Source: a virus
Strand: one strand, 5' to 3'
Length of the DNA: 64,000 nt
Virus record (IMG/VR): IMGVR_UViG_3300047368_000327
Location: 39,643 to 103,642 of that record
Shown: positions 1 through 64,000 of the stretch, one piece after another
Layout of the letters: every line of letters begins with the position of its first letter
How positions within the stretch are numbered: the first letter of the stretch is position 1
Program-made: the position numbers and the translations under genes
Notes under the pieces: model-generated
Database searches by the model: none
What the model was told of the DNA's origin: nothing
What the model saw: only the letters and a program-made list of their open reading frames with translations

Positions 1-1
1 A

Positions 2-199
2 TATATAATAGTCTCTATCCTTTAAGAGTTCAGACCTATTGGATACTATGCCTGATGTATGGGTCGGGGAATAATTATTCACCATGGTGATGTAAATACC
101 ACTATGTCTGTGAACTAACTCCTCGAGACTTTGCTCTGGGTCAACCCCAACTTGAAGGTTGCTTACTAATTGAACATCTGATAATAGGTTTGCTTGCAT
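2..199 (-). CDS. Probable phage sigma-70-family RNA polymerase sigma factor, N-terminal part (runs off the window start)
   Basis: Not in the ORF track. Hand translation from ATG at 199: MQANLLSDVQLVSNLQVGVDPEQSLEELVHRHSGIYITMVNNY...ELLKDRDYYI, open to the edge. The pattern SD..LV...SLEELV.RH...Y..MV..Y resembles sigma region 1.2/2.1. It has its own sigma70-like promoter. Confidence 0.55.
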   Translation of the reverse strand, partial: MQANLLSDVQLVSNLQVGVDPEQSLEELVHRHSGIYITMVNNYSPTHTSGIVSNRSELLKDRDYYI

Positions 200-217
200 A
201 GTTTTTGAAAAAAAATC

Positions 218-247
218 ACTATAACATATAATCATAGTGAATGTCAA
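218..247 (-). promoter_or_regulatory. Sigma70-like promoter for the leftward gene
   Basis: Minus strand: TTGACA (247-242), 18 nt, TATAGT (223-218) with an extended TG. It overlaps the inverted repeat CACTAT..ATAGTG (217-239). Confidence 0.6.
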
Positions 248-271
248 GTAAAATCGAACAAAAAAAACATA

Positions 272-336
272 AGGTCTTCGTAAGATATGAGGTCTCCGTA
301 AGACAAGGTCTACGTAAGGAATTAGGTCTACGTAAG
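272..336 (+). repeat. Four direct repeats AGGTCTNCGTAAG (iteron-like)
   Basis: Copies at 272, 290, 306 and 324 (spacing 18/16/18) in the divergent intergenic region, flanked by A-rich DNA. Confidence 0.85.
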
Positions 337-406
337 AATAATAAGGTTAACATGAGAGAAGCTTCAAAACCAAAGGTTTTTAAGCATTATAACATATAAT
401 GAAAAA

Positions 407-1201
407 ATGTCAAGTGAAAAAATTAAGTTAAGTATTTTTTGCTCGATATTCAAAGGGGCAAAATTTATCCATCATTACCTAGAGGATATAACTAGGCAGA
501 CAATATTCAATCAATGCGAATTAATTTTGATTGATGCGAATTCACCTGACGGTGAGGGTTTAGTAATAAGCAAATATTTAGAAAAGTACGAAAACATAAA
601 GTACATTAGATTGGACAAGGATCCTGGCTTATATGCATGCTGGAATATAGCGATAAAGGAATCCTCAGGACAGCTATTGAATAACGCTAACCTTGATGAT
701 TCAAAAAGAATTGACGCCCTTGAGATTCAATCTAATTATCTTAATGATAACCCCGACGTGGATTTAGTTTATGCAGACAGCCTAATATCTAATTTGATAA
801 ATTGCGATTATGATAAAGCATTAGTTAGCAGTAGGTATAGATATAATTTCCCCGACTTCTCCATAGCTAACTTAATAGATTGTAACCCACCACACCAATC
901 CCCCGTCTACAGAAAGAAGCTTCATGACAAGTTTGGTTACTTTGATGACAACTATAGATCTGCTGCGGATAGCGAATTTTGGCTAAGGTGCGCTTCGGGC
1001 GGATCCAATATGAGGAAGATAGAAGACGTACTAGGAGTTTATTATAATAACCCAATGGGTGTATCAACTAACCCCGGTAACGATGATTGGAAAATCAGGG
1101 AAGAAGTAGAAATCAGGGATAAGTATAAAGAATACGGAACTTTACACAGGGGTAACACTAGAAGGATAATTCACAATATGTCAAACCTCTTATCTTCGTG
1201 A
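407..1201 (+). CDS. Glycosyltransferase family 2
   Basis: GT-A N-terminus (ELILIDANSPDG), GLYACWN, NLDD, and FD..YRSAADSEFWLR motifs. Confidence 0.85.
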   Translation: MSSEKIKLSIFCSIFKGAKFIHHYLEDITRQTIFNQCELILIDANSPDGEGLVISKYLEKYENIKYIRLDKDPGLYACWNIAIKESSGQLLNNANLDDSKRIDALEIQSNYLNDNPDVDLVYADSLISNLINCDYDKALVSSRYRYNFPDFSIANLIDCNPPHQSPVYRKKLHDKFGYFDDNYRSAADSEFWLRCASGGSNMRKIEDVLGVYYNNPMGVSTNPGNDDWKIREEVEIRDKYKEYGTLHRGNTRRIIHNMSNLLSS

Positions 1202-1908
1202 GCCGATTAGGCATTGTGCAACCAGGAAGGCTCGGTGATATAATTATATGTTTACCGATTGCCAAATATTACAATAATTTAGGTTTTGAGGTTTTCTGGC
1301 CAGTTCTAGATGAATACCTACCATTATTCAATAATATAGATTACGTTACAGCTTTACCAATGAAAACAGATATAACAAGCTGCGTCCACCACGCCTATTC
1401 AATAACTAAAGGTTTTGAAAAAATAATCGACTTAAGTTTTGGCTTTCATTATAGCAAGATTCATCACAAATACCACGGAAACGATTCGTTTGCAACCAAC
1501 TTTGTTGAAGCAAAATATAAATTAGCTAACGTACCAATTACTGAAAGATGGAATCTCCAATATCATAGAAACAAGGAAAGGGAAAACAAACTTTTTAATA
1601 AACTGCATCAAGGCTTCAAGTATACCTTGGTTCACGGAGAATCCTCACAAGGCAAGCACGTAAATTTTTCAGGCGATAGTATAATAAAAGTTAGACCTAT
1701 TACTGGATTTAACATATTCGACTGGAGGAAGCTTGCCTTAAATGCAACCAAGATCTACTGCGTAGACAGCTCCTTCTGTAATTTCATTGAGTCTGATAAA
1801 TCTTTTAAAGATAAAGAAAAAATTTACATACCAGCCAAACTAATGGAAAGTAAATGGGGGTGGACAACTCTTGAAAACAATTGGATTATAGATGAGCCAA
1901 ACAAATAA
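1198..1908 (+). CDS. Putative glycosyltransferase (GT9/GT-B-like)
   Basis: QPGRLGDIIICLP and CVDSSF motifs resemble the heptosyltransferase-like fold; lies in the glycan operon. Confidence 0.5.
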   Translation: MSRLGIVQPGRLGDIIICLPIAKYYNNLGFEVFWPVLDEYLPLFNNIDYVTALPMKTDITSCVHHAYSITKGFEKIIDLSFGFHYSKIHHKYHGNDSFATNFVEAKYKLANVPITERWNLQYHRNKERENKLFNKLHQGFKYTLVHGESSQGKHVNFSGDSIIKVRPITGFNIFDWRKLALNATKIYCVDSSFCNFIESDKSFKDKEKIYIPAKLMESKWGWTTLENNWIIDEPNK

Positions 1909-2728
1909 AGGTTTAAAAATTTTACCAATTGAAAACGCTACCCAAGGCTGGTTAACTAAAGAAAGCTGCACTATAGTTGAATGCCCGCATGATGCAGATT
2001 TCATAATTTTCGAAAAAACCGGAGACCCCGAGCTCGAAATCAGGAGGTTAAAACAAAAATTCAACAAACACTTACATAAACTAGTTTTCATATTAAGTGG
2101 TGATATAGATTTCTCTGACAATACATCCATTTGGTTCTGCTCTAGCTTAAAACCGAATCATAAAAACAAATTTCAAATATATACATTAAATCCTAGGGTT
2201 TATAGACTAGACCCCGAATTAAAACCTAAAAAAATAAAAGGATTCTTTTCGGGCACGATCTGGAATACCCCAGAGAGACAATGCTTAAAGAATCTACCAA
2301 ATAACTGGGTTATCGAAGATCGAGACTGGTGGGGCGCAGACGAAAATTCTCAATTAAAACTATCCAAGCATACATATGACATGATGAGAAGTTCTTACTA
2401 CACGTTATGTCCTAAAGGTAAAGGCTCATCGTCCATGAGAGTATCCGAAGCATTAGCTTGCGGCTCGATACCTATATTAATTAACGACAACTCTAATCCA
2501 TTTTGTGAAAATTATGGAGGCATACCTATCAGGATAACTAAAGATGAAATATCTAATGTGAATAATATCATTGACGGCCTAGGAAACCCAAGCGAAAAAG
2601 AGCTGTTAAACTCGTTAATGTTTTATAAATCCAATATCTGTAAGAATAATATTACTACATGGACAATATGCAGTGGTTTTTCTCATAAAATAATATCAAC
2701 CCTTAAATTAATTAAAAGAACAATATGA
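1892..2728 (+). CDS. Exostosin-family (GT47) glycosyltransferase
   Basis: The C-terminal MRSSYYTLCPKGKGSSSMRVSEALACGSIPILIND is the GT47 signature. Confidence 0.8.
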   Translation: MSQTNKGLKILPIENATQGWLTKESCTIVECPHDADFIIFEKTGDPELEIRRLKQKFNKHLHKLVFILSGDIDFSDNTSIWFCSSLKPNHKNKFQIYTLNPRVYRLDPELKPKKIKGFFSGTIWNTPERQCLKNLPNNWVIEDRDWWGADENSQLKLSKHTYDMMRSSYYTLCPKGKGSSSMRVSEALACGSIPILINDNSNPFCENYGGIPIRITKDEISNVNNIIDGLGNPSEKELLNSLMFYKSNICKNNITTWTICSGFSHKIISTLKLIKRTI

Positions 2729-3300
2729 ACATAGTTCAAATCGGCGTAAACAAATCATTGGATGCTTGCCATAAATTCATACAATCAAACAAGGATTACA
2801 TAGAAAATATATACCTAGTAGAGCCACTGCCTAGCTGCATACCAGATATTAAGTCTGCATTCAAAAATTTTGATAATGTAAAAATATTCAACTTAGCCAT
2901 ATGCGACAATAACAGCGAAACTTCTTTAAAATTTTATTTCCCTGCAAATGACCCCAAAAGTGGCCACGCATCCTTTAAATACGACCACCTCTTAGCTCAC
3001 GGGCACAGACAAATAGATTCAATAGATATCGAATGCATAACTCTTGACGATTTTTTTAAAAACAATTCAATTGTTGATTGCGAAAGATTATATATTGATA
3101 CCGAAGGCCTTGATTGTTCAATATTATTGAATTTTAATTACCCTAAATATAATATCAAATATATTGAATTCGAAAAGATACACTCAGATGGTGCTTTCAC
3201 TCAGGGCCTTAATTACAAAAAATGCATCGATAAATTTAAAATGAACAATTATGAAATTAAACCGGTTGGCAAATGGAACTGCGCAGCAATTAATAAATGA
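2725..3300 (+). CDS. FkbM-family methyltransferase
   Basis: VQIG...LVEP...NLAI...ITLDDF...LYIDTEGLD motifs. Confidence 0.8.
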   Translation: MNIVQIGVNKSLDACHKFIQSNKDYIENIYLVEPLPSCIPDIKSAFKNFDNVKIFNLAICDNNSETSLKFYFPANDPKSGHASFKYDHLLAHGHRQIDSIDIECITLDDFFKNNSIVDCERLYIDTEGLDCSILLNFNYPKYNIKYIEFEKIHSDGAFTQGLNYKKCIDKFKMNNYEIKPVGKWNCAAINK

Positions 3301-4274
3301 AATGGCTATTAATATCAACTATAGGTAAAAACCCAGGAGATGAATTCATAAGGGTTGGCGTCAAGAACTTAATAAAAGAAGTAGACGAAAACTGCAGCAT
3401 AAAAGTACTAGATAAAGAAGCGCAAAGCATGCCTCACCCAGTTGAATTCGACAAATGCATCTGGGCGGGAATGCCTGTATTTTGGAGTTTATTTCAAAAC
3501 AACAATTGGAACATTAATTGGTGGAGGTATATGGTTGGCGGCTGGCCCTCTAAAGTTAAAAACAATTTTTGCGTACTGGGAGCCGGAAGCTTTCAGGACT
3601 GGTCAGATATAGACAGGGGCCTAGATCGAGCAAGCATGTCTCGCAGCGCCCAAGATCTTTCCAATAACTCATTCTTGGTTACAGCTAGAGATCCAATCGT
3701 AAATAACATATGTAACTCTAATTTCCCAACCCTCACCTGCCCAGCTATATTCTCTACGGCTAACAAAGAAAAGACTAAGTCAATCAAAGCCTGCAACCTA
3801 ATGCCAAATGGGGCCCATTACGATGTATTCAATCCCAGCGAAGGTAATGTTTGGCGCTCCATCCAAGAAGATTTGTCCTTAATATTAATAGATAATGGTT
3901 TTAAATTTTTCGCCCACTCAGATGCGGAACTTAACCACGCGATTGCATTAGGTTGGCAAACCAAGGATATCATATCTTACAATGGAGACCCAGATCAAAT
4001 GCTTGAACATTACAGGAATGTAGATATGTTCTTCGGCAATAGAGTTCATGGTTGCATAGTCTCTAGAGCCAATGGAGCCGATGTTATTTCCTGTGGCTAC
4101 GACTCTAGACAGGAGGCTGTTAAGATTTCCGGAGCAAAAGCCTTCCTACCTTCAAACATTGATCTGAATTTAATTTCAAAATGGGCCAGCTCGGAACCTA
4201 AAATAAATAAATTCGACATAAAGACACTGTCAAATAAATACATTGAAATATTAGAAAATTTTAAAAACAAATAA
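3297..4274 (+). CDS. Polysaccharide pyruvyltransferase-like protein
   Basis: N-terminal NPGDEFI, TARD, CPA and GNRVHG motifs typical of the PS pyruvyl transferase family. Confidence 0.65.
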   Translation: MKWLLISTIGKNPGDEFIRVGVKNLIKEVDENCSIKVLDKEAQSMPHPVEFDKCIWAGMPVFWSLFQNNNWNINWWRYMVGGWPSKVKNNFCVLGAGSFQDWSDIDRGLDRASMSRSAQDLSNNSFLVTARDPIVNNICNSNFPTLTCPAIFSTANKEKTKSIKACNLMPNGAHYDVFNPSEGNVWRSIQEDLSLILIDNGFKFFAHSDAELNHAIALGWQTKDIISYNGDPDQMLEHYRNVDMFFGNRVHGCIVSRANGADVISCGYDSRQEAVKISGAKAFLPSNIDLNLISKWASSEPKINKFDIKTLSNKYIEILENFKNK

Positions 4275-4314
4275 AAACGTTTAAAAAATAACCTTAACTC
4301 ATTATCATCTAATA

Positions 4315-5367
4315 ATGAAAAAAATAATCATAACAGGAGTAACAGGTCAAGACGGAAGCCATATGGCCGACTATTTAATAGATTTATTGACCGAAGAATT
4401 ATGTGAATCTGGATTCAAGATATACGGCGCGGTAAGACGTCTTAGTGTAAAGAATCACGAGAACATTATTCACCTTGAAGACCATCCTAATTTTAAATTA
4501 ATCAACATGGATCTCAATGATGCCCACAGTATGCGGGATGTGATCATTGACATACAGCCTGACTATTTCATAAACTTCGCAGCTCAATCCTTTGTCGCTG
4601 GAAGTTGGGATTACCCCATTCAGACTTGGGATACTGACGCTGATGCCGTACTTCATATACTTGAGTCGATCCGTAGATTTTCCCCCAAATGCAGGTTTTA
4701 TAACGCTGGATCTTCTGAAGAATTTGGTGATGTTGTTTGTGTGCCTCAAGATGAAAATCACCCACTTAGACCACAGTCTCCATATGGTGCCGCAAAATGT
4801 GCAGCCCGACATATCGTCAGAGTATACAGGGAGTCTTACAATTTGTATGCAGTTCAAGGTTGGTTATTCAATCACGAGGGAACTCGCAGGGGCTTAGATT
4901 TTGTTACTAGAAAAATAACTAATAGTGTTGCTAAAATTAAACTTGCATTAGAAAACGGAAAAGAGATACCAATATTAAAACTTGGCAACCTCGAAGCAAA
5001 GCGGGACTGGAGCGACGCAGAAGACTTCATGTCTGGTGTATGGATTATGTTGAATCAAGATAAGCCAAAGAACTACGTTTTAGGTAGTGGAGAAATGCAT
5101 AGCGTGAGAGAGTTCCTAGAGACAACCCTGAAATTTGCCGGTATTGAATTCTACTCAGAAGGAAAAAATGATAACGAAAAGTTTTATACGAAAAAAGGTA
5201 AATTATTCTTCGAGGTTAGTCCTAAATTTTATAGACCGGCCGAAGTCCATAAGCTTTGTGGCGACTGCAGTTTAGCGGAAAAAGAAATGGGCTGGGTTCG
5301 TAAAACAGATTTTCCTGGTTTAGTTAAAAAGATGTACGAAAACGATTACCGACTATTGTCTAAGTGA
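4315..5367 (+). CDS. gmd: GDP-mannose 4,6-dehydratase
   Basis: ITGVTGQDGS, AAQSFV, SSEEFG, PQSPYGAAK, LFNHE, FVTRKI, LGNL.AKRDW and FYRPAEV. Confidence 0.96.
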   Translation: MKKIIITGVTGQDGSHMADYLIDLLTEELCESGFKIYGAVRRLSVKNHENIIHLEDHPNFKLINMDLNDAHSMRDVIIDIQPDYFINFAAQSFVAGSWDYPIQTWDTDADAVLHILESIRRFSPKCRFYNAGSSEEFGDVVCVPQDENHPLRPQSPYGAAKCAARHIVRVYRESYNLYAVQGWLFNHEGTRRGLDFVTRKITNSVAKIKLALENGKEIPILKLGNLEAKRDWSDAEDFMSGVWIMLNQDKPKNYVLGSGEMHSVREFLETTLKFAGIEFYSEGKNDNEKFYTKKGKLFFEVSPKFYRPAEVHKLCGDCSLAEKEMGWVRKTDFPGLVKKMYENDYRLLSK

Positions 5368-6320
5368 AACATAGTAAAGTTTTTATTGCTGGGCACCGAG
5401 GGATGGTTGGCTCAGCAATCCTGAACAAATTAAAGTCAAAAGGCTACACAGACATAGTCACAAAAACCAGAAGTGAGCTGAATTTACTTAGCCAAGAATC
5501 TGTAAACGAGTTCTTCAAAAGCAATGGTATAGATTACGTAGTACTTTGCGCCGCAAAAGTAGGAGGTATACTAGCAAACAATACATACAGGGGAGACTTT
5601 ATATACGAAAACCTACAGATAGCTTCAAATATCATAAAGTCCTCCCATGATTTCAATGTAAAAAAACTAATCAATCTTGGCTCATCATGCATCTACCCAA
5701 GAGACGCCAAGATACCAATTAAGGAGGAATATCTGCTTACTGGCCCGCTTGAATACACAAACGAGCCTTATGCTATATCTAAAATTGCAGCCCTCAAAAT
5801 GTGCGAAAGTTTTTACAAACAGTATGGTGATAATTTTTATTCAATCATGCCCTGCAACTTATATGGCCCAAGAGACAACTTCGATCTAGAAAGCTCACAT
5901 GTATTGCCAGCGTTAATAAACAAAATTCATTGCGCCAAATTAAAAGGCAACCTCAGTATAGATGTCTGGGGCAGCGGCAAACCCCTTAGGGAGTTCTTAT
6001 ATGTTGACGATCTAGCTAAGGCCGCACTACTATGCCTAGAGGGTGTCGAGGCATCCAGCATATATGAATCCGGTATATCTCACTTAAATTGCGGATCAAA
6101 TGACGAAGTTTCAATTATAGAATTAACCAACATTATTAAAAGTATTATAGAGTACCACGGGGACATAATCTTCGACTCCTCCAAGCCAGACGGAACATTC
6201 AGAAAGAAAATGGATAATAGTAGGATCCAAAAACTAGGGTTCAAACAAGAAAACAATCTAAAACAAGGTATAGAAAAAACATACAATTGGTACATGAAAA
6301 ACTTAAGAATTGATTGCTAA
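5364..6320 (+). CDS. fcl: GDP-L-fucose synthase
   Basis: AGHRGMVGSA, AAKVGGILAN, LGSSCIYP, LEYTNEPYA..K, SHVLPAL, WGSGKPLREF and KPDG; adjacent to gmd. Confidence 0.95.
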   Translation: MKHSKVFIAGHRGMVGSAILNKLKSKGYTDIVTKTRSELNLLSQESVNEFFKSNGIDYVVLCAAKVGGILANNTYRGDFIYENLQIASNIIKSSHDFNVKKLINLGSSCIYPRDAKIPIKEEYLLTGPLEYTNEPYAISKIAALKMCESFYKQYGDNFYSIMPCNLYGPRDNFDLESSHVLPALINKIHCAKLKGNLSIDVWGSGKPLREFLYVDDLAKAALLCLEGVEASSIYESGISHLNCGSNDEVSIIELTNIIKSIIEYHGDIIFDSSKPDGTFRKKMDNSRIQKLGFKQENNLKQGIEKTYNWYMKNLRIDC

Positions 6321-6338
6321 ACAGGTGTATACATAAGT

Positions 6339-7250
6339 ATGTCAAATAAAAAATGTTTAGTTACTGGAGGGGCTGGTTTTATAGGAAGCCACCTAGTTGA
6401 AAGATTACTTAAAGCCGGACATAAAGTCGTTGTGGTAGACGACGAGTCCTCAACAGCGAATTCAAATTTTACATGGAGGAGCGATTGCGAAAACCATAAA
6501 GTTGATATTTGTGATTTTGACAAACTAGAACCACTATTCAAGGGGGTTGACTTAGTTTTTCATCTGGCTGCTAGATCAAGAATACAAATTTGTGTACAGG
6601 ACCCATCTGACGCAGTAAAAAATAACTCTCTTGGAACTGTTAATGTACTTCAAGCTGCCAGACTCAACAATTGCAAACGAGTCATGTTTGCTGGAACCTC
6701 TTCTTGCTACGGCTTATCAAATCCAATACCACTAAAAGAGGACATGCCAAATGACTGCCTAAATCCCTATTCTGTAAGCAAAGCTAATTGCGAAGAGCTC
6801 TGCAAGATGTACACTAAGTTATTTGGATTAGAAACTGTATTGTTTAGATTTTTTAATGTTTATGGTGACCGCCAACCCTTGGCTGGTGACTACGCCCCCG
6901 TGGTTGGATTATTTTTTAGGCAAAAATCATCAGGAGAGCCAATGACTGTAGTCGGTGACGGCTTACAAACAAGGGATTACACACATGTAAAAGATATAGT
7001 TGAAGCGATGTTTCTGGCCGGAGAATCAAATAACAAACAGATAGTTGGCGAGCTTTTTAATTTAGGCACAGGAAGAAATCACTCAGTACTAGATTTAGTT
7101 AAACTTACTGATGGTGAACATATACACATAGACGCCAGGCCAGGCGAATCTCGCGAAACATTAGCCGACAACACTAAAGCTAAAAACATGCTAAACTGGA
7201 ACCCCTCTAGAAAGCTAGAGGAATGGATTGATAAAAATCGCCCAAAATGA
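6339..7250 (+). CDS. NAD-dependent nucleotide-sugar epimerase/dehydratase (extended SDR)
   Basis: TGGAGFIGSH, HLAA, YSVSK (YxxxK), RFFNVYG and GDGLQTRD. Confidence 0.9.
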   Translation: MSNKKCLVTGGAGFIGSHLVERLLKAGHKVVVVDDESSTANSNFTWRSDCENHKVDICDFDKLEPLFKGVDLVFHLAARSRIQICVQDPSDAVKNNSLGTVNVLQAARLNNCKRVMFAGTSSCYGLSNPIPLKEDMPNDCLNPYSVSKANCEELCKMYTKLFGLETVLFRFFNVYGDRQPLAGDYAPVVGLFFRQKSSGEPMTVVGDGLQTRDYTHVKDIVEAMFLAGESNNKQIVGELFNLGTGRNHSVLDLVKLTDGEHIHIDARPGESRETLADNTKAKNMLNWNPSRKLEEWIDKNRPK

Positions 7251-8086
7251 AGATAGGAGTAATAGGCAACGGGTTTGTGGGTTCGGCCGTCGCAAACGGC
7301 TTCAGTAAATACAATGTAAAAGTTTTTGATAAAAACCCAGATTTATCAACTCACACATTAAAAGATGTAGTCTCACAGGATTTCGTTTTTATCTGTGTGC
7401 CAACTCCGATGAAAAATACAATGGGCGATGATTGTAATTTATCAATAATAGAGTCATGCTTCAGGGATATAGAGGAAATTGGCTCAAACGCTATCTTAAT
7501 AGTTAAATCTACTGTCCCCATTGGCACAACATCAAGACTGCAATCGGAATACGGTAGTTTAAATATTGTTCATTCCCCCGAGTTCTTGACTGCCAAATTC
7601 GCAAAAGAAGACTTCTTGAACGCAGATAGACATATCATAGGTTATACAGATAAAGAATCCAGCGGTATAGAAGCTTTAAATTTATTTCAAAAAGCTTTCC
7701 CTAATATTCCGTGCTTGATAATGAAAAGTATAGAGTCAGAGTCCGTAAAATATATAGCTAATTGTTTTTTTGCAACTAAGGTTAGTTTTTTTAATGAAAT
7801 ACATCTGCTCACAGAAAAGCTTGGCCTCAACTGGAACTCAATTATTAAAGGTGTAACAGGGGACAGGAGAATAGGTTGTTCACACTATCAAGTACCAGGC
7901 CACGATGGAGACAAAGGTTTTGGGGGTACATGCTTCCCTAAGGATATAAATGCATTAATCGCCACTTTTGAAAAAAACGGGATCGACCCAAAAGTATTAA
8001 AGTCGGCTTGGTCTAGAAATCTAGACGTAAGAAGCGACTTAGACTGGGCGAGGTCCAGTTCAGCAGTAGACAACAACGATTGTTAA
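7247..8086 (+). CDS. ugd: UDP-glucose/GDP-mannose dehydrogenase family protein, lacking the C-terminal domain
   Basis: GNGFVG, CVPTP, KSTVPIGT, PEFL, KY..N.F.A.K and GFGGTCFPKD with the catalytic Cys. Only 279 aa. Confidence 0.85.
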   Translation: MKIGVIGNGFVGSAVANGFSKYNVKVFDKNPDLSTHTLKDVVSQDFVFICVPTPMKNTMGDDCNLSIIESCFRDIEEIGSNAILIVKSTVPIGTTSRLQSEYGSLNIVHSPEFLTAKFAKEDFLNADRHIIGYTDKESSGIEALNLFQKAFPNIPCLIMKSIESESVKYIANCFFATKVSFFNEIHLLTEKLGLNWNSIIKGVTGDRRIGCSHYQVPGHDGDKGFGGTCFPKDINALIATFEKNGIDPKVLKSAWSRNLDVRSDLDWARSSSAVDNNDC

Positions 8087-8105
8087 TAAGTCTATATCTT
8101 TTTGC

Positions 8106-8134
8106 TTGATATACACAAAATTTTGTGTTAAACT
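8106..8134 (+). promoter_or_regulatory. Sigma70-like nrdA promoter containing a perfect 16-bp palindrome (NrdR-box-like)
   Basis: TTGATA-17 nt-TAAACT; ACACAAAATTTTGTGT at 8113-8128. Confidence 0.6.
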
Positions 8135-8197
8135 AAGCATTTAGTAAAAAATACAAGATTTAATAAATCTAACCCCTATACAGTGTAAAATATTTTC

Positions 8198-10675
8198 ATG
8201 GATATAAAAGTTAAGAAAAGAAATGGTCGCTTAGAAAGCTTCGAAGTTGATAAAATAAATGCCAGCGCTCAAAGAGCTTGCGAAAACATTAAAGATGTTT
8301 CCCCTAGCGAAATAGTGCTAGACGCTCAATTACAATTATTCGACAAGATAACTACTGCCGAAATAGATCAAGCCTTAGTCCTTTCGGCTAGAGAAAAAAT
8401 AGAGAAAGAGCCAAACTATTCTTATGCAGCATCAAAGCTTTTACTTAACTGCCTATACAAAGAAGTATTCAAGGAAGGTGTAGACTCAGAAACCTTCTCT
8501 CTTCAATACAGAAAATCTTTTGTTCAAAATATTAAGAAACTAGTTTCATCAGGGGTACTTAATTCCAAACTACTTGATTTTGATTTAAAAATGTTATCAG
8601 AATCTTTAATTCTAGAAAGGGATGACAGCTTTAAGTATCTAGGGATACAAGTTTTAACGGACAGATACTTTATTAGGCAAGATGGTAAAGCTATGGAATC
8701 TCCTCAGGCTTTCTGGATGAGGGTTGCCATGGGGTTATCTCTTAACGAAAGCAACCCAAATGAAAAAGCTATAGAGTTTTACAATATATTTAGCCAATTT
8801 CTATACACCCCATCGACACCAACTCTTTTTAATAGCGGCACATCTCACTCTCAGCTCAGCTCTTGCTACTTAAATACGTTTGACGATTCGATTGATGGCA
8901 TATTTGATGGCGCCTGGCAAGAAGCTAGAAAATCTAAGTTTGCAGGAGGCCTTGGCTTTGATGTAACTCCATTTAGGTCTACAGGATCTCATATCAAAGG
9001 CACTAATGGTATATCTGGGGGGCTAATTCCTTGGTTAAAAATTTACAATGATTTATTGGTTGCTGTAAATCAAGGCGGTAAGCGACCAGGTGCAGGTTGC
9101 GCATATCTTGAGCCTTGGCATCTGGATTATGAAGATTTTTTAAATCTCAGGAGAAATACTGGAGACGACAGGCTTAGATGTCACGATATGAATACAGCTT
9201 CTTGGATTCCTGATGAATTCATGCGTAGAGTTCAAAATGAAGACGTTTGGTACTTTTTTGATCCTAAAGATACTACATGTGAAGACGGCAGAAATCTACA
9301 CGATCTCTTTGGTAAAGAATTTGATAATAAATATAACGAACTTTGCAATCAAGCAGAAGAAGGGTTGGTAAAAAATTATAGAGTTACCCCCGCAAAAGAC
9401 TTATGGAAAAAAATGCTTAAAGTATTATTTGAAACATCTCACCCTTGGAGTACATTTAAGGATCCATGTAATATTAGGTATACAAATCAGCATGAAGGAG
9501 TAGTTCACAGTAGTAATCTCTGCACGGAGATTACTCTTCACACAAAAGCCTCCAAATATAAATCAGGAGAAAAGAAAGAAATAGGCGAAACAGCTGTTTG
9601 CAATTTAGGCTCGATTAACCTACTTAACCACCTAAAAGAAGACGATACTATTGATTACAAAAAATTTGAATCTACAATTCATACTGCCATTAGGATTCTA
9701 GACAATGTCATAGACTTAAATTTTTACCCAACAAAAGAAGCGAGTAATTCCAATCTGAAGCATCGCCCCGTAGGGCTAGGCATGATGGCGATACACGATG
9801 TCCTCCACAGGATGAATATAAAAATGGATAGCGATGAAGCCGTACAGTTTAACGACAAATTATTCGAGTTTTATTCTATGCATGCAATTTATGCCAGCTC
9901 ACTTTTAGCTCAAGAACGAGGGGCTTATGATACATACGAGGGCTCATTATGGAGTAGAGGAGTTCTACCAATTGATTCTTACAATGATTTAATGGTTTAT
10001 AAAGGCAAGCAAAAAGTCGCAAAAGAATCTGTTACCGGCAAACCCTTAACTGGTTACGGTCAAACACTCAAAGATTGGGGTAAAGTTAGATCGCATGTAT
10101 CTGAATTCGGAATGCGTAATTCTAATGTTATGGCTATTGCGCCAACCGCCACTATAGGTTATATTAACGGGGTGGAGCAAAGCATTGAGCCAAACTTTTC
10201 AGTACTTTTTGTTTATGAGAATAAAAGCGGCAACTTTTATATAACGAACCAGCACTTTGTTAACGATATGAAAAAAGAAGGCTTATGGAATTCCGATCTA
10301 TCCAAACTTGTTAAAAGCGTGGACGGAGATCTATCCCTACTTAACGGGGACATACCTTCATGGATTAAAGATAAATACAAAACCGCATTCGATAGAGATA
10401 TGCTAAAATTGATTGACTGCAATTCTGTTCGTCAAAAATGGATAGATCAAGCTATCAGCTTCAATTTGTATAACAAAGGCACCTCTTTAAAATATCTTAA
10501 TGATATATATATGGCTTGCTGGGAAGCTGGATTAAAGACTACTTACTACTTAAGAAATAGAGCCGCAAGTAAAATAGAAAAGTCTACTGGAAGCGACAAA
10601 TCCCCAAGTGAAGATCAATCCGCTTGCAGTATTGAGGCAATGAAAAACGGCGGAACATGTGAAAGCTGCCAATAA
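8198..10675 (+). CDS. nrdA: Class I ribonucleotide reductase alpha subunit with N-terminal ATP-cone
   Basis: VKKRNG ATP-cone, TPTLFNSG, QLSSC, VNQGGKRPGA, SNLCTEI, VCNLGS, IAPTAT, LKTTYYLR and C-terminal CESC. Confidence 0.97.
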   Translation: MDIKVKKRNGRLESFEVDKINASAQRACENIKDVSPSEIVLDAQLQLFDKITTAEIDQALVLSAREKIEKEPNYSYAASKLLLNCLYKEVFKEGVDSETFSLQYRKSFVQNIKKLVSSGVLNSKLLDFDLKMLSESLILERDDSFKYLGIQVLTDRYFIRQDGKAMESPQAFWMRVAMGLSLNESNPNEKAIEFYNIFSQFLYTPSTPTLFNSGTSHSQLSSCYLNTFDDSIDGIFDGAWQEARKSKFAGGLGFDVTPFRSTGSHIKGTNGISGGLIPWLKIYNDLLVAVNQGGKRPGAGCAYLEPWHLDYEDFLNLRRNTGDDRLRCHDMNTASWIPDEFMRRVQNEDVWYFFDPKDTTCEDGRNLHDLFGKEFDNKYNELCNQAEEGLVKNYRVTPAKDLWKKMLKVLFETSHPWSTFKDPCNIRYTNQHEGVVHSSNLCTEITLHTKASKYKSGEKKEIGETAVCNLGSINLLNHLKEDDTIDYKKFESTIHTAIRILDNVIDLNFYPTKEASNSNLKHRPVGLGMMAIHDVLHRMNIKMDSDEAVQFNDKLFEFYSMHAIYASSLLAQERGAYDTYEGSLWSRGVLPIDSYNDLMVYKGKQKVAKESVTGKPLTGYGQTLKDWGKVRSHVSEFGMRNSNVMAIAPTATIGYINGVEQSIEPNFSVLFVYENKSGNFYITNQHFVNDMKKEGLWNSDLSKLVKSVDGDLSLLNGDIPSWIKDKYKTAFDRDMLKLIDCNSVRQKWIDQAISFNLYNKGTSLKYLNDIYMACWEAGLKTTYYLRNRAASKIEKSTGSDKSPSEDQSACSIEAMKNGGTCESCQ

Positions 10676-11069
10676 CAGAGCTTCAGGGGTAGCCATACTA
10701 CACGGGAAGTCCGTATTGCTAGCTAAAAGGTGCGATACTTGCCATTTAACTAATAAACGAATTCCTTTTGGAGGGTATTGGTCTATATTCGGCGGCACTA
10801 TAGACAAAGGTGAAACCCCAAAAGAATGCGCAGGCAGGGAGCTGTACGAAGAGTCTAAGATATTTGTGGACTTTAAAGATATAAAATTTGTAAAGTCTTT
10901 TAAGGATAGGTATTCCACTTTTTATTTTCATGTGTATTATTGTGAAAAAATTGTTGCCCCTAAACTTTGCGAAGAGCATACGGAATTCGGTTGGTTTAAA
11001 ATCGAAGAACTTAAAAATTTCAACGAGCCAATAGACTCAAAGATAGTTGACTGCATAACTTCACTATAG
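10659..11069 (+). CDS. Nudix hydrolase
   Basis: Nudix box GGTIDKGETPKECAGRELYEES. Confidence 0.9.
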   Translation: MKAANNRASGVAILHGKSVLLAKRCDTCHLTNKRIPFGGYWSIFGGTIDKGETPKECAGRELYEESKIFVDFKDIKFVKSFKDRYSTFYFHVYYCEKIVAPKLCEEHTEFGWFKIEELKNFNEPIDSKIVDCITSL

Positions 11070-11102
11070 ATCATTATCTATTTTATTGTGTAATTAAATT
11101 AC

Positions 11103-12302
11103 ATGAAAGCAAAAATAGTTAACAGCATAATGTCTGCCCTACTGGATAATCCAATATCCAATAACATAAAAAAAAACCACTTTGAGTCAAAAATACTTAA
11201 TGTCTCAGAACATCCTGCTGACCCAAGAGATTGGGTACACTCTTCAAGCTTAGACGCTAGTACATCAATAGACATCAAGGAGTTCTCAAGAAGAGATCTT
11301 TGCCCTGAGGTGGCTAATCAAGGCTCGATAGGTTCTTGCGTCGGTCATAGCGGTAGAGTTGTCTTAGGTTCATCCAACACCTTCAAGGAGCAAGAGCCTA
11401 GCTCAATGTGGATATATAAAACTGCCAAAAAATATGACGCATGGGCCGGTGAAGACTATTCTGGAACTTCAATACGGGGAGCAGCAAGCGCACTAATAAA
11501 CGAAGGGTGTTGCTTTGAGAGTTTTTGGCCATACGTTTCCAGCGAATTTAGCTCTCCAAAAGAAGGAGCTAAAGAAGATGCTGCGCTTAAAAAAATTGGC
11601 TCTTATCATGTTATACCTACTGATAAAACAGTAGAGATAAAGAAAATGCTTCTAGACAGGCCAATGTGGTATGCTTTCAAGGTCAGGAGTTATTTTTTCT
11701 CAATTGGCTATAATGGAATCATTGACACGGAGAGATATTTAGCCTCTGATTCGGCGGGTGGCCACGCAGTATGTCTGGTTGGATGGAAGTACATAGAGGG
11801 AAAACTTTATTGGGAGTTCCAAAATAGCTGGGGATCTTTTTTTGGCAATGATGGTTATTTTTTTATGGAAGACTCTTTGTTCAGATCTCAAATAATAAAC
11901 TCAATAGGGCCCTATTATGTAGAGATAAATAAAGGATTCTACAATCATCCTGTGGATCCCGAACCAGAACCCGTGAATCCCGAACCAGAACCTGTGGATC
12001 CCGAACCAGAACCTGTGGATCCCGAACCAGAACCTGTGGATCCCGAACCAGGACCTGTGGATCCCGAACCAGAACCCGTGGATCCCGAACCAGAACCTGT
12101 GGATCCTGAGCCGAAAAGCAAGAGTAAAACAGGAATTATAATCGGAGCTATAGTTCTATTTATTTTAATTATCTTAGTCTCACAATCTTACAGTGATGGT
12201 GACCAACCTATGAACTGGGATGAAAAACTAGACAAAGAGTTTGAGGAAAAAGGAATAGATAGAGATCTACTATTAAAGGAGTACAAGAACAATAACAAAT
12301 AG
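11103..12302 (+). CDS. Papain-family (C1) cysteine protease with a Pro/Glu stalk and C-terminal transmembrane anchor
   Basis: NQGSIGSCVG (Cys), GGHAV (His) and QNSWG (Asn); (PVDPEPE)x8; TM segment GIIIGAIVLFILIILVS. Confidence 0.88.
   Translation: MKAKIVNSIMSALLDNPISNNIKKNHFESKILNVSEHPADPRDWVHSSSLDASTSIDIKEFSRRDLCPEVANQGSIGSCVGHSGRVVLGSSNTFKEQEPSSMWIYKTAKKYDAWAGEDYSGTSIRGAASALINEGCCFESFWPYVSSEFSSPKEGAKEDAALKKIGSYHVIPTDKTVEIKKMLLDRPMWYAFKVRSYFFSIGYNGIIDTERYLASDSAGGHAVCLVGWKYIEGKLYWEFQNSWGSFFGNDGYFFMEDSLFRSQIINSIGPYYVEINKGFYNHPVDPEPEPVNPEPEPVDPEPEPVDPEPEPVDPEPGPVDPEPEPVDPEPEPVDPEPKSKSKTGIIIGAIVLFILIILVSQSYSDGDQPMNWDEKLDKEFEEKGIDRDLLLKEYKNNNK
11949..12116 (+). repeat. 21-bp coding tandem repeat x8 (PVDPEPE)
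   Basis: Unit CCTGTGGATCCCGAACCAGAA with few variants. Confidence 0.95.
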
Positions 12303-12307
12303 TTCAA

Positions 12308-12625
12308 GTGAATTTAATAATAGACTGCACTCTCTCAGAGCCTCCCAGCGAAATATCATCGTTCAGAGATGTAACAATGTACAGTAAAATTTTCCACTTT
12401 GAAGACGTCTTACTTTCGTGTAAAACTGGAACTAGGTCCATGTACTGGCAATGGTTAAAAAATAATGGCGCACATGATTACATTGCGCATGTATTAAACG
12501 AAGAAGAAAATGAAGCAGGTATACTAATGCATCCAAACAGTGGAGACATCATAATAGATAGAATAACTGCTTTTAATTTAAATTATATAATCAACCAACT
12601 TAAACTAATATCAAACAACTTTTAA
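12308..12625 (+). CDS. Hypothetical protein
   Basis: 105-aa ORF tightly packed in the operon; no confident family. Confidence 0.6.
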   Translation: MNLIIDCTLSEPPSEISSFRDVTMYSKIFHFEDVLLSCKTGTRSMYWQWLKNNGAHDYIAHVLNEEENEAGILMHPNSGDIIIDRITAFNLNYIINQLKLISNNF

Positions 12626-12626
12626 T

Positions 12627-12950
12627 ATGAAATTTTATTTTTTTATTTTAATTTTTCCTTTTGTAATCAACTGTTCCACCCTCAAGAGTGGAAAACCTCT
12701 TCATGCTGAACAAAAGATAGAACAAGTAATACCAAACATACAACACTTCAATAAAGCAGATATAAATAAAGACAATGTAATAGATAAAAATGAATCAATT
12801 CAATTCTATAAAAAAAATAATTCAATAAATTATGATTTACCTTTTACGGTTTTCTCTATCATGGCTGGAGTTGTTTTGTTTATCTGCTTTTGGCCCTTGG
12901 TTATTTCTTACGTGTCCTCATTAATAAAACGGTTCAAGAAGTCTTCTTAA
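12627..12950 (+). CDS. Small membrane/lipoprotein-like protein with an EF-hand-like loop
   Basis: Signal-like N-terminus ending INC, DINKDNVIDKNE loop and a C-terminal hydrophobic helix. Confidence 0.55.
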   Translation: MKFYFFILIFPFVINCSTLKSGKPLHAEQKIEQVIPNIQHFNKADINKDNVIDKNESIQFYKKNNSINYDLPFTVFSIMAGVVLFICFWPLVISYVSSLIKRFKKSS

Positions 12951-12958
12951 TTTTTTAG

Positions 12959-12987
12959 TTGACTATTTAGCGTCCTTATTGTATACT
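12959..12987 (+). promoter_or_regulatory. Sigma70-like promoter upstream of nrdB
   Basis: TTGACT-17 nt-TATACT. Confidence 0.7.
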
Positions 12988-13027
12988 TATGTGATCTAAT
13001 AATTAATTACATTCGTTATACATATAC

Positions 13028-14041
13028 ATGAAAGATAAAACAGGAGAACTTTTAACAGATAATATTGCTGGAGTAAATAGGATTTTACCGCATAAACACA
13101 AGTACGCATGGGATTTATTTTTAAAAAGTTGTGCTAACAACTGGATGCCAACAGAAATATCCATGCAAAATGATATCGCCCAATGGAAGAACAATGAAAT
13201 TACAGAAGATGAAAAATTGCTTGTTAAACGCTGTCTTGGATTTTTCGCTGGAAGCGAGTCTTTGGTTGGTAATAATTTGCTTTTGTCTGCCTTTCGTTAT
13301 GTTACAGACGCTGAGTGCCGCCAGTATATATTACGTCAGGCTTTTGAAGAGAGCTTGCATAACCTTACGGTAGTTTATATTTGTGACAGTTTAGACTTAG
13401 ACATAGATGAAGTTTACGCCGCCTACCAAAATGTACCAAGTATAAAGGCTAAGGATGATTTCCTAATGCAGATCACTGACGATATTAGTGCTCAAGATTT
13501 TAAATCCACAACCAAAGAAGGAAAACAAGCCATATTAAGAAACTTCTTGAGCTATTGGATTATTTGTGAGGGCACATTTTTCTTCAGCGGCTTCGCCATG
13601 TTGCTAGCTTTAGGGCGTCAAAATAAACTTCAAGGAATTTCTGATCAAATTAAATATACCCTTAGGGATGAAAGCTCTCATATAGCGTTTGGAACCTACT
13701 TGATAAACACCCTAATAGAGCAAAACCCATCTATCTGGACTAAAGAAATTCAAAATGAGTTCGTTGACCATATCAAAAAAGCAGTAGACCTAGAAATAGC
13801 GTATGCAAAAGATGTATTACCCACGGGGATACTTGGCTTAAATGCAGATATGTTTGTAGACTACATGCACTATATAGGTAATAGGCGCCTAGAAGCAATA
13901 GGTCTTGATTACAGGTTTCCTAGTGACAAGAATCCTTTTCCATGGCTAGGTGAAGTAGTAGACGTTCAAGCTATGGGTAATTTCTTCGAGAGAAGGGTAA
14001 GGGAGTATCAGCAAAGCGGATCTTTAGAGGACGATTTCTAA
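13028..14041 (+). CDS. nrdB: Ribonucleotide reductase beta subunit, class Ic-like (R2c)
   Basis: Ferritin-like ligands FFAGSE, EESLH, CEGTFF and RDESSH; tail NFFERRVREYQ. The first ligand is Glu and the radical-Tyr position is Val. Confidence 0.93.
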   Translation: MKDKTGELLTDNIAGVNRILPHKHKYAWDLFLKSCANNWMPTEISMQNDIAQWKNNEITEDEKLLVKRCLGFFAGSESLVGNNLLLSAFRYVTDAECRQYILRQAFEESLHNLTVVYICDSLDLDIDEVYAAYQNVPSIKAKDDFLMQITDDISAQDFKSTTKEGKQAILRNFLSYWIICEGTFFFSGFAMLLALGRQNKLQGISDQIKYTLRDESSHIAFGTYLINTLIEQNPSIWTKEIQNEFVDHIKKAVDLEIAYAKDVLPTGILGLNADMFVDYMHYIGNRRLEAIGLDYRFPSDKNPFPWLGEVVDVQAMGNFFERRVREYQQSGSLEDDF

Positions 14042-14062
14042 AACTTGAGTGTAATAATATAG

Positions 14063-14314
14063 GTGGCAGAGATACCTATATATATGTTAAGCAGCGTTAG
14101 CGGCGAAACTGGGATTTTTAATCATACCAACAGTTCAAATATAAGTTCTAACTCTGTTTCCTCTTCTTCGTTGTCCTCTAACTATATTTCCTCCAACTCT
14201 ATAAGTGGAGGCTACTTGACCCTTGATTACGATAATATTCCTTCTGTCGATCCACTCGTTAAGGGGGCCGTATGGAGAGATACTAATAATTTTCTTAAAA
14301 TAAGTGCTGGGTAA
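14063..14314 (+). CDS. Small Ser-rich protein, probably virion-associated
   Basis: SSN.ISSN-type repeats; C-terminus IPSVDP..KGAVWRD..FLKISAG resembles phage fibre/adaptor tails; GTGTA motif upstream. Confidence 0.55.
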   Translation: MAEIPIYMLSSVSGETGIFNHTNSSNISSNSVSSSSLSSNYISSNSISGGYLTLDYDNIPSVDPLVKGAVWRDTNNFLKISAG

Positions 14315-14343
14315 ATTCATATAATATTTTATAATCTACTAGA

Positions 14344-14877
14344 ATGGATGATTATAAAGGTAAATTATTAAGAAAACTAAAAGTAAGATGCTCAGAGGTA
14401 AATCAAGAGCTGATTGAAGTTAATGCTATTTACGATCAATCCGTATCGCCCTTCTGTCTAGAGGTATCCTCTTATTGCAAAAAAAATAACCTCAAAAATC
14501 CACTAGACAAACCAAAAGAAGATAAAAAAGAAGAAGGTTGTAAAATTATACCTCCTGAATTTAAATCTCTATACAGGCAAATCGCCATCCAAACCCACCC
14601 AGACAAAGGAGAAGATGATGTAAAAATTGAAAAATATCAACAAGCGACAGAAGCAAAAAAAGAAAGCAAAATAGACAAACTAGTATCAATAGCTAAAGAT
14701 TTAAAGATAAATTTAAATCAAATGAAATTTTCTGATATCAAAACTATAGAAAACAGCATAATTGATACAGAAAAAATGATACACCAGGTTAGAAACAGTT
14801 ATGTTTGGGCCTGGGCTATGGCTGCCAACAATAAGAGGGATGACATTATATTCAAATTCGTTATGAATAATGTGTAA
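14344..14877 (+). CDS. J-domain (DnaJ-like) protein
   Basis: KSLYRQIAIQTHPDKG (HPD motif) in a helical context. Confidence 0.7.
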   Translation: MDDYKGKLLRKLKVRCSEVNQELIEVNAIYDQSVSPFCLEVSSYCKKNNLKNPLDKPKEDKKEEGCKIIPPEFKSLYRQIAIQTHPDKGEDDVKIEKYQQATEAKKESKIDKLVSIAKDLKINLNQMKFSDIKTIENSIIDTEKMIHQVRNSYVWAWAMAANNKRDDIIFKFVMNNV

Positions 14878-14995
14878 TCTAACTCTTGATGGACTGTAGA
14901 CTTTTAAGTTTTTTTTTATTTATACTTTTTTGCAATTATAGCAATAAATATAATGGCCTACAATTCTTTCTCAATGATTAAGAATATTGATATAA

Positions 14996-15094
14996 ATGGC
15001 CATTTTAATAATAAAAAAAACCGCTAAATTAGTAGTCAAAAAGCTATCCAAGCTTGTTGTCATACAACATGACACGCCAGCTCCACCAACATAA
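14996..15094 (+). CDS. Possible 32-aa basic micropeptide
   Basis: MAILIIKKTAKLVVKKLSKLVVIQHDTPAPPT*; its stop abuts the next ATG in the same frame. Below the ORF-track cutoff. Confidence 0.3.
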   Translation: MAILIIKKTAKLVVKKLSKLVVIQHDTPAPPT

Positions 15095-15736
15095 ATGATA
15101 TCTTACGTTAAAAATGCATACCAAAAAGCAAAAAATGTGTACGAATATAAAGCGCTACGAATACTAGAATATCTAGATAGAGAGCTAAAATATGAGGAAT
15201 CTTTAACACACTATACTGATCAAAATAAATTAATAAAACTATCAATGGAATACGAAGCATATAAATTCGAAAATGAAATACATAGCCTTAGTTCTATGCC
15301 AGAAACAGCCATCGAAGAAATTATAAGAATCAATAAAAAGATTACTGACCACACTTGGGGAGTAATACTTGAATCTGAAAAGGTTTCTGATATAAATGTA
15401 TACATAGCTCAGATGAACAAGGTGCAAATCAACGCCAGAAAAGCTAACTTTTTTGTTATTACTGATTCAGAAGAAATACTTTTAAAATTAAATGACGTTT
15501 TTAATTGGATGAATAAAATTTTTTATATTGTCCCAAATACATATAATAGTAGTATCAGCGAGGAATACAGAAGTAGCATAAATTTCCATTGCCTCAAGCA
15601 TCTGGAAAAGCATATCTCAACCCCTGGCTCCGTATACATGAATCATTTAAAGGACATGGGTGGTAGGCAAATTACAGTCCCAAGCCCCACTCGTGTCTTT
15701 TGCTTTAACTCAAAAAGACTAGTTCCCGGATCATGA
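15095..15736 (+). CDS. Hypothetical protein, possibly a divergent fucosyltransferase-like GT-B
   Basis: WGVI...NFFVITDSEE resembles the C-terminal half of GT23/GT11-like proteins, but the HxR motif is absent. Confidence 0.4.
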   Translation: MISYVKNAYQKAKNVYEYKALRILEYLDRELKYEESLTHYTDQNKLIKLSMEYEAYKFENEIHSLSSMPETAIEEIIRINKKITDHTWGVILESEKVSDINVYIAQMNKVQINARKANFFVITDSEEILLKLNDVFNWMNKIFYIVPNTYNSSISEEYRSSINFHCLKHLEKHISTPGSVYMNHLKDMGGRQITVPSPTRVFCFNSKRLVPGS

Positions 15737-16662
15737 AAAGAATATCTTACATATTAGTTTCCAGAAATGACAATTACAACGGCGATTCCGTTGGGCGCTG
15801 CATCAATACGGTCAATCATGCTTGCGAGATAATTACCAGAAATAATGTCGTAGATCAGTCTGAAGTTGTATTGGTTGATTGGTGCTCCCGTAGCGGCTCT
15901 CTAAAGGAATCGATAGCCTCTCGATTAGTTCCTGAAACAAAAGGGCTTCTCAAGATTGTTACGGTTCCACCTGATATAGCAGACAAACACCAAGGAGATT
16001 CTCCTTTTTCTGAAGTTCATGCCATGAACGTTGGTTTTAGGCAAATGGAGGGAAAGCATTTTGCCAGAATAGATCAGGATACATTAATTGGCCAGCGTTT
16101 TATGGATTGGTTTTATCACGAATACGAAGTTAAGGATTATGGGTGGACGTGGCCACGAGCCGCCTTCTGTAGCCGCAGAAATTTAAGCGAAGACCAATCT
16201 CATCATTCCGTATTCAGGGATTATATATACGACCAAAAGTTAGCTATGAAAGTCGACATTTGTCACGAGCATAACCATTACAGCCGCCTCATGCCTAACG
16301 AACAGATATTTCCTTTTTATGGCGGCGCAGTAGGAGTTATGATGGTTGACAGAGATTGCTATCTTGAGCACAAAGGTTTCAACGAACAGCTGGTCTATAT
16401 GAATAGCATGGACACAGAGTTTCTTAACCGCATAGCAGCTAAAGAAGAAATATATAATTTATGTTTGGCTATTGACGGAGACTTTTATCATCAATACCAT
16501 GGTAGATCCGATGGCGCATCCAACGATACCACTCAGCCACACGCCCAGCACGAAGGAGAAAGAAAAACAAACGATTTAGATATCAGGAACAAAATGATAG
16601 ATAACCCAAACCCAGATAACTGGGGTTTATTAGATGAAGATTTAGAAATAACAAAAATATGA
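15733..16662 (+). CDS. Putative GT-A glycosyltransferase
   Basis: SRNDNY, EVVLVDW, AMNVG, IDQD (DxD) and GFNE....MDTEF..R. Confidence 0.7.
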   Translation: MKRISYILVSRNDNYNGDSVGRCINTVNHACEIITRNNVVDQSEVVLVDWCSRSGSLKESIASRLVPETKGLLKIVTVPPDIADKHQGDSPFSEVHAMNVGFRQMEGKHFARIDQDTLIGQRFMDWFYHEYEVKDYGWTWPRAAFCSRRNLSEDQSHHSVFRDYIYDQKLAMKVDICHEHNHYSRLMPNEQIFPFYGGAVGVMMVDRDCYLEHKGFNEQLVYMNSMDTEFLNRIAAKEEIYNLCLAIDGDFYHQYHGRSDGASNDTTQPHAQHEGERKTNDLDIRNKMIDNPNPDNWGLLDEDLEITKI

Positions 16663-17510
16663 GTAACGTAATATATATAATTAACAACTTGCCTTCCGAC
16701 ACTGATTTTGCTAATCCAGGATATCAAGACGTCGCATGGGTTCCACATTGTTTAAAGTCACTAGAGAGATACTGTTCAAAAATAGGATCCGATCTCAAGA
16801 TTATATCTATGGAGGATTTTCCAGCATTCAAAGAAATTGATCAGTATAATTTTAGCTTTTATCAGAAGAGTACTTTTATAAAGATATTATTTTTGCATGA
16901 GTTTATGAAGACGGGGTACGATAAATTTGCGCTACTAGATCTAGATATGGTGGTCAGCAAAGATGCCACAGATATATTTGAAGCTCACGAAAACGACGAT
17001 TTTGTTATGGGTTATGGATTTCATCCTGCCGTAGTCAAGAAGAACGAAATCTTCCTAAAACAATACCTCAAAAGTATTCCTGAAGACGAAAACGTTTACT
17101 GGCATAATGAAAAAACCAATAGAGATATCCCTAAATACAATTTAAATTTAGGGTGTTATATCATGAGTCGCAAGGTTGTTAGCAAAATGACAAAAGTTCT
17201 ACCTGATCAATATAGTTTGGTGGATTTTTTAAAGCATCATAACTTAATCGACAATCCCGTCCTCGAAGTTCTAGGTGAAAGAAAAGATTTCATAGATCAA
17301 GATCTATATTCTTATGCATACACAAAGACAGATGTACTAGACTCCCACAAGCCTCTCGATTGGATCTGGAATGCTAACTACCAAGCCTGCTTCCAAAAAG
17401 GTGAAGATAATAAATCTTTCAACCTCTGTCATTTATGCGGAGAGGATGGAAAGCAGTTTCTTTTGGATAATCTAAGTAACCCAGAAGTAATGGATCGAAT
17501 CGATGTATAG
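16659..17510 (+). CDS. Putative GT-A glycosyltransferase (GT8/GT34-like)
   Basis: YDKFALLDLDMVV, NLGCY, DQD and WNA...CHLCG. Confidence 0.7.
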   Translation: MSNVIYIINNLPSDTDFANPGYQDVAWVPHCLKSLERYCSKIGSDLKIISMEDFPAFKEIDQYNFSFYQKSTFIKILFLHEFMKTGYDKFALLDLDMVVSKDATDIFEAHENDDFVMGYGFHPAVVKKNEIFLKQYLKSIPEDENVYWHNEKTNRDIPKYNLNLGCYIMSRKVVSKMTKVLPDQYSLVDFLKHHNLIDNPVLEVLGERKDFIDQDLYSYAYTKTDVLDSHKPLDWIWNANYQACFQKGEDNKSFNLCHLCGEDGKQFLLDNLSNPEVMDRIDV

Positions 17511-18189
17511 CCACAAAGATAAATTCATATACGTTCATATTCCCAAGTCTGCAGGAACTTTTATCAAACATTATCTTCTTTCAAATATAGAAGAAGGTTA
17601 TGCAGAAAATCAAAACCAGCAGGATTATGACGATAAATATCATGTCACTTGCGAAAGATCTTTAAGCGCTATTGTTCGAGACGTTCCCGACTATAAAGAT
17701 TATTATAAATTTACAATAGTCAGAAACCCGTTTGATAGAGTCGTTTCCATGTTTTCCTATTTAGGTGGCTGGAAATTTGACTATTTCGTTGAAAACAATA
17801 TTGAATCACCAATGATGCCATATGTCCAAGAGTTTCATAAATACTATATGTTAAATGATTTCGACGGCTTTGTAACCTATGCCTACGAAGGAGGGTATAT
17901 TAAAAAGTTTCATGCTGGATATTATGAAAATTACATAGACAGGATATCGCTTAACGGCACAGTGGCTATAGATAAATTTTATAAAATGGAAAATATAAAA
18001 TCTTGCGTTTCAGATTTGAGTAAAAAGTTTAATTTTAAAAACAAGTCAGGATTTAACGATTGGCGTCAGAATAGTAGTTCAGAGTACAAGAAGAAACCTA
18101 ATTATAGGGATTATTATTCGGATTATAGCCGCGAATACATAGGAGACCATTTTCAAAGTGACCTGGAATACTTTAGATATGAGTTCTAA
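17503..18189 (+). CDS. Sulfotransferase (Sulfotransfer_2 / CHST-like)
   Basis: 5'-PSB HIPKSAGT; 3'-PB VRNPFDRVVS; C-terminal D...F.Y. Confidence 0.88.
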   Translation: MYSHKDKFIYVHIPKSAGTFIKHYLLSNIEEGYAENQNQQDYDDKYHVTCERSLSAIVRDVPDYKDYYKFTIVRNPFDRVVSMFSYLGGWKFDYFVENNIESPMMPYVQEFHKYYMLNDFDGFVTYAYEGGYIKKFHAGYYENYIDRISLNGTVAIDKFYKMENIKSCVSDLSKKFNFKNKSGFNDWRQNSSSEYKKKPNYRDYYSDYSREYIGDHFQSDLEYFRYEF

Positions 18190-18979
18190 ATTTGTTATAT
18201 TCGGCCAAGAGAGAGCTGGAACAACCAGCTTAATTTCTGCGCTAAATAAAAACGATAGAATAGTTCACGAGCCACTATCTTCACTTACTGGGGATTTAGA
18301 GCACAATCCTAGATACGCTCAGATAATTAAAGACCACCAGATGGATCCAGATGGCTTACCTAAATCCAAAAACATTCCATACTTTAATAAATTCAACAAC
18401 ATAGCCGAAGATTATGAAAAACTGTGGAGCTTCCTGGACTCACTGTTTAGCGTCTTTGATGGCGTAAAACATGTATGGTGTACATCCTCCGAAGAAGGTA
18501 ACGAGAATTTTCTCTCTTATTGTCAAGCTCATGGAATAAAAGTAATCTTTCAATACCGAGAAAGCGCTTTTTACCCTGCTGTTTCATGGCAGCTCGCCAA
18601 CCAAGTTCAGGTTTGGCAGCTAGGAGAAAACAAAGAATATAAGTCCACAGTGGATTCTTTTGATTATCAAGAACTAGAAGAGCCTCCTATAAAAAGAAGA
18701 ACAGCTTGGTACAAAAAATACATACCTCACTACCACTCATTGCTTCCACCAAACAGTCTCATTTCCAAATACGAAGATTTATACGGATTAGAAACATACG
18801 AGGAAAGGTTAGAGAAATTCAACTGCATAGTAGACTACTTAAATATCGAGGTTGATAAAAATAATGTTGAGAATTTTTTAGGCACAGACAGAAGAGTATT
18901 CGGCAAAAAAGCATACGACAAGATACCCAACTATCAAGAAATGTTTGATAAATATGGAGATGAGAAGATTATATTGTGA
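18179..18979 (+). CDS. Sulfotransferase-like protein (Stf0/P-loop type)
   Basis: FVIFGQERAGTTSL, HEP, R....AVS and YEDL. Start moved to the ATG at 18179. Confidence 0.65.
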   Translation: MSSKFVIFGQERAGTTSLISALNKNDRIVHEPLSSLTGDLEHNPRYAQIIKDHQMDPDGLPKSKNIPYFNKFNNIAEDYEKLWSFLDSLFSVFDGVKHVWCTSSEEGNENFLSYCQAHGIKVIFQYRESAFYPAVSWQLANQVQVWQLGENKEYKSTVDSFDYQELEEPPIKRRTAWYKKYIPHYHSLLPPNSLISKYEDLYGLETYEERLEKFNCIVDYLNIEVDKNNVENFLGTDRRVFGKKAYDKIPNYQEMFDKYGDEKIIL

Positions 18980-19863
18980 ACCATGCCGTATTCACTCATT
19001 TATTCTTTCGCCCAAACCTCTTTCATTTTGAGGAATGGTTGAAGTATCATATTGATTTTGGCGTAGACCACTTTTACTTTTACGAAAGTTCTCATTCAGG
19101 AATACCTTGTCTACTAAAAGATACAAAAAGACAAATAGATATACCCTTAGTTGGTGATATTCCGTACAGTCGTATTTATAAATACTACGACGAAATCAGG
19201 GAAAGGTATAAAGACTATTGTACTTTCATCAAATGGTTGCCAAAGGATAAAAACGGCAATTACCTAGAGCACCATCAAATTAACGCCTACGAACAAGCTA
19301 CTGCGCTCAATCATTTTTATAAAAATTATGCTAAAAAACACGACAGGGTATCGACCATAGATTGCGATGAATTTTATTATAGTAGCAAATACGATAACAT
19401 TAAAAGCTTTCTAGATAAAAATAAACAAGATATTTTGTTATTAGGTTGTAAATTTTTTGAATCTGTATTTATTAATGTCGGCAGCTTAGTAACACAAAAA
19501 ACAAAGTGTCTGGATAAACCCTCAAGGGTTGGTCCTAAGTATATCTTTAATCCTCAAAACGCAAACTTAAGATACAAGAACTCGCCTCATTTCCCTCCCA
19601 CTAAAAACAAAACTAGTGTAAATATAGAACAAGAAGATCTTTGCTTCTATCATTATAAAGTCAACGAAAATGCAAAAATATCAATAGAGCATCACGGCAA
19701 ACAAAAAATGGAATACGCAGAAGACAAATCGATGGCAGAAAAGACCCAGCATTTACAAGATTATAATTTTGTAAGTAAACCACAAATACAACAAAGCTTT
19801 ATTGACTCAAATGAAGATATATTAGGATTAGATTCTTTTAAATGGGATGAAATACAACATTAA
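18976..19863 (+). CDS. Glycosyltransferase family 92/GT2-like
   Basis: EEWLKYHIDFGVDHFYFY, IDCDEF and HY. Confidence 0.75.
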   Translation: MNHAVFTHLFFRPNLFHFEEWLKYHIDFGVDHFYFYESSHSGIPCLLKDTKRQIDIPLVGDIPYSRIYKYYDEIRERYKDYCTFIKWLPKDKNGNYLEHHQINAYEQATALNHFYKNYAKKHDRVSTIDCDEFYYSSKYDNIKSFLDKNKQDILLLGCKFFESVFINVGSLVTQKTKCLDKPSRVGPKYIFNPQNANLRYKNSPHFPPTKNKTSVNIEQEDLCFYHYKVNENAKISIEHHGKQKMEYAEDKSMAEKTQHLQDYNFVSKPQIQQSFIDSNEDILGLDSFKWDEIQH

Positions 19864-20497
19864 AATACCGAAAGTCATTCATCAAATTTATATTGGCGAA
19901 AAACAAATCCCAGAGCAACAATCAATATGGCAAAAAACCTGGAAAGATTGTAATCCAGATTGGGAATTTATTTTTTGGGATGACGCAAAATTAAAAAATA
20001 TAGGCTTTATTAATAAAGACGCATTTAAATATTGCAAAAGCATAGCTTCAAAAGTTGATTTAATAAGGTATGAAATTATTTATAAATTTGGAGGCCTTTA
20101 TATTGATACAGACTTTGAATGTCTAAAAAGTATCGATTCATTTTTTCATGATAAAGATTTTATTGCATGCCGCCAAAACCCAAGTGGACCGACGGTTGCT
20201 AATGGTTTTATTGCCGCTACCCCTCAACACCGAATTATCGAAAAATTAATCAATGATACTCCAAAAAGATGCGTTACTCATAAATCAAAAGGTTGCGTAG
20301 AAAAGTTCGGGCCACGTTTTCTTACCGATGTTATAGATGAAATCTACGGCTCAGAATTTAAATATTCCAAAAATTTTGATCCAAAAAATATTTACCCTTA
20401 TATGTGGACAAAAAGACATAGCCTTAATGATGACTTTAAAAAGATTTACCCTGAATCATATGCGGTCCATCATTGGTCTAAAAGCTGGCAAAAATGA
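19847..20497 (+). CDS. Glycosyltransferase family 32 (OCH1-like, DxD)
   Basis: IPKVIHQI, D..RY..IYKFGGLYIDTDFEC, FGP and AVHHW..SW. Confidence 0.88.
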   Translation: MKYNIKIPKVIHQIYIGEKQIPEQQSIWQKTWKDCNPDWEFIFWDDAKLKNIGFINKDAFKYCKSIASKVDLIRYEIIYKFGGLYIDTDFECLKSIDSFFHDKDFIACRQNPSGPTVANGFIAATPQHRIIEKLINDTPKRCVTHKSKGCVEKFGPRFLTDVIDEIYGSEFKYSKNFDPKNIYPYMWTKRHSLNDDFKKIYPESYAVHHWSKSWQK

Positions 20498-21075
20498 TCG
20501 ATCATAAAAATAAGTTTATTTTTATTCATATTCCCAAAACTGGGGGATCGAGTATTGAATCTCTTTTTTACCCTAATATTATAACGAAAGCGGGCATATG
20601 CAAAGATATCGAAGACAAGCATTCCACATTAGAATCTCTTTTGAAAAATGGAGGGATCGAGTTGAGTGATTTTTTCTCTTTTTCTTTTGTTAGAAATCCA
20701 TGGGATAAAGTTTTGTCTCATTATTTATTTTTTATTAAAGGCGGCTTTGATCACAGTGGATCTTTCTTTAATTTTGTTGAATATTATTGCGCTACAGACC
20801 ATAAGGGATGGAAAAATAATGATTTTTTACCTCAGTTTGATTATTTATCCCTAGATGATAGTTTGGCTATTAATTTTATTGGAAAATTCGAAAATCTTCA
20901 AGAAGACTTCGATATCGTTTGTGACAAAATTGGAATTCCAAGAAAACAACTTCCGCACACAAACAAAACTAACCACAAACACTACACCGAATACTACGAT
21001 GATGAAACTCGAGAAATTGTTGCGCAAAAGTACGCTAAGGACATTGAGTATTTCGGTTATGAATTTGAACAATGA
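20494..21075 (+). CDS. Sulfotransferase (Sulfotransfer_2)
   Basis: HIPKTGGSS, VRNPWD...S, FIGKFENLQEDF and DIEYFGY. Confidence 0.9.
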   Translation: MIDHKNKFIFIHIPKTGGSSIESLFYPNIITKAGICKDIEDKHSTLESLLKNGGIELSDFFSFSFVRNPWDKVLSHYLFFIKGGFDHSGSFFNFVEYYCATDHKGWKNNDFLPQFDYLSLDDSLAINFIGKFENLQEDFDIVCDKIGIPRKQLPHTNKTNHKHYTEYYDDETREIVAQKYAKDIEYFGYEFEQ

Positions 21076-21935
21076 ATAATTATTATTACTTTTCTTGGGA
21101 TGCTGGTTGGGGCGACACCTTATGGCACTTAACCAATGCATTAATCCACTGCGAAAACTCGAATCAAGACATGCTTATAGATCTTCGCGGACACTGGTCT
21201 AGCAAGGGTGACAAAAATTTATTCAATGAATACTTTTCTTCCATAGATACTAATATAAACATTATAACTAATGAAGAATCTATAGATCAATTAAAAAAAG
21301 ATTCAGAAAAACACACAAATAAAACTGTAAAAATTAAAAACCCTTTAAAATCAAAAGAAGATACCGAGTTATTTTACAACACGTTTTCTCGCATTAAGCC
21401 CAGTGAATCAGTAGCTAACACTGCCAAAGATATAGTGCGCGAAAAATTCAAAGGCAACTACATGGTCGGAGTTCACGCCAGAATGTCCAATGGAGAAGTT
21501 AAGAGTCGATTTGAAGGGGCTCGCCCAATGAAAGACGCTGTATTGTTTTATAAAGAAAGGATTGACGACATACTCTTTAACGCTCCTCGCGCCTTCCTTA
21601 AATCCTGCAAAGATTATAAATTTTTTATAGCTTCTGACTCGAGAAAATTCGTAGACATATTCAAGGATCAGTTCCCAAACACCGTTTCAATAGACAGGTA
21701 TTTTGCCCCTCCGGGTTGCGGCACCGGCCACGAAATAGGCGAAGGCTCAACGGAGGAGCAGATAAAATTAGAAGAAGTTTACGGCAAGACAAAAATAGCC
21801 AAAGAAGCTCTTGTTGATTTTTACTTATTACAGGAGACTAATTTTCTATTCAAAAATTTTAGCAGATTTAATGAGTTTTGCCTATACAAGGGCATACCAA
21901 ATTTCCATATTAATTTTCAGGAGAAGTGTTATTAA
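21072..21935 (+). CDS. NodZ-like (GT23) fucosyltransferase
   Basis: GWGD.L..L...IDLR....NLF..YF, GVHARMSNG, FFIASDS and ALVDFYLL. Confidence 0.7.
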   Translation: MNNYYYFSWDAGWGDTLWHLTNALIHCENSNQDMLIDLRGHWSSKGDKNLFNEYFSSIDTNINIITNEESIDQLKKDSEKHTNKTVKIKNPLKSKEDTELFYNTFSRIKPSESVANTAKDIVREKFKGNYMVGVHARMSNGEVKSRFEGARPMKDAVLFYKERIDDILFNAPRAFLKSCKDYKFFIASDSRKFVDIFKDQFPNTVSIDRYFAPPGCGTGHEIGEGSTEEQIKLEEVYGKTKIAKEALVDFYLLQETNFLFKNFSRFNEFCLYKGIPNFHINFQEKCY

Positions 21936-22574
21936 ATGATTAGTCACAGGTATAAATGCATATTCCTTCATATCCCTAAAGCTGCTGGCACTTCAATTGA
22001 GAGGCTTTTATCTGGAGCCGACATAGATATATCTAAAAAAGTTCCAAGGAAACGTGGCTTTTCTCATTTTTTAAACGAGCACCTGGACTATTATGTCTTC
22101 TCTGTTGTTCGTAATCCATATAACCGTTTCGTATCTGCATGGAAGTGGGGCGAGTTAAAATTCGAAAAAGAAGGCGGCCTACCGTTCTATAATAAAGAAA
22201 GATCAGTATCATTCGAGGAATATATTTTACTAACTACTGATATCGATTATCGCAAAAACAATAAAAACCTATGGAGCGAATACGACGAATACCATACGTT
22301 GCCACAATTTGAATTTTTCCCTCATTTAAATGGTGGTCATTATTTCACAGACACAATAAAGCCTGAATTTACTTGTGATTTTATTGGTCGCTTTGAAAAC
22401 CTGCACGAAGACCTCAATAAAGTTTGGTCTAGTATTGGTATAAATCAGTTTGACTTACCTCATGCATATAATTCAAAAACGTTTAAAAAAGAAGCCATGT
22501 GGGCGAGCGAGCTAAAAGACAAAATATATAATTATTACAAAAAAGATTTTGAATTATTCAACTATGAACCTTAA
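21936..22574 (+). CDS. Sulfotransferase (Sulfotransfer_2)
   Basis: HIPKAAGTS, VRNPYNRFVS, FIGRFENL and DFELFNY. Confidence 0.9.
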   Translation: MISHRYKCIFLHIPKAAGTSIERLLSGADIDISKKVPRKRGFSHFLNEHLDYYVFSVVRNPYNRFVSAWKWGELKFEKEGGLPFYNKERSVSFEEYILLTTDIDYRKNNKNLWSEYDEYHTLPQFEFFPHLNGGHYFTDTIKPEFTCDFIGRFENLHEDLNKVWSSIGINQFDLPHAYNSKTFKKEAMWASELKDKIYNYYKKDFELFNYEP

Positions 22575-23310
22575 AATTATATCATTCTGCAATTATCCTT
22601 ATAGAGAAATAGCTTTAAATTGGGTCAAACACTTAGAAGCTTTATCTATAGATAATTATGAAGTTTTATGTCTTGATGCTGAATCTGATGAATACTTGAA
22701 ATCTCATGGTTGTCACTCAAGAGTTCTAGATGAATTTAATGATGATTGGATTTCTGGCTGCAAGCATACTATGCGCCGTACCTTGATATTTAAAAAGTAC
22801 CTAGAAGAAGGTTATGACATTATTCATTCAGATACTGATGCGCTTTGGCTCAAAAACCCTATACCTAATTTAATAGAGGCCAACAATCAAGACATCATAA
22901 TGTCAACCGTAAGACATAGTGGAGCATTCCCCCCTGAAGTTGCAGAAGCTTTTGGATTTACATGCTGCATGGGCTGGATATTCTTCAGAAGCAATCAGAG
23001 CACAATCAACTATCTAGATAAATTCCTTAACACTAGAGAGATCAAGGGCTCAGATCAGAAAAACTTTAATAAATTTCTACTATTTAATGGCCCGCACCTT
23101 AATCCGCACGAGTTTGGCGACGAGCTTACTATGGATAATACCGCAGATCAAGATTACAACTACCAAGAAATTTCCCTACTAGCGCTAAGTAAGCCGCTAG
23201 TTAAACGGGGCCCAATAGAAGACGAAACATACGTCTGGCATCCAAACACAAAAAAAGAGGCCGAGCATAAAAAACAATCATTCATAGACAGAAAAAAATG
23301 GCTACTTTAG
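22564..23310 (+). CDS. Nucleotide-diphospho-sugar transferase (GT77-like)
   Basis: NW..HL, LD, GYDIIHSDTDALWLKNP, CMG..F.RS and DQ..FN. Start moved to the second Met. Confidence 0.75.
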   Translation: MNLKIISFCNYPYREIALNWVKHLEALSIDNYEVLCLDAESDEYLKSHGCHSRVLDEFNDDWISGCKHTMRRTLIFKKYLEEGYDIIHSDTDALWLKNPIPNLIEANNQDIIMSTVRHSGAFPPEVAEAFGFTCCMGWIFFRSNQSTINYLDKFLNTREIKGSDQKNFNKFLLFNGPHLNPHEFGDELTMDNTADQDYNYQEISLLALSKPLVKRGPIEDETYVWHPNTKKEAEHKKQSFIDRKKWLL

Positions 23311-23984
23311 ACAAAAAATTAATAGCAGCATTAGTTTCTGTAAATTATTCTGATTTCCTAGAATTAGTTCTGCCGTTTAATACTAAAATATTTGACACTA
23401 TTTATGTTATTACAACCAAAGAAGATAAAAAATGCATAGATATATGCTCAAAATATAATAATGTTAATTGCTTCATTGTAGGCGAGACTGTTCTAAAAAA
23501 GAACGGTGCTTCATTCAATAGAGGGGCGGCTTATAATTTACTTTTTGATAAACTACAAAAAGACAACTATCGCGATTGGATTTGCCTCACGGACTCTGAT
23601 ATTATATTTCCACCCAATCTTAGAGGGCTTGTAAGTAAAGTTGGCTACGGCCCCATGTATTCCCTGCCTAGATCATTTTGCCAAAACGAAAATCAATTTA
23701 AAAGATACACCTCTGCTGTAGAGTCAGGAAAGCCCCACAGCCTGAGCGTTGATCGCCGCAGCCCTAAGGATGTTTTTGGTATTGGTTACATGCAACTTTT
23801 TCAGTTTGGCAAACAAATCAGGATGCCTGAAAATTTCAATGACGTTAGTAAAATTGACCACGTTTTTAGAAACAAACACTTTTGGAAAAATTGCAAACTT
23901 CTTTACGATGTTGAATATTGTGTTCACCTTGGCGCCACACACGTAAACTGGAGTGAAAGAAAAAGTAAAAAATGGAAAATTTAA
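23298..23984 (+). CDS. Putative GT-A glycosyltransferase
   Basis: VSVNYSDFL, FNRGAAYN, LTDSDI, GYMQLF and HLG..NW. Confidence 0.65.
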   Translation: MATLDKKLIAALVSVNYSDFLELVLPFNTKIFDTIYVITTKEDKKCIDICSKYNNVNCFIVGETVLKKNGASFNRGAAYNLLFDKLQKDNYRDWICLTDSDIIFPPNLRGLVSKVGYGPMYSLPRSFCQNENQFKRYTSAVESGKPHSLSVDRRSPKDVFGIGYMQLFQFGKQIRMPENFNDVSKIDHVFRNKHFWKNCKLLYDVEYCVHLGATHVNWSERKSKKWKI

Positions 23985-24442
23985 TATCACACCTTGAAGG
24001 GCCAAATAAACATATTATTAACTTAATAAAACTTGATGGCGGTGAAGTTGTTAATTCAACAAGCAAATGGTTAAGTGACCGCTGGTTTTTGCGCGAAACA
24101 AACTTTGCAAAACATTTGACATGTGTCGAAATTAGCCCATTCAAAAACACAAAAGACTCAAACGTATTCGTTGGCCAGAAGCATTTGGGGCATAAAGCTT
24201 ACAAATCCCTATCCGATTCACCAACATCTATTGACTTCTTATCAATACTCGACCCCGATATCGCACTTGAAGTTTTAGAGTCTATCGATCTCTCCAAGTA
24301 TACAATTAAACATTTCTGCATAGCCATAAACCCAGTTAAAACAAAAGACTTCAAACAAAACAAAAAAGAAATAGAATTATTCATGAAGGATAAAGCTAAA
24401 TTTATAAAACAAAACAGAACAGAACTTTTATATAGTGTATAA
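23972..24442 (+). CDS. Hypothetical protein, degenerate FkbM-like methyltransferase
   Basis: IDFLSI....LEVLESIDLSKY.I resembles the FkbM C-terminus but lacks the DxEG motif. Confidence 0.4.
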   Translation: MENLISHLEGPNKHIINLIKLDGGEVVNSTSKWLSDRWFLRETNFAKHLTCVEISPFKNTKDSNVFVGQKHLGHKAYKSLSDSPTSIDFLSILDPDIALEVLESIDLSKYTIKHFCIAINPVKTKDFKQNKKEIELFMKDKAKFIKQNRTELLYSV

Positions 24443-24448
24443 TATATC

Positions 24449-26191
24449 ATGGAACAAATAAAAATACAAACAGGAGCAAACCTTAGCCGCTTGCTTCAAT
24501 CAACAGTAAACATACCTCAGGCCTTCACAGAGCTCGTTAAAAACTCAATACAGAATTTCTCTACATCTTGCCGCATTGATTTCAACGATTCATGCGCAAC
24601 TATAATTGACGACGGCCAAGGTTTTGATCATGAAAAAGATGAAAACGGAATGAGCGGGTTTGAGAAATACTTTGTTTTTGGAAACTCTTATGACCTTACA
24701 GGGGGCAAAGGCGTAAAGCTTGGCCAAATGGGTATTGGCGGCAAATTAGCTAACGACAAACTATCCCATGAAGTCGATATTCATTGGACCATTGAGACAA
24801 AAAACAAACACGGAAAATGCTTTATTGTTGAATACAAGCCTTCTGGCGTCGAATTTTTGAACGATTATTCTCCTGAGCTTACTGAAATAAGCCCAGAAGA
24901 ATGCTCTATACTCACAGAGTCTGGAACAAAGATAACTATTGCAACCCTAAAAGACCATATACAAAAAGAGGGCTGGCCTTCTGGTCAAATTAAAAATGAG
25001 CTTTGCACTTTCTTTGGTTTTCTTTTGCCGCAGCTTGAAAAAGAAGGTAAGAAATTCGACCTAATCCTTAATGGGGAAAGTTTAGACTTTTCATACAAAC
25101 TTCCTGGCTCTAATATTCCTATTATTAGGCGCGAATTTGAATACGACTACTACGGAGAAAAGCGCACCAGTAATATCGAATTTAGATTATCATTAATTTA
25201 TAATCGCGGCTTAATTAAAAATCACCCACTTAAAAACATTGAAATAATATCAAAGGTTAAAATCTGTTCGTTTAGCCTATCAGATCAAGATTTAATAGAA
25301 TCAACTTTAGAGTGGCTAGAAAAGAAAAACAAAGAAGAAATAAAAGATAGAGATAAAATTTATAATATATTTAATAAATTAATTGGCTTTGTTTCTTGCG
25401 ATGATCTTTCTGAGGTTTTAGATAACACGGGAATGCCCGCCAAGGATTTATCTCACCATGGATTAAGGGGAGACCACCCAATAACAAACCCCTTCTATGA
25501 AAGAGTTTATAAAGTTCTGCTTGAGTGGATAGTTGAGTATATAAAACTAAACTCTGAAGAGAAAATGAACATCCTGGATGCCTTAGCTAATGAGGTTTCA
25601 AGCATGCTTGCTGAATATTTTGAAGACGAAGACTTTTCTGACTTATGGGATACTGAAGAAGAGGAGGAAGATGAAGAGCCTGAAGAGCTAACAGAAGAGG
25701 AAGAAAAAGAAGAAGAAGAAAGAAAAGAGTTGGAGAAATCTGCAGAGTACACTATTGATAAAGAATGGACTTTTGAACCAGAACCCGAAGAACCAGAACC
25801 CGAAGAACCAGAACCCGAAGAACCAGAACCCGAAGAACCAGAACCCGAAAATAATATACCGCCCCTCTGGAACAAGTACAAAAACCAAAAATTCAAACAA
25901 TCCAAGAGGCTAAGATATAGAATCATTGATTTTGGGGAAGAGCAAGAGAAGCTGATGTCAAAGGTTGACGATGTATCCGATTTTACTATACTAATCAACA
26001 ACGGCAATCCTAAATTCAAGCGATTCTACGAAGAAAATTCTCCATTCTTACTGTCTCTTCATATTTCCGAACTACTTATTAGGGAGATATCCATGTACAA
26101 GAACCCTTTGGCTAAACCTTCTGATTTAGACGAAGCAATTAGCGACTTCTATACTAATAAATACAGTCAAATAAAGAAGAAGAGCGAATAG
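24449..26191 (+). CDS. GHKL (Hsp90/MORC/MutL-like) ATPase with a long acidic Glu/Pro linker
   Basis: Bergerat motifs ELVKNS, DDGQGF, GQMGIGGK and GTKI; poly-Glu and (EPEPE)x5. Confidence 0.8.
   Translation: MEQIKIQTGANLSRLLQSTVNIPQAFTELVKNSIQNFSTSCRIDFNDSCATIIDDGQGFDHEKDENGMSGFEKYFVFGNSYDLTGGKGVKLGQMGIGGKLANDKLSHEVDIHWTIETKNKHGKCFIVEYKPSGVEFLNDYSPELTEISPEECSILTESGTKITIATLKDHIQKEGWPSGQIKNELCTFFGFLLPQLEKEGKKFDLILNGESLDFSYKLPGSNIPIIRREFEYDYYGEKRTSNIEFRLSLIYNRGLIKNHPLKNIEIISKVKICSFSLSDQDLIESTLEWLEKKNKEEIKDRDKIYNIFNKLIGFVSCDDLSEVLDNTGMPAKDLSHHGLRGDHPITNPFYERVYKVLLEWIVEYIKLNSEEKMNILDALANEVSSMLAEYFEDEDFSDLWDTEEEEEDEEPEELTEEEEKEEEERKELEKSAEYTIDKEWTFEPEPEEPEPEEPEPEEPEPEEPEPENNIPPLWNKYKNQKFKQSKRLRYRIIDFGEEQEKLMSKVDDVSDFTILINNGNPKFKRFYEENSPFLLSLHISELLIREISMYKNPLAKPSDLDEAISDFYTNKYSQIKKKSE
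25775..25849 (+). repeat. 15-bp coding tandem repeat x5 (EPEPE)
   Basis: GAACCAGAACCCGAA, five perfect copies. Confidence 0.95.
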
Positions 26192-26207
26192 TTAACGTAA
26201 AAACACT

Positions 26208-26972
26208 ATGAAGGTCATATACCTCATGGGAATATACGATCATTTCCCAAACTACTTCTTGCGTACCGTGCCTTCTGTATTGGGTTACGCAAAATCCATC
26301 AATGCACAAGTTATCTTTAAGCATTTGCCGGGACAGAAACTATTAGAAAAAAATCAGAAAAAACTTGAACATTTAAATATTAAATATGAACCACTGACTC
26401 ACAGAGATTATTGGGATACTTTTGTTGTCAAAAAAATATTACAAAGGTGTTGGTATAAGTTTTCAGTAATGCATGACTTCCATGAATCCCAATATGATAA
26501 AGCCTTAGTTCTGGACCTAGACATTTTAATTCACAAAAAATGCCCAAATATATTTAAAACAATCAAAAACAATTTTATTATATCACAATGCGATAAGCAC
26601 CTAATTAGGGCGTATACTGGCCCGATTATGGAAGTAGCTAAAGAACGAAAAGATGAAGTTATGATTTCGAAATTTAAAAAAGAGCCCTACCTATTTAACG
26701 GAGGCTTATGGGCTTGCGACAAAAAGTTTGTCAATAAGTTCATAAAATACATTATTCCACCCGACAGATCAATCAATTATTTGGCAGACCAAGGGCTTAT
26801 GACGTACAAGCTACTTGAATCAAATTTAAATTTTGAAATCTTACCTCCAATCATTCACGCTAACCCAAGTCTTGTAAACTTCTTGCCCATGTTTGCTCAT
26901 TTTACTTGCACAAGCAACAAGTCGGACATATCGCCATTCCTGGAAGCTAATCCTGATACTTACTTCCAATGA
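26208..26972 (+). CDS. Putative GT8-like glycosyltransferase
   Basis: YDKALVLDLDIL, FNGG, DQG and AHF. Confidence 0.7.
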   Translation: MKVIYLMGIYDHFPNYFLRTVPSVLGYAKSINAQVIFKHLPGQKLLEKNQKKLEHLNIKYEPLTHRDYWDTFVVKKILQRCWYKFSVMHDFHESQYDKALVLDLDILIHKKCPNIFKTIKNNFIISQCDKHLIRAYTGPIMEVAKERKDEVMISKFKKEPYLFNGGLWACDKKFVNKFIKYIIPPDRSINYLADQGLMTYKLLESNLNFEILPPIIHANPSLVNFLPMFAHFTCTSNKSDISPFLEANPDTYFQ

Positions 26973-27901
26973 GTTCTTTTGCTCCATACAGAGTAATAGG
27001 TGAACCTAATTTATTTGACCTAAACTTCGAGGAGGATAGGTTCAGGTTTGGCCGAGTAGTAATAGAAAAACGTAATGGTAAATTAATTAATCATTACTAC
27101 GACCACTCCCCATGGAAGTTCGACGCTGCAAACCTCAAGGCCACAAGCTTCATAAAACAAATAGAAAGAGTAGACAGCGGCTCCCCCTTGCCAGACTTTA
27201 AACCATTTAAAATATATTTTATCGATGTACCGCCTAAGGCTGAAATAATAAACCAATCAAAAGAGCCTATACTGTTTCAATCTTACATAGATAAGTCCGA
27301 GCCTCAATGCCCTAATAACTTAAAACGCCACCCTGAATTTACTTGCTGTCCGGATTTTACTTTTTGGGACTGGTGCGGAATGAAGTACGAAAAATATGCG
27401 CCCAAAATTATATCCAATGGAGAGATCGCCCCTGCATCTAAAAAAATGTTTTGGCGTGGAACAAAATACCAAAAGCTCAGAGGCCCCCTTGTGGATTTAT
27501 CTGGAAAGCATCCAGATTTAATTGACGCAAAGTTTTCCAATCCGAATAAAAACCATGAAAATTTCGTTTCCCTAGAGGATGCGGTATTGAATTATAGTTA
27601 TTTTATTGATTTGCAGGCGTCTGGATGGAGTCCTCGAGTAAAATACTTCTTGCAGTCCCGCAGGCTAACTTTTCTACAAGAAAGATTCCATAAAGCTTAC
27701 TACGAAGAATACCTCGTGCCGATGGAACACTACATCCCAATTAGAAAAGATCTATCAGACCTTGTCGATAAAATAAAATGGGCTAATAACCACCCCGAAG
27801 AAGTGAAAAATATCACAGAGAACGCCTTCAATTTTAGCGTGAAAAACTTATCAATTAATTCTGTTAACGAAAAATGGAGATCGATAATAAAGGGTTTGTA
27901 G
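26969..27901 (+). CDS. Glycosyltransferase family 90 (CAP10/POGLUT-like)
   Basis: PDF.F..W, FWRG, Y.YFIDL...GWS.R.KY and L.P.EHYIP...DLSDL..KI.WA..H. Confidence 0.85.
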   Translation: MSSFAPYRVIGEPNLFDLNFEEDRFRFGRVVIEKRNGKLINHYYDHSPWKFDAANLKATSFIKQIERVDSGSPLPDFKPFKIYFIDVPPKAEIINQSKEPILFQSYIDKSEPQCPNNLKRHPEFTCCPDFTFWDWCGMKYEKYAPKIISNGEIAPASKKMFWRGTKYQKLRGPLVDLSGKHPDLIDAKFSNPNKNHENFVSLEDAVLNYSYFIDLQASGWSPRVKYFLQSRRLTFLQERFHKAYYEEYLVPMEHYIPIRKDLSDLVDKIKWANNHPEEVKNITENAFNFSVKNLSINSVNEKWRSIIKGL

Positions 27902-28734
27902 TAGCTAGGCGCAATTGCGGTTTAGGTGACATCTTAGGTAACTTGGCACTCTGTTGGTATTTAGCCAAAGACCAAGAAAAAGATTTAATCATTGACTGGC
28001 AAAAGACCGTCTATCACCACCACACCTTTGGGGATAATTTATTTCCCCTGGTATTTAATAAATCAAATATCGATGGAGTACAAATTTTTGAGCCTCACGA
28101 CTTCCCGGGGGTTTACGAACAACAAATCAAACCTAAATACAAAAACAAATATTCAGGAATGATGCTTAAAGATTTTAAATTTAAAAATACTCCTTTTAAT
28201 AATAAAGATTACTTTGCTCATAGATTTTTTAGTAAACTAGAAATCAAACCAGAAATACAAAAAGATATAAATGAATTTTATCAAAAAAACTTATTAAATA
28301 AATATATCATTTCTGTTCATTTTAGGTTTGGGGATCATGGATCTCTAGCTAAACCCTCTACCAAAAAAGCTTTAAACCCATCAGGTAAAAATACTAAAAG
28401 ACAAATAGTAGAAAATGCAGTAAAATTATATTCAAAAAAAATAGATGAAATAAAAAAATTCCACAAAGATGCGGTGGTATTAATATTTACTGATTGTAAA
28501 TTATTTTCTAATATTTTATCTAACATGCATAATTGTATCGATACCACAAGCAAATACCCTGAAGATGGCCAAGCGTTTCATCTTTCTCAGTTTAAAAACG
28601 CTTACGAAAAGATAAGGGAGAGTGTATATTTAACTTGGTTAATGAAATCTCATTCTGACTTTTTGCTGTATAGCCACTCTAACTTTAATTACTTACCAAG
28701 ATTATTTATTAAAAACCAGATAAAGATGTTTTAA
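27874..28734 (+). CDS. NodZ-like (GT23) fucosyltransferase
   Basis: GLGD.L..L..C, LIIDW, NLF, SVHFRFGD, IFTD and SNF. Confidence 0.7.
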   Translation: MEIDNKGFVVARRNCGLGDILGNLALCWYLAKDQEKDLIIDWQKTVYHHHTFGDNLFPLVFNKSNIDGVQIFEPHDFPGVYEQQIKPKYKNKYSGMMLKDFKFKNTPFNNKDYFAHRFFSKLEIKPEIQKDINEFYQKNLLNKYIISVHFRFGDHGSLAKPSTKKALNPSGKNTKRQIVENAVKLYSKKIDEIKKFHKDAVVLIFTDCKLFSNILSNMHNCIDTTSKYPEDGQAFHLSQFKNAYEKIRESVYLTWLMKSHSDFLLYSHSNFNYLPRLFIKNQIKMF

Positions 28735-28735
28735 T

Positions 28736-37789: not shown

Positions 37790-38223
37790 TGGGACCTATA
37801 TTAAATACTATTCTTGGGGCTGGAATTAAACTGCTCTGCAATTTAATCAATTCCTGGCTAGAGCAAAAGCGCCAAGATCAGCTTTTTATAGCTGCAAGGG
37901 ACTCTACAATGCTGGAAGCCTTATGCAAAAATCAATCTGAGCAAGCAAGCGATCCTTTTGTAAAAGTTTCTCGACGCATACTTTTTATGTCGATTACATT
38001 TACAATGTGCTACTTAATGGTTTATTACGCGCATAATCCGGACATATCTTATGATATTATAGTTCCAAATGGAGATGGACATCGCTGGGGGTTCTTTTCT
38101 TGGATTTTTGGCGGTAAAGATTGGACGGTAGTTCAACTCACTGGCGGACTACTTTTATCTTCTTTTATGGATTTATGTTTCATGGTTGTAGGGTTTTATG
38201 CGATACCAAGCAAAAGAAGATAG
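37789..38223 (+). CDS. Membrane protein, holin-like
   Basis: N-terminal amphipathic helix, two further hydrophobic segments and a basic C-terminus (KRR). Confidence 0.5.
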   Translation: MGPILNTILGAGIKLLCNLINSWLEQKRQDQLFIAARDSTMLEALCKNQSEQASDPFVKVSRRILFMSITFTMCYLMVYYAHNPDISYDIIVPNGDGHRWGFFSWIFGGKDWTVVQLTGGLLLSSFMDLCFMVVGFYAIPSKRR

Positions 38224-38237
38224 TGTAATATATATTT

Positions 38238-39230
38238 ATGAGCGACACCCTACCCAGATTACTTCAAGAAATTCATTCTACCTCAACTCCAAATGAACTT
38301 CAATTAAATTTTGAAAACTTTCAGTCGAGAATATCTGCGATACTGTATTCCAATCCCCTTGAATATTCATACTACTCAAACCATACTGGCCGAGAGCTAT
38401 ACAGAAAGCTTTATAACTTTGGCTTAAATAATTTAATTACTACTCCATACGATTCAGGCTTTCGCCCTGATCCAAAAAGCTCCTTATGGCTACCCTCAGA
38501 AGCAAGCGCAAAGGCTTGGTACGACGCGAGCGACTCCTCAACGATTATAAAGAACGCGTCAAATGAGGTGACCGCATGGGCTGATAAGTCTAGCAATTCT
38601 AATAATCTTACGGCAAAAGATAATCCTGTCACGGGTTCAAGCACACTTAATTCACTCAATGTTTTTGATGTTGATGGGGGTGACTATTTTGAACTGAATA
38701 ACTTATCAACTCCTGCAAGCGGAAACCTTCAAGCTTTCATCGTCTGTAATGTTACCGCTGTCAATAACAATACAGACGCAATTTTGTCAATGGATTCCCA
38801 GCAGAGAGATTGGCAGATACAGGCAAACACAGCCGACTTCTTTAGAGGAAATTTAGTTTTTGCAGGTCAAAGTTCACCTAGCACGGGTGGAGGTAGCGCA
38901 AATTTAACAGGTTATCATATTTATTGCGCTGATTTGGATTTTACTGACGATGGACAGTATCAATTGCTCATGGATGGTGCGCTACTCCCAGGGACAAATC
39001 AAAGAACTTATACTGGGCAACTCGCGCCCAATGTTAACTTTCGGATTTTTGCAAATCGAGGAGAAAATCAATTTCCTAAAGGGAAAGTTGCTGAAGTTAT
39101 TCTTTTGGACAATACGGATAATTTAATCCGTCAAAAAGTCGAAGGATACCTCGCCCACAAATGGGGCTTAACTTCGGGCTTGCCCTCCAATCATCCTTAC
39201 AAAATAAGCTTTCCACTTTCAGGCGATTAA
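38238..39230 (+). CDS. Putative virion protein with a LamG/concanavalin-like domain
   Basis: AWYDASD...W.DKS.N and G..AEVI.......RQKVEGYLAHKWGL...LP.NHPYK. Confidence 0.6.
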   Translation: MSDTLPRLLQEIHSTSTPNELQLNFENFQSRISAILYSNPLEYSYYSNHTGRELYRKLYNFGLNNLITTPYDSGFRPDPKSSLWLPSEASAKAWYDASDSSTIIKNASNEVTAWADKSSNSNNLTAKDNPVTGSSTLNSLNVFDVDGGDYFELNNLSTPASGNLQAFIVCNVTAVNNNTDAILSMDSQQRDWQIQANTADFFRGNLVFAGQSSPSTGGGSANLTGYHIYCADLDFTDDGQYQLLMDGALLPGTNQRTYTGQLAPNVNFRIFANRGENQFPKGKVAEVILLDNTDNLIRQKVEGYLAHKWGLTSGLPSNHPYKISFPLSGD

Positions 39231-39232
39231 CC

Positions 39233-39261
39233 TTGACTTTTATCATTCTTTCTGATATTAT
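39233..39261 (+). promoter_or_regulatory. Sigma70-like promoter for the recA operon
   Basis: TTGACT-17 nt-TATTAT with an extended TG; start codon 9 nt downstream. Confidence 0.7.
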
Positions 39262-39269
39262 CTACTTCA

Positions 39270-39602
39270 GTGACCCAAACTGAAAAAAAGAAAGTTATAG
39301 AAAAATTAACCGACCCACCAAAGACCCAGAAGAGACTTTTTTGGGCTAGGGAAATTAAATCTCTCAATATATTGCTTGAATCTTATCCCGTAGATTTATT
39401 TTGGAAAGGGTTATCTTTTCCTAAAAAACTAGACAGTCTAATACTACTACGTTCTGGATATTACGCAGACCAACTCAAAAAAAAATACAATAGATTTAAT
39501 TACAAAATACCTCCTCCCAACAATATAGAATTAGGGAAAAAGACGGGCAAAGATTACAAAAAAGAAAATAAACCAAAAAACATTAAAGATTTCTTATCAT
39601 GA
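39270..39602 (+). CDS. Hypothetical basic protein
   Basis: 110 aa; overlaps recA by ATGA. Confidence 0.65.
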   Translation: MTQTEKKKVIEKLTDPPKTQKRLFWAREIKSLNILLESYPVDLFWKGLSFPKKLDSLILLRSGYYADQLKKKYNRFNYKIPPPNNIELGKKTGKDYKKENKPKNIKDFLS

Positions 39603-40720
39603 GTAAAAAAGCAGAAACAGAAACGGGATCAATTGATTCGCTAAAAAGTTTTCTAAAGCAGAACGAAGAGCACCACTACAACTACGAAGAAGACATAGAT
39701 TATAAAGTGTCTTGCGGTAGCCTTAAAGTAGATTTCGAGCTTGGAGGTGGACTAGGGCCTGGACTTCATCGCTTTGTCGGAATAAACGAAGGAGGCAAGA
39801 CTTCCGAAGCCCTTGAAGTGACAAAGAACTTCCTTAAAATGCCTAAGTCAAAAGCTGTATACATAAAAGCAGAGGGTAGACTATCTGGAGAGGTAAGAGA
39901 GAGGTCTGGAATAAAATTCGTAACGTCAGAAGATGAGTGGTCACAAGGAACCTGCTTTGTATTTGAGTCCAACATATACGAGACCGTATTAGACTTAATG
40001 AGGGTATTGATTGCTAAAACCCCGGAAGCTATTAAATATTGCTTTGTGTTAGACTCGCTAGATGGCCTGATAATGAAAGATGACTTAAAGAAAAACTTTG
40101 AAGATTCTCACAAGGTTGCCGGAGGAGCCCTGCTGGGTGCAAAGTTTATGCAAAAGATGAGTATCGCTCTTGCAAAGAGAGGCCATATGGCTATATTCAT
40201 ATCTCAAGTCCGCGCAGACATTAAGCTTGACCCCTACAGCAAGGCGCCAATACGGCAAACTACAGCTACAGGGGGCAATGCATTACTTCACTTTGCGAAT
40301 TACATACTTGAATTTGAGCCAAGATTCAAGAAAGACTTAATATTAGAAAATCCTAGCGCACCAATGGATCACAATAAAAATAAGATCATTGGTCATGTTG
40401 CAAAAATGACCGTCAAGAAATCTCCCAATGAAAAAACGAATTATGTTCTCGAGTATCCAATAAAATATGGGCGCAAGAATGGCACATCTATATGGGTTGA
40501 AAAAGAGTTGATAGATATGCTTTATCTTTGGGGCTACATAACCAAGAAGGGGGCATGGATATCGGTTGACGAAGACTTCGTCTCAACCCTAAAGAAGGAA
40601 GGGTATGAATTTCCTGTCAAGTTCCACGGGGAACCTAAGATCAATGACTTGCTCGAAACAAACACAGAGCTTAGCCAATTCTTAATTAAACATTTTTCAG
40701 AAATAATTTATCAATCTTAA
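39599..40720 (+). CDS. recA: RecA/UvsX-like recombinase
   Basis: G....D..LGGG, G.NEGGKTS (Walker A), AEG, VLDSL, IFISQVR, GGNAL.H and I...GAW. Confidence 0.88.
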   Translation: MSKKAETETGSIDSLKSFLKQNEEHHYNYEEDIDYKVSCGSLKVDFELGGGLGPGLHRFVGINEGGKTSEALEVTKNFLKMPKSKAVYIKAEGRLSGEVRERSGIKFVTSEDEWSQGTCFVFESNIYETVLDLMRVLIAKTPEAIKYCFVLDSLDGLIMKDDLKKNFEDSHKVAGGALLGAKFMQKMSIALAKRGHMAIFISQVRADIKLDPYSKAPIRQTTATGGNALLHFANYILEFEPRFKKDLILENPSAPMDHNKNKIIGHVAKMTVKKSPNEKTNYVLEYPIKYGRKNGTSIWVEKELIDMLYLWGYITKKGAWISVDEDFVSTLKKEGYEFPVKFHGEPKINDLLETNTELSQFLIKHFSEIIYQS

Positions 40721-40724
40721 TTAA

Positions 40725-41135
40725 ATGATATTCAAAACGCTAGTCGGATCAACAAAAAGAGTAAAAAAACCCAAAAATTATATGGTTAAATGGACAAAAC
40801 AAAGTAGAAGTAAAATGCAATTCAACGTAAAACAATTTATAAAAACCTACTGGTTTAATGATGTCGTCTTCGAGGAGTTTCCTATTGTCGGCACTCGCAT
40901 GAGCCTCGACTTATACAACGCCAATAAAAACATAGCTATAGAAGTACAAGGCGCTCAACATTTAAAATACACTCCATTCTTCCATGGCAAATCAAAGAGT
41001 ACATTTCTAAGTCAAATAAGAAGAGATAATGATAAACAAGAATTTTGTAAATTAAATAAAATAAAATTAGTTGAAATTTACCCAGACGACAAAGTGTCCG
41101 TAGATTTATTTAAAAGCTTCGGAGTTATCCTATAA
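40725..41135 (+). CDS. DUF559/Vsr-like PD-(D/E)XK endonuclease
   Basis: LDLY...IAIEVQGAQH...RD..K...C..N.IKL. Confidence 0.75.
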   Translation: MIFKTLVGSTKRVKKPKNYMVKWTKQSRSKMQFNVKQFIKTYWFNDVVFEEFPIVGTRMSLDLYNANKNIAIEVQGAQHLKYTPFFHGKSKSTFLSQIRRDNDKQEFCKLNKIKLVEIYPDDKVSVDLFKSFGVIL

Positions 41136-41153
41136 TAAGTGTAATATATATCA

Positions 41154-41432
41154 ATGAGCGAAAATATAGATCCAAACAATCTTGAAACCTTCTCGATGCC
41201 CGAAAATCTGCTTGAACAAATTTTTGAATTTACAGGTGGAGCCGAGCACAGCAAGGGTTTCATCATAGCTTACGCTGATCAAAACGGCAAACCACTAGTT
41301 TACACTAGGGCCCAGAATCAAATCGTCGAAATGGGTCTCAGAAAATCTTTAGAAAAATATTTGGTAGGAATAGAAGAAGCTGAAGCAATGCAAAACATGG
41401 AAAACGAAGACCCTGATATTGGGTTGGAGTAA
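41154..41432 (+). CDS. Hypothetical protein
   Basis: 92-aa acidic ORF with a GTGTA motif 15 nt upstream. Confidence 0.65.
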   Translation: MSENIDPNNLETFSMPENLLEQIFEFTGGAEHSKGFIIAYADQNGKPLVYTRAQNQIVEMGLRKSLEKYLVGIEEAEAMQNMENEDPDIGLE

Positions 41433-41450
41433 TTTTTTTTGCAAAAAAGC

Positions 41451-41479
41451 TTTACAAATCTATTTTTATCTGCTAGTAT
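41451..41479 (+). promoter_or_regulatory. Sigma70-like promoter for dnaB
   Basis: TTTACA-17 nt-TAGTAT with an extended TG; ATG 7 nt downstream (near-leaderless). Confidence 0.6.
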
Positions 41480-41485
41480 AGTCGA

Positions 41486-42979
41486 ATGATATTTTCCTGT
41501 GAATTAGAGCAGCAATTTTTAGGCGCCTTATTAAATCACCCAGAAAAGTATATTGAAATAGCTTCCTTTATATCAACCAAGGACTTTATTTACGATGCAA
41601 ATGGGGTTATATTTAGTTTTTTAAAGTCAGATTACTCCGAAGGCAATTATGTTGACGAAGTCATTCTTTCGGAAAGGATAAAGCTCTCCGGCATTTCTTT
41701 TGAAGACAATATAAGCATCTCTGAATATCTTAAAGCTTTAAAGCTGAGGCAGGGCTCATCTAACTCTGTCATTGATTCCGCTAAAGAGCTCAAAAAGTTA
41801 ACCATGCGCAGGGAGATAGGTGATGTAGGTGCAGCTTTATCTAAATCCATGAAAAACTTAGACAGTTCAAAAGGATTTACTGATATTGTTGATTTGGCTG
41901 ACTCTATTTATAATTCTCAAATCAGTTCCTACGAGAACGAGAATGATCCTCAGAATATTTTTGGAGATATGGAGGAGTGTATAGAGCTTAGGGGCAATGA
42001 CCCCATAACAGAATTTGGTCCCACTGGCCCACACCCTAGATTGCATGAGCTATTTGGTTCTCTTCTTAGGCCTGGAAACATTACCACTTTGGTGGCTAGA
42101 ACTGGAGTAGGGAAGACTCAATTCGTGATGGATTTCTGTGTTAAAGTGTCCGCTGAGTGCGATATACCTGTTCTACATTTAGACAATGGAGAAATGAGTA
42201 AAGAAGAATTAATGATGCGCCAATGCTCTGCTTTATCTCAAGTACCCATGCATCTCCTAGAGACCGGTCAGTGGAGGCAAGCTGGAGGTGATGTGGTGTC
42301 CAGAGTTAGATCGGTTTGGGAGAAGATTAAAAACTACAAACTGTATTATCAGAATGTAGGGGGAATGAATGTAGATTCAATAATGCAAGCTGTAAAGCAT
42401 TTCTATTACGCAAAAGTCAAGCGAGGCAACCCAATGATATTAAGCTTTGACTATATAAAAACTACTTCTGAAAAATCGCCCAATAAATCTGAGTGGCAAA
42501 TAGTCGGAGAAATGGTTGATAAGTTTAAAAAATTAGTACAAAGAGATATCACTGTTGACGGAAAGCCCATGATATCAATGATGACTAGTGTTCAAAGCAA
42601 TAGAACAGGCATAACTAACAACAGAACTGCAGACACAATCGTCGAAGACGAAAGTATCGTCTCTCTATCTGACAGAATCACTCAATTTAGTTCCCATTTA
42701 TTTGCCTTGCGTCAAAAAACGCTTGATGAAATAGCTGAAGAGCCAGGGTGCGGTACTCATAAGCTAACTTGCTTCAAACACCGACACCTAGGTGAAAATG
42801 TACACAGAGCAATTCAGCCAGTAAGAATGCCGACTGGGGACCTAAAGAGAAACTACATTAATTTAAATTTTGAAAATTTTAACATCACCGAGGTTGGTGA
42901 TTTGCAAGACATGGTCGACTCTCAAGTTGACGTAGGGCTAGAGGATAATGATTTTTTTAACCAAGGTATAGAGATATGA
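41486..42979 (+). CDS. dnaB: Replicative DNA helicase
   Basis: N-terminal EQ.FLGALL, Walker A ARTGVGKT, GEM, FDYI, Q.NR and K.R. Confidence 0.88.
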   Translation: MIFSCELEQQFLGALLNHPEKYIEIASFISTKDFIYDANGVIFSFLKSDYSEGNYVDEVILSERIKLSGISFEDNISISEYLKALKLRQGSSNSVIDSAKELKKLTMRREIGDVGAALSKSMKNLDSSKGFTDIVDLADSIYNSQISSYENENDPQNIFGDMEECIELRGNDPITEFGPTGPHPRLHELFGSLLRPGNITTLVARTGVGKTQFVMDFCVKVSAECDIPVLHLDNGEMSKEELMMRQCSALSQVPMHLLETGQWRQAGGDVVSRVRSVWEKIKNYKLYYQNVGGMNVDSIMQAVKHFYYAKVKRGNPMILSFDYIKTTSEKSPNKSEWQIVGEMVDKFKKLVQRDITVDGKPMISMMTSVQSNRTGITNNRTADTIVEDESIVSLSDRITQFSSHLFALRQKTLDEIAEEPGCGTHKLTCFKHRHLGENVHRAIQPVRMPTGDLKRNYINLNFENFNITEVGDLQDMVDSQVDVGLEDNDFFNQGIEI

Positions 42980-44040
42980 CGTCTGAAAAAATAAAAGACG
43001 TCCTGCAGAAACTTGGTTATAAACTAACGGATTTCGGGAATCATTGGCGAACAAACGCCTTGTACAGGGGAGGGAAGAACCTGACCGCATTGCAAATTTA
43101 TAAAAACTCTGGAGTCTGGGTTGATTACGTTAACAACAGCCAGCATCTTCCGCTAAAATCCCTGATTGAAGCAACTCTCCAAACAAACGATTCTGCAGAA
43201 GTAAATAAGCTCCTTGAAGGTTACGACTTTGATTCCATATCTTCTCAAATTGAAGCCCCTAACATTAAACCAAGGATAGAAATGGAAAAAACCTACCCAG
43301 ATTCAATACTAGAAAAACTTTTGCCGCATTATAAGTTTTACAACGATAGGGGCGTAGGAGATCATACGCTTCGTTTTTTTAAATGTGGTCTAGCTACTCA
43401 AGGATCTATGTATCAACGCTTTGTATTTCCTATTTACAATTCTTTGGGGCAAATTCATGGCTTTAGCGGGAGAGACATGCTTAAAAACTCAAGCAAGAAA
43501 GGCAGGCCAAAATGGAAACATACTGGTAAAAAATCTACTTGGGTATATCCCTATTACCTAACTGACGGAGCGGGAAACTTCCCGACCCAAGAAGAGATAA
43601 AGCGCAAGCAAGAGGTTATATTGGTTGAAAGTATTGGGGACTTACTGAGGCTTCATGATCGTGGGTTTAGGAACGTTCTTTGCGTATTTGGAACTTCTGT
43701 ATCGAACTCTTTGGCTTGTCACCTAATGGCTCTTGGACTTAAAAGGGTTGTATTGTCATTAAATAACGACCATGATAAAGAAAAAAACAGAGGGGAAATA
43801 GGTTCCCTAAAAAGCTATTTAAAATTATTAAGTTTTTTCGACAAGGACAAGCTTATAGTTCATCCTCCAACTTCTTCTGATTTTGGAGAGATGCAGGACG
43901 AAGAATTTAAAACTTGGAATAATCAATTAAAAGATTTTGACGTAGAATCCGGGAATAAAAACAATCATCAAAAAATACTGCAACTTATAGATAGTAAAGA
44001 TATAGCCTCATCATCCTATAAAAAGAAATACTTCTCATGA
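42976..44040 (+). CDS. dnaG: DNA primase (DnaG-like, TOPRIM)
   Basis: RG, RFVFPI....G...GFSGR, PKW, VILVESIGD, FGT, LNND and DFGE; follows dnaB. Confidence 0.82.
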   Translation: MTSEKIKDVLQKLGYKLTDFGNHWRTNALYRGGKNLTALQIYKNSGVWVDYVNNSQHLPLKSLIEATLQTNDSAEVNKLLEGYDFDSISSQIEAPNIKPRIEMEKTYPDSILEKLLPHYKFYNDRGVGDHTLRFFKCGLATQGSMYQRFVFPIYNSLGQIHGFSGRDMLKNSSKKGRPKWKHTGKKSTWVYPYYLTDGAGNFPTQEEIKRKQEVILVESIGDLLRLHDRGFRNVLCVFGTSVSNSLACHLMALGLKRVVLSLNNDHDKEKNRGEIGSLKSYLKLLSFFDKDKLIVHPPTSSDFGEMQDEEFKTWNNQLKDFDVESGNKNNHQKILQLIDSKDIASSSYKKKYFS

Positions 44041-45098
44041 AAGAAATAACCCCATTGTCAGCAAGTAGAATTAAAACCGCCCAAAGTTGCTCTTGGAAAT
44101 ACTGGGCTACCTACAAGCTTAAAGTTCCCGATGCGGGAAATGATGGCTCGAGCAGAGGCTGGATATGCCACTTAATATTTGAGCTTCTTGGCGAACCAAA
44201 ACATAGAGATATTTACGACGAAGTTATTTTAAAAGATTCGATATACCTATGTGAACCAATAAGAAGGCTTGTGTCCTATCACGCCAAAAAGCTAAATGTA
44301 AATGACAAAGATAACCTCGAGTTGATCAACAATATGACTTTAGCGGGATTGCATTTTGATTTCTTCGGAGGAGTGGGCATGAGTGATCCAGACGAAGGAA
44401 TATCAGAACAAGCATTCGACATTACAGTCGATGAAGGTCAAAAACTTTACAGGCTAAGAGGCTTTATCGACAAACTGTTCCTTTACGAAGATGAAAGTTT
44501 GGCCATCATTAGAGACTTCAAGAGTAGCAAGCAAATATTTAAAGGTAAAGAGTTGACAGACAATCTTCAGGATTTTTTGTACACGCTTGCAGTTAAAAAA
44601 TTATTCCCCCATTTCAAAAAGAGACAAGTTGAGTTTTTGTTTTTAAAATTTGATTTAAATTCTAACGGACGTGTCAAAATGAACGACATTTCCGAGGAAG
44701 AGCTGGAGGGCCTCGAGTTTCACTTGACAGAAATACAAAAATTTATCGATAACTTCGACGAGGAAACTGCTGAATCTAATTTTGCTGGAGCCCAAGGGTA
44801 TCCATCAGACGGAACCTTTGGTGGCCCTTTAATGTGCGGCAAGGATGGCTATAAGATATCTAGAGGCCAGCCTGTATTGGATAAATCAGGAGAGCCGATA
44901 GTTGCTTATATTTGCCCCCACAGGAAGCCTTTAGACTACTATGTTCTAAAGGATGATTCTGGAAAAATAATCAAGTCTGCCTTTAAAGACAGTAAAGATT
45001 CCTTGATTGCAGAAGAGGGTCAAACCGTAGAGTTAATGAAGTATGCTGGGTGCCCTTATTGGAACAAGCCTAAGACCGAAATAGACGACTTCTTTTGA
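44037..45098 (+). CDS. PD-(D/E)XK exonuclease (RecB/AddB/Cas4-like)
   Basis: LSASRI..C.W.Y, G..CH...E, LRGFIDKL, IRDFKSS, Q...Y and C-terminal Cys residues. Confidence 0.82.
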   Translation: MKEITPLSASRIKTAQSCSWKYWATYKLKVPDAGNDGSSRGWICHLIFELLGEPKHRDIYDEVILKDSIYLCEPIRRLVSYHAKKLNVNDKDNLELINNMTLAGLHFDFFGGVGMSDPDEGISEQAFDITVDEGQKLYRLRGFIDKLFLYEDESLAIIRDFKSSKQIFKGKELTDNLQDFLYTLAVKKLFPHFKKRQVEFLFLKFDLNSNGRVKMNDISEEELEGLEFHLTEIQKFIDNFDEETAESNFAGAQGYPSDGTFGGPLMCGKDGYKISRGQPVLDKSGEPIVAYICPHRKPLDYYVLKDDSGKIIKSAFKDSKDSLIAEEGQTVELMKYAGCPYWNKPKTEIDDFF

Positions 45099-45121
45099 TT
45101 TTTTTGTGTACCTTGTTATTG

Positions 45122-45397
45122 ATGACAGGTTCTATAGAAAATATTTGCTACGAATACTCTGAAGATGTGCTCTTTTCTCAAGATGTTTCCTTTGACGGCT
45201 CGCCTGTATTGATTATACTAGATGTGGAGTCTAAGTACATACAGGAGTTATCGTCCTTCTTGAAAAATTATGGATACAGAGTTATTGATCGCAAAAATAT
45301 AGACTCTAAATACTCCCTACTTAGATTTGAATTAATCAATTTAAGTAGCTACGATCAGTTTTTCAAAAAAAGAAAAAAAGATATAGAGGACAGTTAA
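45122..45397 (+). CDS. Hypothetical protein
   Basis: Start moved to the ATG at 45122, 16 nt after a GTGTA motif. Confidence 0.55.
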   Translation: MTGSIENICYEYSEDVLFSQDVSFDGSPVLIILDVESKYIQELSSFLKNYGYRVIDRKNIDSKYSLLRFELINLSSYDQFFKKRKKDIEDS

Positions 45398-45398
45398 A

Positions 45399-46574
45399 AT
45401 GTTTTTGGTTTTAGTTATATTTGCCTCTGCAATATCGATATCGCTAACAGCTGCCTACTTCAGTATAGTTGGCCTTGCAACAATGTTTCCCGGCTCAAAA
45501 GAAGCTATTATTATAATGGGCGCGGTACTGGAGATAGGAAAACTTGTGGCGGCAGTATGGCTTCATAAGGAATGGCATAGTGCATTTAAGTTTATAAGGA
45601 ATTATTTACTTATAGCCGTTATTATATTAAGCATCATAACAAGCATGGGTATCTTCGGCTTCCTATCTCGCTCTCATGTCGAGCATACTGCTTCTATAGA
45701 AAAAGAGCAAGCATTAGTTAGCCAAATTGAAGCCAAGATTGAGCGCGAAAAAGAATTCATATCGAAAAAGAATGAATTAATAAATAAAATCGAATCTCGC
45801 CAATCTTCTAGCGCCGGCAACAAAGATCAAACTATATCTAGACTAACAGATAGAATAAAAGAAATTAAAGAAGAATCTGAAATAGCAATAAAAGAACAAA
45901 AAGACTTAATCAATAAATACGAATCAAGAATAAAAGAATTAGACAAAGAATTAGAAGACTCAAAAAGTTCTGGATTATTTTCTAATAATAAAAATTATAA
46001 TAAAATTTTATCTAAACAAAAAGAAGAGCGCGAATCCATATCTTCTCTTGTTTCTGAGTGCGAGTCAGAGTCGGCAGTCTTAAGGTCTAAATCACTAGAG
46101 TCTATAAATAAAATTAGAGAGCAAATTGATTCCGCCAACTCCGAGAAAAACGTGGTCATTAATGTGGATCCAAATATATCTAAATATACCTTGGAAGTAG
46201 ATGGCGCTTACAATAGGATTGCCGAACTGGAGAATAAATCATTTGAGTACGGCCAAGGCTTAAGAGCTCTCGAGACAGAAATGGGCCCAATAACTTACAT
46301 CGTTGAAGCTATTAAAGACTGGACTGGCGCAGGCCTTGACACAGGAAAAGGGATACGAATAGTTATTATAACTTTAATTTTTGTTTTTGATCCTTTGGCA
46401 ATATTATTACTTATAGCGGCGACAATGTCCTACGAAGAAGTAAAGCGAAAGAAAGAAGAGGGCAACCTACCTCCAGATGTGCGCGAAATAAGAAATAAAT
46501 TACTAGAAGAGATAGAAGAGTATTTAGACGAAGGTGGAATAGCTGAACATTTTATAGAGAGAGCAAAGAAATAG
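45399..46574 (+). CDS. Multi-pass membrane protein with a long coiled coil
   Basis: Three N-terminal TM helices (AAYFSI.GL, LEIGKLV, ITSMGIFGFLS), a coiled coil, GPI.Y and IFVFDPLA. Confidence 0.75.
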   Translation: MFLVLVIFASAISISLTAAYFSIVGLATMFPGSKEAIIIMGAVLEIGKLVAAVWLHKEWHSAFKFIRNYLLIAVIILSIITSMGIFGFLSRSHVEHTASIEKEQALVSQIEAKIEREKEFISKKNELINKIESRQSSSAGNKDQTISRLTDRIKEIKEESEIAIKEQKDLINKYESRIKELDKELEDSKSSGLFSNNKNYNKILSKQKEERESISSLVSECESESAVLRSKSLESINKIREQIDSANSEKNVVINVDPNISKYTLEVDGAYNRIAELENKSFEYGQGLRALETEMGPITYIVEAIKDWTGAGLDTGKGIRIVIITLIFVFDPLAILLLIAATMSYEEVKRKKEEGNLPPDVREIRNKLLEEIEEYLDEGGIAEHFIERAKK

Positions 46575-46575
46575 C

Positions 46576-46604
46576 TTGACTAAAGGGGGTAATTATGTTA
46601 AATT
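46576..46604 (+). promoter_or_regulatory. Sigma70-like promoter for the polymerase operon
   Basis: TTGACT-17 nt-TAAATT with an extended TG; ATG 7 nt downstream. Confidence 0.65.
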
Positions 46605-46610
46605 ACTCTC

Positions 46611-47438
46611 ATGACAATTCCTATATTTAAAAGCCATTACTCTATCGGAAAGAGTATTCTAACTCTGTCTCCAGCAACCGTTTCTGCAAGAAATGGAAGT
46701 GCTTCTTCAGATAACGACGTAAAGGAGTCTTTGGTTGATGGTCCTTGCAGTATTTTTGATATAGTTAAGGAGAACAATCTAAAGCAGATAGTCCTAGTTG
46801 AGGACTCCCTGATAGGATTCCTGCAAGCCCAGAAGGTGGCCAAAGAATTAGACGTACAATTGATCTATGGAGTTCGCTTTGATATTTGCGAAGACGCTTC
46901 AGACGAAGAAGCAATAAAAGAGTCAAAATGCAGTCATAAAATAATTATATTTCCGAAAAACGGAGAGGGATGCAAAGACTTAAATAAGATCTACACAGAA
47001 TCTAAAACTAAATACCACAACCACCTCGACATGAAGCTATTAAAGTCACTGTGGAATGAAGATAACCTTTCTCTAGCTATACCATTTTACGATTCTTTTA
47101 TTTTCAAGAACATGACTTCGTTTAATTCCTGCGTATTAAGCTTCAACTTCACTAAGCCAACTTTCTTTACAGAACAAAACGGATTGCCTTTTGATTCTAT
47201 AGTTCTGGACGCAGTAAATAAATACTGCAAGGCTAACAAATTTGATACACAGCAAACTCAATCTATTTATTATAAAAATAAAGAAGACTTTCCCGCCTAC
47301 CTAACCTATAAGTTAATATGCTCTAGAGGTTCTTTTGCAAGCAGGCAGTCGTCTTTAGAAAAACCAAACTTTGATCATTTAGGCAGTGACCAATTTTGCT
47401 GGGAGAGTTATAAAGAAAAATACATGGAGGAACTATGA
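46611..47438 (+). CDS. Stand-alone PHP domain of DNA polymerase III alpha (N-terminal part of a split DnaE)
   Basis: FKSHYSIGKS, ED...GF, LIYG, KN.EG...L.KI.T and YY....D follow the DnaE PHP layout; most metal ligands appear substituted. Confidence 0.78.
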   Translation: MTIPIFKSHYSIGKSILTLSPATVSARNGSASSDNDVKESLVDGPCSIFDIVKENNLKQIVLVEDSLIGFLQAQKVAKELDVQLIYGVRFDICEDASDEEAIKESKCSHKIIIFPKNGEGCKDLNKIYTESKTKYHNHLDMKLLKSLWNEDNLSLAIPFYDSFIFKNMTSFNSCVLSFNFTKPTFFTEQNGLPFDSIVLDAVNKYCKANKFDTQQTQSIYYKNKEDFPAYLTYKLICSRGSFASRQSSLEKPNFDHLGSDQFCWESYKEKYMEEL

Positions 47439-48076
47439 AAGAAGGACTATTAAGATTTGATAAGAGACAGAAATATATGGTTTTTGATTTTGAAACTTGT
47501 AATTTAAATTTGGTATCCAAAGACAACAAGCCATGGCAACTAGCATTCTTGATTTATGAAGGAGACAAGCTTGTAGAATCAAACGATTATTATATTTATT
47601 GGGCTGATTTAAAAATGTCAGAAGGCGCCAGAAAAGTGACCGGATTTAAAGACGCCGTCTACAGGAAGAAGGCTATAGCGGCGAACAAGGTATTGGATCA
47701 TTTTGAAAAGTATCTCTACGATGATTCCTACATAAAGCTGGGACATAATATTTTTGGTTTTGATATATATATTCACAATATATTCAGGAAGCTTCTAGGA
47801 AAGAAGACAGACTATTCTTATTTAAATAAATGCATAGACACACTTTCAATAGCAAAAGCTATAGCTAAAGACATAAAAATGAACAAAGAAGACGATTTAT
47901 TATCTTGGCAATTCAAATTAAATTCTATATATGAAAGGGGGCTGAGATTAAACTTGGGCGCCTGCTGCAAACAATACGAAGTAGAGCTTGATTCAAGCAA
48001 ACTACATGACGCCCTTTATGATATTCAAAAAAACTACCAAGTATTTAAAAAAATGTTATGGAAAATAGAGCTATGA
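47435..48076 (+). CDS. DEDDh 3'-5' exonuclease (DnaQ/epsilon-like)
   Basis: ExoI FDFET, ExoII GHNIFGFD, IDT and ExoIII HDALYD. Confidence 0.88.
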   Translation: MKEGLLRFDKRQKYMVFDFETCNLNLVSKDNKPWQLAFLIYEGDKLVESNDYYIYWADLKMSEGARKVTGFKDAVYRKKAIAANKVLDHFEKYLYDDSYIKLGHNIFGFDIYIHNIFRKLLGKKTDYSYLNKCIDTLSIAKAIAKDIKMNKEDDLLSWQFKLNSIYERGLRLNLGACCKQYEVELDSSKLHDALYDIQKNYQVFKKMLWKIEL

Positions 48077-48309
48077 ACTTACTAAAAGATATTGATTCGG
48101 TTTTAGATATTTACGAAGAGGAAATAAAAAAACTCAAAGAACAAACAAGCTCAGTAGCTCAAGATTTTTTATCAAAATCAAAAAGCTATTGGTCTGAAAA
48201 TTTATTAGAATTCTCTGCACTGGTAGACAAATTACTAGAAATACAGAACGCAAGAAAGTCACTAGACGATTACAAACAGGACGCAATCTTATCATTAAAT
48301 CATGAATAA
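48073..48309 (+). CDS. Small helical hypothetical protein
   Basis: 78 aa, coupled by ATGA overlap, lying between the exonuclease and the DnaE core. Confidence 0.6.
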   Translation: MNLLKDIDSVLDIYEEEIKKLKEQTSSVAQDFLSKSKSYWSENLLEFSALVDKLLEIQNARKSLDDYKQDAILSLNHE

Positions 48310-50878
48310 TTTTTTAAATCAATTTTCTAATTATGAAGGCTCGGCTCCTCCTGGCGTTCGCCTACCAGAAATCAAGATAACTAAAGCCAACTACAAAAGC
48401 TTAAAACTTGATGAAAATACATCTAATTTTGATTTTCTTAGAGAGCTTTGCTTACAAGGAGTTAAAGAAAAAGGAATAGACAAACTATCTAATAAAAAAG
48501 AATACTACAATAGAGTAAAAGAAGAATTAAAAATTTTAAAAGAGTTAGGTTTTATAGATTATATATTATTAAATTGGGACATTCTTGATTTTTGTCACAA
48601 GAGCGGTATACCTACTGGGCCCGGAAGAGGGAGTGCGGCTGGGTCTCTTGTTTTATTTTTAATTGATGTTACAAAAATTGATCCAATTAAATATGGTCTT
48701 TTCTTTGAGCGCTTTGTAAGCAAAAGCCGAGCTAAAAAGACAGAGAAAGACGGAGTAACATATCTTGACGGAAGCCTTCTTGCAGATGTAGATAATGATA
48801 TCGCCTACGAACATAGAGATAAGGTTATCGAGTACATTGAGCAGAAATATCCAGGCAGAACAGCTAAAATTCTGACTCTCAATACTTTAAGTAGCAAGCT
48901 TTGTATTAGAGAATGCGGCAAGATAGTCGGGAATTATTCCGAGATGGATATAAATGTTGTTACCGCACACATACCAAAAACATTCGGAAAAGTCTCAAGC
49001 ATAGAAGACTCTATTGAGAATAGTGATAAGTTTAAGGAATGGGCCGAGCAAAACTTGGAAATTATTTCGATTGCCAAAAAGATCGAGGGGCTTAATAAAA
49101 ACTCGGGCGTACATCCTTCTGGAATAGCAATCTCTTATGATGAATTGATTAACTTCTGTCCGGTCCAGACAGCTAACGACGGATCGCTTGTCACCGGTTA
49201 CGATATGAATTGGGTTTCTGAATTGATGGTTAAATTTGATATCTTGGGTTTAAGAACTCTAAGCGTCATATATAACACATGCAAAGAGGTGAAGCTAGAC
49301 CCAATGGACATTCCTTTAGATAAAGATGAAACTTACTACCCCTTAGCTGAACTGGAATGTCCACATGGCTTATTTCAAATAGAGGCTAGCACAAATTTCA
49401 GCGTATGCAAGAAGATTAAGCCTCGCACTCTTGAAGAACTTAGCGCTGTCATCGCTATCGCAAGGCCAGGGGCTCTTGATTTTGCCGGAGATTACTCTGA
49501 GTATGTGAGGTCTGGAGAATTTCAAAGCGTTCATGAAGTTTTTGATGAAGAGCTTAGTTATACAGGGGGCATACCATTATACCAAGAGCAGTTAATGAAG
49601 ATGGCTGTAAAAATAGGCTTCACCTTAGATGAGTCTGAACAGCTTAGACGTATAGTCGGAAAGAAAAAAGTTGATCAAATGCCTGAATGGAAGCAGAAGA
49701 TAGAAGCTAAGGTCATCGAAAATAGCTTGCCAGTAGAAGCGGGAGATGTACTGTGGAAAGTTGCAGAAGATAGTGCTAACTATTCTTTTAATAAGTCTCA
49801 CTCAATTGCATATTCAACTCTTGCGGCATGGACTATTTATTTAAAGTTCAACCATCCTCAGGAATTCTTTTTGGCCCTCTTAAAGATGACTCACTCTGAG
49901 CCTACTCCGCAGGCAGAGGTATCCAAAATAAGCCAAGAACTTTCTAGGTTTGATATAAAACTATTGCCTCCTAATCTATTGAAGTCTAAAATGGATTTCT
50001 CAATTGAAGGTAAAAATATAAGATATGGATTGAGCAGCATCAAAGGAATTAGTGACAAATCATTAGAGTCATTAAGAAAATTCAGAAATGAAGATAGTTC
50101 TACAAAATTTGATTTATTTTTGGCAGCCAAACAAGCAGGCTTAAATATCGGAGTCTTATCTGCCCTAATACAGGCCGGAGCATTAAGTGACGATCTTAGC
50201 GCTGATAGGTCAAAATTGGTTTTAGAAGCTCAATTATTCAACATACTGACAGACAGAGAGAAAAGAAACTTTATAGCTCTGTCCGAACAAGAATCTATTG
50301 ATTTATTTGATATATTCAAAAGAGTTACTGAATCTGAGTTTAAGGCTGTCGGAGATGACGGCAAACCATTAATGAAGGAATCTAGATACGGAACACTAAA
50401 GAAAAAGTATGGCCCCTACAAGGACATATACTACAAGAATAGCAAGAGTCAAGATTTCGCAAATTGGTACTTTGAGAAAACCTTATTAGGTTTTAGTTAT
50501 TCGTCTCATTTGTCTGAAGTATTCAAACATCAAACAAAAAAGCCCCAAAATTCTTTGCACTTTAAGTCGCTAAGTCCAAGGGAATCCGCCAAGTACATAT
50601 TTTCAGTATCCTTCTCTAAGAAAGAAAAGTCAAGAAACGGAAATCTTTATATAAAATTAGAGCTTGAAGATGAATTTGGGTCCGTAGACGCAATTCTATG
50701 TGACACAGCAAGAGAGAAAAAATGCACAGCTTACCTAGAAAACAATCAGGTGCCAAAAGAAGGCAGTATCATTACCTTGCATGGAGATAAAACAAATGAT
50801 GGGGACGCCATTTTTGTAAACAACATGAAAGTAGTTGACGAAATGATTTACATGAATCTGAAAGATTTAAAGGTATAG
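48302..50878 (+). CDS. dnaE: DNA polymerase III alpha catalytic subunit lacking the PHP domain
   Basis: GPGRGSAAGSL, LFFERF, DVDND, HPSG, KFDILGL, RPG, YQEQ.M, YSFNKSH, IRYGL..IKG and a C-terminal OB fold (LEDEFG). Confidence 0.93.
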   Translation: MNNFLNQFSNYEGSAPPGVRLPEIKITKANYKSLKLDENTSNFDFLRELCLQGVKEKGIDKLSNKKEYYNRVKEELKILKELGFIDYILLNWDILDFCHKSGIPTGPGRGSAAGSLVLFLIDVTKIDPIKYGLFFERFVSKSRAKKTEKDGVTYLDGSLLADVDNDIAYEHRDKVIEYIEQKYPGRTAKILTLNTLSSKLCIRECGKIVGNYSEMDINVVTAHIPKTFGKVSSIEDSIENSDKFKEWAEQNLEIISIAKKIEGLNKNSGVHPSGIAISYDELINFCPVQTANDGSLVTGYDMNWVSELMVKFDILGLRTLSVIYNTCKEVKLDPMDIPLDKDETYYPLAELECPHGLFQIEASTNFSVCKKIKPRTLEELSAVIAIARPGALDFAGDYSEYVRSGEFQSVHEVFDEELSYTGGIPLYQEQLMKMAVKIGFTLDESEQLRRIVGKKKVDQMPEWKQKIEAKVIENSLPVEAGDVLWKVAEDSANYSFNKSHSIAYSTLAAWTIYLKFNHPQEFFLALLKMTHSEPTPQAEVSKISQELSRFDIKLLPPNLLKSKMDFSIEGKNIRYGLSSIKGISDKSLESLRKFRNEDSSTKFDLFLAAKQAGLNIGVLSALIQAGALSDDLSADRSKLVLEAQLFNILTDREKRNFIALSEQESIDLFDIFKRVTESEFKAVGDDGKPLMKESRYGTLKKKYGPYKDIYYKNSKSQDFANWYFEKTLLGFSYSSHLSEVFKHQTKKPQNSLHFKSLSPRESAKYIFSVSFSKKEKSRNGNLYIKLELEDEFGSVDAILCDTAREKKCTAYLENNQVPKEGSIITLHGDKTNDGDAIFVNNMKVVDEMIYMNLKDLKV

Positions 50879-50888
50879 GTGTAATAAA

Positions 50889-53303
50889 ATGAGTATGGAA
50901 ACATCACCGAACTTTACGCCTAAGTGCCAACAGATTATATCTGATTCTAAATTACTAGCGGAAGCGTGGAACCATGAAGAAGTTACCTGTGGACACTTAT
51001 TGGTATCAATCTTGTCCTCAGAGGCTAGTTTTATAAACGACTTAATAAGGGGGTTTAATCTAAAAATTGATTCATTTATCAAGTTCACTGAAGATTTCTA
51101 TTTTTTAGAAGAGAGGCCAGAGTATACAGCGGAGCCTTTTTATGGAGACGACTTAAAAGATTTATTGGTTCAATCTCATCAGTTTGCTAAAAAACTAGAC
51201 AATAATTACGTCGGAGTTGAGCATTTGTTTTTCTCCTTCCTTAACGATACACATGGAGTGTGCCATCACTTTTTAAATTCCCACAAGGTTTCTCCATCTA
51301 AAATGCTTGAAGCTTTTTTATTGCTTCTTCAAGACCAGCAGGTCTTCTCGACCTCTAACAGTCAGCTGCCGGGAGAAAAGCAGAAAGAACAGGGTCAACC
51401 ACAGAGGCAATCGCAGGCAGACTCTAACAGCATGCTTGAATCTTTTTGTGTCAACTTAAACGAAGTCAATCAAAAAGGCTTGATGGGCAAAGTCATAGGA
51501 AAAGATTTTGAAATAGAACGTATTTGTGAAATTTTGGGGCGAAAAATTAAAAACAACCCACTGCTAATTGGCGATCCAGGAGTAGGAAAGACTGCGGTGG
51601 TAGAGGGTTTAGTTCAGAGAATAGGCGAAAACAGAGTACCTCCATTTTTATTCGGAAAGAAAATCTACTCAGTTGATTTGGCGTCCATGATTGCTGGAAC
51701 AAAATATAGAGGGCAATTCGAGCAAAGAATAAAAGCCTTAATAAATGAGTGCGCAGAGATTAAAAATGTAATTTTATTTATCGACGAAGCTCATACGGTT
51801 GTTGGCGCTGGAAGCGCAGAAGGCACTATGGATGCCGCAAACATATTAAAACCTGCGTTAGCAAGAGGAGAGCTTACAGTTATAGGTGCAACTACTTTTC
51901 CGGAGTATAAAAAGAATATAGAAAAAGACATTGCCCTAGTTAGAAGGTTTGAAAATGTTATGGTTGATGAGCCTTCGCCCGAAGAGACCTTCAAAATATT
52001 GAAAGGAATCAAGCCTGCCTACGAAAAGTTTCACGGAGTGTCTTACCCAAACCCTATATTAAAGAAGATAGTTTCTCTATGCGAAGATTATCTTCCTGGC
52101 AGAAAGTTCCCTGATAAAGCTATTGACATGCTTGACGAGTGTGGGGCAAAATTAAAAATAAAAAACTCCATGCCGTCTAAAGAAATGATGGATCTTGAGT
52201 CTCGAATTTACGACTTAAGCCCCCAAAAGGTAGGTTCAAAAATTGAAAACGAAATGGTCGATTCATATTGTGAACTAAGTGAAGAATGGCAGAACTCAGC
52301 AAGAAAAAATGTCAGCGAAAACGATCTTTTAGAATGCCTCTCTTCTAAAACGAAAGTTCCTAAAGAAAATTTCGAGCATTCAAAGGATGATAAACTATCA
52401 AATTTAGGTAGAAAATTAAACAGAGAGGTGGTCAATCAAAAAGATGCAATTTCAAGCATACATAAATCAATACTTAGATTTAAATTAGGGCTAAAAGATT
52501 TAAATAAACCAATTGGCTCTTTCTTATGCTTAGGGGCTAGCGGGGTAGGCAAGACTTGGACTGCTAAGATGATTGCCAAACACTATTTTGGCTGTGAAAA
52601 AAACATTATACGTTTTGACATGTCTGAATATTCCGACAAAGTTTCCTCGTCTAAGCTTACTGGCGCTTCTCCCGGATATGTTGGTTACGAAGAGGGAGGG
52701 GTTTTAGTTGAAGCTATAAAAAAGAAACCTCATTGCGTATTATTATTTGATGAAATCGAAAAATCTCACTCAGAGGTACAACAGTTGTTGCTTCAGATTC
52801 TAGAAGAAGGAGAGATTGAAGACAATGTCGGTACTAAAGTTTATTTTAAAGACACTATTATTATACTTACTAGTAATATTGGCTCTGAATTAACCACAAA
52901 AAGCTCTCTGGGATTCTCCCCTATGCCAGTATCAAACGATGAAAAAATCTACGATACTGCAAAAAAGATACTAAGCCCAGAATTAGTTAACAGATTAGAC
53001 TCAGTAATAGTATTTAATCATTTAAAACAAGAACACTTATATAAAATATTTAAATCAGAAATAAGAAAATTATCTTCTAAATTAAAAAAACAAAATATAC
53101 TATTAAATATATCAGAAGAGGCTGGCAAGTCTATCTGCGAGCAGGCTGCTGAAGAAAAGATGGGCGCAAGACCATTAAAAAGATTAATAAAATCACAAAT
53201 AGAGGATCCAGTAGTAGAATATTACTTTAAAAATCAATCCAAAAAACAAATAAAATTTAATCTATTCCTACAGGCAGACACAATAAAATATAATATAGAT
53301 TAA
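50889..53303 (+). CDS. clpC: ClpA/ClpC-family AAA+ chaperone/unfoldase
   Basis: Two Clp-N repeats; NBD1 [12 protein letters not shown] with pore loop GTKYRG; NBD2 [15 protein letters not shown] with GYVGY; LGF ClpP-docking loop; GARPL. The start may be the Met at 50895. Confidence 0.9.
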
Positions 53304-53347
53304 TTAAAAATAAATCTCTGGATTAAACATGTGTATATTTATATACC

Positions 53348-54853
53348 ATGCCAGACAAAAAAATTTCCGAGTTCAACACTTTCACAGGGGCCACCGGTGA
53401 AGATGTTTTCTTTGTTGTTGCTAGCGGCGAAACAGAAAATTCTAGCGCAAAAAATTACAAAATACCATACGTAGACTTAAAATCTGATCTGGGTTTAGAT
53501 GCTGGAGGGGGAGGCAGTGTTATTGGCGGAGATCAAGATAATATTAATTTTGGAGGAACTCAATCGGGAGACGTTCGTAATATAAACTTCCAACAAGGAG
53601 GTGAGAACGTGATGGTTATCGATCAAGGTGGCGATGTTAATTTAAAAAATGACCTTTATGTTTCTGGGGATGTCAGCGGTAATTCAGGATATTTTGAGAA
53701 CATCAATATATCGGATGGATTAACTGTTTCGGGCGGTATAAGCGGAGACTATATCAGCGGTAAGACTGGAGTTTTTACTGATGTATTATTATCTACAACT
53801 GGCTACTTCCAAGAAGTTATTGTATCAGGTGATACTCGCATTTCTGGCGACCTTCATGTAAAAGGCACAACTTATGTCCATGAAGTAGTTGACACTACTG
53901 TTTCGGGAACAGTGAGTGGTTATACTGGGATCTTTAACACTTCTAGCGGCAAAACCGGATCGTTTACTGAATCTTTATTGATTAGCGGCGAGCCAGTCTT
54001 AACTGGATTTGAGATTCCAGGAGGTGGAGCCGTTATAGGTGGAGATGTAAACAACATCGACTTCGGAGGAACAGACCCTAACGATTTTCGTAATATAAAT
54101 TTTCAACAGGGTGGCGAGAACGTCATGGTTATTGACCAAGACGGTGATGTCAATATACAAAACGACCTTCATGTTTCAGGAAATATTAGCGGCGATATTA
54201 TTAGCGGAAAGACTGGTGTATTCACTGAAACTTTATTGTCGGAGAATACTTTAGGCAACAATGCCTCATTTACGACTTCTTTACTTATTAGCGGAAAGCC
54301 AGTCTCAACAGGTGCAGGGGGCACAGTAGGAGGCCTTCCTGTTGTTGGTGGAGACCAAGACAACATTGACTTCGGGGGAACTGAGCCTGGAGATGATCGC
54401 CCAATTAATTTTCAACAGGGTGGTGAGAACGTGATGGTTATTGACCAAGGCGGTGATGTCAATATACAAAACGATTTGCATGTTACCGGAAACATTAGTG
54501 GAGGCATCATTAGCGGTAAAACCGGAGTTTTCACGGATAGCCTTTCGGTTAGCGGGGTTAGTGTATTAACCGGAAACCAGCAAGCATCAATTCAATGGCT
54601 TGAAGATATAGGGGGTGGTTATTTAACGGTCAAGGAAAGTTCTGTTGATGGAATCAATTTTATTAACACCAAATGGATTGATAGCGCTCAATCTAACGGA
54701 GATATTTACTACGACGACGGGCAAGTCGGAATAGGTACAAATGACCCTCAATTTGACATAGACGTAAATGGCTCAGCAAACATATCTGACGTTCTTTATA
54801 TTGGTGGAGTGCGTATATCGGGCAATCAAGATGGGGATTTAGTGTTCGGCTGA
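53348..54853 (+). CDS. Repetitive Ser-Gly-rich virion/fibre protein
   Basis: MPDKKISE fibre-type start; three INFQQGGENVMVIDQ.GDV modules; GQVGIGT motif. Confidence 0.7.
   Translation: MPDKKISEFNTFTGATGEDVFFVVASGETENSSAKNYKIPYVDLKSDLGLDAGGGGSVIGGDQDNINFGGTQSGDVRNINFQQGGENVMVIDQGGDVNLKNDLYVSGDVSGNSGYFENINISDGLTVSGGISGDYISGKTGVFTDVLLSTTGYFQEVIVSGDTRISGDLHVKGTTYVHEVVDTTVSGTVSGYTGIFNTSSGKTGSFTESLLISGEPVLTGFEIPGGGAVIGGDVNNIDFGGTDPNDFRNINFQQGGENVMVIDQDGDVNIQNDLHVSGNISGDIISGKTGVFTETLLSENTLGNNASFTTSLLISGKPVSTGAGGTVGGLPVVGGDQDNIDFGGTEPGDDRPINFQQGGENVMVIDQGGDVNIQNDLHVTGNISGGIISGKTGVFTDSLSVSGVSVLTGNQQASIQWLEDIGGGYLTVKESSVDGINFINTKWIDSAQSNGDIYYDDGQVGIGTNDPQFDIDVNGSANISDVLYIGGVRISGNQDGDLVFG
53861..54385 (+). 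repeat. ~525-bp near-identical duplication, copy 1
   Basis: Matches 58183-58707 (offset 4322) with only about 3 substitutions seen. Confidence 0.9.
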
Positions 54854-54854
54854 A

Positions 54855-57623
54855 ATGGCTGAAAATAAAAAAATAACTGACTTAAATCCTTCTTTACCAA
54901 AAGACGGATATGCTTTTGTCGCCGCTACTGGGGCTGAAAATTTCAGAGTTTCTTACTCTGATTTAGCTGAAAGTAGTTCCATTGGCACCAAGAGCGGTGC
55001 CTTTTTAGAATCGCTAACTATTAGCGGGGAGACAGTTCTTACTGGCTCTGCATTTGACCCAAGATTTAATGACTTAAGCGGTCAATTAGTTTCAACTGGC
55101 AACCTTCTTCAAGTCGGGATTATTAATTTAAGTGGGGCTCTTGATGCAAGTGGCAATCTCCTTCAAGGTGAGGTTTCTAATTTAAGTGGTTCTCTTGATG
55201 CAAGTGGCTCTTTACTTCAGGGTGAGATTGAATTGATAAACACAGAGCTTGACCTCGCATCTTCTTCCTCTTTTATTTTCTTTCATGATTTAAACAATAA
55301 TACTGGTCCAACATTTAAGACTTATTACGAAACCCCTACTCAAAACATCTTCTTGTCTGGCGCCATGGTTGATAGCCTGCAAGATATTAAAGCTACAATC
55401 AGATGGGATGGGCCTGATTCTCATTATATGGGTACTGGTTATATAAATAACCAGAAGATACCCATCTCCAACGTCACAGAAATAGGAGATGGAACCAGAA
55501 GATTTGAGGGCTATCTAGATAATTTAGATTTACAAGGCCAAACAGTTTTGACTGGTTCTGCAAATGGGGTTACTGGAAAAATCCCTATCATTGACTTGGG
55601 TGCCGGTCCAATTGCATCTAACATTACTATTGATCAAATTTCCAACTCAACCCCTAAGGTTGGAGAGCAACAAGGAACAACTGCATTGAAAGCTGGAGAT
55701 CAGGTTAACGTTTTTGTTACTTATGATTTCTCAACTTATCTAGACGAACTTCAACATCCAGACACTATCGAAGTAAAAGACGAAGACCTTGCTAACCATA
55801 TAGATTTCGCTTCTTATAATCTTGTCGACAATGGAAACGGCACTCGGACTGCAACCATTCCTGTTACTGTTTCAAACAGAGATGGTGATTTAGGTATAAA
55901 AGTTAGGGCAATTAATAATCTTGGCTCTACTGGAGAGTTTCAATCTTCAACAGATTTTCCTGGGGCTGATGATTCTCGACTACTTGACCAACTTTACCCA
56001 ACAATTACAGCTTCTGGCCCGACTTCCTACAATGGGCGCAGCGATGGCCTAAGAGAAGGTGAATCTACCACCTTTACAAATTCTATTGCTAACTGGGACC
56101 CTGCAAACGATACTATTCTTTATACAGCCTTAACAGTTAATAATTCTAATGTTTCAATCTCCAATCCTAATTCTTTTGGAGACCCAAAAAATGTTAGTTA
56201 TATAGATGGGGTTTTTTCTAACGCTGCAAATGTAAATATTTCGACCCTTAGGGTTGCAAACGGAGCTACGGATTCTGAAGATGTTACTGTTAAGGTCGCC
56301 AACGGCCCAGAAATAACATCTCTCACCATATCCAATCAAGCTAAAAGCGCTGTAGCGCCTAATATTATTGGTGCATCCGAAATCAAAGGAGGAGATGTAA
56401 TCGAAGTTGTCGCAAATATAGATACTCAAGGAGAGCCTCCAAACTCAATACAAATAAGGGTATTCAATGAGGGAATTTCTAACGGCGTTTCTTTTAGTTC
56501 CTACTCTTCAAGTCTAGTAGCAGGAGATTTACACGAATATACTATACCTGTTACTGTAACTTCAAGTGTTAGTCGAAATGGCTCCCAGTCTATAAAAATA
56601 GAGGCTCGAAATCAGTACGGAACTTTAAGTGATAATAAAATTTCTTCTAACCAAATTACTGTTAACCAGACAACCCCAACTGTCTCAATAAATTCAGTTA
56701 CTTACCCTGGTATACAGCAAGCCATAAAGTCATCAGATGCAGCTTCTGTTTTAAATTCGGTTACAGGCGAAGATTCTGTATTATATGAATCTCCCTCTGT
56801 TGGGGGTAATACACAGCTTGACGTTTCCAATCCAAATATTAATGAATCTTCCAAGATTGTAAACTATCAAGCTGGCAGTTATAATATCACCAACGATAAC
56901 TTTAAAATTACTGCCACGAAAACTAGCAATGGGGCAGTCACAGTTGCTGAAACGATAGTCAAGATTGCCAATAACGCACTACAGCTCAGCATTACAAGTC
57001 TTGCTTCACCGCTAGAAAGCTCCCCAAATGGAATTTCTGATAATTTTAACTTAAATAGTGATCAAAAATTTCTTTCAATCCCGACTTTATCTACTGACCC
57101 CTCCCAGTCTCCAGCCTCACAACTAACCTCGTCAAACAGCGGCACAGACGAGCAGTCAAATAAATACACCATAAACGTTAAAGATGTTGATCAAAAAGGT
57201 ACTTTTAATTGGTCTGTAAGTGCGCAAAATTTAGCAGGCATAACAACAACTAGTATTTCAACTAACCCAAGCTATACCTTAGAGGGGTTCTCTTCTAGAA
57301 CTGTTGCATCAAACCCGTCTACCGCCCTAGGTCGAGGGCTTTTTCCTGTCGGTACAACTATCTCAGATCCAAATAATGTTGTCTTTGAGAATATTGCGGA
57401 GGGTGGAAGCGGACCTAATGGAGGAACTATTTATAGCTATAAGTCTTTTCCTGCTGGAACTCAGCTCGTAGATAGCATGGATTTTAATAATCAATTTACT
57501 GTTTGTGATTCGGCAGGGATTACTTCTGTTAATGGAGATTTCTGCTATAATCTCGACAAAGGAATTAGAGATGGAAATTCCTCTACGCAATTTCCAGCGC
57601 AAGCTGATATAAAGGAAGAATAA
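54855..57623 (+). CDS. Large Ser/Thr-rich virion structural protein (coiled-coil repeat followed by tandem Ig-like beta domains)
   Basis: KKITDL start; 18-aa LSG.LDASG.LLQG repeat; internally duplicated beta-rich domains (K.GD...V, TIPVTV). Confidence 0.65.
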   Translation: MAENKKITDLNPSLPKDGYAFVAATGAENFRVSYSDLAESSSIGTKSGAFLESLTISGETVLTGSAFDPRFNDLSGQLVSTGNLLQVGIINLSGALDASGNLLQGEVSNLSGSLDASGSLLQGEIELINTELDLASSSSFIFFHDLNNNTGPTFKTYYETPTQNIFLSGAMVDSLQDIKATIRWDGPDSHYMGTGYINNQKIPISNVTEIGDGTRRFEGYLDNLDLQGQTVLTGSANGVTGKIPIIDLGAGPIASNITIDQISNSTPKVGEQQGTTALKAGDQVNVFVTYDFSTYLDELQHPDTIEVKDEDLANHIDFASYNLVDNGNGTRTATIPVTVSNRDGDLGIKVRAINNLGSTGEFQSSTDFPGADDSRLLDQLYPTITASGPTSYNGRSDGLREGESTTFTNSIANWDPANDTILYTALTVNNSNVSISNPNSFGDPKNVSYIDGVFSNAANVNISTLRVANGATDSEDVTVKVANGPEITSLTISNQAKSAVAPNIIGASEIKGGDVIEVVANIDTQGEPPNSIQIRVFNEGISNGVSFSSYSSSLVAGDLHEYTIPVTVTSSVSRNGSQSIKIEARNQYGTLSDNKISSNQITVNQTTPTVSINSVTYPGIQQAIKSSDAASVLNSVTGEDSVLYESPSVGGNTQLDVSNPNINESSKIVNYQAGSYNITNDNFKITATKTSNGAVTVAETIVKIANNALQLSITSLASPLESSPNGISDNFNLNSDQKFLSIPTLSTDPSQSPASQLTSSNSGTDEQSNKYTINVKDVDQKGTFNWSVSAQNLAGITTTSISTNPSYTLEGFSSRTVASNPSTALGRGLFPVGTTISDPNNVVFENIAEGGSGPNGGTIYSYKSFPAGTQLVDSMDFNNQFTVCDSAGITSVNGDFCYNLDKGIRDGNSSTQFPAQADIKEE

Positions 57624-57624
57624 A

Positions 57625-59559
57625 ATGGGTGCCTTCGAAGATTATGTAAACGCAAATTTAGGAATAAGAAAACCTCTTATAACTGACTCAGGCCTTCCCT
57701 CTCAAAGCCCGAAGGCTGCAGGTATAATAGGCTCTCAATACGTTGACAGCGACACCTACTTTCTTTACGAGAAGACTGGCGAAGACAACGCGCTTGATTG
57801 GGTAAAAATAGCTGACTTGGGTCAGTCAAGAGGTGGTGAACCTGGAGGAGGAGACGGCTCAGTTCAATTTAATAGCGGTGATTCTTTTGGAGGTTCTGAA
57901 GGTTTAATCTATGACAGAGATTTAGGTTTATTAAGTGGAGAAAGTGGTCGTTTTGATTATCTTCACTCTGATTATTTTACTGGTCAAACAGGGCACTTTT
58001 TAGAAGAAGTGATAGTTGGAAATCCAAACTTACCAAGCTCAGAAGATGTTTTTGTTGTTGAAAATGGAGATATTACAGCTGCCGGTAGTGCCAACTTTTC
58101 TGGTTCACTAAAAGCCCCTACTGGATACTTTAACGAACTAATTGTATCTGGCGACGCTCATATTTCTGGCGACCTTCACGTCAAAGGCACAACTTATGTC
58201 CATGAAATAGTTGACACTACTGTTTCGGGAACAGTGAGTGGTTATACTGGGATCTTTAACACTTCTAGCGGCAAAACCGGATCGTTTACTGAATCTTTAT
58301 TGATTAGCGGCGAGCCAGTCTTAACTGGATTTGAGATTCCAGGAGGTGGAGCCGTTATAGGTGGAGATGTAAACAACATCGACTTCGGAGGAACAGACCC
58401 TAACGATTTTCGTAATATAAATTTTCAACAGGGTGGCGAGAACGTCATGGTTATTGACCAAGACGGTGATGTCAATATACAAAACGACCTTCATGTTTCA
58501 GGAAATATTAGCGGCGATATTATTAGCGGAAAGACTGGTGTATTCACTGAAACTTTATTGTCGGAGAATACTTCAGGCAACAATGCCTCATTTACGACCT
58601 CTTTACTTATTAGCGGAAAGCCAGTCTCAACAGGTGCAGGGGGCACAGTAGGAGGCCTTCCTGTTGTTGGTGGAGACCAAGACAACATTGACTTCGGGGG
58701 AACTGAGTCAGGAGATTATCGCCCAATTAATTTCCAGCAGGGCGGAGAGAACGTAATGGTTATCGACCAAGGCGGCGATGTCAATATACAAAACGACCTT
58801 CATGTTTCAGGAAATATTAGCGGCTCAACCGGTTACTTCAATGAGTTAAATGTTAATGGAGTAAACATAGAAGACGGCCTTTCTTCACTGTCTGGAGATA
58901 TTGAAACTCTTAGCGGCGAAGCCTTAGCGAGTTTTTCTGCCCTTTCTGACGATCTCGACGCGACTGGACAAAGTTTATTAAATAGCCGAAGAGATTATCC
59001 GGTATTGACTGGAGTAGAATTCGATCAATCAACTAACATATTATCCTTTTTCAGGGATTTTGGCGCAACAAATATAGATATCGACTTGTCTTCTTTAGCT
59101 GGAGGAGGATTAACCTATCAATCCACTTTATGGTGGGAAGAAAACAACCAAAACCTAACGTTATTAAATGAAGAAACGAACACATCCTTTCCCGCTACCC
59201 AATTATTTGAAGAATCTGGGGTAAATGCTTATGCGCCAAGAGAAGAAACCTTGAGTTCCAATAATGAAGCTGCTCAATACTTTGAAGAAACCGGCGTAGA
59301 TGTAACAATAAGAGAGTCTTCTTATCTGCCTCCAATTAATAATTCAGCAGTATCCACCCAATGGTTTGAGGATGTCGGCTCAGAACAATTAGCTGTACGG
59401 GACACTTTTCTTAATACAAGTAATCCAGCGATTCAATTATGGGAATCAACCGGGTCTAATCAATATACTCCCAGGTCAGAGCCCTACAGTTCAAATAATG
59501 AGTCTGCTCAATATTTTGAAGAAACAGGAGACGGACGACTAACTACAACTATAAATTAA
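57625..59559 (+). CDS. Repetitive virion/fibre protein, paralogous to 53348
   Basis: Shares a duplicated module; GSVQFN.G.SFGG motif; C-terminal repeated Q(W/Y/L)FEE.G units. Confidence 0.7.
   Translation: MGAFEDYVNANLGIRKPLITDSGLPSQSPKAAGIIGSQYVDSDTYFLYEKTGEDNALDWVKIADLGQSRGGEPGGGDGSVQFNSGDSFGGSEGLIYDRDLGLLSGESGRFDYLHSDYFTGQTGHFLEEVIVGNPNLPSSEDVFVVENGDITAAGSANFSGSLKAPTGYFNELIVSGDAHISGDLHVKGTTYVHEIVDTTVSGTVSGYTGIFNTSSGKTGSFTESLLISGEPVLTGFEIPGGGAVIGGDVNNIDFGGTDPNDFRNINFQQGGENVMVIDQDGDVNIQNDLHVSGNISGDIISGKTGVFTETLLSENTSGNNASFTTSLLISGKPVSTGAGGTVGGLPVVGGDQDNIDFGGTESGDYRPINFQQGGENVMVIDQGGDVNIQNDLHVSGNISGSTGYFNELNVNGVNIEDGLSSLSGDIETLSGEALASFSALSDDLDATGQSLLNSRRDYPVLTGVEFDQSTNILSFFRDFGATNIDIDLSSLAGGGLTYQSTLWWEENNQNLTLLNEETNTSFPATQLFEESGVNAYAPREETLSSNNEAAQYFEETGVDVTIRESSYLPPINNSAVSTQWFEDVGSEQLAVRDTFLNTSNPAIQLWESTGSNQYTPRSEPYSSNNESAQYFEETGDGRLTTTIN
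58183..58707 (+). repeat. ~525-bp near-identical duplication, copy 2
   Basis: Matches 53861-54385. Confidence 0.9.
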
Positions 59560-59623
59560 TATAGAAACAATGTCTTGATGCGTGTAATATATAAAAAATA
59601 ACCTTTTAAATAAAAAAAATACT

Positions 59624-61660
59624 ATGGCTACTAAAAATTTAATACCAAGAGGAAGCGGAGAAGGAGGAATAGGAATTACTGATACAGTATGGGGCTATGG
59701 CTACTACGACACCGGAAATTTCAACAAAGGCTTGTTTGTAAGCGGCAAGAACATTGACGAGGTAATTGCAGATGCGGTTGCAGGTGGCGGACTTGGAGGA
59801 GTTTGGAATGCTGGTGCTGGCGGAATTATTTATTATAACGGCGGCAATGTAGGTATTGGTACTACGAGTCCTGATGGTACATTAGAATTAAATAGCAGCA
59901 GTACTGATACTAACTTTTATATGGGCGGTACTCCAAGTGTTGGCACAAGAGAGCCTTGGAGGTTTCAAGCTGAAGGAGATAATTTATCTATAGGTCAAGT
60001 TAAAAGTAGTTTTGCTAAATATATGACCTTTTCCGGCAGTAAAGTAGGTATTGGCACTACGGACCCTCAAGACGCATTGCATATTAAAGGAGACGATAAA
60101 AGAATGTTCATCGGAAGTGATGATTATAATTTATTTTCCTTAGGAAGACGAAGTTCTACGCAGCTTGATACAGCATACCTGACAATGCAACACGAAGGAA
60201 CTCAAACTGTGGCTATAGACGCATCAGGCTCCACCTTTTTCAACGGCGGCAGCGTAGGTATTGGTACTGCGAATCCTGGTGCAACTCTCCAGGTTAAAGC
60301 AAGTGATGATTCTGCGAATGCATTGGCTTTCTGGGTAGTAAATAAGGCTCACAATAATTCAATTATTTCTGCATATGAAAATGGTGATGTGTCACTTGGT
60401 ACATTGACCTACAAAGATGCATCAGGCAATGTAGGTATTGGTACTGCGAGTCCTGTTTTTGCAAAATTGCAAATTGAAGGTAGCAGTAATGCTACCCGAG
60501 TAGGCTTATTAATAGGTGACGCAGTAGGTCGTGCATCTTCGATTCACCAGGAAGGGAATTTTTTGAAAATTGACGATTTTACCGGCAACAGTGCGAGCCT
60601 GATGGCTATTAATACACTTAACGGCAATGTAGGTATTGGTACTGCGAGCCCTGAATGCCCGCTAATGATAAAGGCTGACCCCTCTGGCGATAGCATGTTT
60701 AAAATGTTGGACGAAAGAGCTTATGTTGCAAATGAACCTCGAGCAGGAATTAGCTTTCAGGGTCTTGATTCTGGCGGCAATAGAAGCGCCTTTGCTGGCA
60801 TTGAAGGTTATGGTGCTGGCTCAGGGAAAGGAGGGTTAAGATTTTTATCACGCCCAGTAGCTAGTAGTACTGCCGTCGGAATGGTTTTAAATGAAGATGG
60901 CAATGTAGGTATTGGTACTACGAGTCCTGTTTCTCAATTATCAATTTTAAGAGAGAATTCTGGCGTGGATAGTGGATCGCAAGACACAGCTTTTGCATCT
61001 ATTGAGGTTTTGACTAAAAATACAAGTGCAAGTGTAAACTCAAAAACAGGCTGGCTTACTCAAATTGGATGTTACTCTTTGATGAATGCAAATGGCAACA
61101 TGCCAAGCAAAAACGCCGTGATTGCGGTTTACAAGCACGACGCTAGTGCCAATGAAACTGCATTAATCCGACTAAGTCGATCAGCCGATAGCGCCGAACA
61201 GTATTTTTGGGTTGATAATATTGGAAACCTCAGAACTTCAGAGTCATCTAATAATGCAGGAAGCTCCACTGGCGGCACTGTTGTTGGTACTCAGACTTCG
61301 GACGAGAGAATCAAAAACATTGAAGATTCTTTTGAATACGGTCTTAATGATGTATTAAAGTTGAAACCAATAGCTTTTACCCTTAAGGAGCAAAAAGATG
61401 GCTCGCGTAAACTTGGTTTCGGCGCTCAAAGCACTCGGCCAATTATCCCTGAGTCTGTTTTTGATTCTAACGAATGTATTGATGGTTATGATTCGGACCC
61501 TGAAGACGATTCGGGCGCACGGCAAATTGCAAAAAGCGATCAAACCAAATTAGGCATGGAATACACTCAACTTATTCCTGTCCTCACCAAAGCCATCCAA
61601 GAACAACAAGCGCTAATAGAAGACCTCAAGTCTCGAATTGAAACTTTAGAAAACAAATAA
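59624..61660 (+). CDS. Tail fibre with GNVGIGT repeats and a C-terminal S74 intramolecular chaperone
   Basis: Six VGIGT..P repeats; SDERIK cleavage motif; GF.AQ; LIPVLTKAIQE coiled coil. Confidence 0.88.
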   Translation: MATKNLIPRGSGEGGIGITDTVWGYGYYDTGNFNKGLFVSGKNIDEVIADAVAGGGLGGVWNAGAGGIIYYNGGNVGIGTTSPDGTLELNSSSTDTNFYMGGTPSVGTREPWRFQAEGDNLSIGQVKSSFAKYMTFSGSKVGIGTTDPQDALHIKGDDKRMFIGSDDYNLFSLGRRSSTQLDTAYLTMQHEGTQTVAIDASGSTFFNGGSVGIGTANPGATLQVKASDDSANALAFWVVNKAHNNSIISAYENGDVSLGTLTYKDASGNVGIGTASPVFAKLQIEGSSNATRVGLLIGDAVGRASSIHQEGNFLKIDDFTGNSASLMAINTLNGNVGIGTASPECPLMIKADPSGDSMFKMLDERAYVANEPRAGISFQGLDSGGNRSAFAGIEGYGAGSGKGGLRFLSRPVASSTAVGMVLNEDGNVGIGTTSPVSQLSILRENSGVDSGSQDTAFASIEVLTKNTSASVNSKTGWLTQIGCYSLMNANGNMPSKNAVIAVYKHDASANETALIRLSRSADSAEQYFWVDNIGNLRTSESSNNAGSSTGGTVVGTQTSDERIKNIEDSFEYGLNDVLKLKPIAFTLKEQKDGSRKLGFGAQSTRPIIPESVFDSNECIDGYDSDPEDDSGARQIAKSDQTKLGMEYTQLIPVLTKAIQEQQALIEDLKSRIETLENK

Positions 61661-62657
61661 GAAAGAAAAAATCATGCCAACAAAAACATTAGTACCAAGA
61701 GCAAGCGGTGAAGGAGGACTAGGGGCTACAGACAATGCCTGGGGTCTAGCTTATTACGACACCGGAAATTTCAACAAAGGCTTGTTTGTAAGCGGCAAGA
61801 ACATTGACGAGGTAATTGCAGATGCGGTTACAGGTGGCGGACTTGGAGGAGTTTGGAATGCTGGTGCTGGCGGAATTATTTATTATAACGGCGGCAACGT
61901 AGGTATTGGTACTACGAATCCTTTGAGTAATTTTGTTGTAAGGGGTGGTACAGATAATACTGCTTCTTCTTGCGAAATTAATTCCGGAAATAATAGTGTG
62001 CTAATTAACGCATTACAAAGGGGTAATAATAACTCACCTTCACCTTTAAAATTTTCAGCGGAGCGACACATCTTCTTAGGTAGTACAGGCGGGACAGGTG
62101 GAGACGGCAACGTAGGTATTGGCACTACGAATCCCGAGAGCGTGCTGGAGGTTCGAGGGAAACAAGCATACGCTAATTCAGCAAGTGATTTAGCCACGTC
62201 TGTTACAAAAAGTGCTTTGCGAGTTCGCGGAAGTAATGACTCGAGTGACTCTCTCTGGGTGGGGGTTGAGAATGTATACGCGAATCCATATATACAAGGC
62301 TCAAATGGAGACGGTGGTAATGCAAAAAATATTTCAATTAATCCGTTTGGCGGCAACGTAGGTATTGGTACTACGAATCCTGGTGCTAAATTAGATATAT
62401 CAAGTTCATCTACAAATATTGATATTTTAAGCACTGATGGTGATTTTGTAAATATTAGAAACCAAAATTCTACAACCAACAACTTCTCTTCAATAGGGTT
62501 TTTTGATAGTAGTAATGAATTAACGAGTAGGATTGCTTCTATTAGAGGAACTTCCAACGGGCGTGGTTCTCTAGCGTTTATAAACGGACAAACATCGGAT
62601 GGTTTAAAGGTAGAAATGATGCGTATCACCTCCGACGGCAACGTAGGTATTGGTACT
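59849..62657 (+). repeat. Dispersed 15-bp repeat GTAGGTATTGG(T/C)ACT, ten copies
   Basis: Copies at 59849, 60044, 60254, 60431, 60629, 60905, 61899, 62112, 62358 and 62643, all in frame as VGIGT. Confidence 0.92.
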
Positions 62658-63587
62658 ACGAATCCTATTTTTGGGCTTGATGTAGTAGATACTTCAACCA
62701 TGGTTTTAGGAGGTAGTGATGACGGTCTCGGGAGAACTAATGACTTTGTTAAGTCATCTAGGGTGGGTGGCATCGCTTACGCGAATGCAGATCTCCCAGT
62801 AAATATGATGATGCACGTATCCACTGCTACCGAGAGTCGATTAAATTTTGGATACGGCACTGCTTCTATGAATTTTCCTACCAAAATCATCTTTGGTACA
62901 GCGGCAAGCGTTAACGCTATTTCAAATAATTCGGCTAATATAAGAATGGTTATCGAGGGCAACGGCAACGTCCTTATTGGTGCTACAAGTGCAAGTGCTA
63001 AAACACATATAAAAAATAGTAATGCTTCATTTGGAATTTTAGTAGAAAATAGTAATATTGCATACGGCACTGCTGTTATAGCCCATACTGCAACTTCAGG
63101 CACTCGTTACTTAGTTGATTTTCGTGCTAGTGGTATTGGTGATACTTTCCAAGTAGGAACTATAACAACTGATGGCACTAACACATCATACAATACCAGC
63201 TCAGACTACAGATTAAAAGAAAATGTTGTCGAAGTTGATGATGCAATAGAAAGAGTTAATAAGCTTAAACCTTGTAGGTTTAATTTTATATCAGATCCAG
63301 AAAAAATTGTTGATGGATTCTTGGCTCATGAAGTTCAAGAAGTTGTACCAGAAGCTATTTGCGGAGAAAAGGATGCTGTTGAAGAAAAAGAGTACGAAAT
63401 TACACCAGCGGTATTAGATGATGATGGTAATGTTGTTACTGAAGCCGAAATGGGAACAAGAGAAGTGCCTAAATATCAAGGTATAGACCAAAGTAAACTT
63501 GTACCTCTTTTGACCAAAGCAATTCAAGAACAACAAGCACTAATAGAAGATCTAAGAAGCGAAGTCGAAGCTTTAAAGAACAAATAA
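61674..63587 (+). CDS. Tail fibre with GNVGIGT repeats and a C-terminal S74 intramolecular chaperone (paralog)
   Basis: N-terminus nearly identical to 59624; four VGIGTTNP repeats; SDYRLK; GFLAHEVQ; LVPLLTKAIQE. Confidence 0.88.
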   Translation: MPTKTLVPRASGEGGLGATDNAWGLAYYDTGNFNKGLFVSGKNIDEVIADAVTGGGLGGVWNAGAGGIIYYNGGNVGIGTTNPLSNFVVRGGTDNTASSCEINSGNNSVLINALQRGNNNSPSPLKFSAERHIFLGSTGGTGGDGNVGIGTTNPESVLEVRGKQAYANSASDLATSVTKSALRVRGSNDSSDSLWVGVENVYANPYIQGSNGDGGNAKNISINPFGGNVGIGTTNPGAKLDISSSSTNIDILSTDGDFVNIRNQNSTTNNFSSIGFFDSSNELTSRIASIRGTSNGRGSLAFINGQTSDGLKVEMMRITSDGNVGIGTTNPIFGLDVVDTSTMVLGGSDDGLGRTNDFVKSSRVGGIAYANADLPVNMMMHVSTATESRLNFGYGTASMNFPTKIIFGTAASVNAISNNSANIRMVIEGNGNVLIGATSASAKTHIKNSNASFGILVENSNIAYGTAVIAHTATSGTRYLVDFRASGIGDTFQVGTITTDGTNTSYNTSSDYRLKENVVEVDDAIERVNKLKPCRFNFISDPEKIVDGFLAHEVQEVVPEAICGEKDAVEEKEYEITPAVLDDDGNVVTEAEMGTREVPKYQGIDQSKLVPLLTKAIQEQQALIEDLRSEVEALKNK

Positions 63588-63588
63588 A

Positions 63589-64000
63589 TTGAAAAAAATA
63601 AGAAAAGTCCAAGCCGATTTACCCTCTTCGGCTTCGGAAGGTTCTATGTTTTACAGTAGGGGCTCTCGAAAAGTTCGCATATTTAAGGGCGGAAGCTACA
63701 CAGATTATTCTGCGTGGGAATTTATTCTTGATGATTCAATCGACGTTGACGGAGATGGAATTTTTGATTACGAAGACTCTGATTTAACTGATGGGCCACT
63801 AGGAGATTCTGACGGCGACGGAGTAATTAACAGCCAAGATAATCATCCCGACGATCCAAGTCAATCAGGGGTTGATGCAGATAACGATGGCGTTGATGAT
63901 GCAATTGACACTGATCCAACCGATCCATTAAGTTCTGGACAGGATGCAGATAACGATGGCGTTGATGATGCAATTGACACTGATCCAACCGATCCATTAA
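63589..64000 (+). CDS. Thrombospondin type-3-like Ca-binding repeat protein (partial, runs off the window end)
   Basis: Open frame from TTG 63589 (or ATG 63646): DVDGDG, DSDGDG, DADNDGVDDAIDTDPTDP; exact repeat with a 69-bp period at 63874/63943. Confidence 0.75.
   Translation, partial: MKKIRKVQADLPSSASEGSMFYSRGSRKVRIFKGGSYTDYSAWEFILDDSIDVDGDGIFDYEDSDLTDGPLGDSDGDGVINSQDNHPDDPSQSGVDADNDGVDDAIDTDPTDPLSSGQDADNDGVDDAIDTDPTDPL

What the first reader, a model, noticed from the sequence alone, without database searches (positions are those of the whole stretch)
59849..62657. Nucleotide-invariant repeat separating unrelated tail-fibre modules: candidate cassette-shuffling system
Seen: ten copies of GTAGGTATTGG(T/C)ACT, usually within GGCAAYGTAGGTATTGGTACT(A/G)CGA(A/G)TCCT, are spread over two fibre genes. 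They separate mutually dissimilar in-frame modules with periods of 177-285 bp, all multiples of 3. Synonymous positions are fixed (GTA, GGT, ATT and ACT in 10/10 copies). The same VGIGT peptide in gene 53348 (about 54726) uses different codons (GTC GGA ATA GGT ACA), which serves as an internal control. Inference: the repeat is constrained as DNA and acts as a crossover site that lets modules be inserted, deleted or swapped in frame, a repeat-spacer architecture for diversifying receptor binding. The phage's RecA and PD-(D/E)XK nuclease are candidate catalysts.
Basis: partly seen in the sequence, partly recalled or inferred. Interest (0 to 1): 0.82.

Follow-up and report, generated by a model that had tools for sequence, protein, structure and literature searches.

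The report
Codon-locked recombination joints in fibre genes
Two tail-fibre genes of an uncultured marine phage are strings of protein modules joined by one short motif that is always spelt with the same DNA letters, and related phages have swapped whole modules exactly at that motif, a new example of the known way phages rebuild their host-recognition fibres.

Summary
There are ten exact copies of GTAGGTATTGG(T/C)ACT, all in frame in two adjacent tail-fibre genes and nowhere else in the 103.6-kb virus record. The conserved stretch is really about 30 nt (GGC AAY GTA GGT ATT GGY ACT RCG ARY CCT = G-N-V-G-I-G-T-T/A-x-P). Its synonymous sites are fixed far beyond local codon usage, and it includes the rare codon ACG.

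The peptide motif is widespread in viral fibres and is spelt in many ways. Its spelling tends to be uniform within a lineage (13 of 14 independent loci).

The shuffling reading is supported by comparison with relatives:
- In phages whose backbone proteins are only 42-57% identical, single modules are 86-100% identical in DNA to modules here.
- These shared modules sit in other genes, at other positions, beside unrelated neighbours.
- 60% of internal similarity breakpoints fall in the core ±10 nt, against 12% expected.
- Two near-identical sister pairs, one involving this phage, diverge exactly at a core.

The most likely mechanism is short-homology recombination at the cores. The enzymes are unknown.

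The closest precedent is recombination at conserved motifs in T-even fibre genes (His boxes, glycine-rich motifs). This scan has already reported the same phenomenon on other genomes. It is a new variant of a known kind.

The parts
59624..61660 (+). Tail-fibre gene A (678 aa, P0001): N-terminal anchor, six modules A1-A6, distal domain, C-terminal Peptidase_S74 chaperone
   Evidence: ORF, translation, Pfam PF13884 at residues 559-612, PHROG tail-fibre families
61674..63587 (+). Tail-fibre gene B (637 aa, P0002): same N-terminal anchor, modules B1-B4 (+ decayed B5), distal domain, Peptidase_S74 chaperone
   Evidence: (PF13884 at residues 510-561); S510, D511 invariant and K515 near-invariant in 48 homologues
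59843..59872 (+). Core A1 (30 nt, GNVGIGTTSP). The 88% nt homology between the N-termini of genes A and B ends here, and so does the 96% homology to sister contig L280
   Evidence: (D4)
60038..60067 (+). Core A2 (SKVGIGTTDP; GGC variant)
   Evidence: right end of the 91% match of module A1 to L009 4434-4658
60248..60277 (+). Core A3 (GSVGIGTANP)
   Evidence: left end of the 96% match of module A3 to L009 6956-7167
60425..60454 (+). Core A4 (GNVGIGTASP)
   Evidence: right end of the A3 matches
60623..60652 (+). Core A5 (GNVGIGTASP)
60899..60928 (+). Core A6 (GNVGIGTTSP)
61893..61922 (+). Core B1 (GNVGIGTTNP)
62106..62135 (+). Core B2 (GNVGIGTTNP; GGC and CCC variants). Left end of the 97.5% match of B2+B3 to L009 2111-2674
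62352..62381 (+). Core B3 (GNVGIGTTNP)
62637..62666 (+). Core B4 (GNVGIGTTNP). Right end of the 97.5% match to L009
62964..62993 (+). Decayed eleventh core (GNVLIGATSA), changed in both amino acids and codons
   Evidence: (family D1, 76%)
59873..60037 (+). Module A1 body; 93% nt identical to part of a module of fibre gene R1b of contig 3300046170_000502
60068..60247 (+). Module A2 body; 75-86% nt identical to module 6 of the 1305-aa fibre of contig 3300046171_000267 (L011)
60278..60424 (+). Module A3 body (cluster c1); 97% nt identical to modules in L009 (third fibre gene) and L010, 87% to L246, each with different neighbours
62136..62636 (+). Modules B2+B3 (clusters c4, c5); 95% and 100% nt identical to modules 4 and 5 of the 1337-aa fibre R1a (L009/L072, L248)
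39599..40720 (+). RecA-family recombinase (candidate catalyst, circumstantial)
   Evidence: Pfam PF00154, 46 bits
44037..45098 (+). PD-(D/E)XK nuclease (candidate end-processing enzyme, circumstantial)
   Evidence: Pfam PF12705, 50.9 bits
54725..54739 (+). Control: VGIGT in another fibre-like gene, spelt GTC GGA ATA GGT ACA

Best explanation
The two genes encode trimeric tail fibres with a C-terminal S74 chaperone. The shaft of each is a string of divergent 59-109-aa modules, and each module begins with the peptide G-N-V-G-I-G-T-T/A-x-P. In this phage lineage that peptide is written with one fixed ~30-nt DNA spelling. These identical stretches act as short patches of homology. During co-infection or replication, recombination or template switching starts in one core and resolves in another. 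This exchanges, inserts or deletes whole modules while keeping the reading frame and the protein joint intact. Repeated exchange through the cores keeps their spelling uniform across genes and across phages (concerted evolution). Cores that mutate probably drop out of the exchange pool. Shown here: the codon fixation, the module mosaicism, and the breakpoints in the cores. Inferred: the homology-dependent mechanism, its enzymes, and the effect on host recognition.
For: (1) Ten in-frame cores have fixed synonymous sites, against local usage of 0.04-0.6 per codon. Over 47 related fibre genes and 298 cores, the dominant codons take 78-95% (GTA 81%, GGT 92%, ATT 95%, ACT 91%, rare ACG 82%). Codons just outside the core are mixed, for example AAA 67 and AAG 65. 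(2) The peptide is spelt in many ways across viral contigs, and this 15-mer makes up 4 of 218 copies. Within a locus, codon identity is 0.55 against 0.35 expected from the same ORFs, higher in 13 of 14 loci (p=2e-4). Each lineage has its own spelling. That fits homogenisation within exchange pools rather than one universal recognition site. (3) Single modules are 86-100% nt identical between this phage and relatives, while flanking modules are unrelated and of other lengths. 43 module clusters were found, and at least 20 occur in different neighbour contexts. (4) Backbone proteins of the same relatives are only 42-57% identical, so the modules moved recently and horizontally. (5) 128 of 214 internal HSP ends lie in a core ±10 nt, against 12% for random positions. 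Junction alignments switch from random similarity to ~95% identity at GGCAAY and back right after CCT. (6) Two sister pairs break at cores. L280 is 96% identical to the window on both sides but has another interior in fibre A, starting 3 nt after core A1. One of its modules is 98.7% identical to a module of L009. L246 and L276 are 99% identical for 2.5 kb and diverge at the last base of a core. (7) The homology between the window's own two genes (88% nt) ends at the first core. (8) The same architectures were assembled independently from different metagenomes: L009/L248 at 99% and L252/L262 at 100%. (9) The record has no reverse transcriptase and no serine or tyrosine recombinase. It does have a RecA-family protein and a PD-(D/E)XK nuclease.
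Against: Uninterrupted identity between pairs of cores in the window is only 11-33 nt, median 16. That is at or below the ~23-27 bp usually quoted for efficient RecA-dependent exchange in E. coli (my own knowledge), so each event would be rare or would need an annealing or template-switch route. Because the cores are identical, a crossover cannot be placed inside them. Junctions at the domain boundary could partly reflect selection for foldable proteins. The link between exact cores and sharing is weak (33% against 20%, p=0.018) and comes from loci picked by the exact core. No read-level or experimental evidence was obtained. The lineage codon table is biased by how the loci were found.
Confidence: 0.72

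Rival explanations
1. Passive by-product. Modules are exchanged by illegitimate or any other recombination, and only junctions at the structural joint survive selection. The uniform spelling of the core is merely carried along with recently spread modules (hitch-hiking or gene conversion) and does not itself promote exchange.
For: The peptide is conserved in thousands of fibres whatever the spelling, so the joint is clearly under protein-level constraint. Identity tracts are short. Some lineages show little codon homogeneity (L152, L176, L201).
Against: Junctions are exact to the nucleotide and in register in every case examined. Random joining followed by selection would rarely give this. In the core, synonymous sites are fixed while neighbouring amino-acid-changing sites (T/A, N/S/D) vary. 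Cores flanking unshared modules have the same spelling too.
Confidence: 0.17
2. Recent tandem duplication of one module, followed by fast divergence of the bodies under diversifying selection, with the core unchanged simply because little time has passed.
For: The modules share a head and tail and a common architecture. Some pairs are 34-43% identical.
Against: The bodies differ in length (59-109 aa) and are mostly unalignable. Several have 91-100% identical copies in other genes of phages with ~45% backbone identity. Codons at conserved residues just outside the core are mixed.
Confidence: 0.03
3. Metagenome assembly chimeras formed at the shared 30-mer create the apparent shuffling.
For: All sequences are assembled contigs. 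Co-occurring relatives share the 30-mer.
Against: The same multi-module architectures were assembled independently from different samples at 99-100% identity. A 30-nt repeat is shorter than read length and shorter than the large k-mers used by assemblers (my own knowledge). All mosaics keep a full open frame with proper N- and C-terminal domains.
Confidence: 0.04
4. The core is the target of a dedicated site-specific system (shufflon or invertase, homing nuclease, diversity-generating retroelement), or a functional RNA or translation signal, rather than a homology patch.
For: A strictly conserved short DNA word that includes a rare codon.
Against: All copies are direct, none inverted. The record has no reverse transcriptase and no serine or tyrosine recombinase. 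Other lineages use quite different spellings of the same peptide. No promoter or terminator signal stands out.
Confidence: 0.04

Closest known systems
Recombination between conserved motifs in the T-even distal tail-fibre locus: gp37 'His boxes' and gp38 glycine-rich motifs (Tetart et al. 1996, 1998, as cited in Trojet et al. 2011, PMC3157838)
   Same: Short conserved motifs are repeated inside an otherwise hypervariable fibre or adhesin gene and delimit variable segments. [quoted passage not shown] The outcome is a shared library of interchangeable segments.
   Different: The motif is different (GNVGIGTxxP, not GxHxH or Gly-rich loops), and so is the fibre family (S74-chaperone fibres of uncultured marine phages). 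The units are whole 59-109-aa shaft modules, not loops of the adhesin tip. There are 10-18 joints per genome over two or three paralogous genes. Synonymous sites are demonstrably fixed, with a lineage-specific spelling. No experimental crosses exist.
General protein-fragment mosaicism of phage receptor-binding proteins (Smug et al. 2023, PMC10684548)
   Same: Tail fibres are among the classes most enriched in recent, sequence-level mosaicism between distant phages.
   Different: That work describes the pattern at the level of domains or fragments. It does not describe a repeated codon-fixed joint as the crossover point.
Relaxed homologous recombination by phage recombinases on short or diverged homologies (De Paepe et al. 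2014, PMC3945230; seen, title and abstract only)
   Same: It offers a mechanistic route by which short patches of identity create mosaic phage genomes.
   Different: It was described for Rad52-like recombinases of temperate coliphages and for intergenic or gene-scale mosaics. Here only a RecA-family gene was found, and the joints are intragenic.
Peptidase_S74 (endosialidase-chaperone) tail fibres and spikes
   Same: Both genes end in the S74 intramolecular chaperone domain with the conserved Ser and Lys.
   Different: That family says nothing about the repeated N-terminal modules or their exchange.

Membership tests
Conserved-motif recombination system of T-even fibre genes (works-like comparison) | A short motif repeated within a hypervariable fibre gene and delimiting variable segments | tested here: met
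   Ten cores delimit eleven segments in two genes
Conserved-motif recombination system of T-even fibre genes (works-like comparison) | Natural chimeras whose exchange boundaries lie in or next to the motifs | tested here: met
   60% of internal HSP ends lie in the core ±10 nt against 12% for the null. Junction alignments agree, and so does the sister variant L280
Conserved-motif recombination system of T-even fibre genes (works-like comparison) | Recombinants at the motifs obtained in experimental crosses | not testable with these tools
   Uncultured phage.
T-even gp37/gp38 proteins (homology) | His-box (GxHxH) or gp38 glycine-rich motifs; homology to gp37/gp38 | tested here: not met
   No such Pfam family was hit. 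The motif is GNVGIGTxxP. A PHROG hit to a long-tail-fibre distal subunit covers only the S74 region
Peptidase_S74 chaperone-bearing tail fibres | C-terminal S74 domain above the Pfam cut-off | tested here: met
   PF13884: 25.3 and 40.1 bits against a cut-off of 22
Peptidase_S74 chaperone-bearing tail fibres | Conserved catalytic Ser and Lys of the autoproteolytic site | tested here: met
   S510 and D511 are invariant and K515 is at least 90% conserved in 48 homologues. The SDERIK and SDYRLK strings are visible
Peptidase_S74 chaperone-bearing tail fibres | Homotrimer with self-cleavage of the chaperone | not testable with these tools
The monomer model is poor outside the C-terminus (pLDDT 60)
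Shufflon or invertase fibre switching (Rci, Gin/Cin) | Inverted repeats flanking invertible segments | tested here: not met
   All ten copies are on the + strand, with no reverse matches
Shufflon or invertase fibre switching (Rci, Gin/Cin) | A site-specific recombinase gene | tested here: not met
   No PF00239 or PF00589 match in the 103.6-kb record, which is estimated 73% complete
Diversity-generating retroelement | Reverse transcriptase with a template/variable repeat pair | tested here: not met
   No PF00078 match in the record. Variation is by whole modules, not by adenine-specific substitutions

The most novel reading that the evidence does not exclude
The spelling of the joint is itself under second-order selection. 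Within the viral-collection-wide family of GNVGIGT-type fibres, each gene pool keeps its own fixed 'dialect' of the ~30-nt joint. Sharing a dialect would define which phages can trade fibre modules, even when their backbone proteins are only ~45% identical. The joints would then be an evolved evolvability device with compatibility groups, not just a by-product of exchange.
Probability: 0.3. Interest if true: 0.75.

Novelty: new variant of a known kind. Interest (0 to 1): 0.57.

Why it matters
Tail fibres decide which hosts a phage can attack. How their diversity is generated is central to phage ecology and to engineering host range in laboratory phages. This locus gives a clean natural example in which the crossover points can be read from the sequence: a codon-fixed joint that lets whole modules move between phages as distant as ~45% protein identity. 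The motif is common in uncultured marine phages and each lineage has its own spelling. The joints could therefore serve as markers for mapping which viruses exchange fibre parts in nature, and as natural, frame-preserving splice points for building chimeric fibres. The case also bears on an old question: are phage mosaic boundaries made by homology at conserved linkers, or by random joining followed by selection?

Tried and rejected
- **Codon bias as the explanation.** Rejected.
- **A universal DNA word.** Rejected. The 15-mer makes up only 4 of 218 copies of the peptide in an unbiased sample.
- **Recent tandem duplication.** Rejected.
- **Site-specific or retroelement systems.** No recombinase or reverse transcriptase was found.
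- **Antisense ORFs 61883-62773 and 62777-63103.** No family was hit, so they are taken as spurious.
- **Promoter and terminator scan.** Nothing above background.
- **Solved structures.** No sequence match for P0002.
- **AlphaFold2 monomer of P0002 with 48 homologues.** Mean pLDDT was 59.9 and only the S74 C-terminus is confident. The cores and the strands before them are the best-predicted parts of the shaft, but no fold could be named, and no fold search was run on this weak model.
- **Literature search for the motif string.** It found only unrelated peptides.
- **Cultured phages.** Only the C-terminal chaperone region matched at DNA level. There were two weak protein hits, to Synechococcus phages S-CRES1 and S-CRES2.
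- **Prokaryote genomes.** The 30-mer is absent from the genome-contig collection.
- **Exact cores versus sharing.** The test gave only a weak and sampling-biased signal.
Full report
**Observation**

The 15-mer GTAGGTATTGG(T/C)ACT occurs ten times in the window, all on the + strand, at exactly the coordinates given. Dinucleotide-preserving shuffles give 0.12 matches. There are no further copies in the whole 103,642-bp IMG/VR virus record, of which the window is the last 64 kb.

All ten copies are in frame in two adjacent ORFs, 59624-61660 (678 aa, P0001) and 61674-63587 (637 aa, P0002). Successive copies are 195, 210, 177, 198 and 276 nt apart in the first gene, and 213, 246 and 285 nt apart in the second. 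All these spacings are multiples of three.

It is about 30 nt: GGC AAY GTA GGT ATT GGY ACT RCG ARY CCT, encoding G-N-V-G-I-G-T-(T/A)-x-P. An eleventh, decayed copy (GNVLIGATSA) lies at 62964-62993.

**What the genes are**

- Both proteins end in a Peptidase_S74 intramolecular chaperone domain.
- Both hit several PHROG tail-fibre families.
- The Ser and Lys of the S74 cleavage site are conserved in an alignment of 48 homologues.
- The first 73 residues of the two proteins are 85% identical (88% in DNA). This homology stops at the first core (family D4).

Each gene is therefore an N-terminal anchor, a string of modules of 59-109 residues, a distal domain and a chaperone.

The modules share an ~18-residue head (GNVGIGTxxPxxxLxV) and a short hydrophobic tail. 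Their bodies differ in length and are barely alignable, although a few pairs reach 34-43% identity over 47-58 residues. They are best seen as very divergent members of one repeat type, not as unrelated sequences.

An AlphaFold2 monomer model was poor (pLDDT 59.9) except for the chaperone. The cores and the strands just before them were the best-predicted parts of the shaft.

**Is the DNA conserved beyond what the protein needs?**

Codon shares in the same two genes outside the cores are:

| Codon | Share of its amino acid |
|---|---|
| GTA | 0.35 |
| GGT | 0.30 |
| GGC | 0.29 |
| ATT | 0.60 |
| ACT | 0.43 |
| ACG | 0.04 |
| GCG | 0.12 |

In the cores, GGC, GTA, GGT, ATT and ACT are each 10 of 10. 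The next codon ends in G in 10 of 10, and CCT is 9 of 10. The leucine a few codons later uses six different codons. The amino-acid-changing positions T/A and N/S/D inside the core vary, while the synonymous positions do not. Local codon bias therefore does not explain the fixation.

**Is it a universal DNA word?**

No. A scan of IMG/VR with the degenerate pattern for GNVGIGT returned 117 loci with 218 copies, spelt in many ways. The window's 15-mer accounts for 4 of them.

Within loci, however, the spelling tends to be uniform. In 14 loci from this unbiased sample with five or more cores, the mean pairwise codon identity was 0.55. The expectation from codon usage of the same ORFs was 0.35. Identity was higher than expected in 13 of 14 loci (Wilcoxon p=2e-4). 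Each lineage has its own consensus; for example GTC GGT ATC GGG ACG reaches 0.90 in L210. Homogenisation of the joint within a gene pool is thus a recurrent, though not universal, property of this fibre family.

The window's own 30-nt spelling occurs in 38 viral contigs and in none of 185,579 prokaryote genomes. Over 47 fibre genes and 298 cores from those contigs, the dominant codons take 78-95% of each position. Codons just outside the core are mixed. This set was selected by the spelling, so the percentages are upper bounds.

**Are modules actually exchanged at the cores?**

BLASTN of the window's fibre genes against relatives gives module-sized matches that run from one core to the next:

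| Window module | Window coordinates | Match | Identity |
|---|---|---|---|
| A1 | 59843-60067 | second fibre gene of contig 3300046170_000502 | 91% |
| A2 | 60033-60276 | module 6 of a 1305-aa fibre in L011 | 75% overall, 86% over 110 nt |
| A3 | 60246-60457 | module 3 of the third fibre gene of that first contig | 96% |
| A3 | 60244-60475 | a module in L010 | 93% |
| B2+B3 | 62103-62666 | modules 4 and 5 of that contig's first fibre gene | 97.5% (B3 body 100%) |

In every case the neighbouring modules are unrelated and of different length. The junction alignments show similarity switching from random to about 95% at GGCAAY, and back to random right after CCT.

Clustering all module bodies from the 38 contigs gave 43 clusters. 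At least 20 of them occur in different neighbour contexts or ordinal positions. For example, cluster c1 sits in four different settings, and c8, c16, c6, c2, c3 and c7 behave likewise.

A test that does not pre-cut the genes gave the same answer. Of 214 internal ends of HSPs with at least 85% identity between whole genes, 128 (60%) lie in a core ±10 nt. Random positions give 12%, and that zone makes up 10% of gene length.

**Are the exchanges recent and horizontal?**

Backbone proteins encoded next to these fibres in the relatives are only 42-57% identical to the window's: RecA-like 44%, DnaB-like 57%, the 922-aa sheath-like protein 46%. The shared modules are 91-100% identical in DNA.

Two sister pairs show the process between near-identical genomes.

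- **L280 and the window.** Contig L280 is 95.7% identical to window 59340-59875 and 95.8% identical to 61592-61878. Between these points it carries five other modules. The left break is 3 nt after core A1. One of its modules is 98.7% identical to a module of L009.
- **L246 and L276.** These are 99% identical for 2.5 kb and become unrelated at the last base of a core.

**Are the mosaics assembly artefacts?**

This is unlikely. The same multi-module architectures were assembled from different metagenomes at 99-100% identity (L009/L248 and L252/L262). All mosaics keep open frames with proper termini.

**Mechanism**

The best-supported reading is that the cores act as short patches of identity at which homologous recombination, single-strand annealing or template switching joins modules in frame. 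Continuing exchange then keeps the cores uniform.

The record encodes a RecA-family protein (39599-40720) and a PD-(D/E)XK nuclease (44037-45098). It encodes no reverse transcriptase and no serine or tyrosine recombinase. All copies are direct repeats. Site-specific inversion and retroelement models therefore have no support.

The weak point is the length of homology. Uninterrupted identity between pairs of cores in the window is 11-33 nt, median 16. That is at or below the length usually quoted for efficient RecA-dependent exchange (my own knowledge). Individual events must be rare, or must use a more permissive route. Because the cores are identical, crossovers cannot be mapped within them, and selection for foldable junctions must contribute. 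Modules flanked by two exact cores are shared in another context somewhat more often (33% against 20%, p=0.018), but that sample is biased. Whether the exchanged modules affect receptor binding or only shaft properties is not known.

**Comparison with what is known**

The concept is established for T-even phages. Trojet et al. [quoted passage not shown] 1996 and 1998. Tail fibres are also known to be hot spots of recent fragment mosaicism (PMC10684548).

This case works the same way but differs in several respects:
- It is not homologous to gp37 or gp38.
- The motif, the fibre family and the unit of exchange are all different.
- The number of joints is larger.
- Synonymous fixation with lineage-specific spelling can be shown directly.

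A full-text search for the motif string found nothing relevant.

This scan has already reported the same phenomenon on other genomes, including one with the same Gly-Asn-Val-Gly-Ile-Gly motif. Those notes are unchecked AI notes and are not used as evidence here, but they agree with this analysis, which was made before they were read.

**Verdict**

It is a new variant of a known kind and of moderate interest.

Noticed in passing
window 63151-63550 (query positions 3551-3950): The C-terminal chaperone region of fibre B is 68-78% identical in DNA to tail proteins of cultured Pelagibacter, Methylophilales, Roseobacter, Prochlorococcus and Synechococcus phages of quite different types. The S74 end-module therefore seems to be shared across marine phage families.
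   Followed up: partly
window 62964-62993: A decayed eleventh core (GGC AAC GTC CTT ATT GGT GCT ACA AGT GCA; GNVLIGATSA) at the last module boundary of fibre B. It has changed in both amino acids and codons, as expected for a joint that has dropped out of use.
   Followed up: partly
L280:1-2109 (Ga0181380_1027195): A 2.1-kb contig from a sister phage, 96% identical to the window on both sides of fibre A. Its gene is 537 aa, with five other modules and another distal domain that is ~81% identical to that of the third fibre of contig 3300046170_000502.
   Followed up: yes
L009:2-3637 versus L248 (gene L248-10063): Two 99% identical copies of a 1200-1340-aa fibre gene from different metagenomes differ by the copy number of a ~160-nt tandem unit in the N-terminal part. 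This is a second, slippage-type source of length variation.
   Followed up: no
window 61883-62773 and 62777-63103, minus strand: Long antisense open frames (296 and 108 aa) run through the module array of fibre B. No family was hit, so they are probably a by-product of the Gly/Asn/Thr-rich sense frame.
   Followed up: partly
window 46611-53303: The phage encodes a DnaE-type polymerase III alpha (48302-50878), preceded by separate PHP-like and RNase_T exonuclease genes, and a two-ring ClpB/ClpC-like ATPase (50889-53303). All 59 long ORFs but two are on one strand.
   Followed up: no
window 63589-63999: A 137-aa open frame runs off the end of the record directly after fibre B, with no family hit. 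The record ends here, so further fibre genes could be missing.
   Followed up: no
one search hit list (P0012, P0024, P0037, P0098): Several database proteins match P0002 at 67-96% identity over only 13-22% of its length. These are module-sized patches in otherwise different proteins, which points to a much larger exchange network than the 38 viral contigs examined.
   Followed up: no
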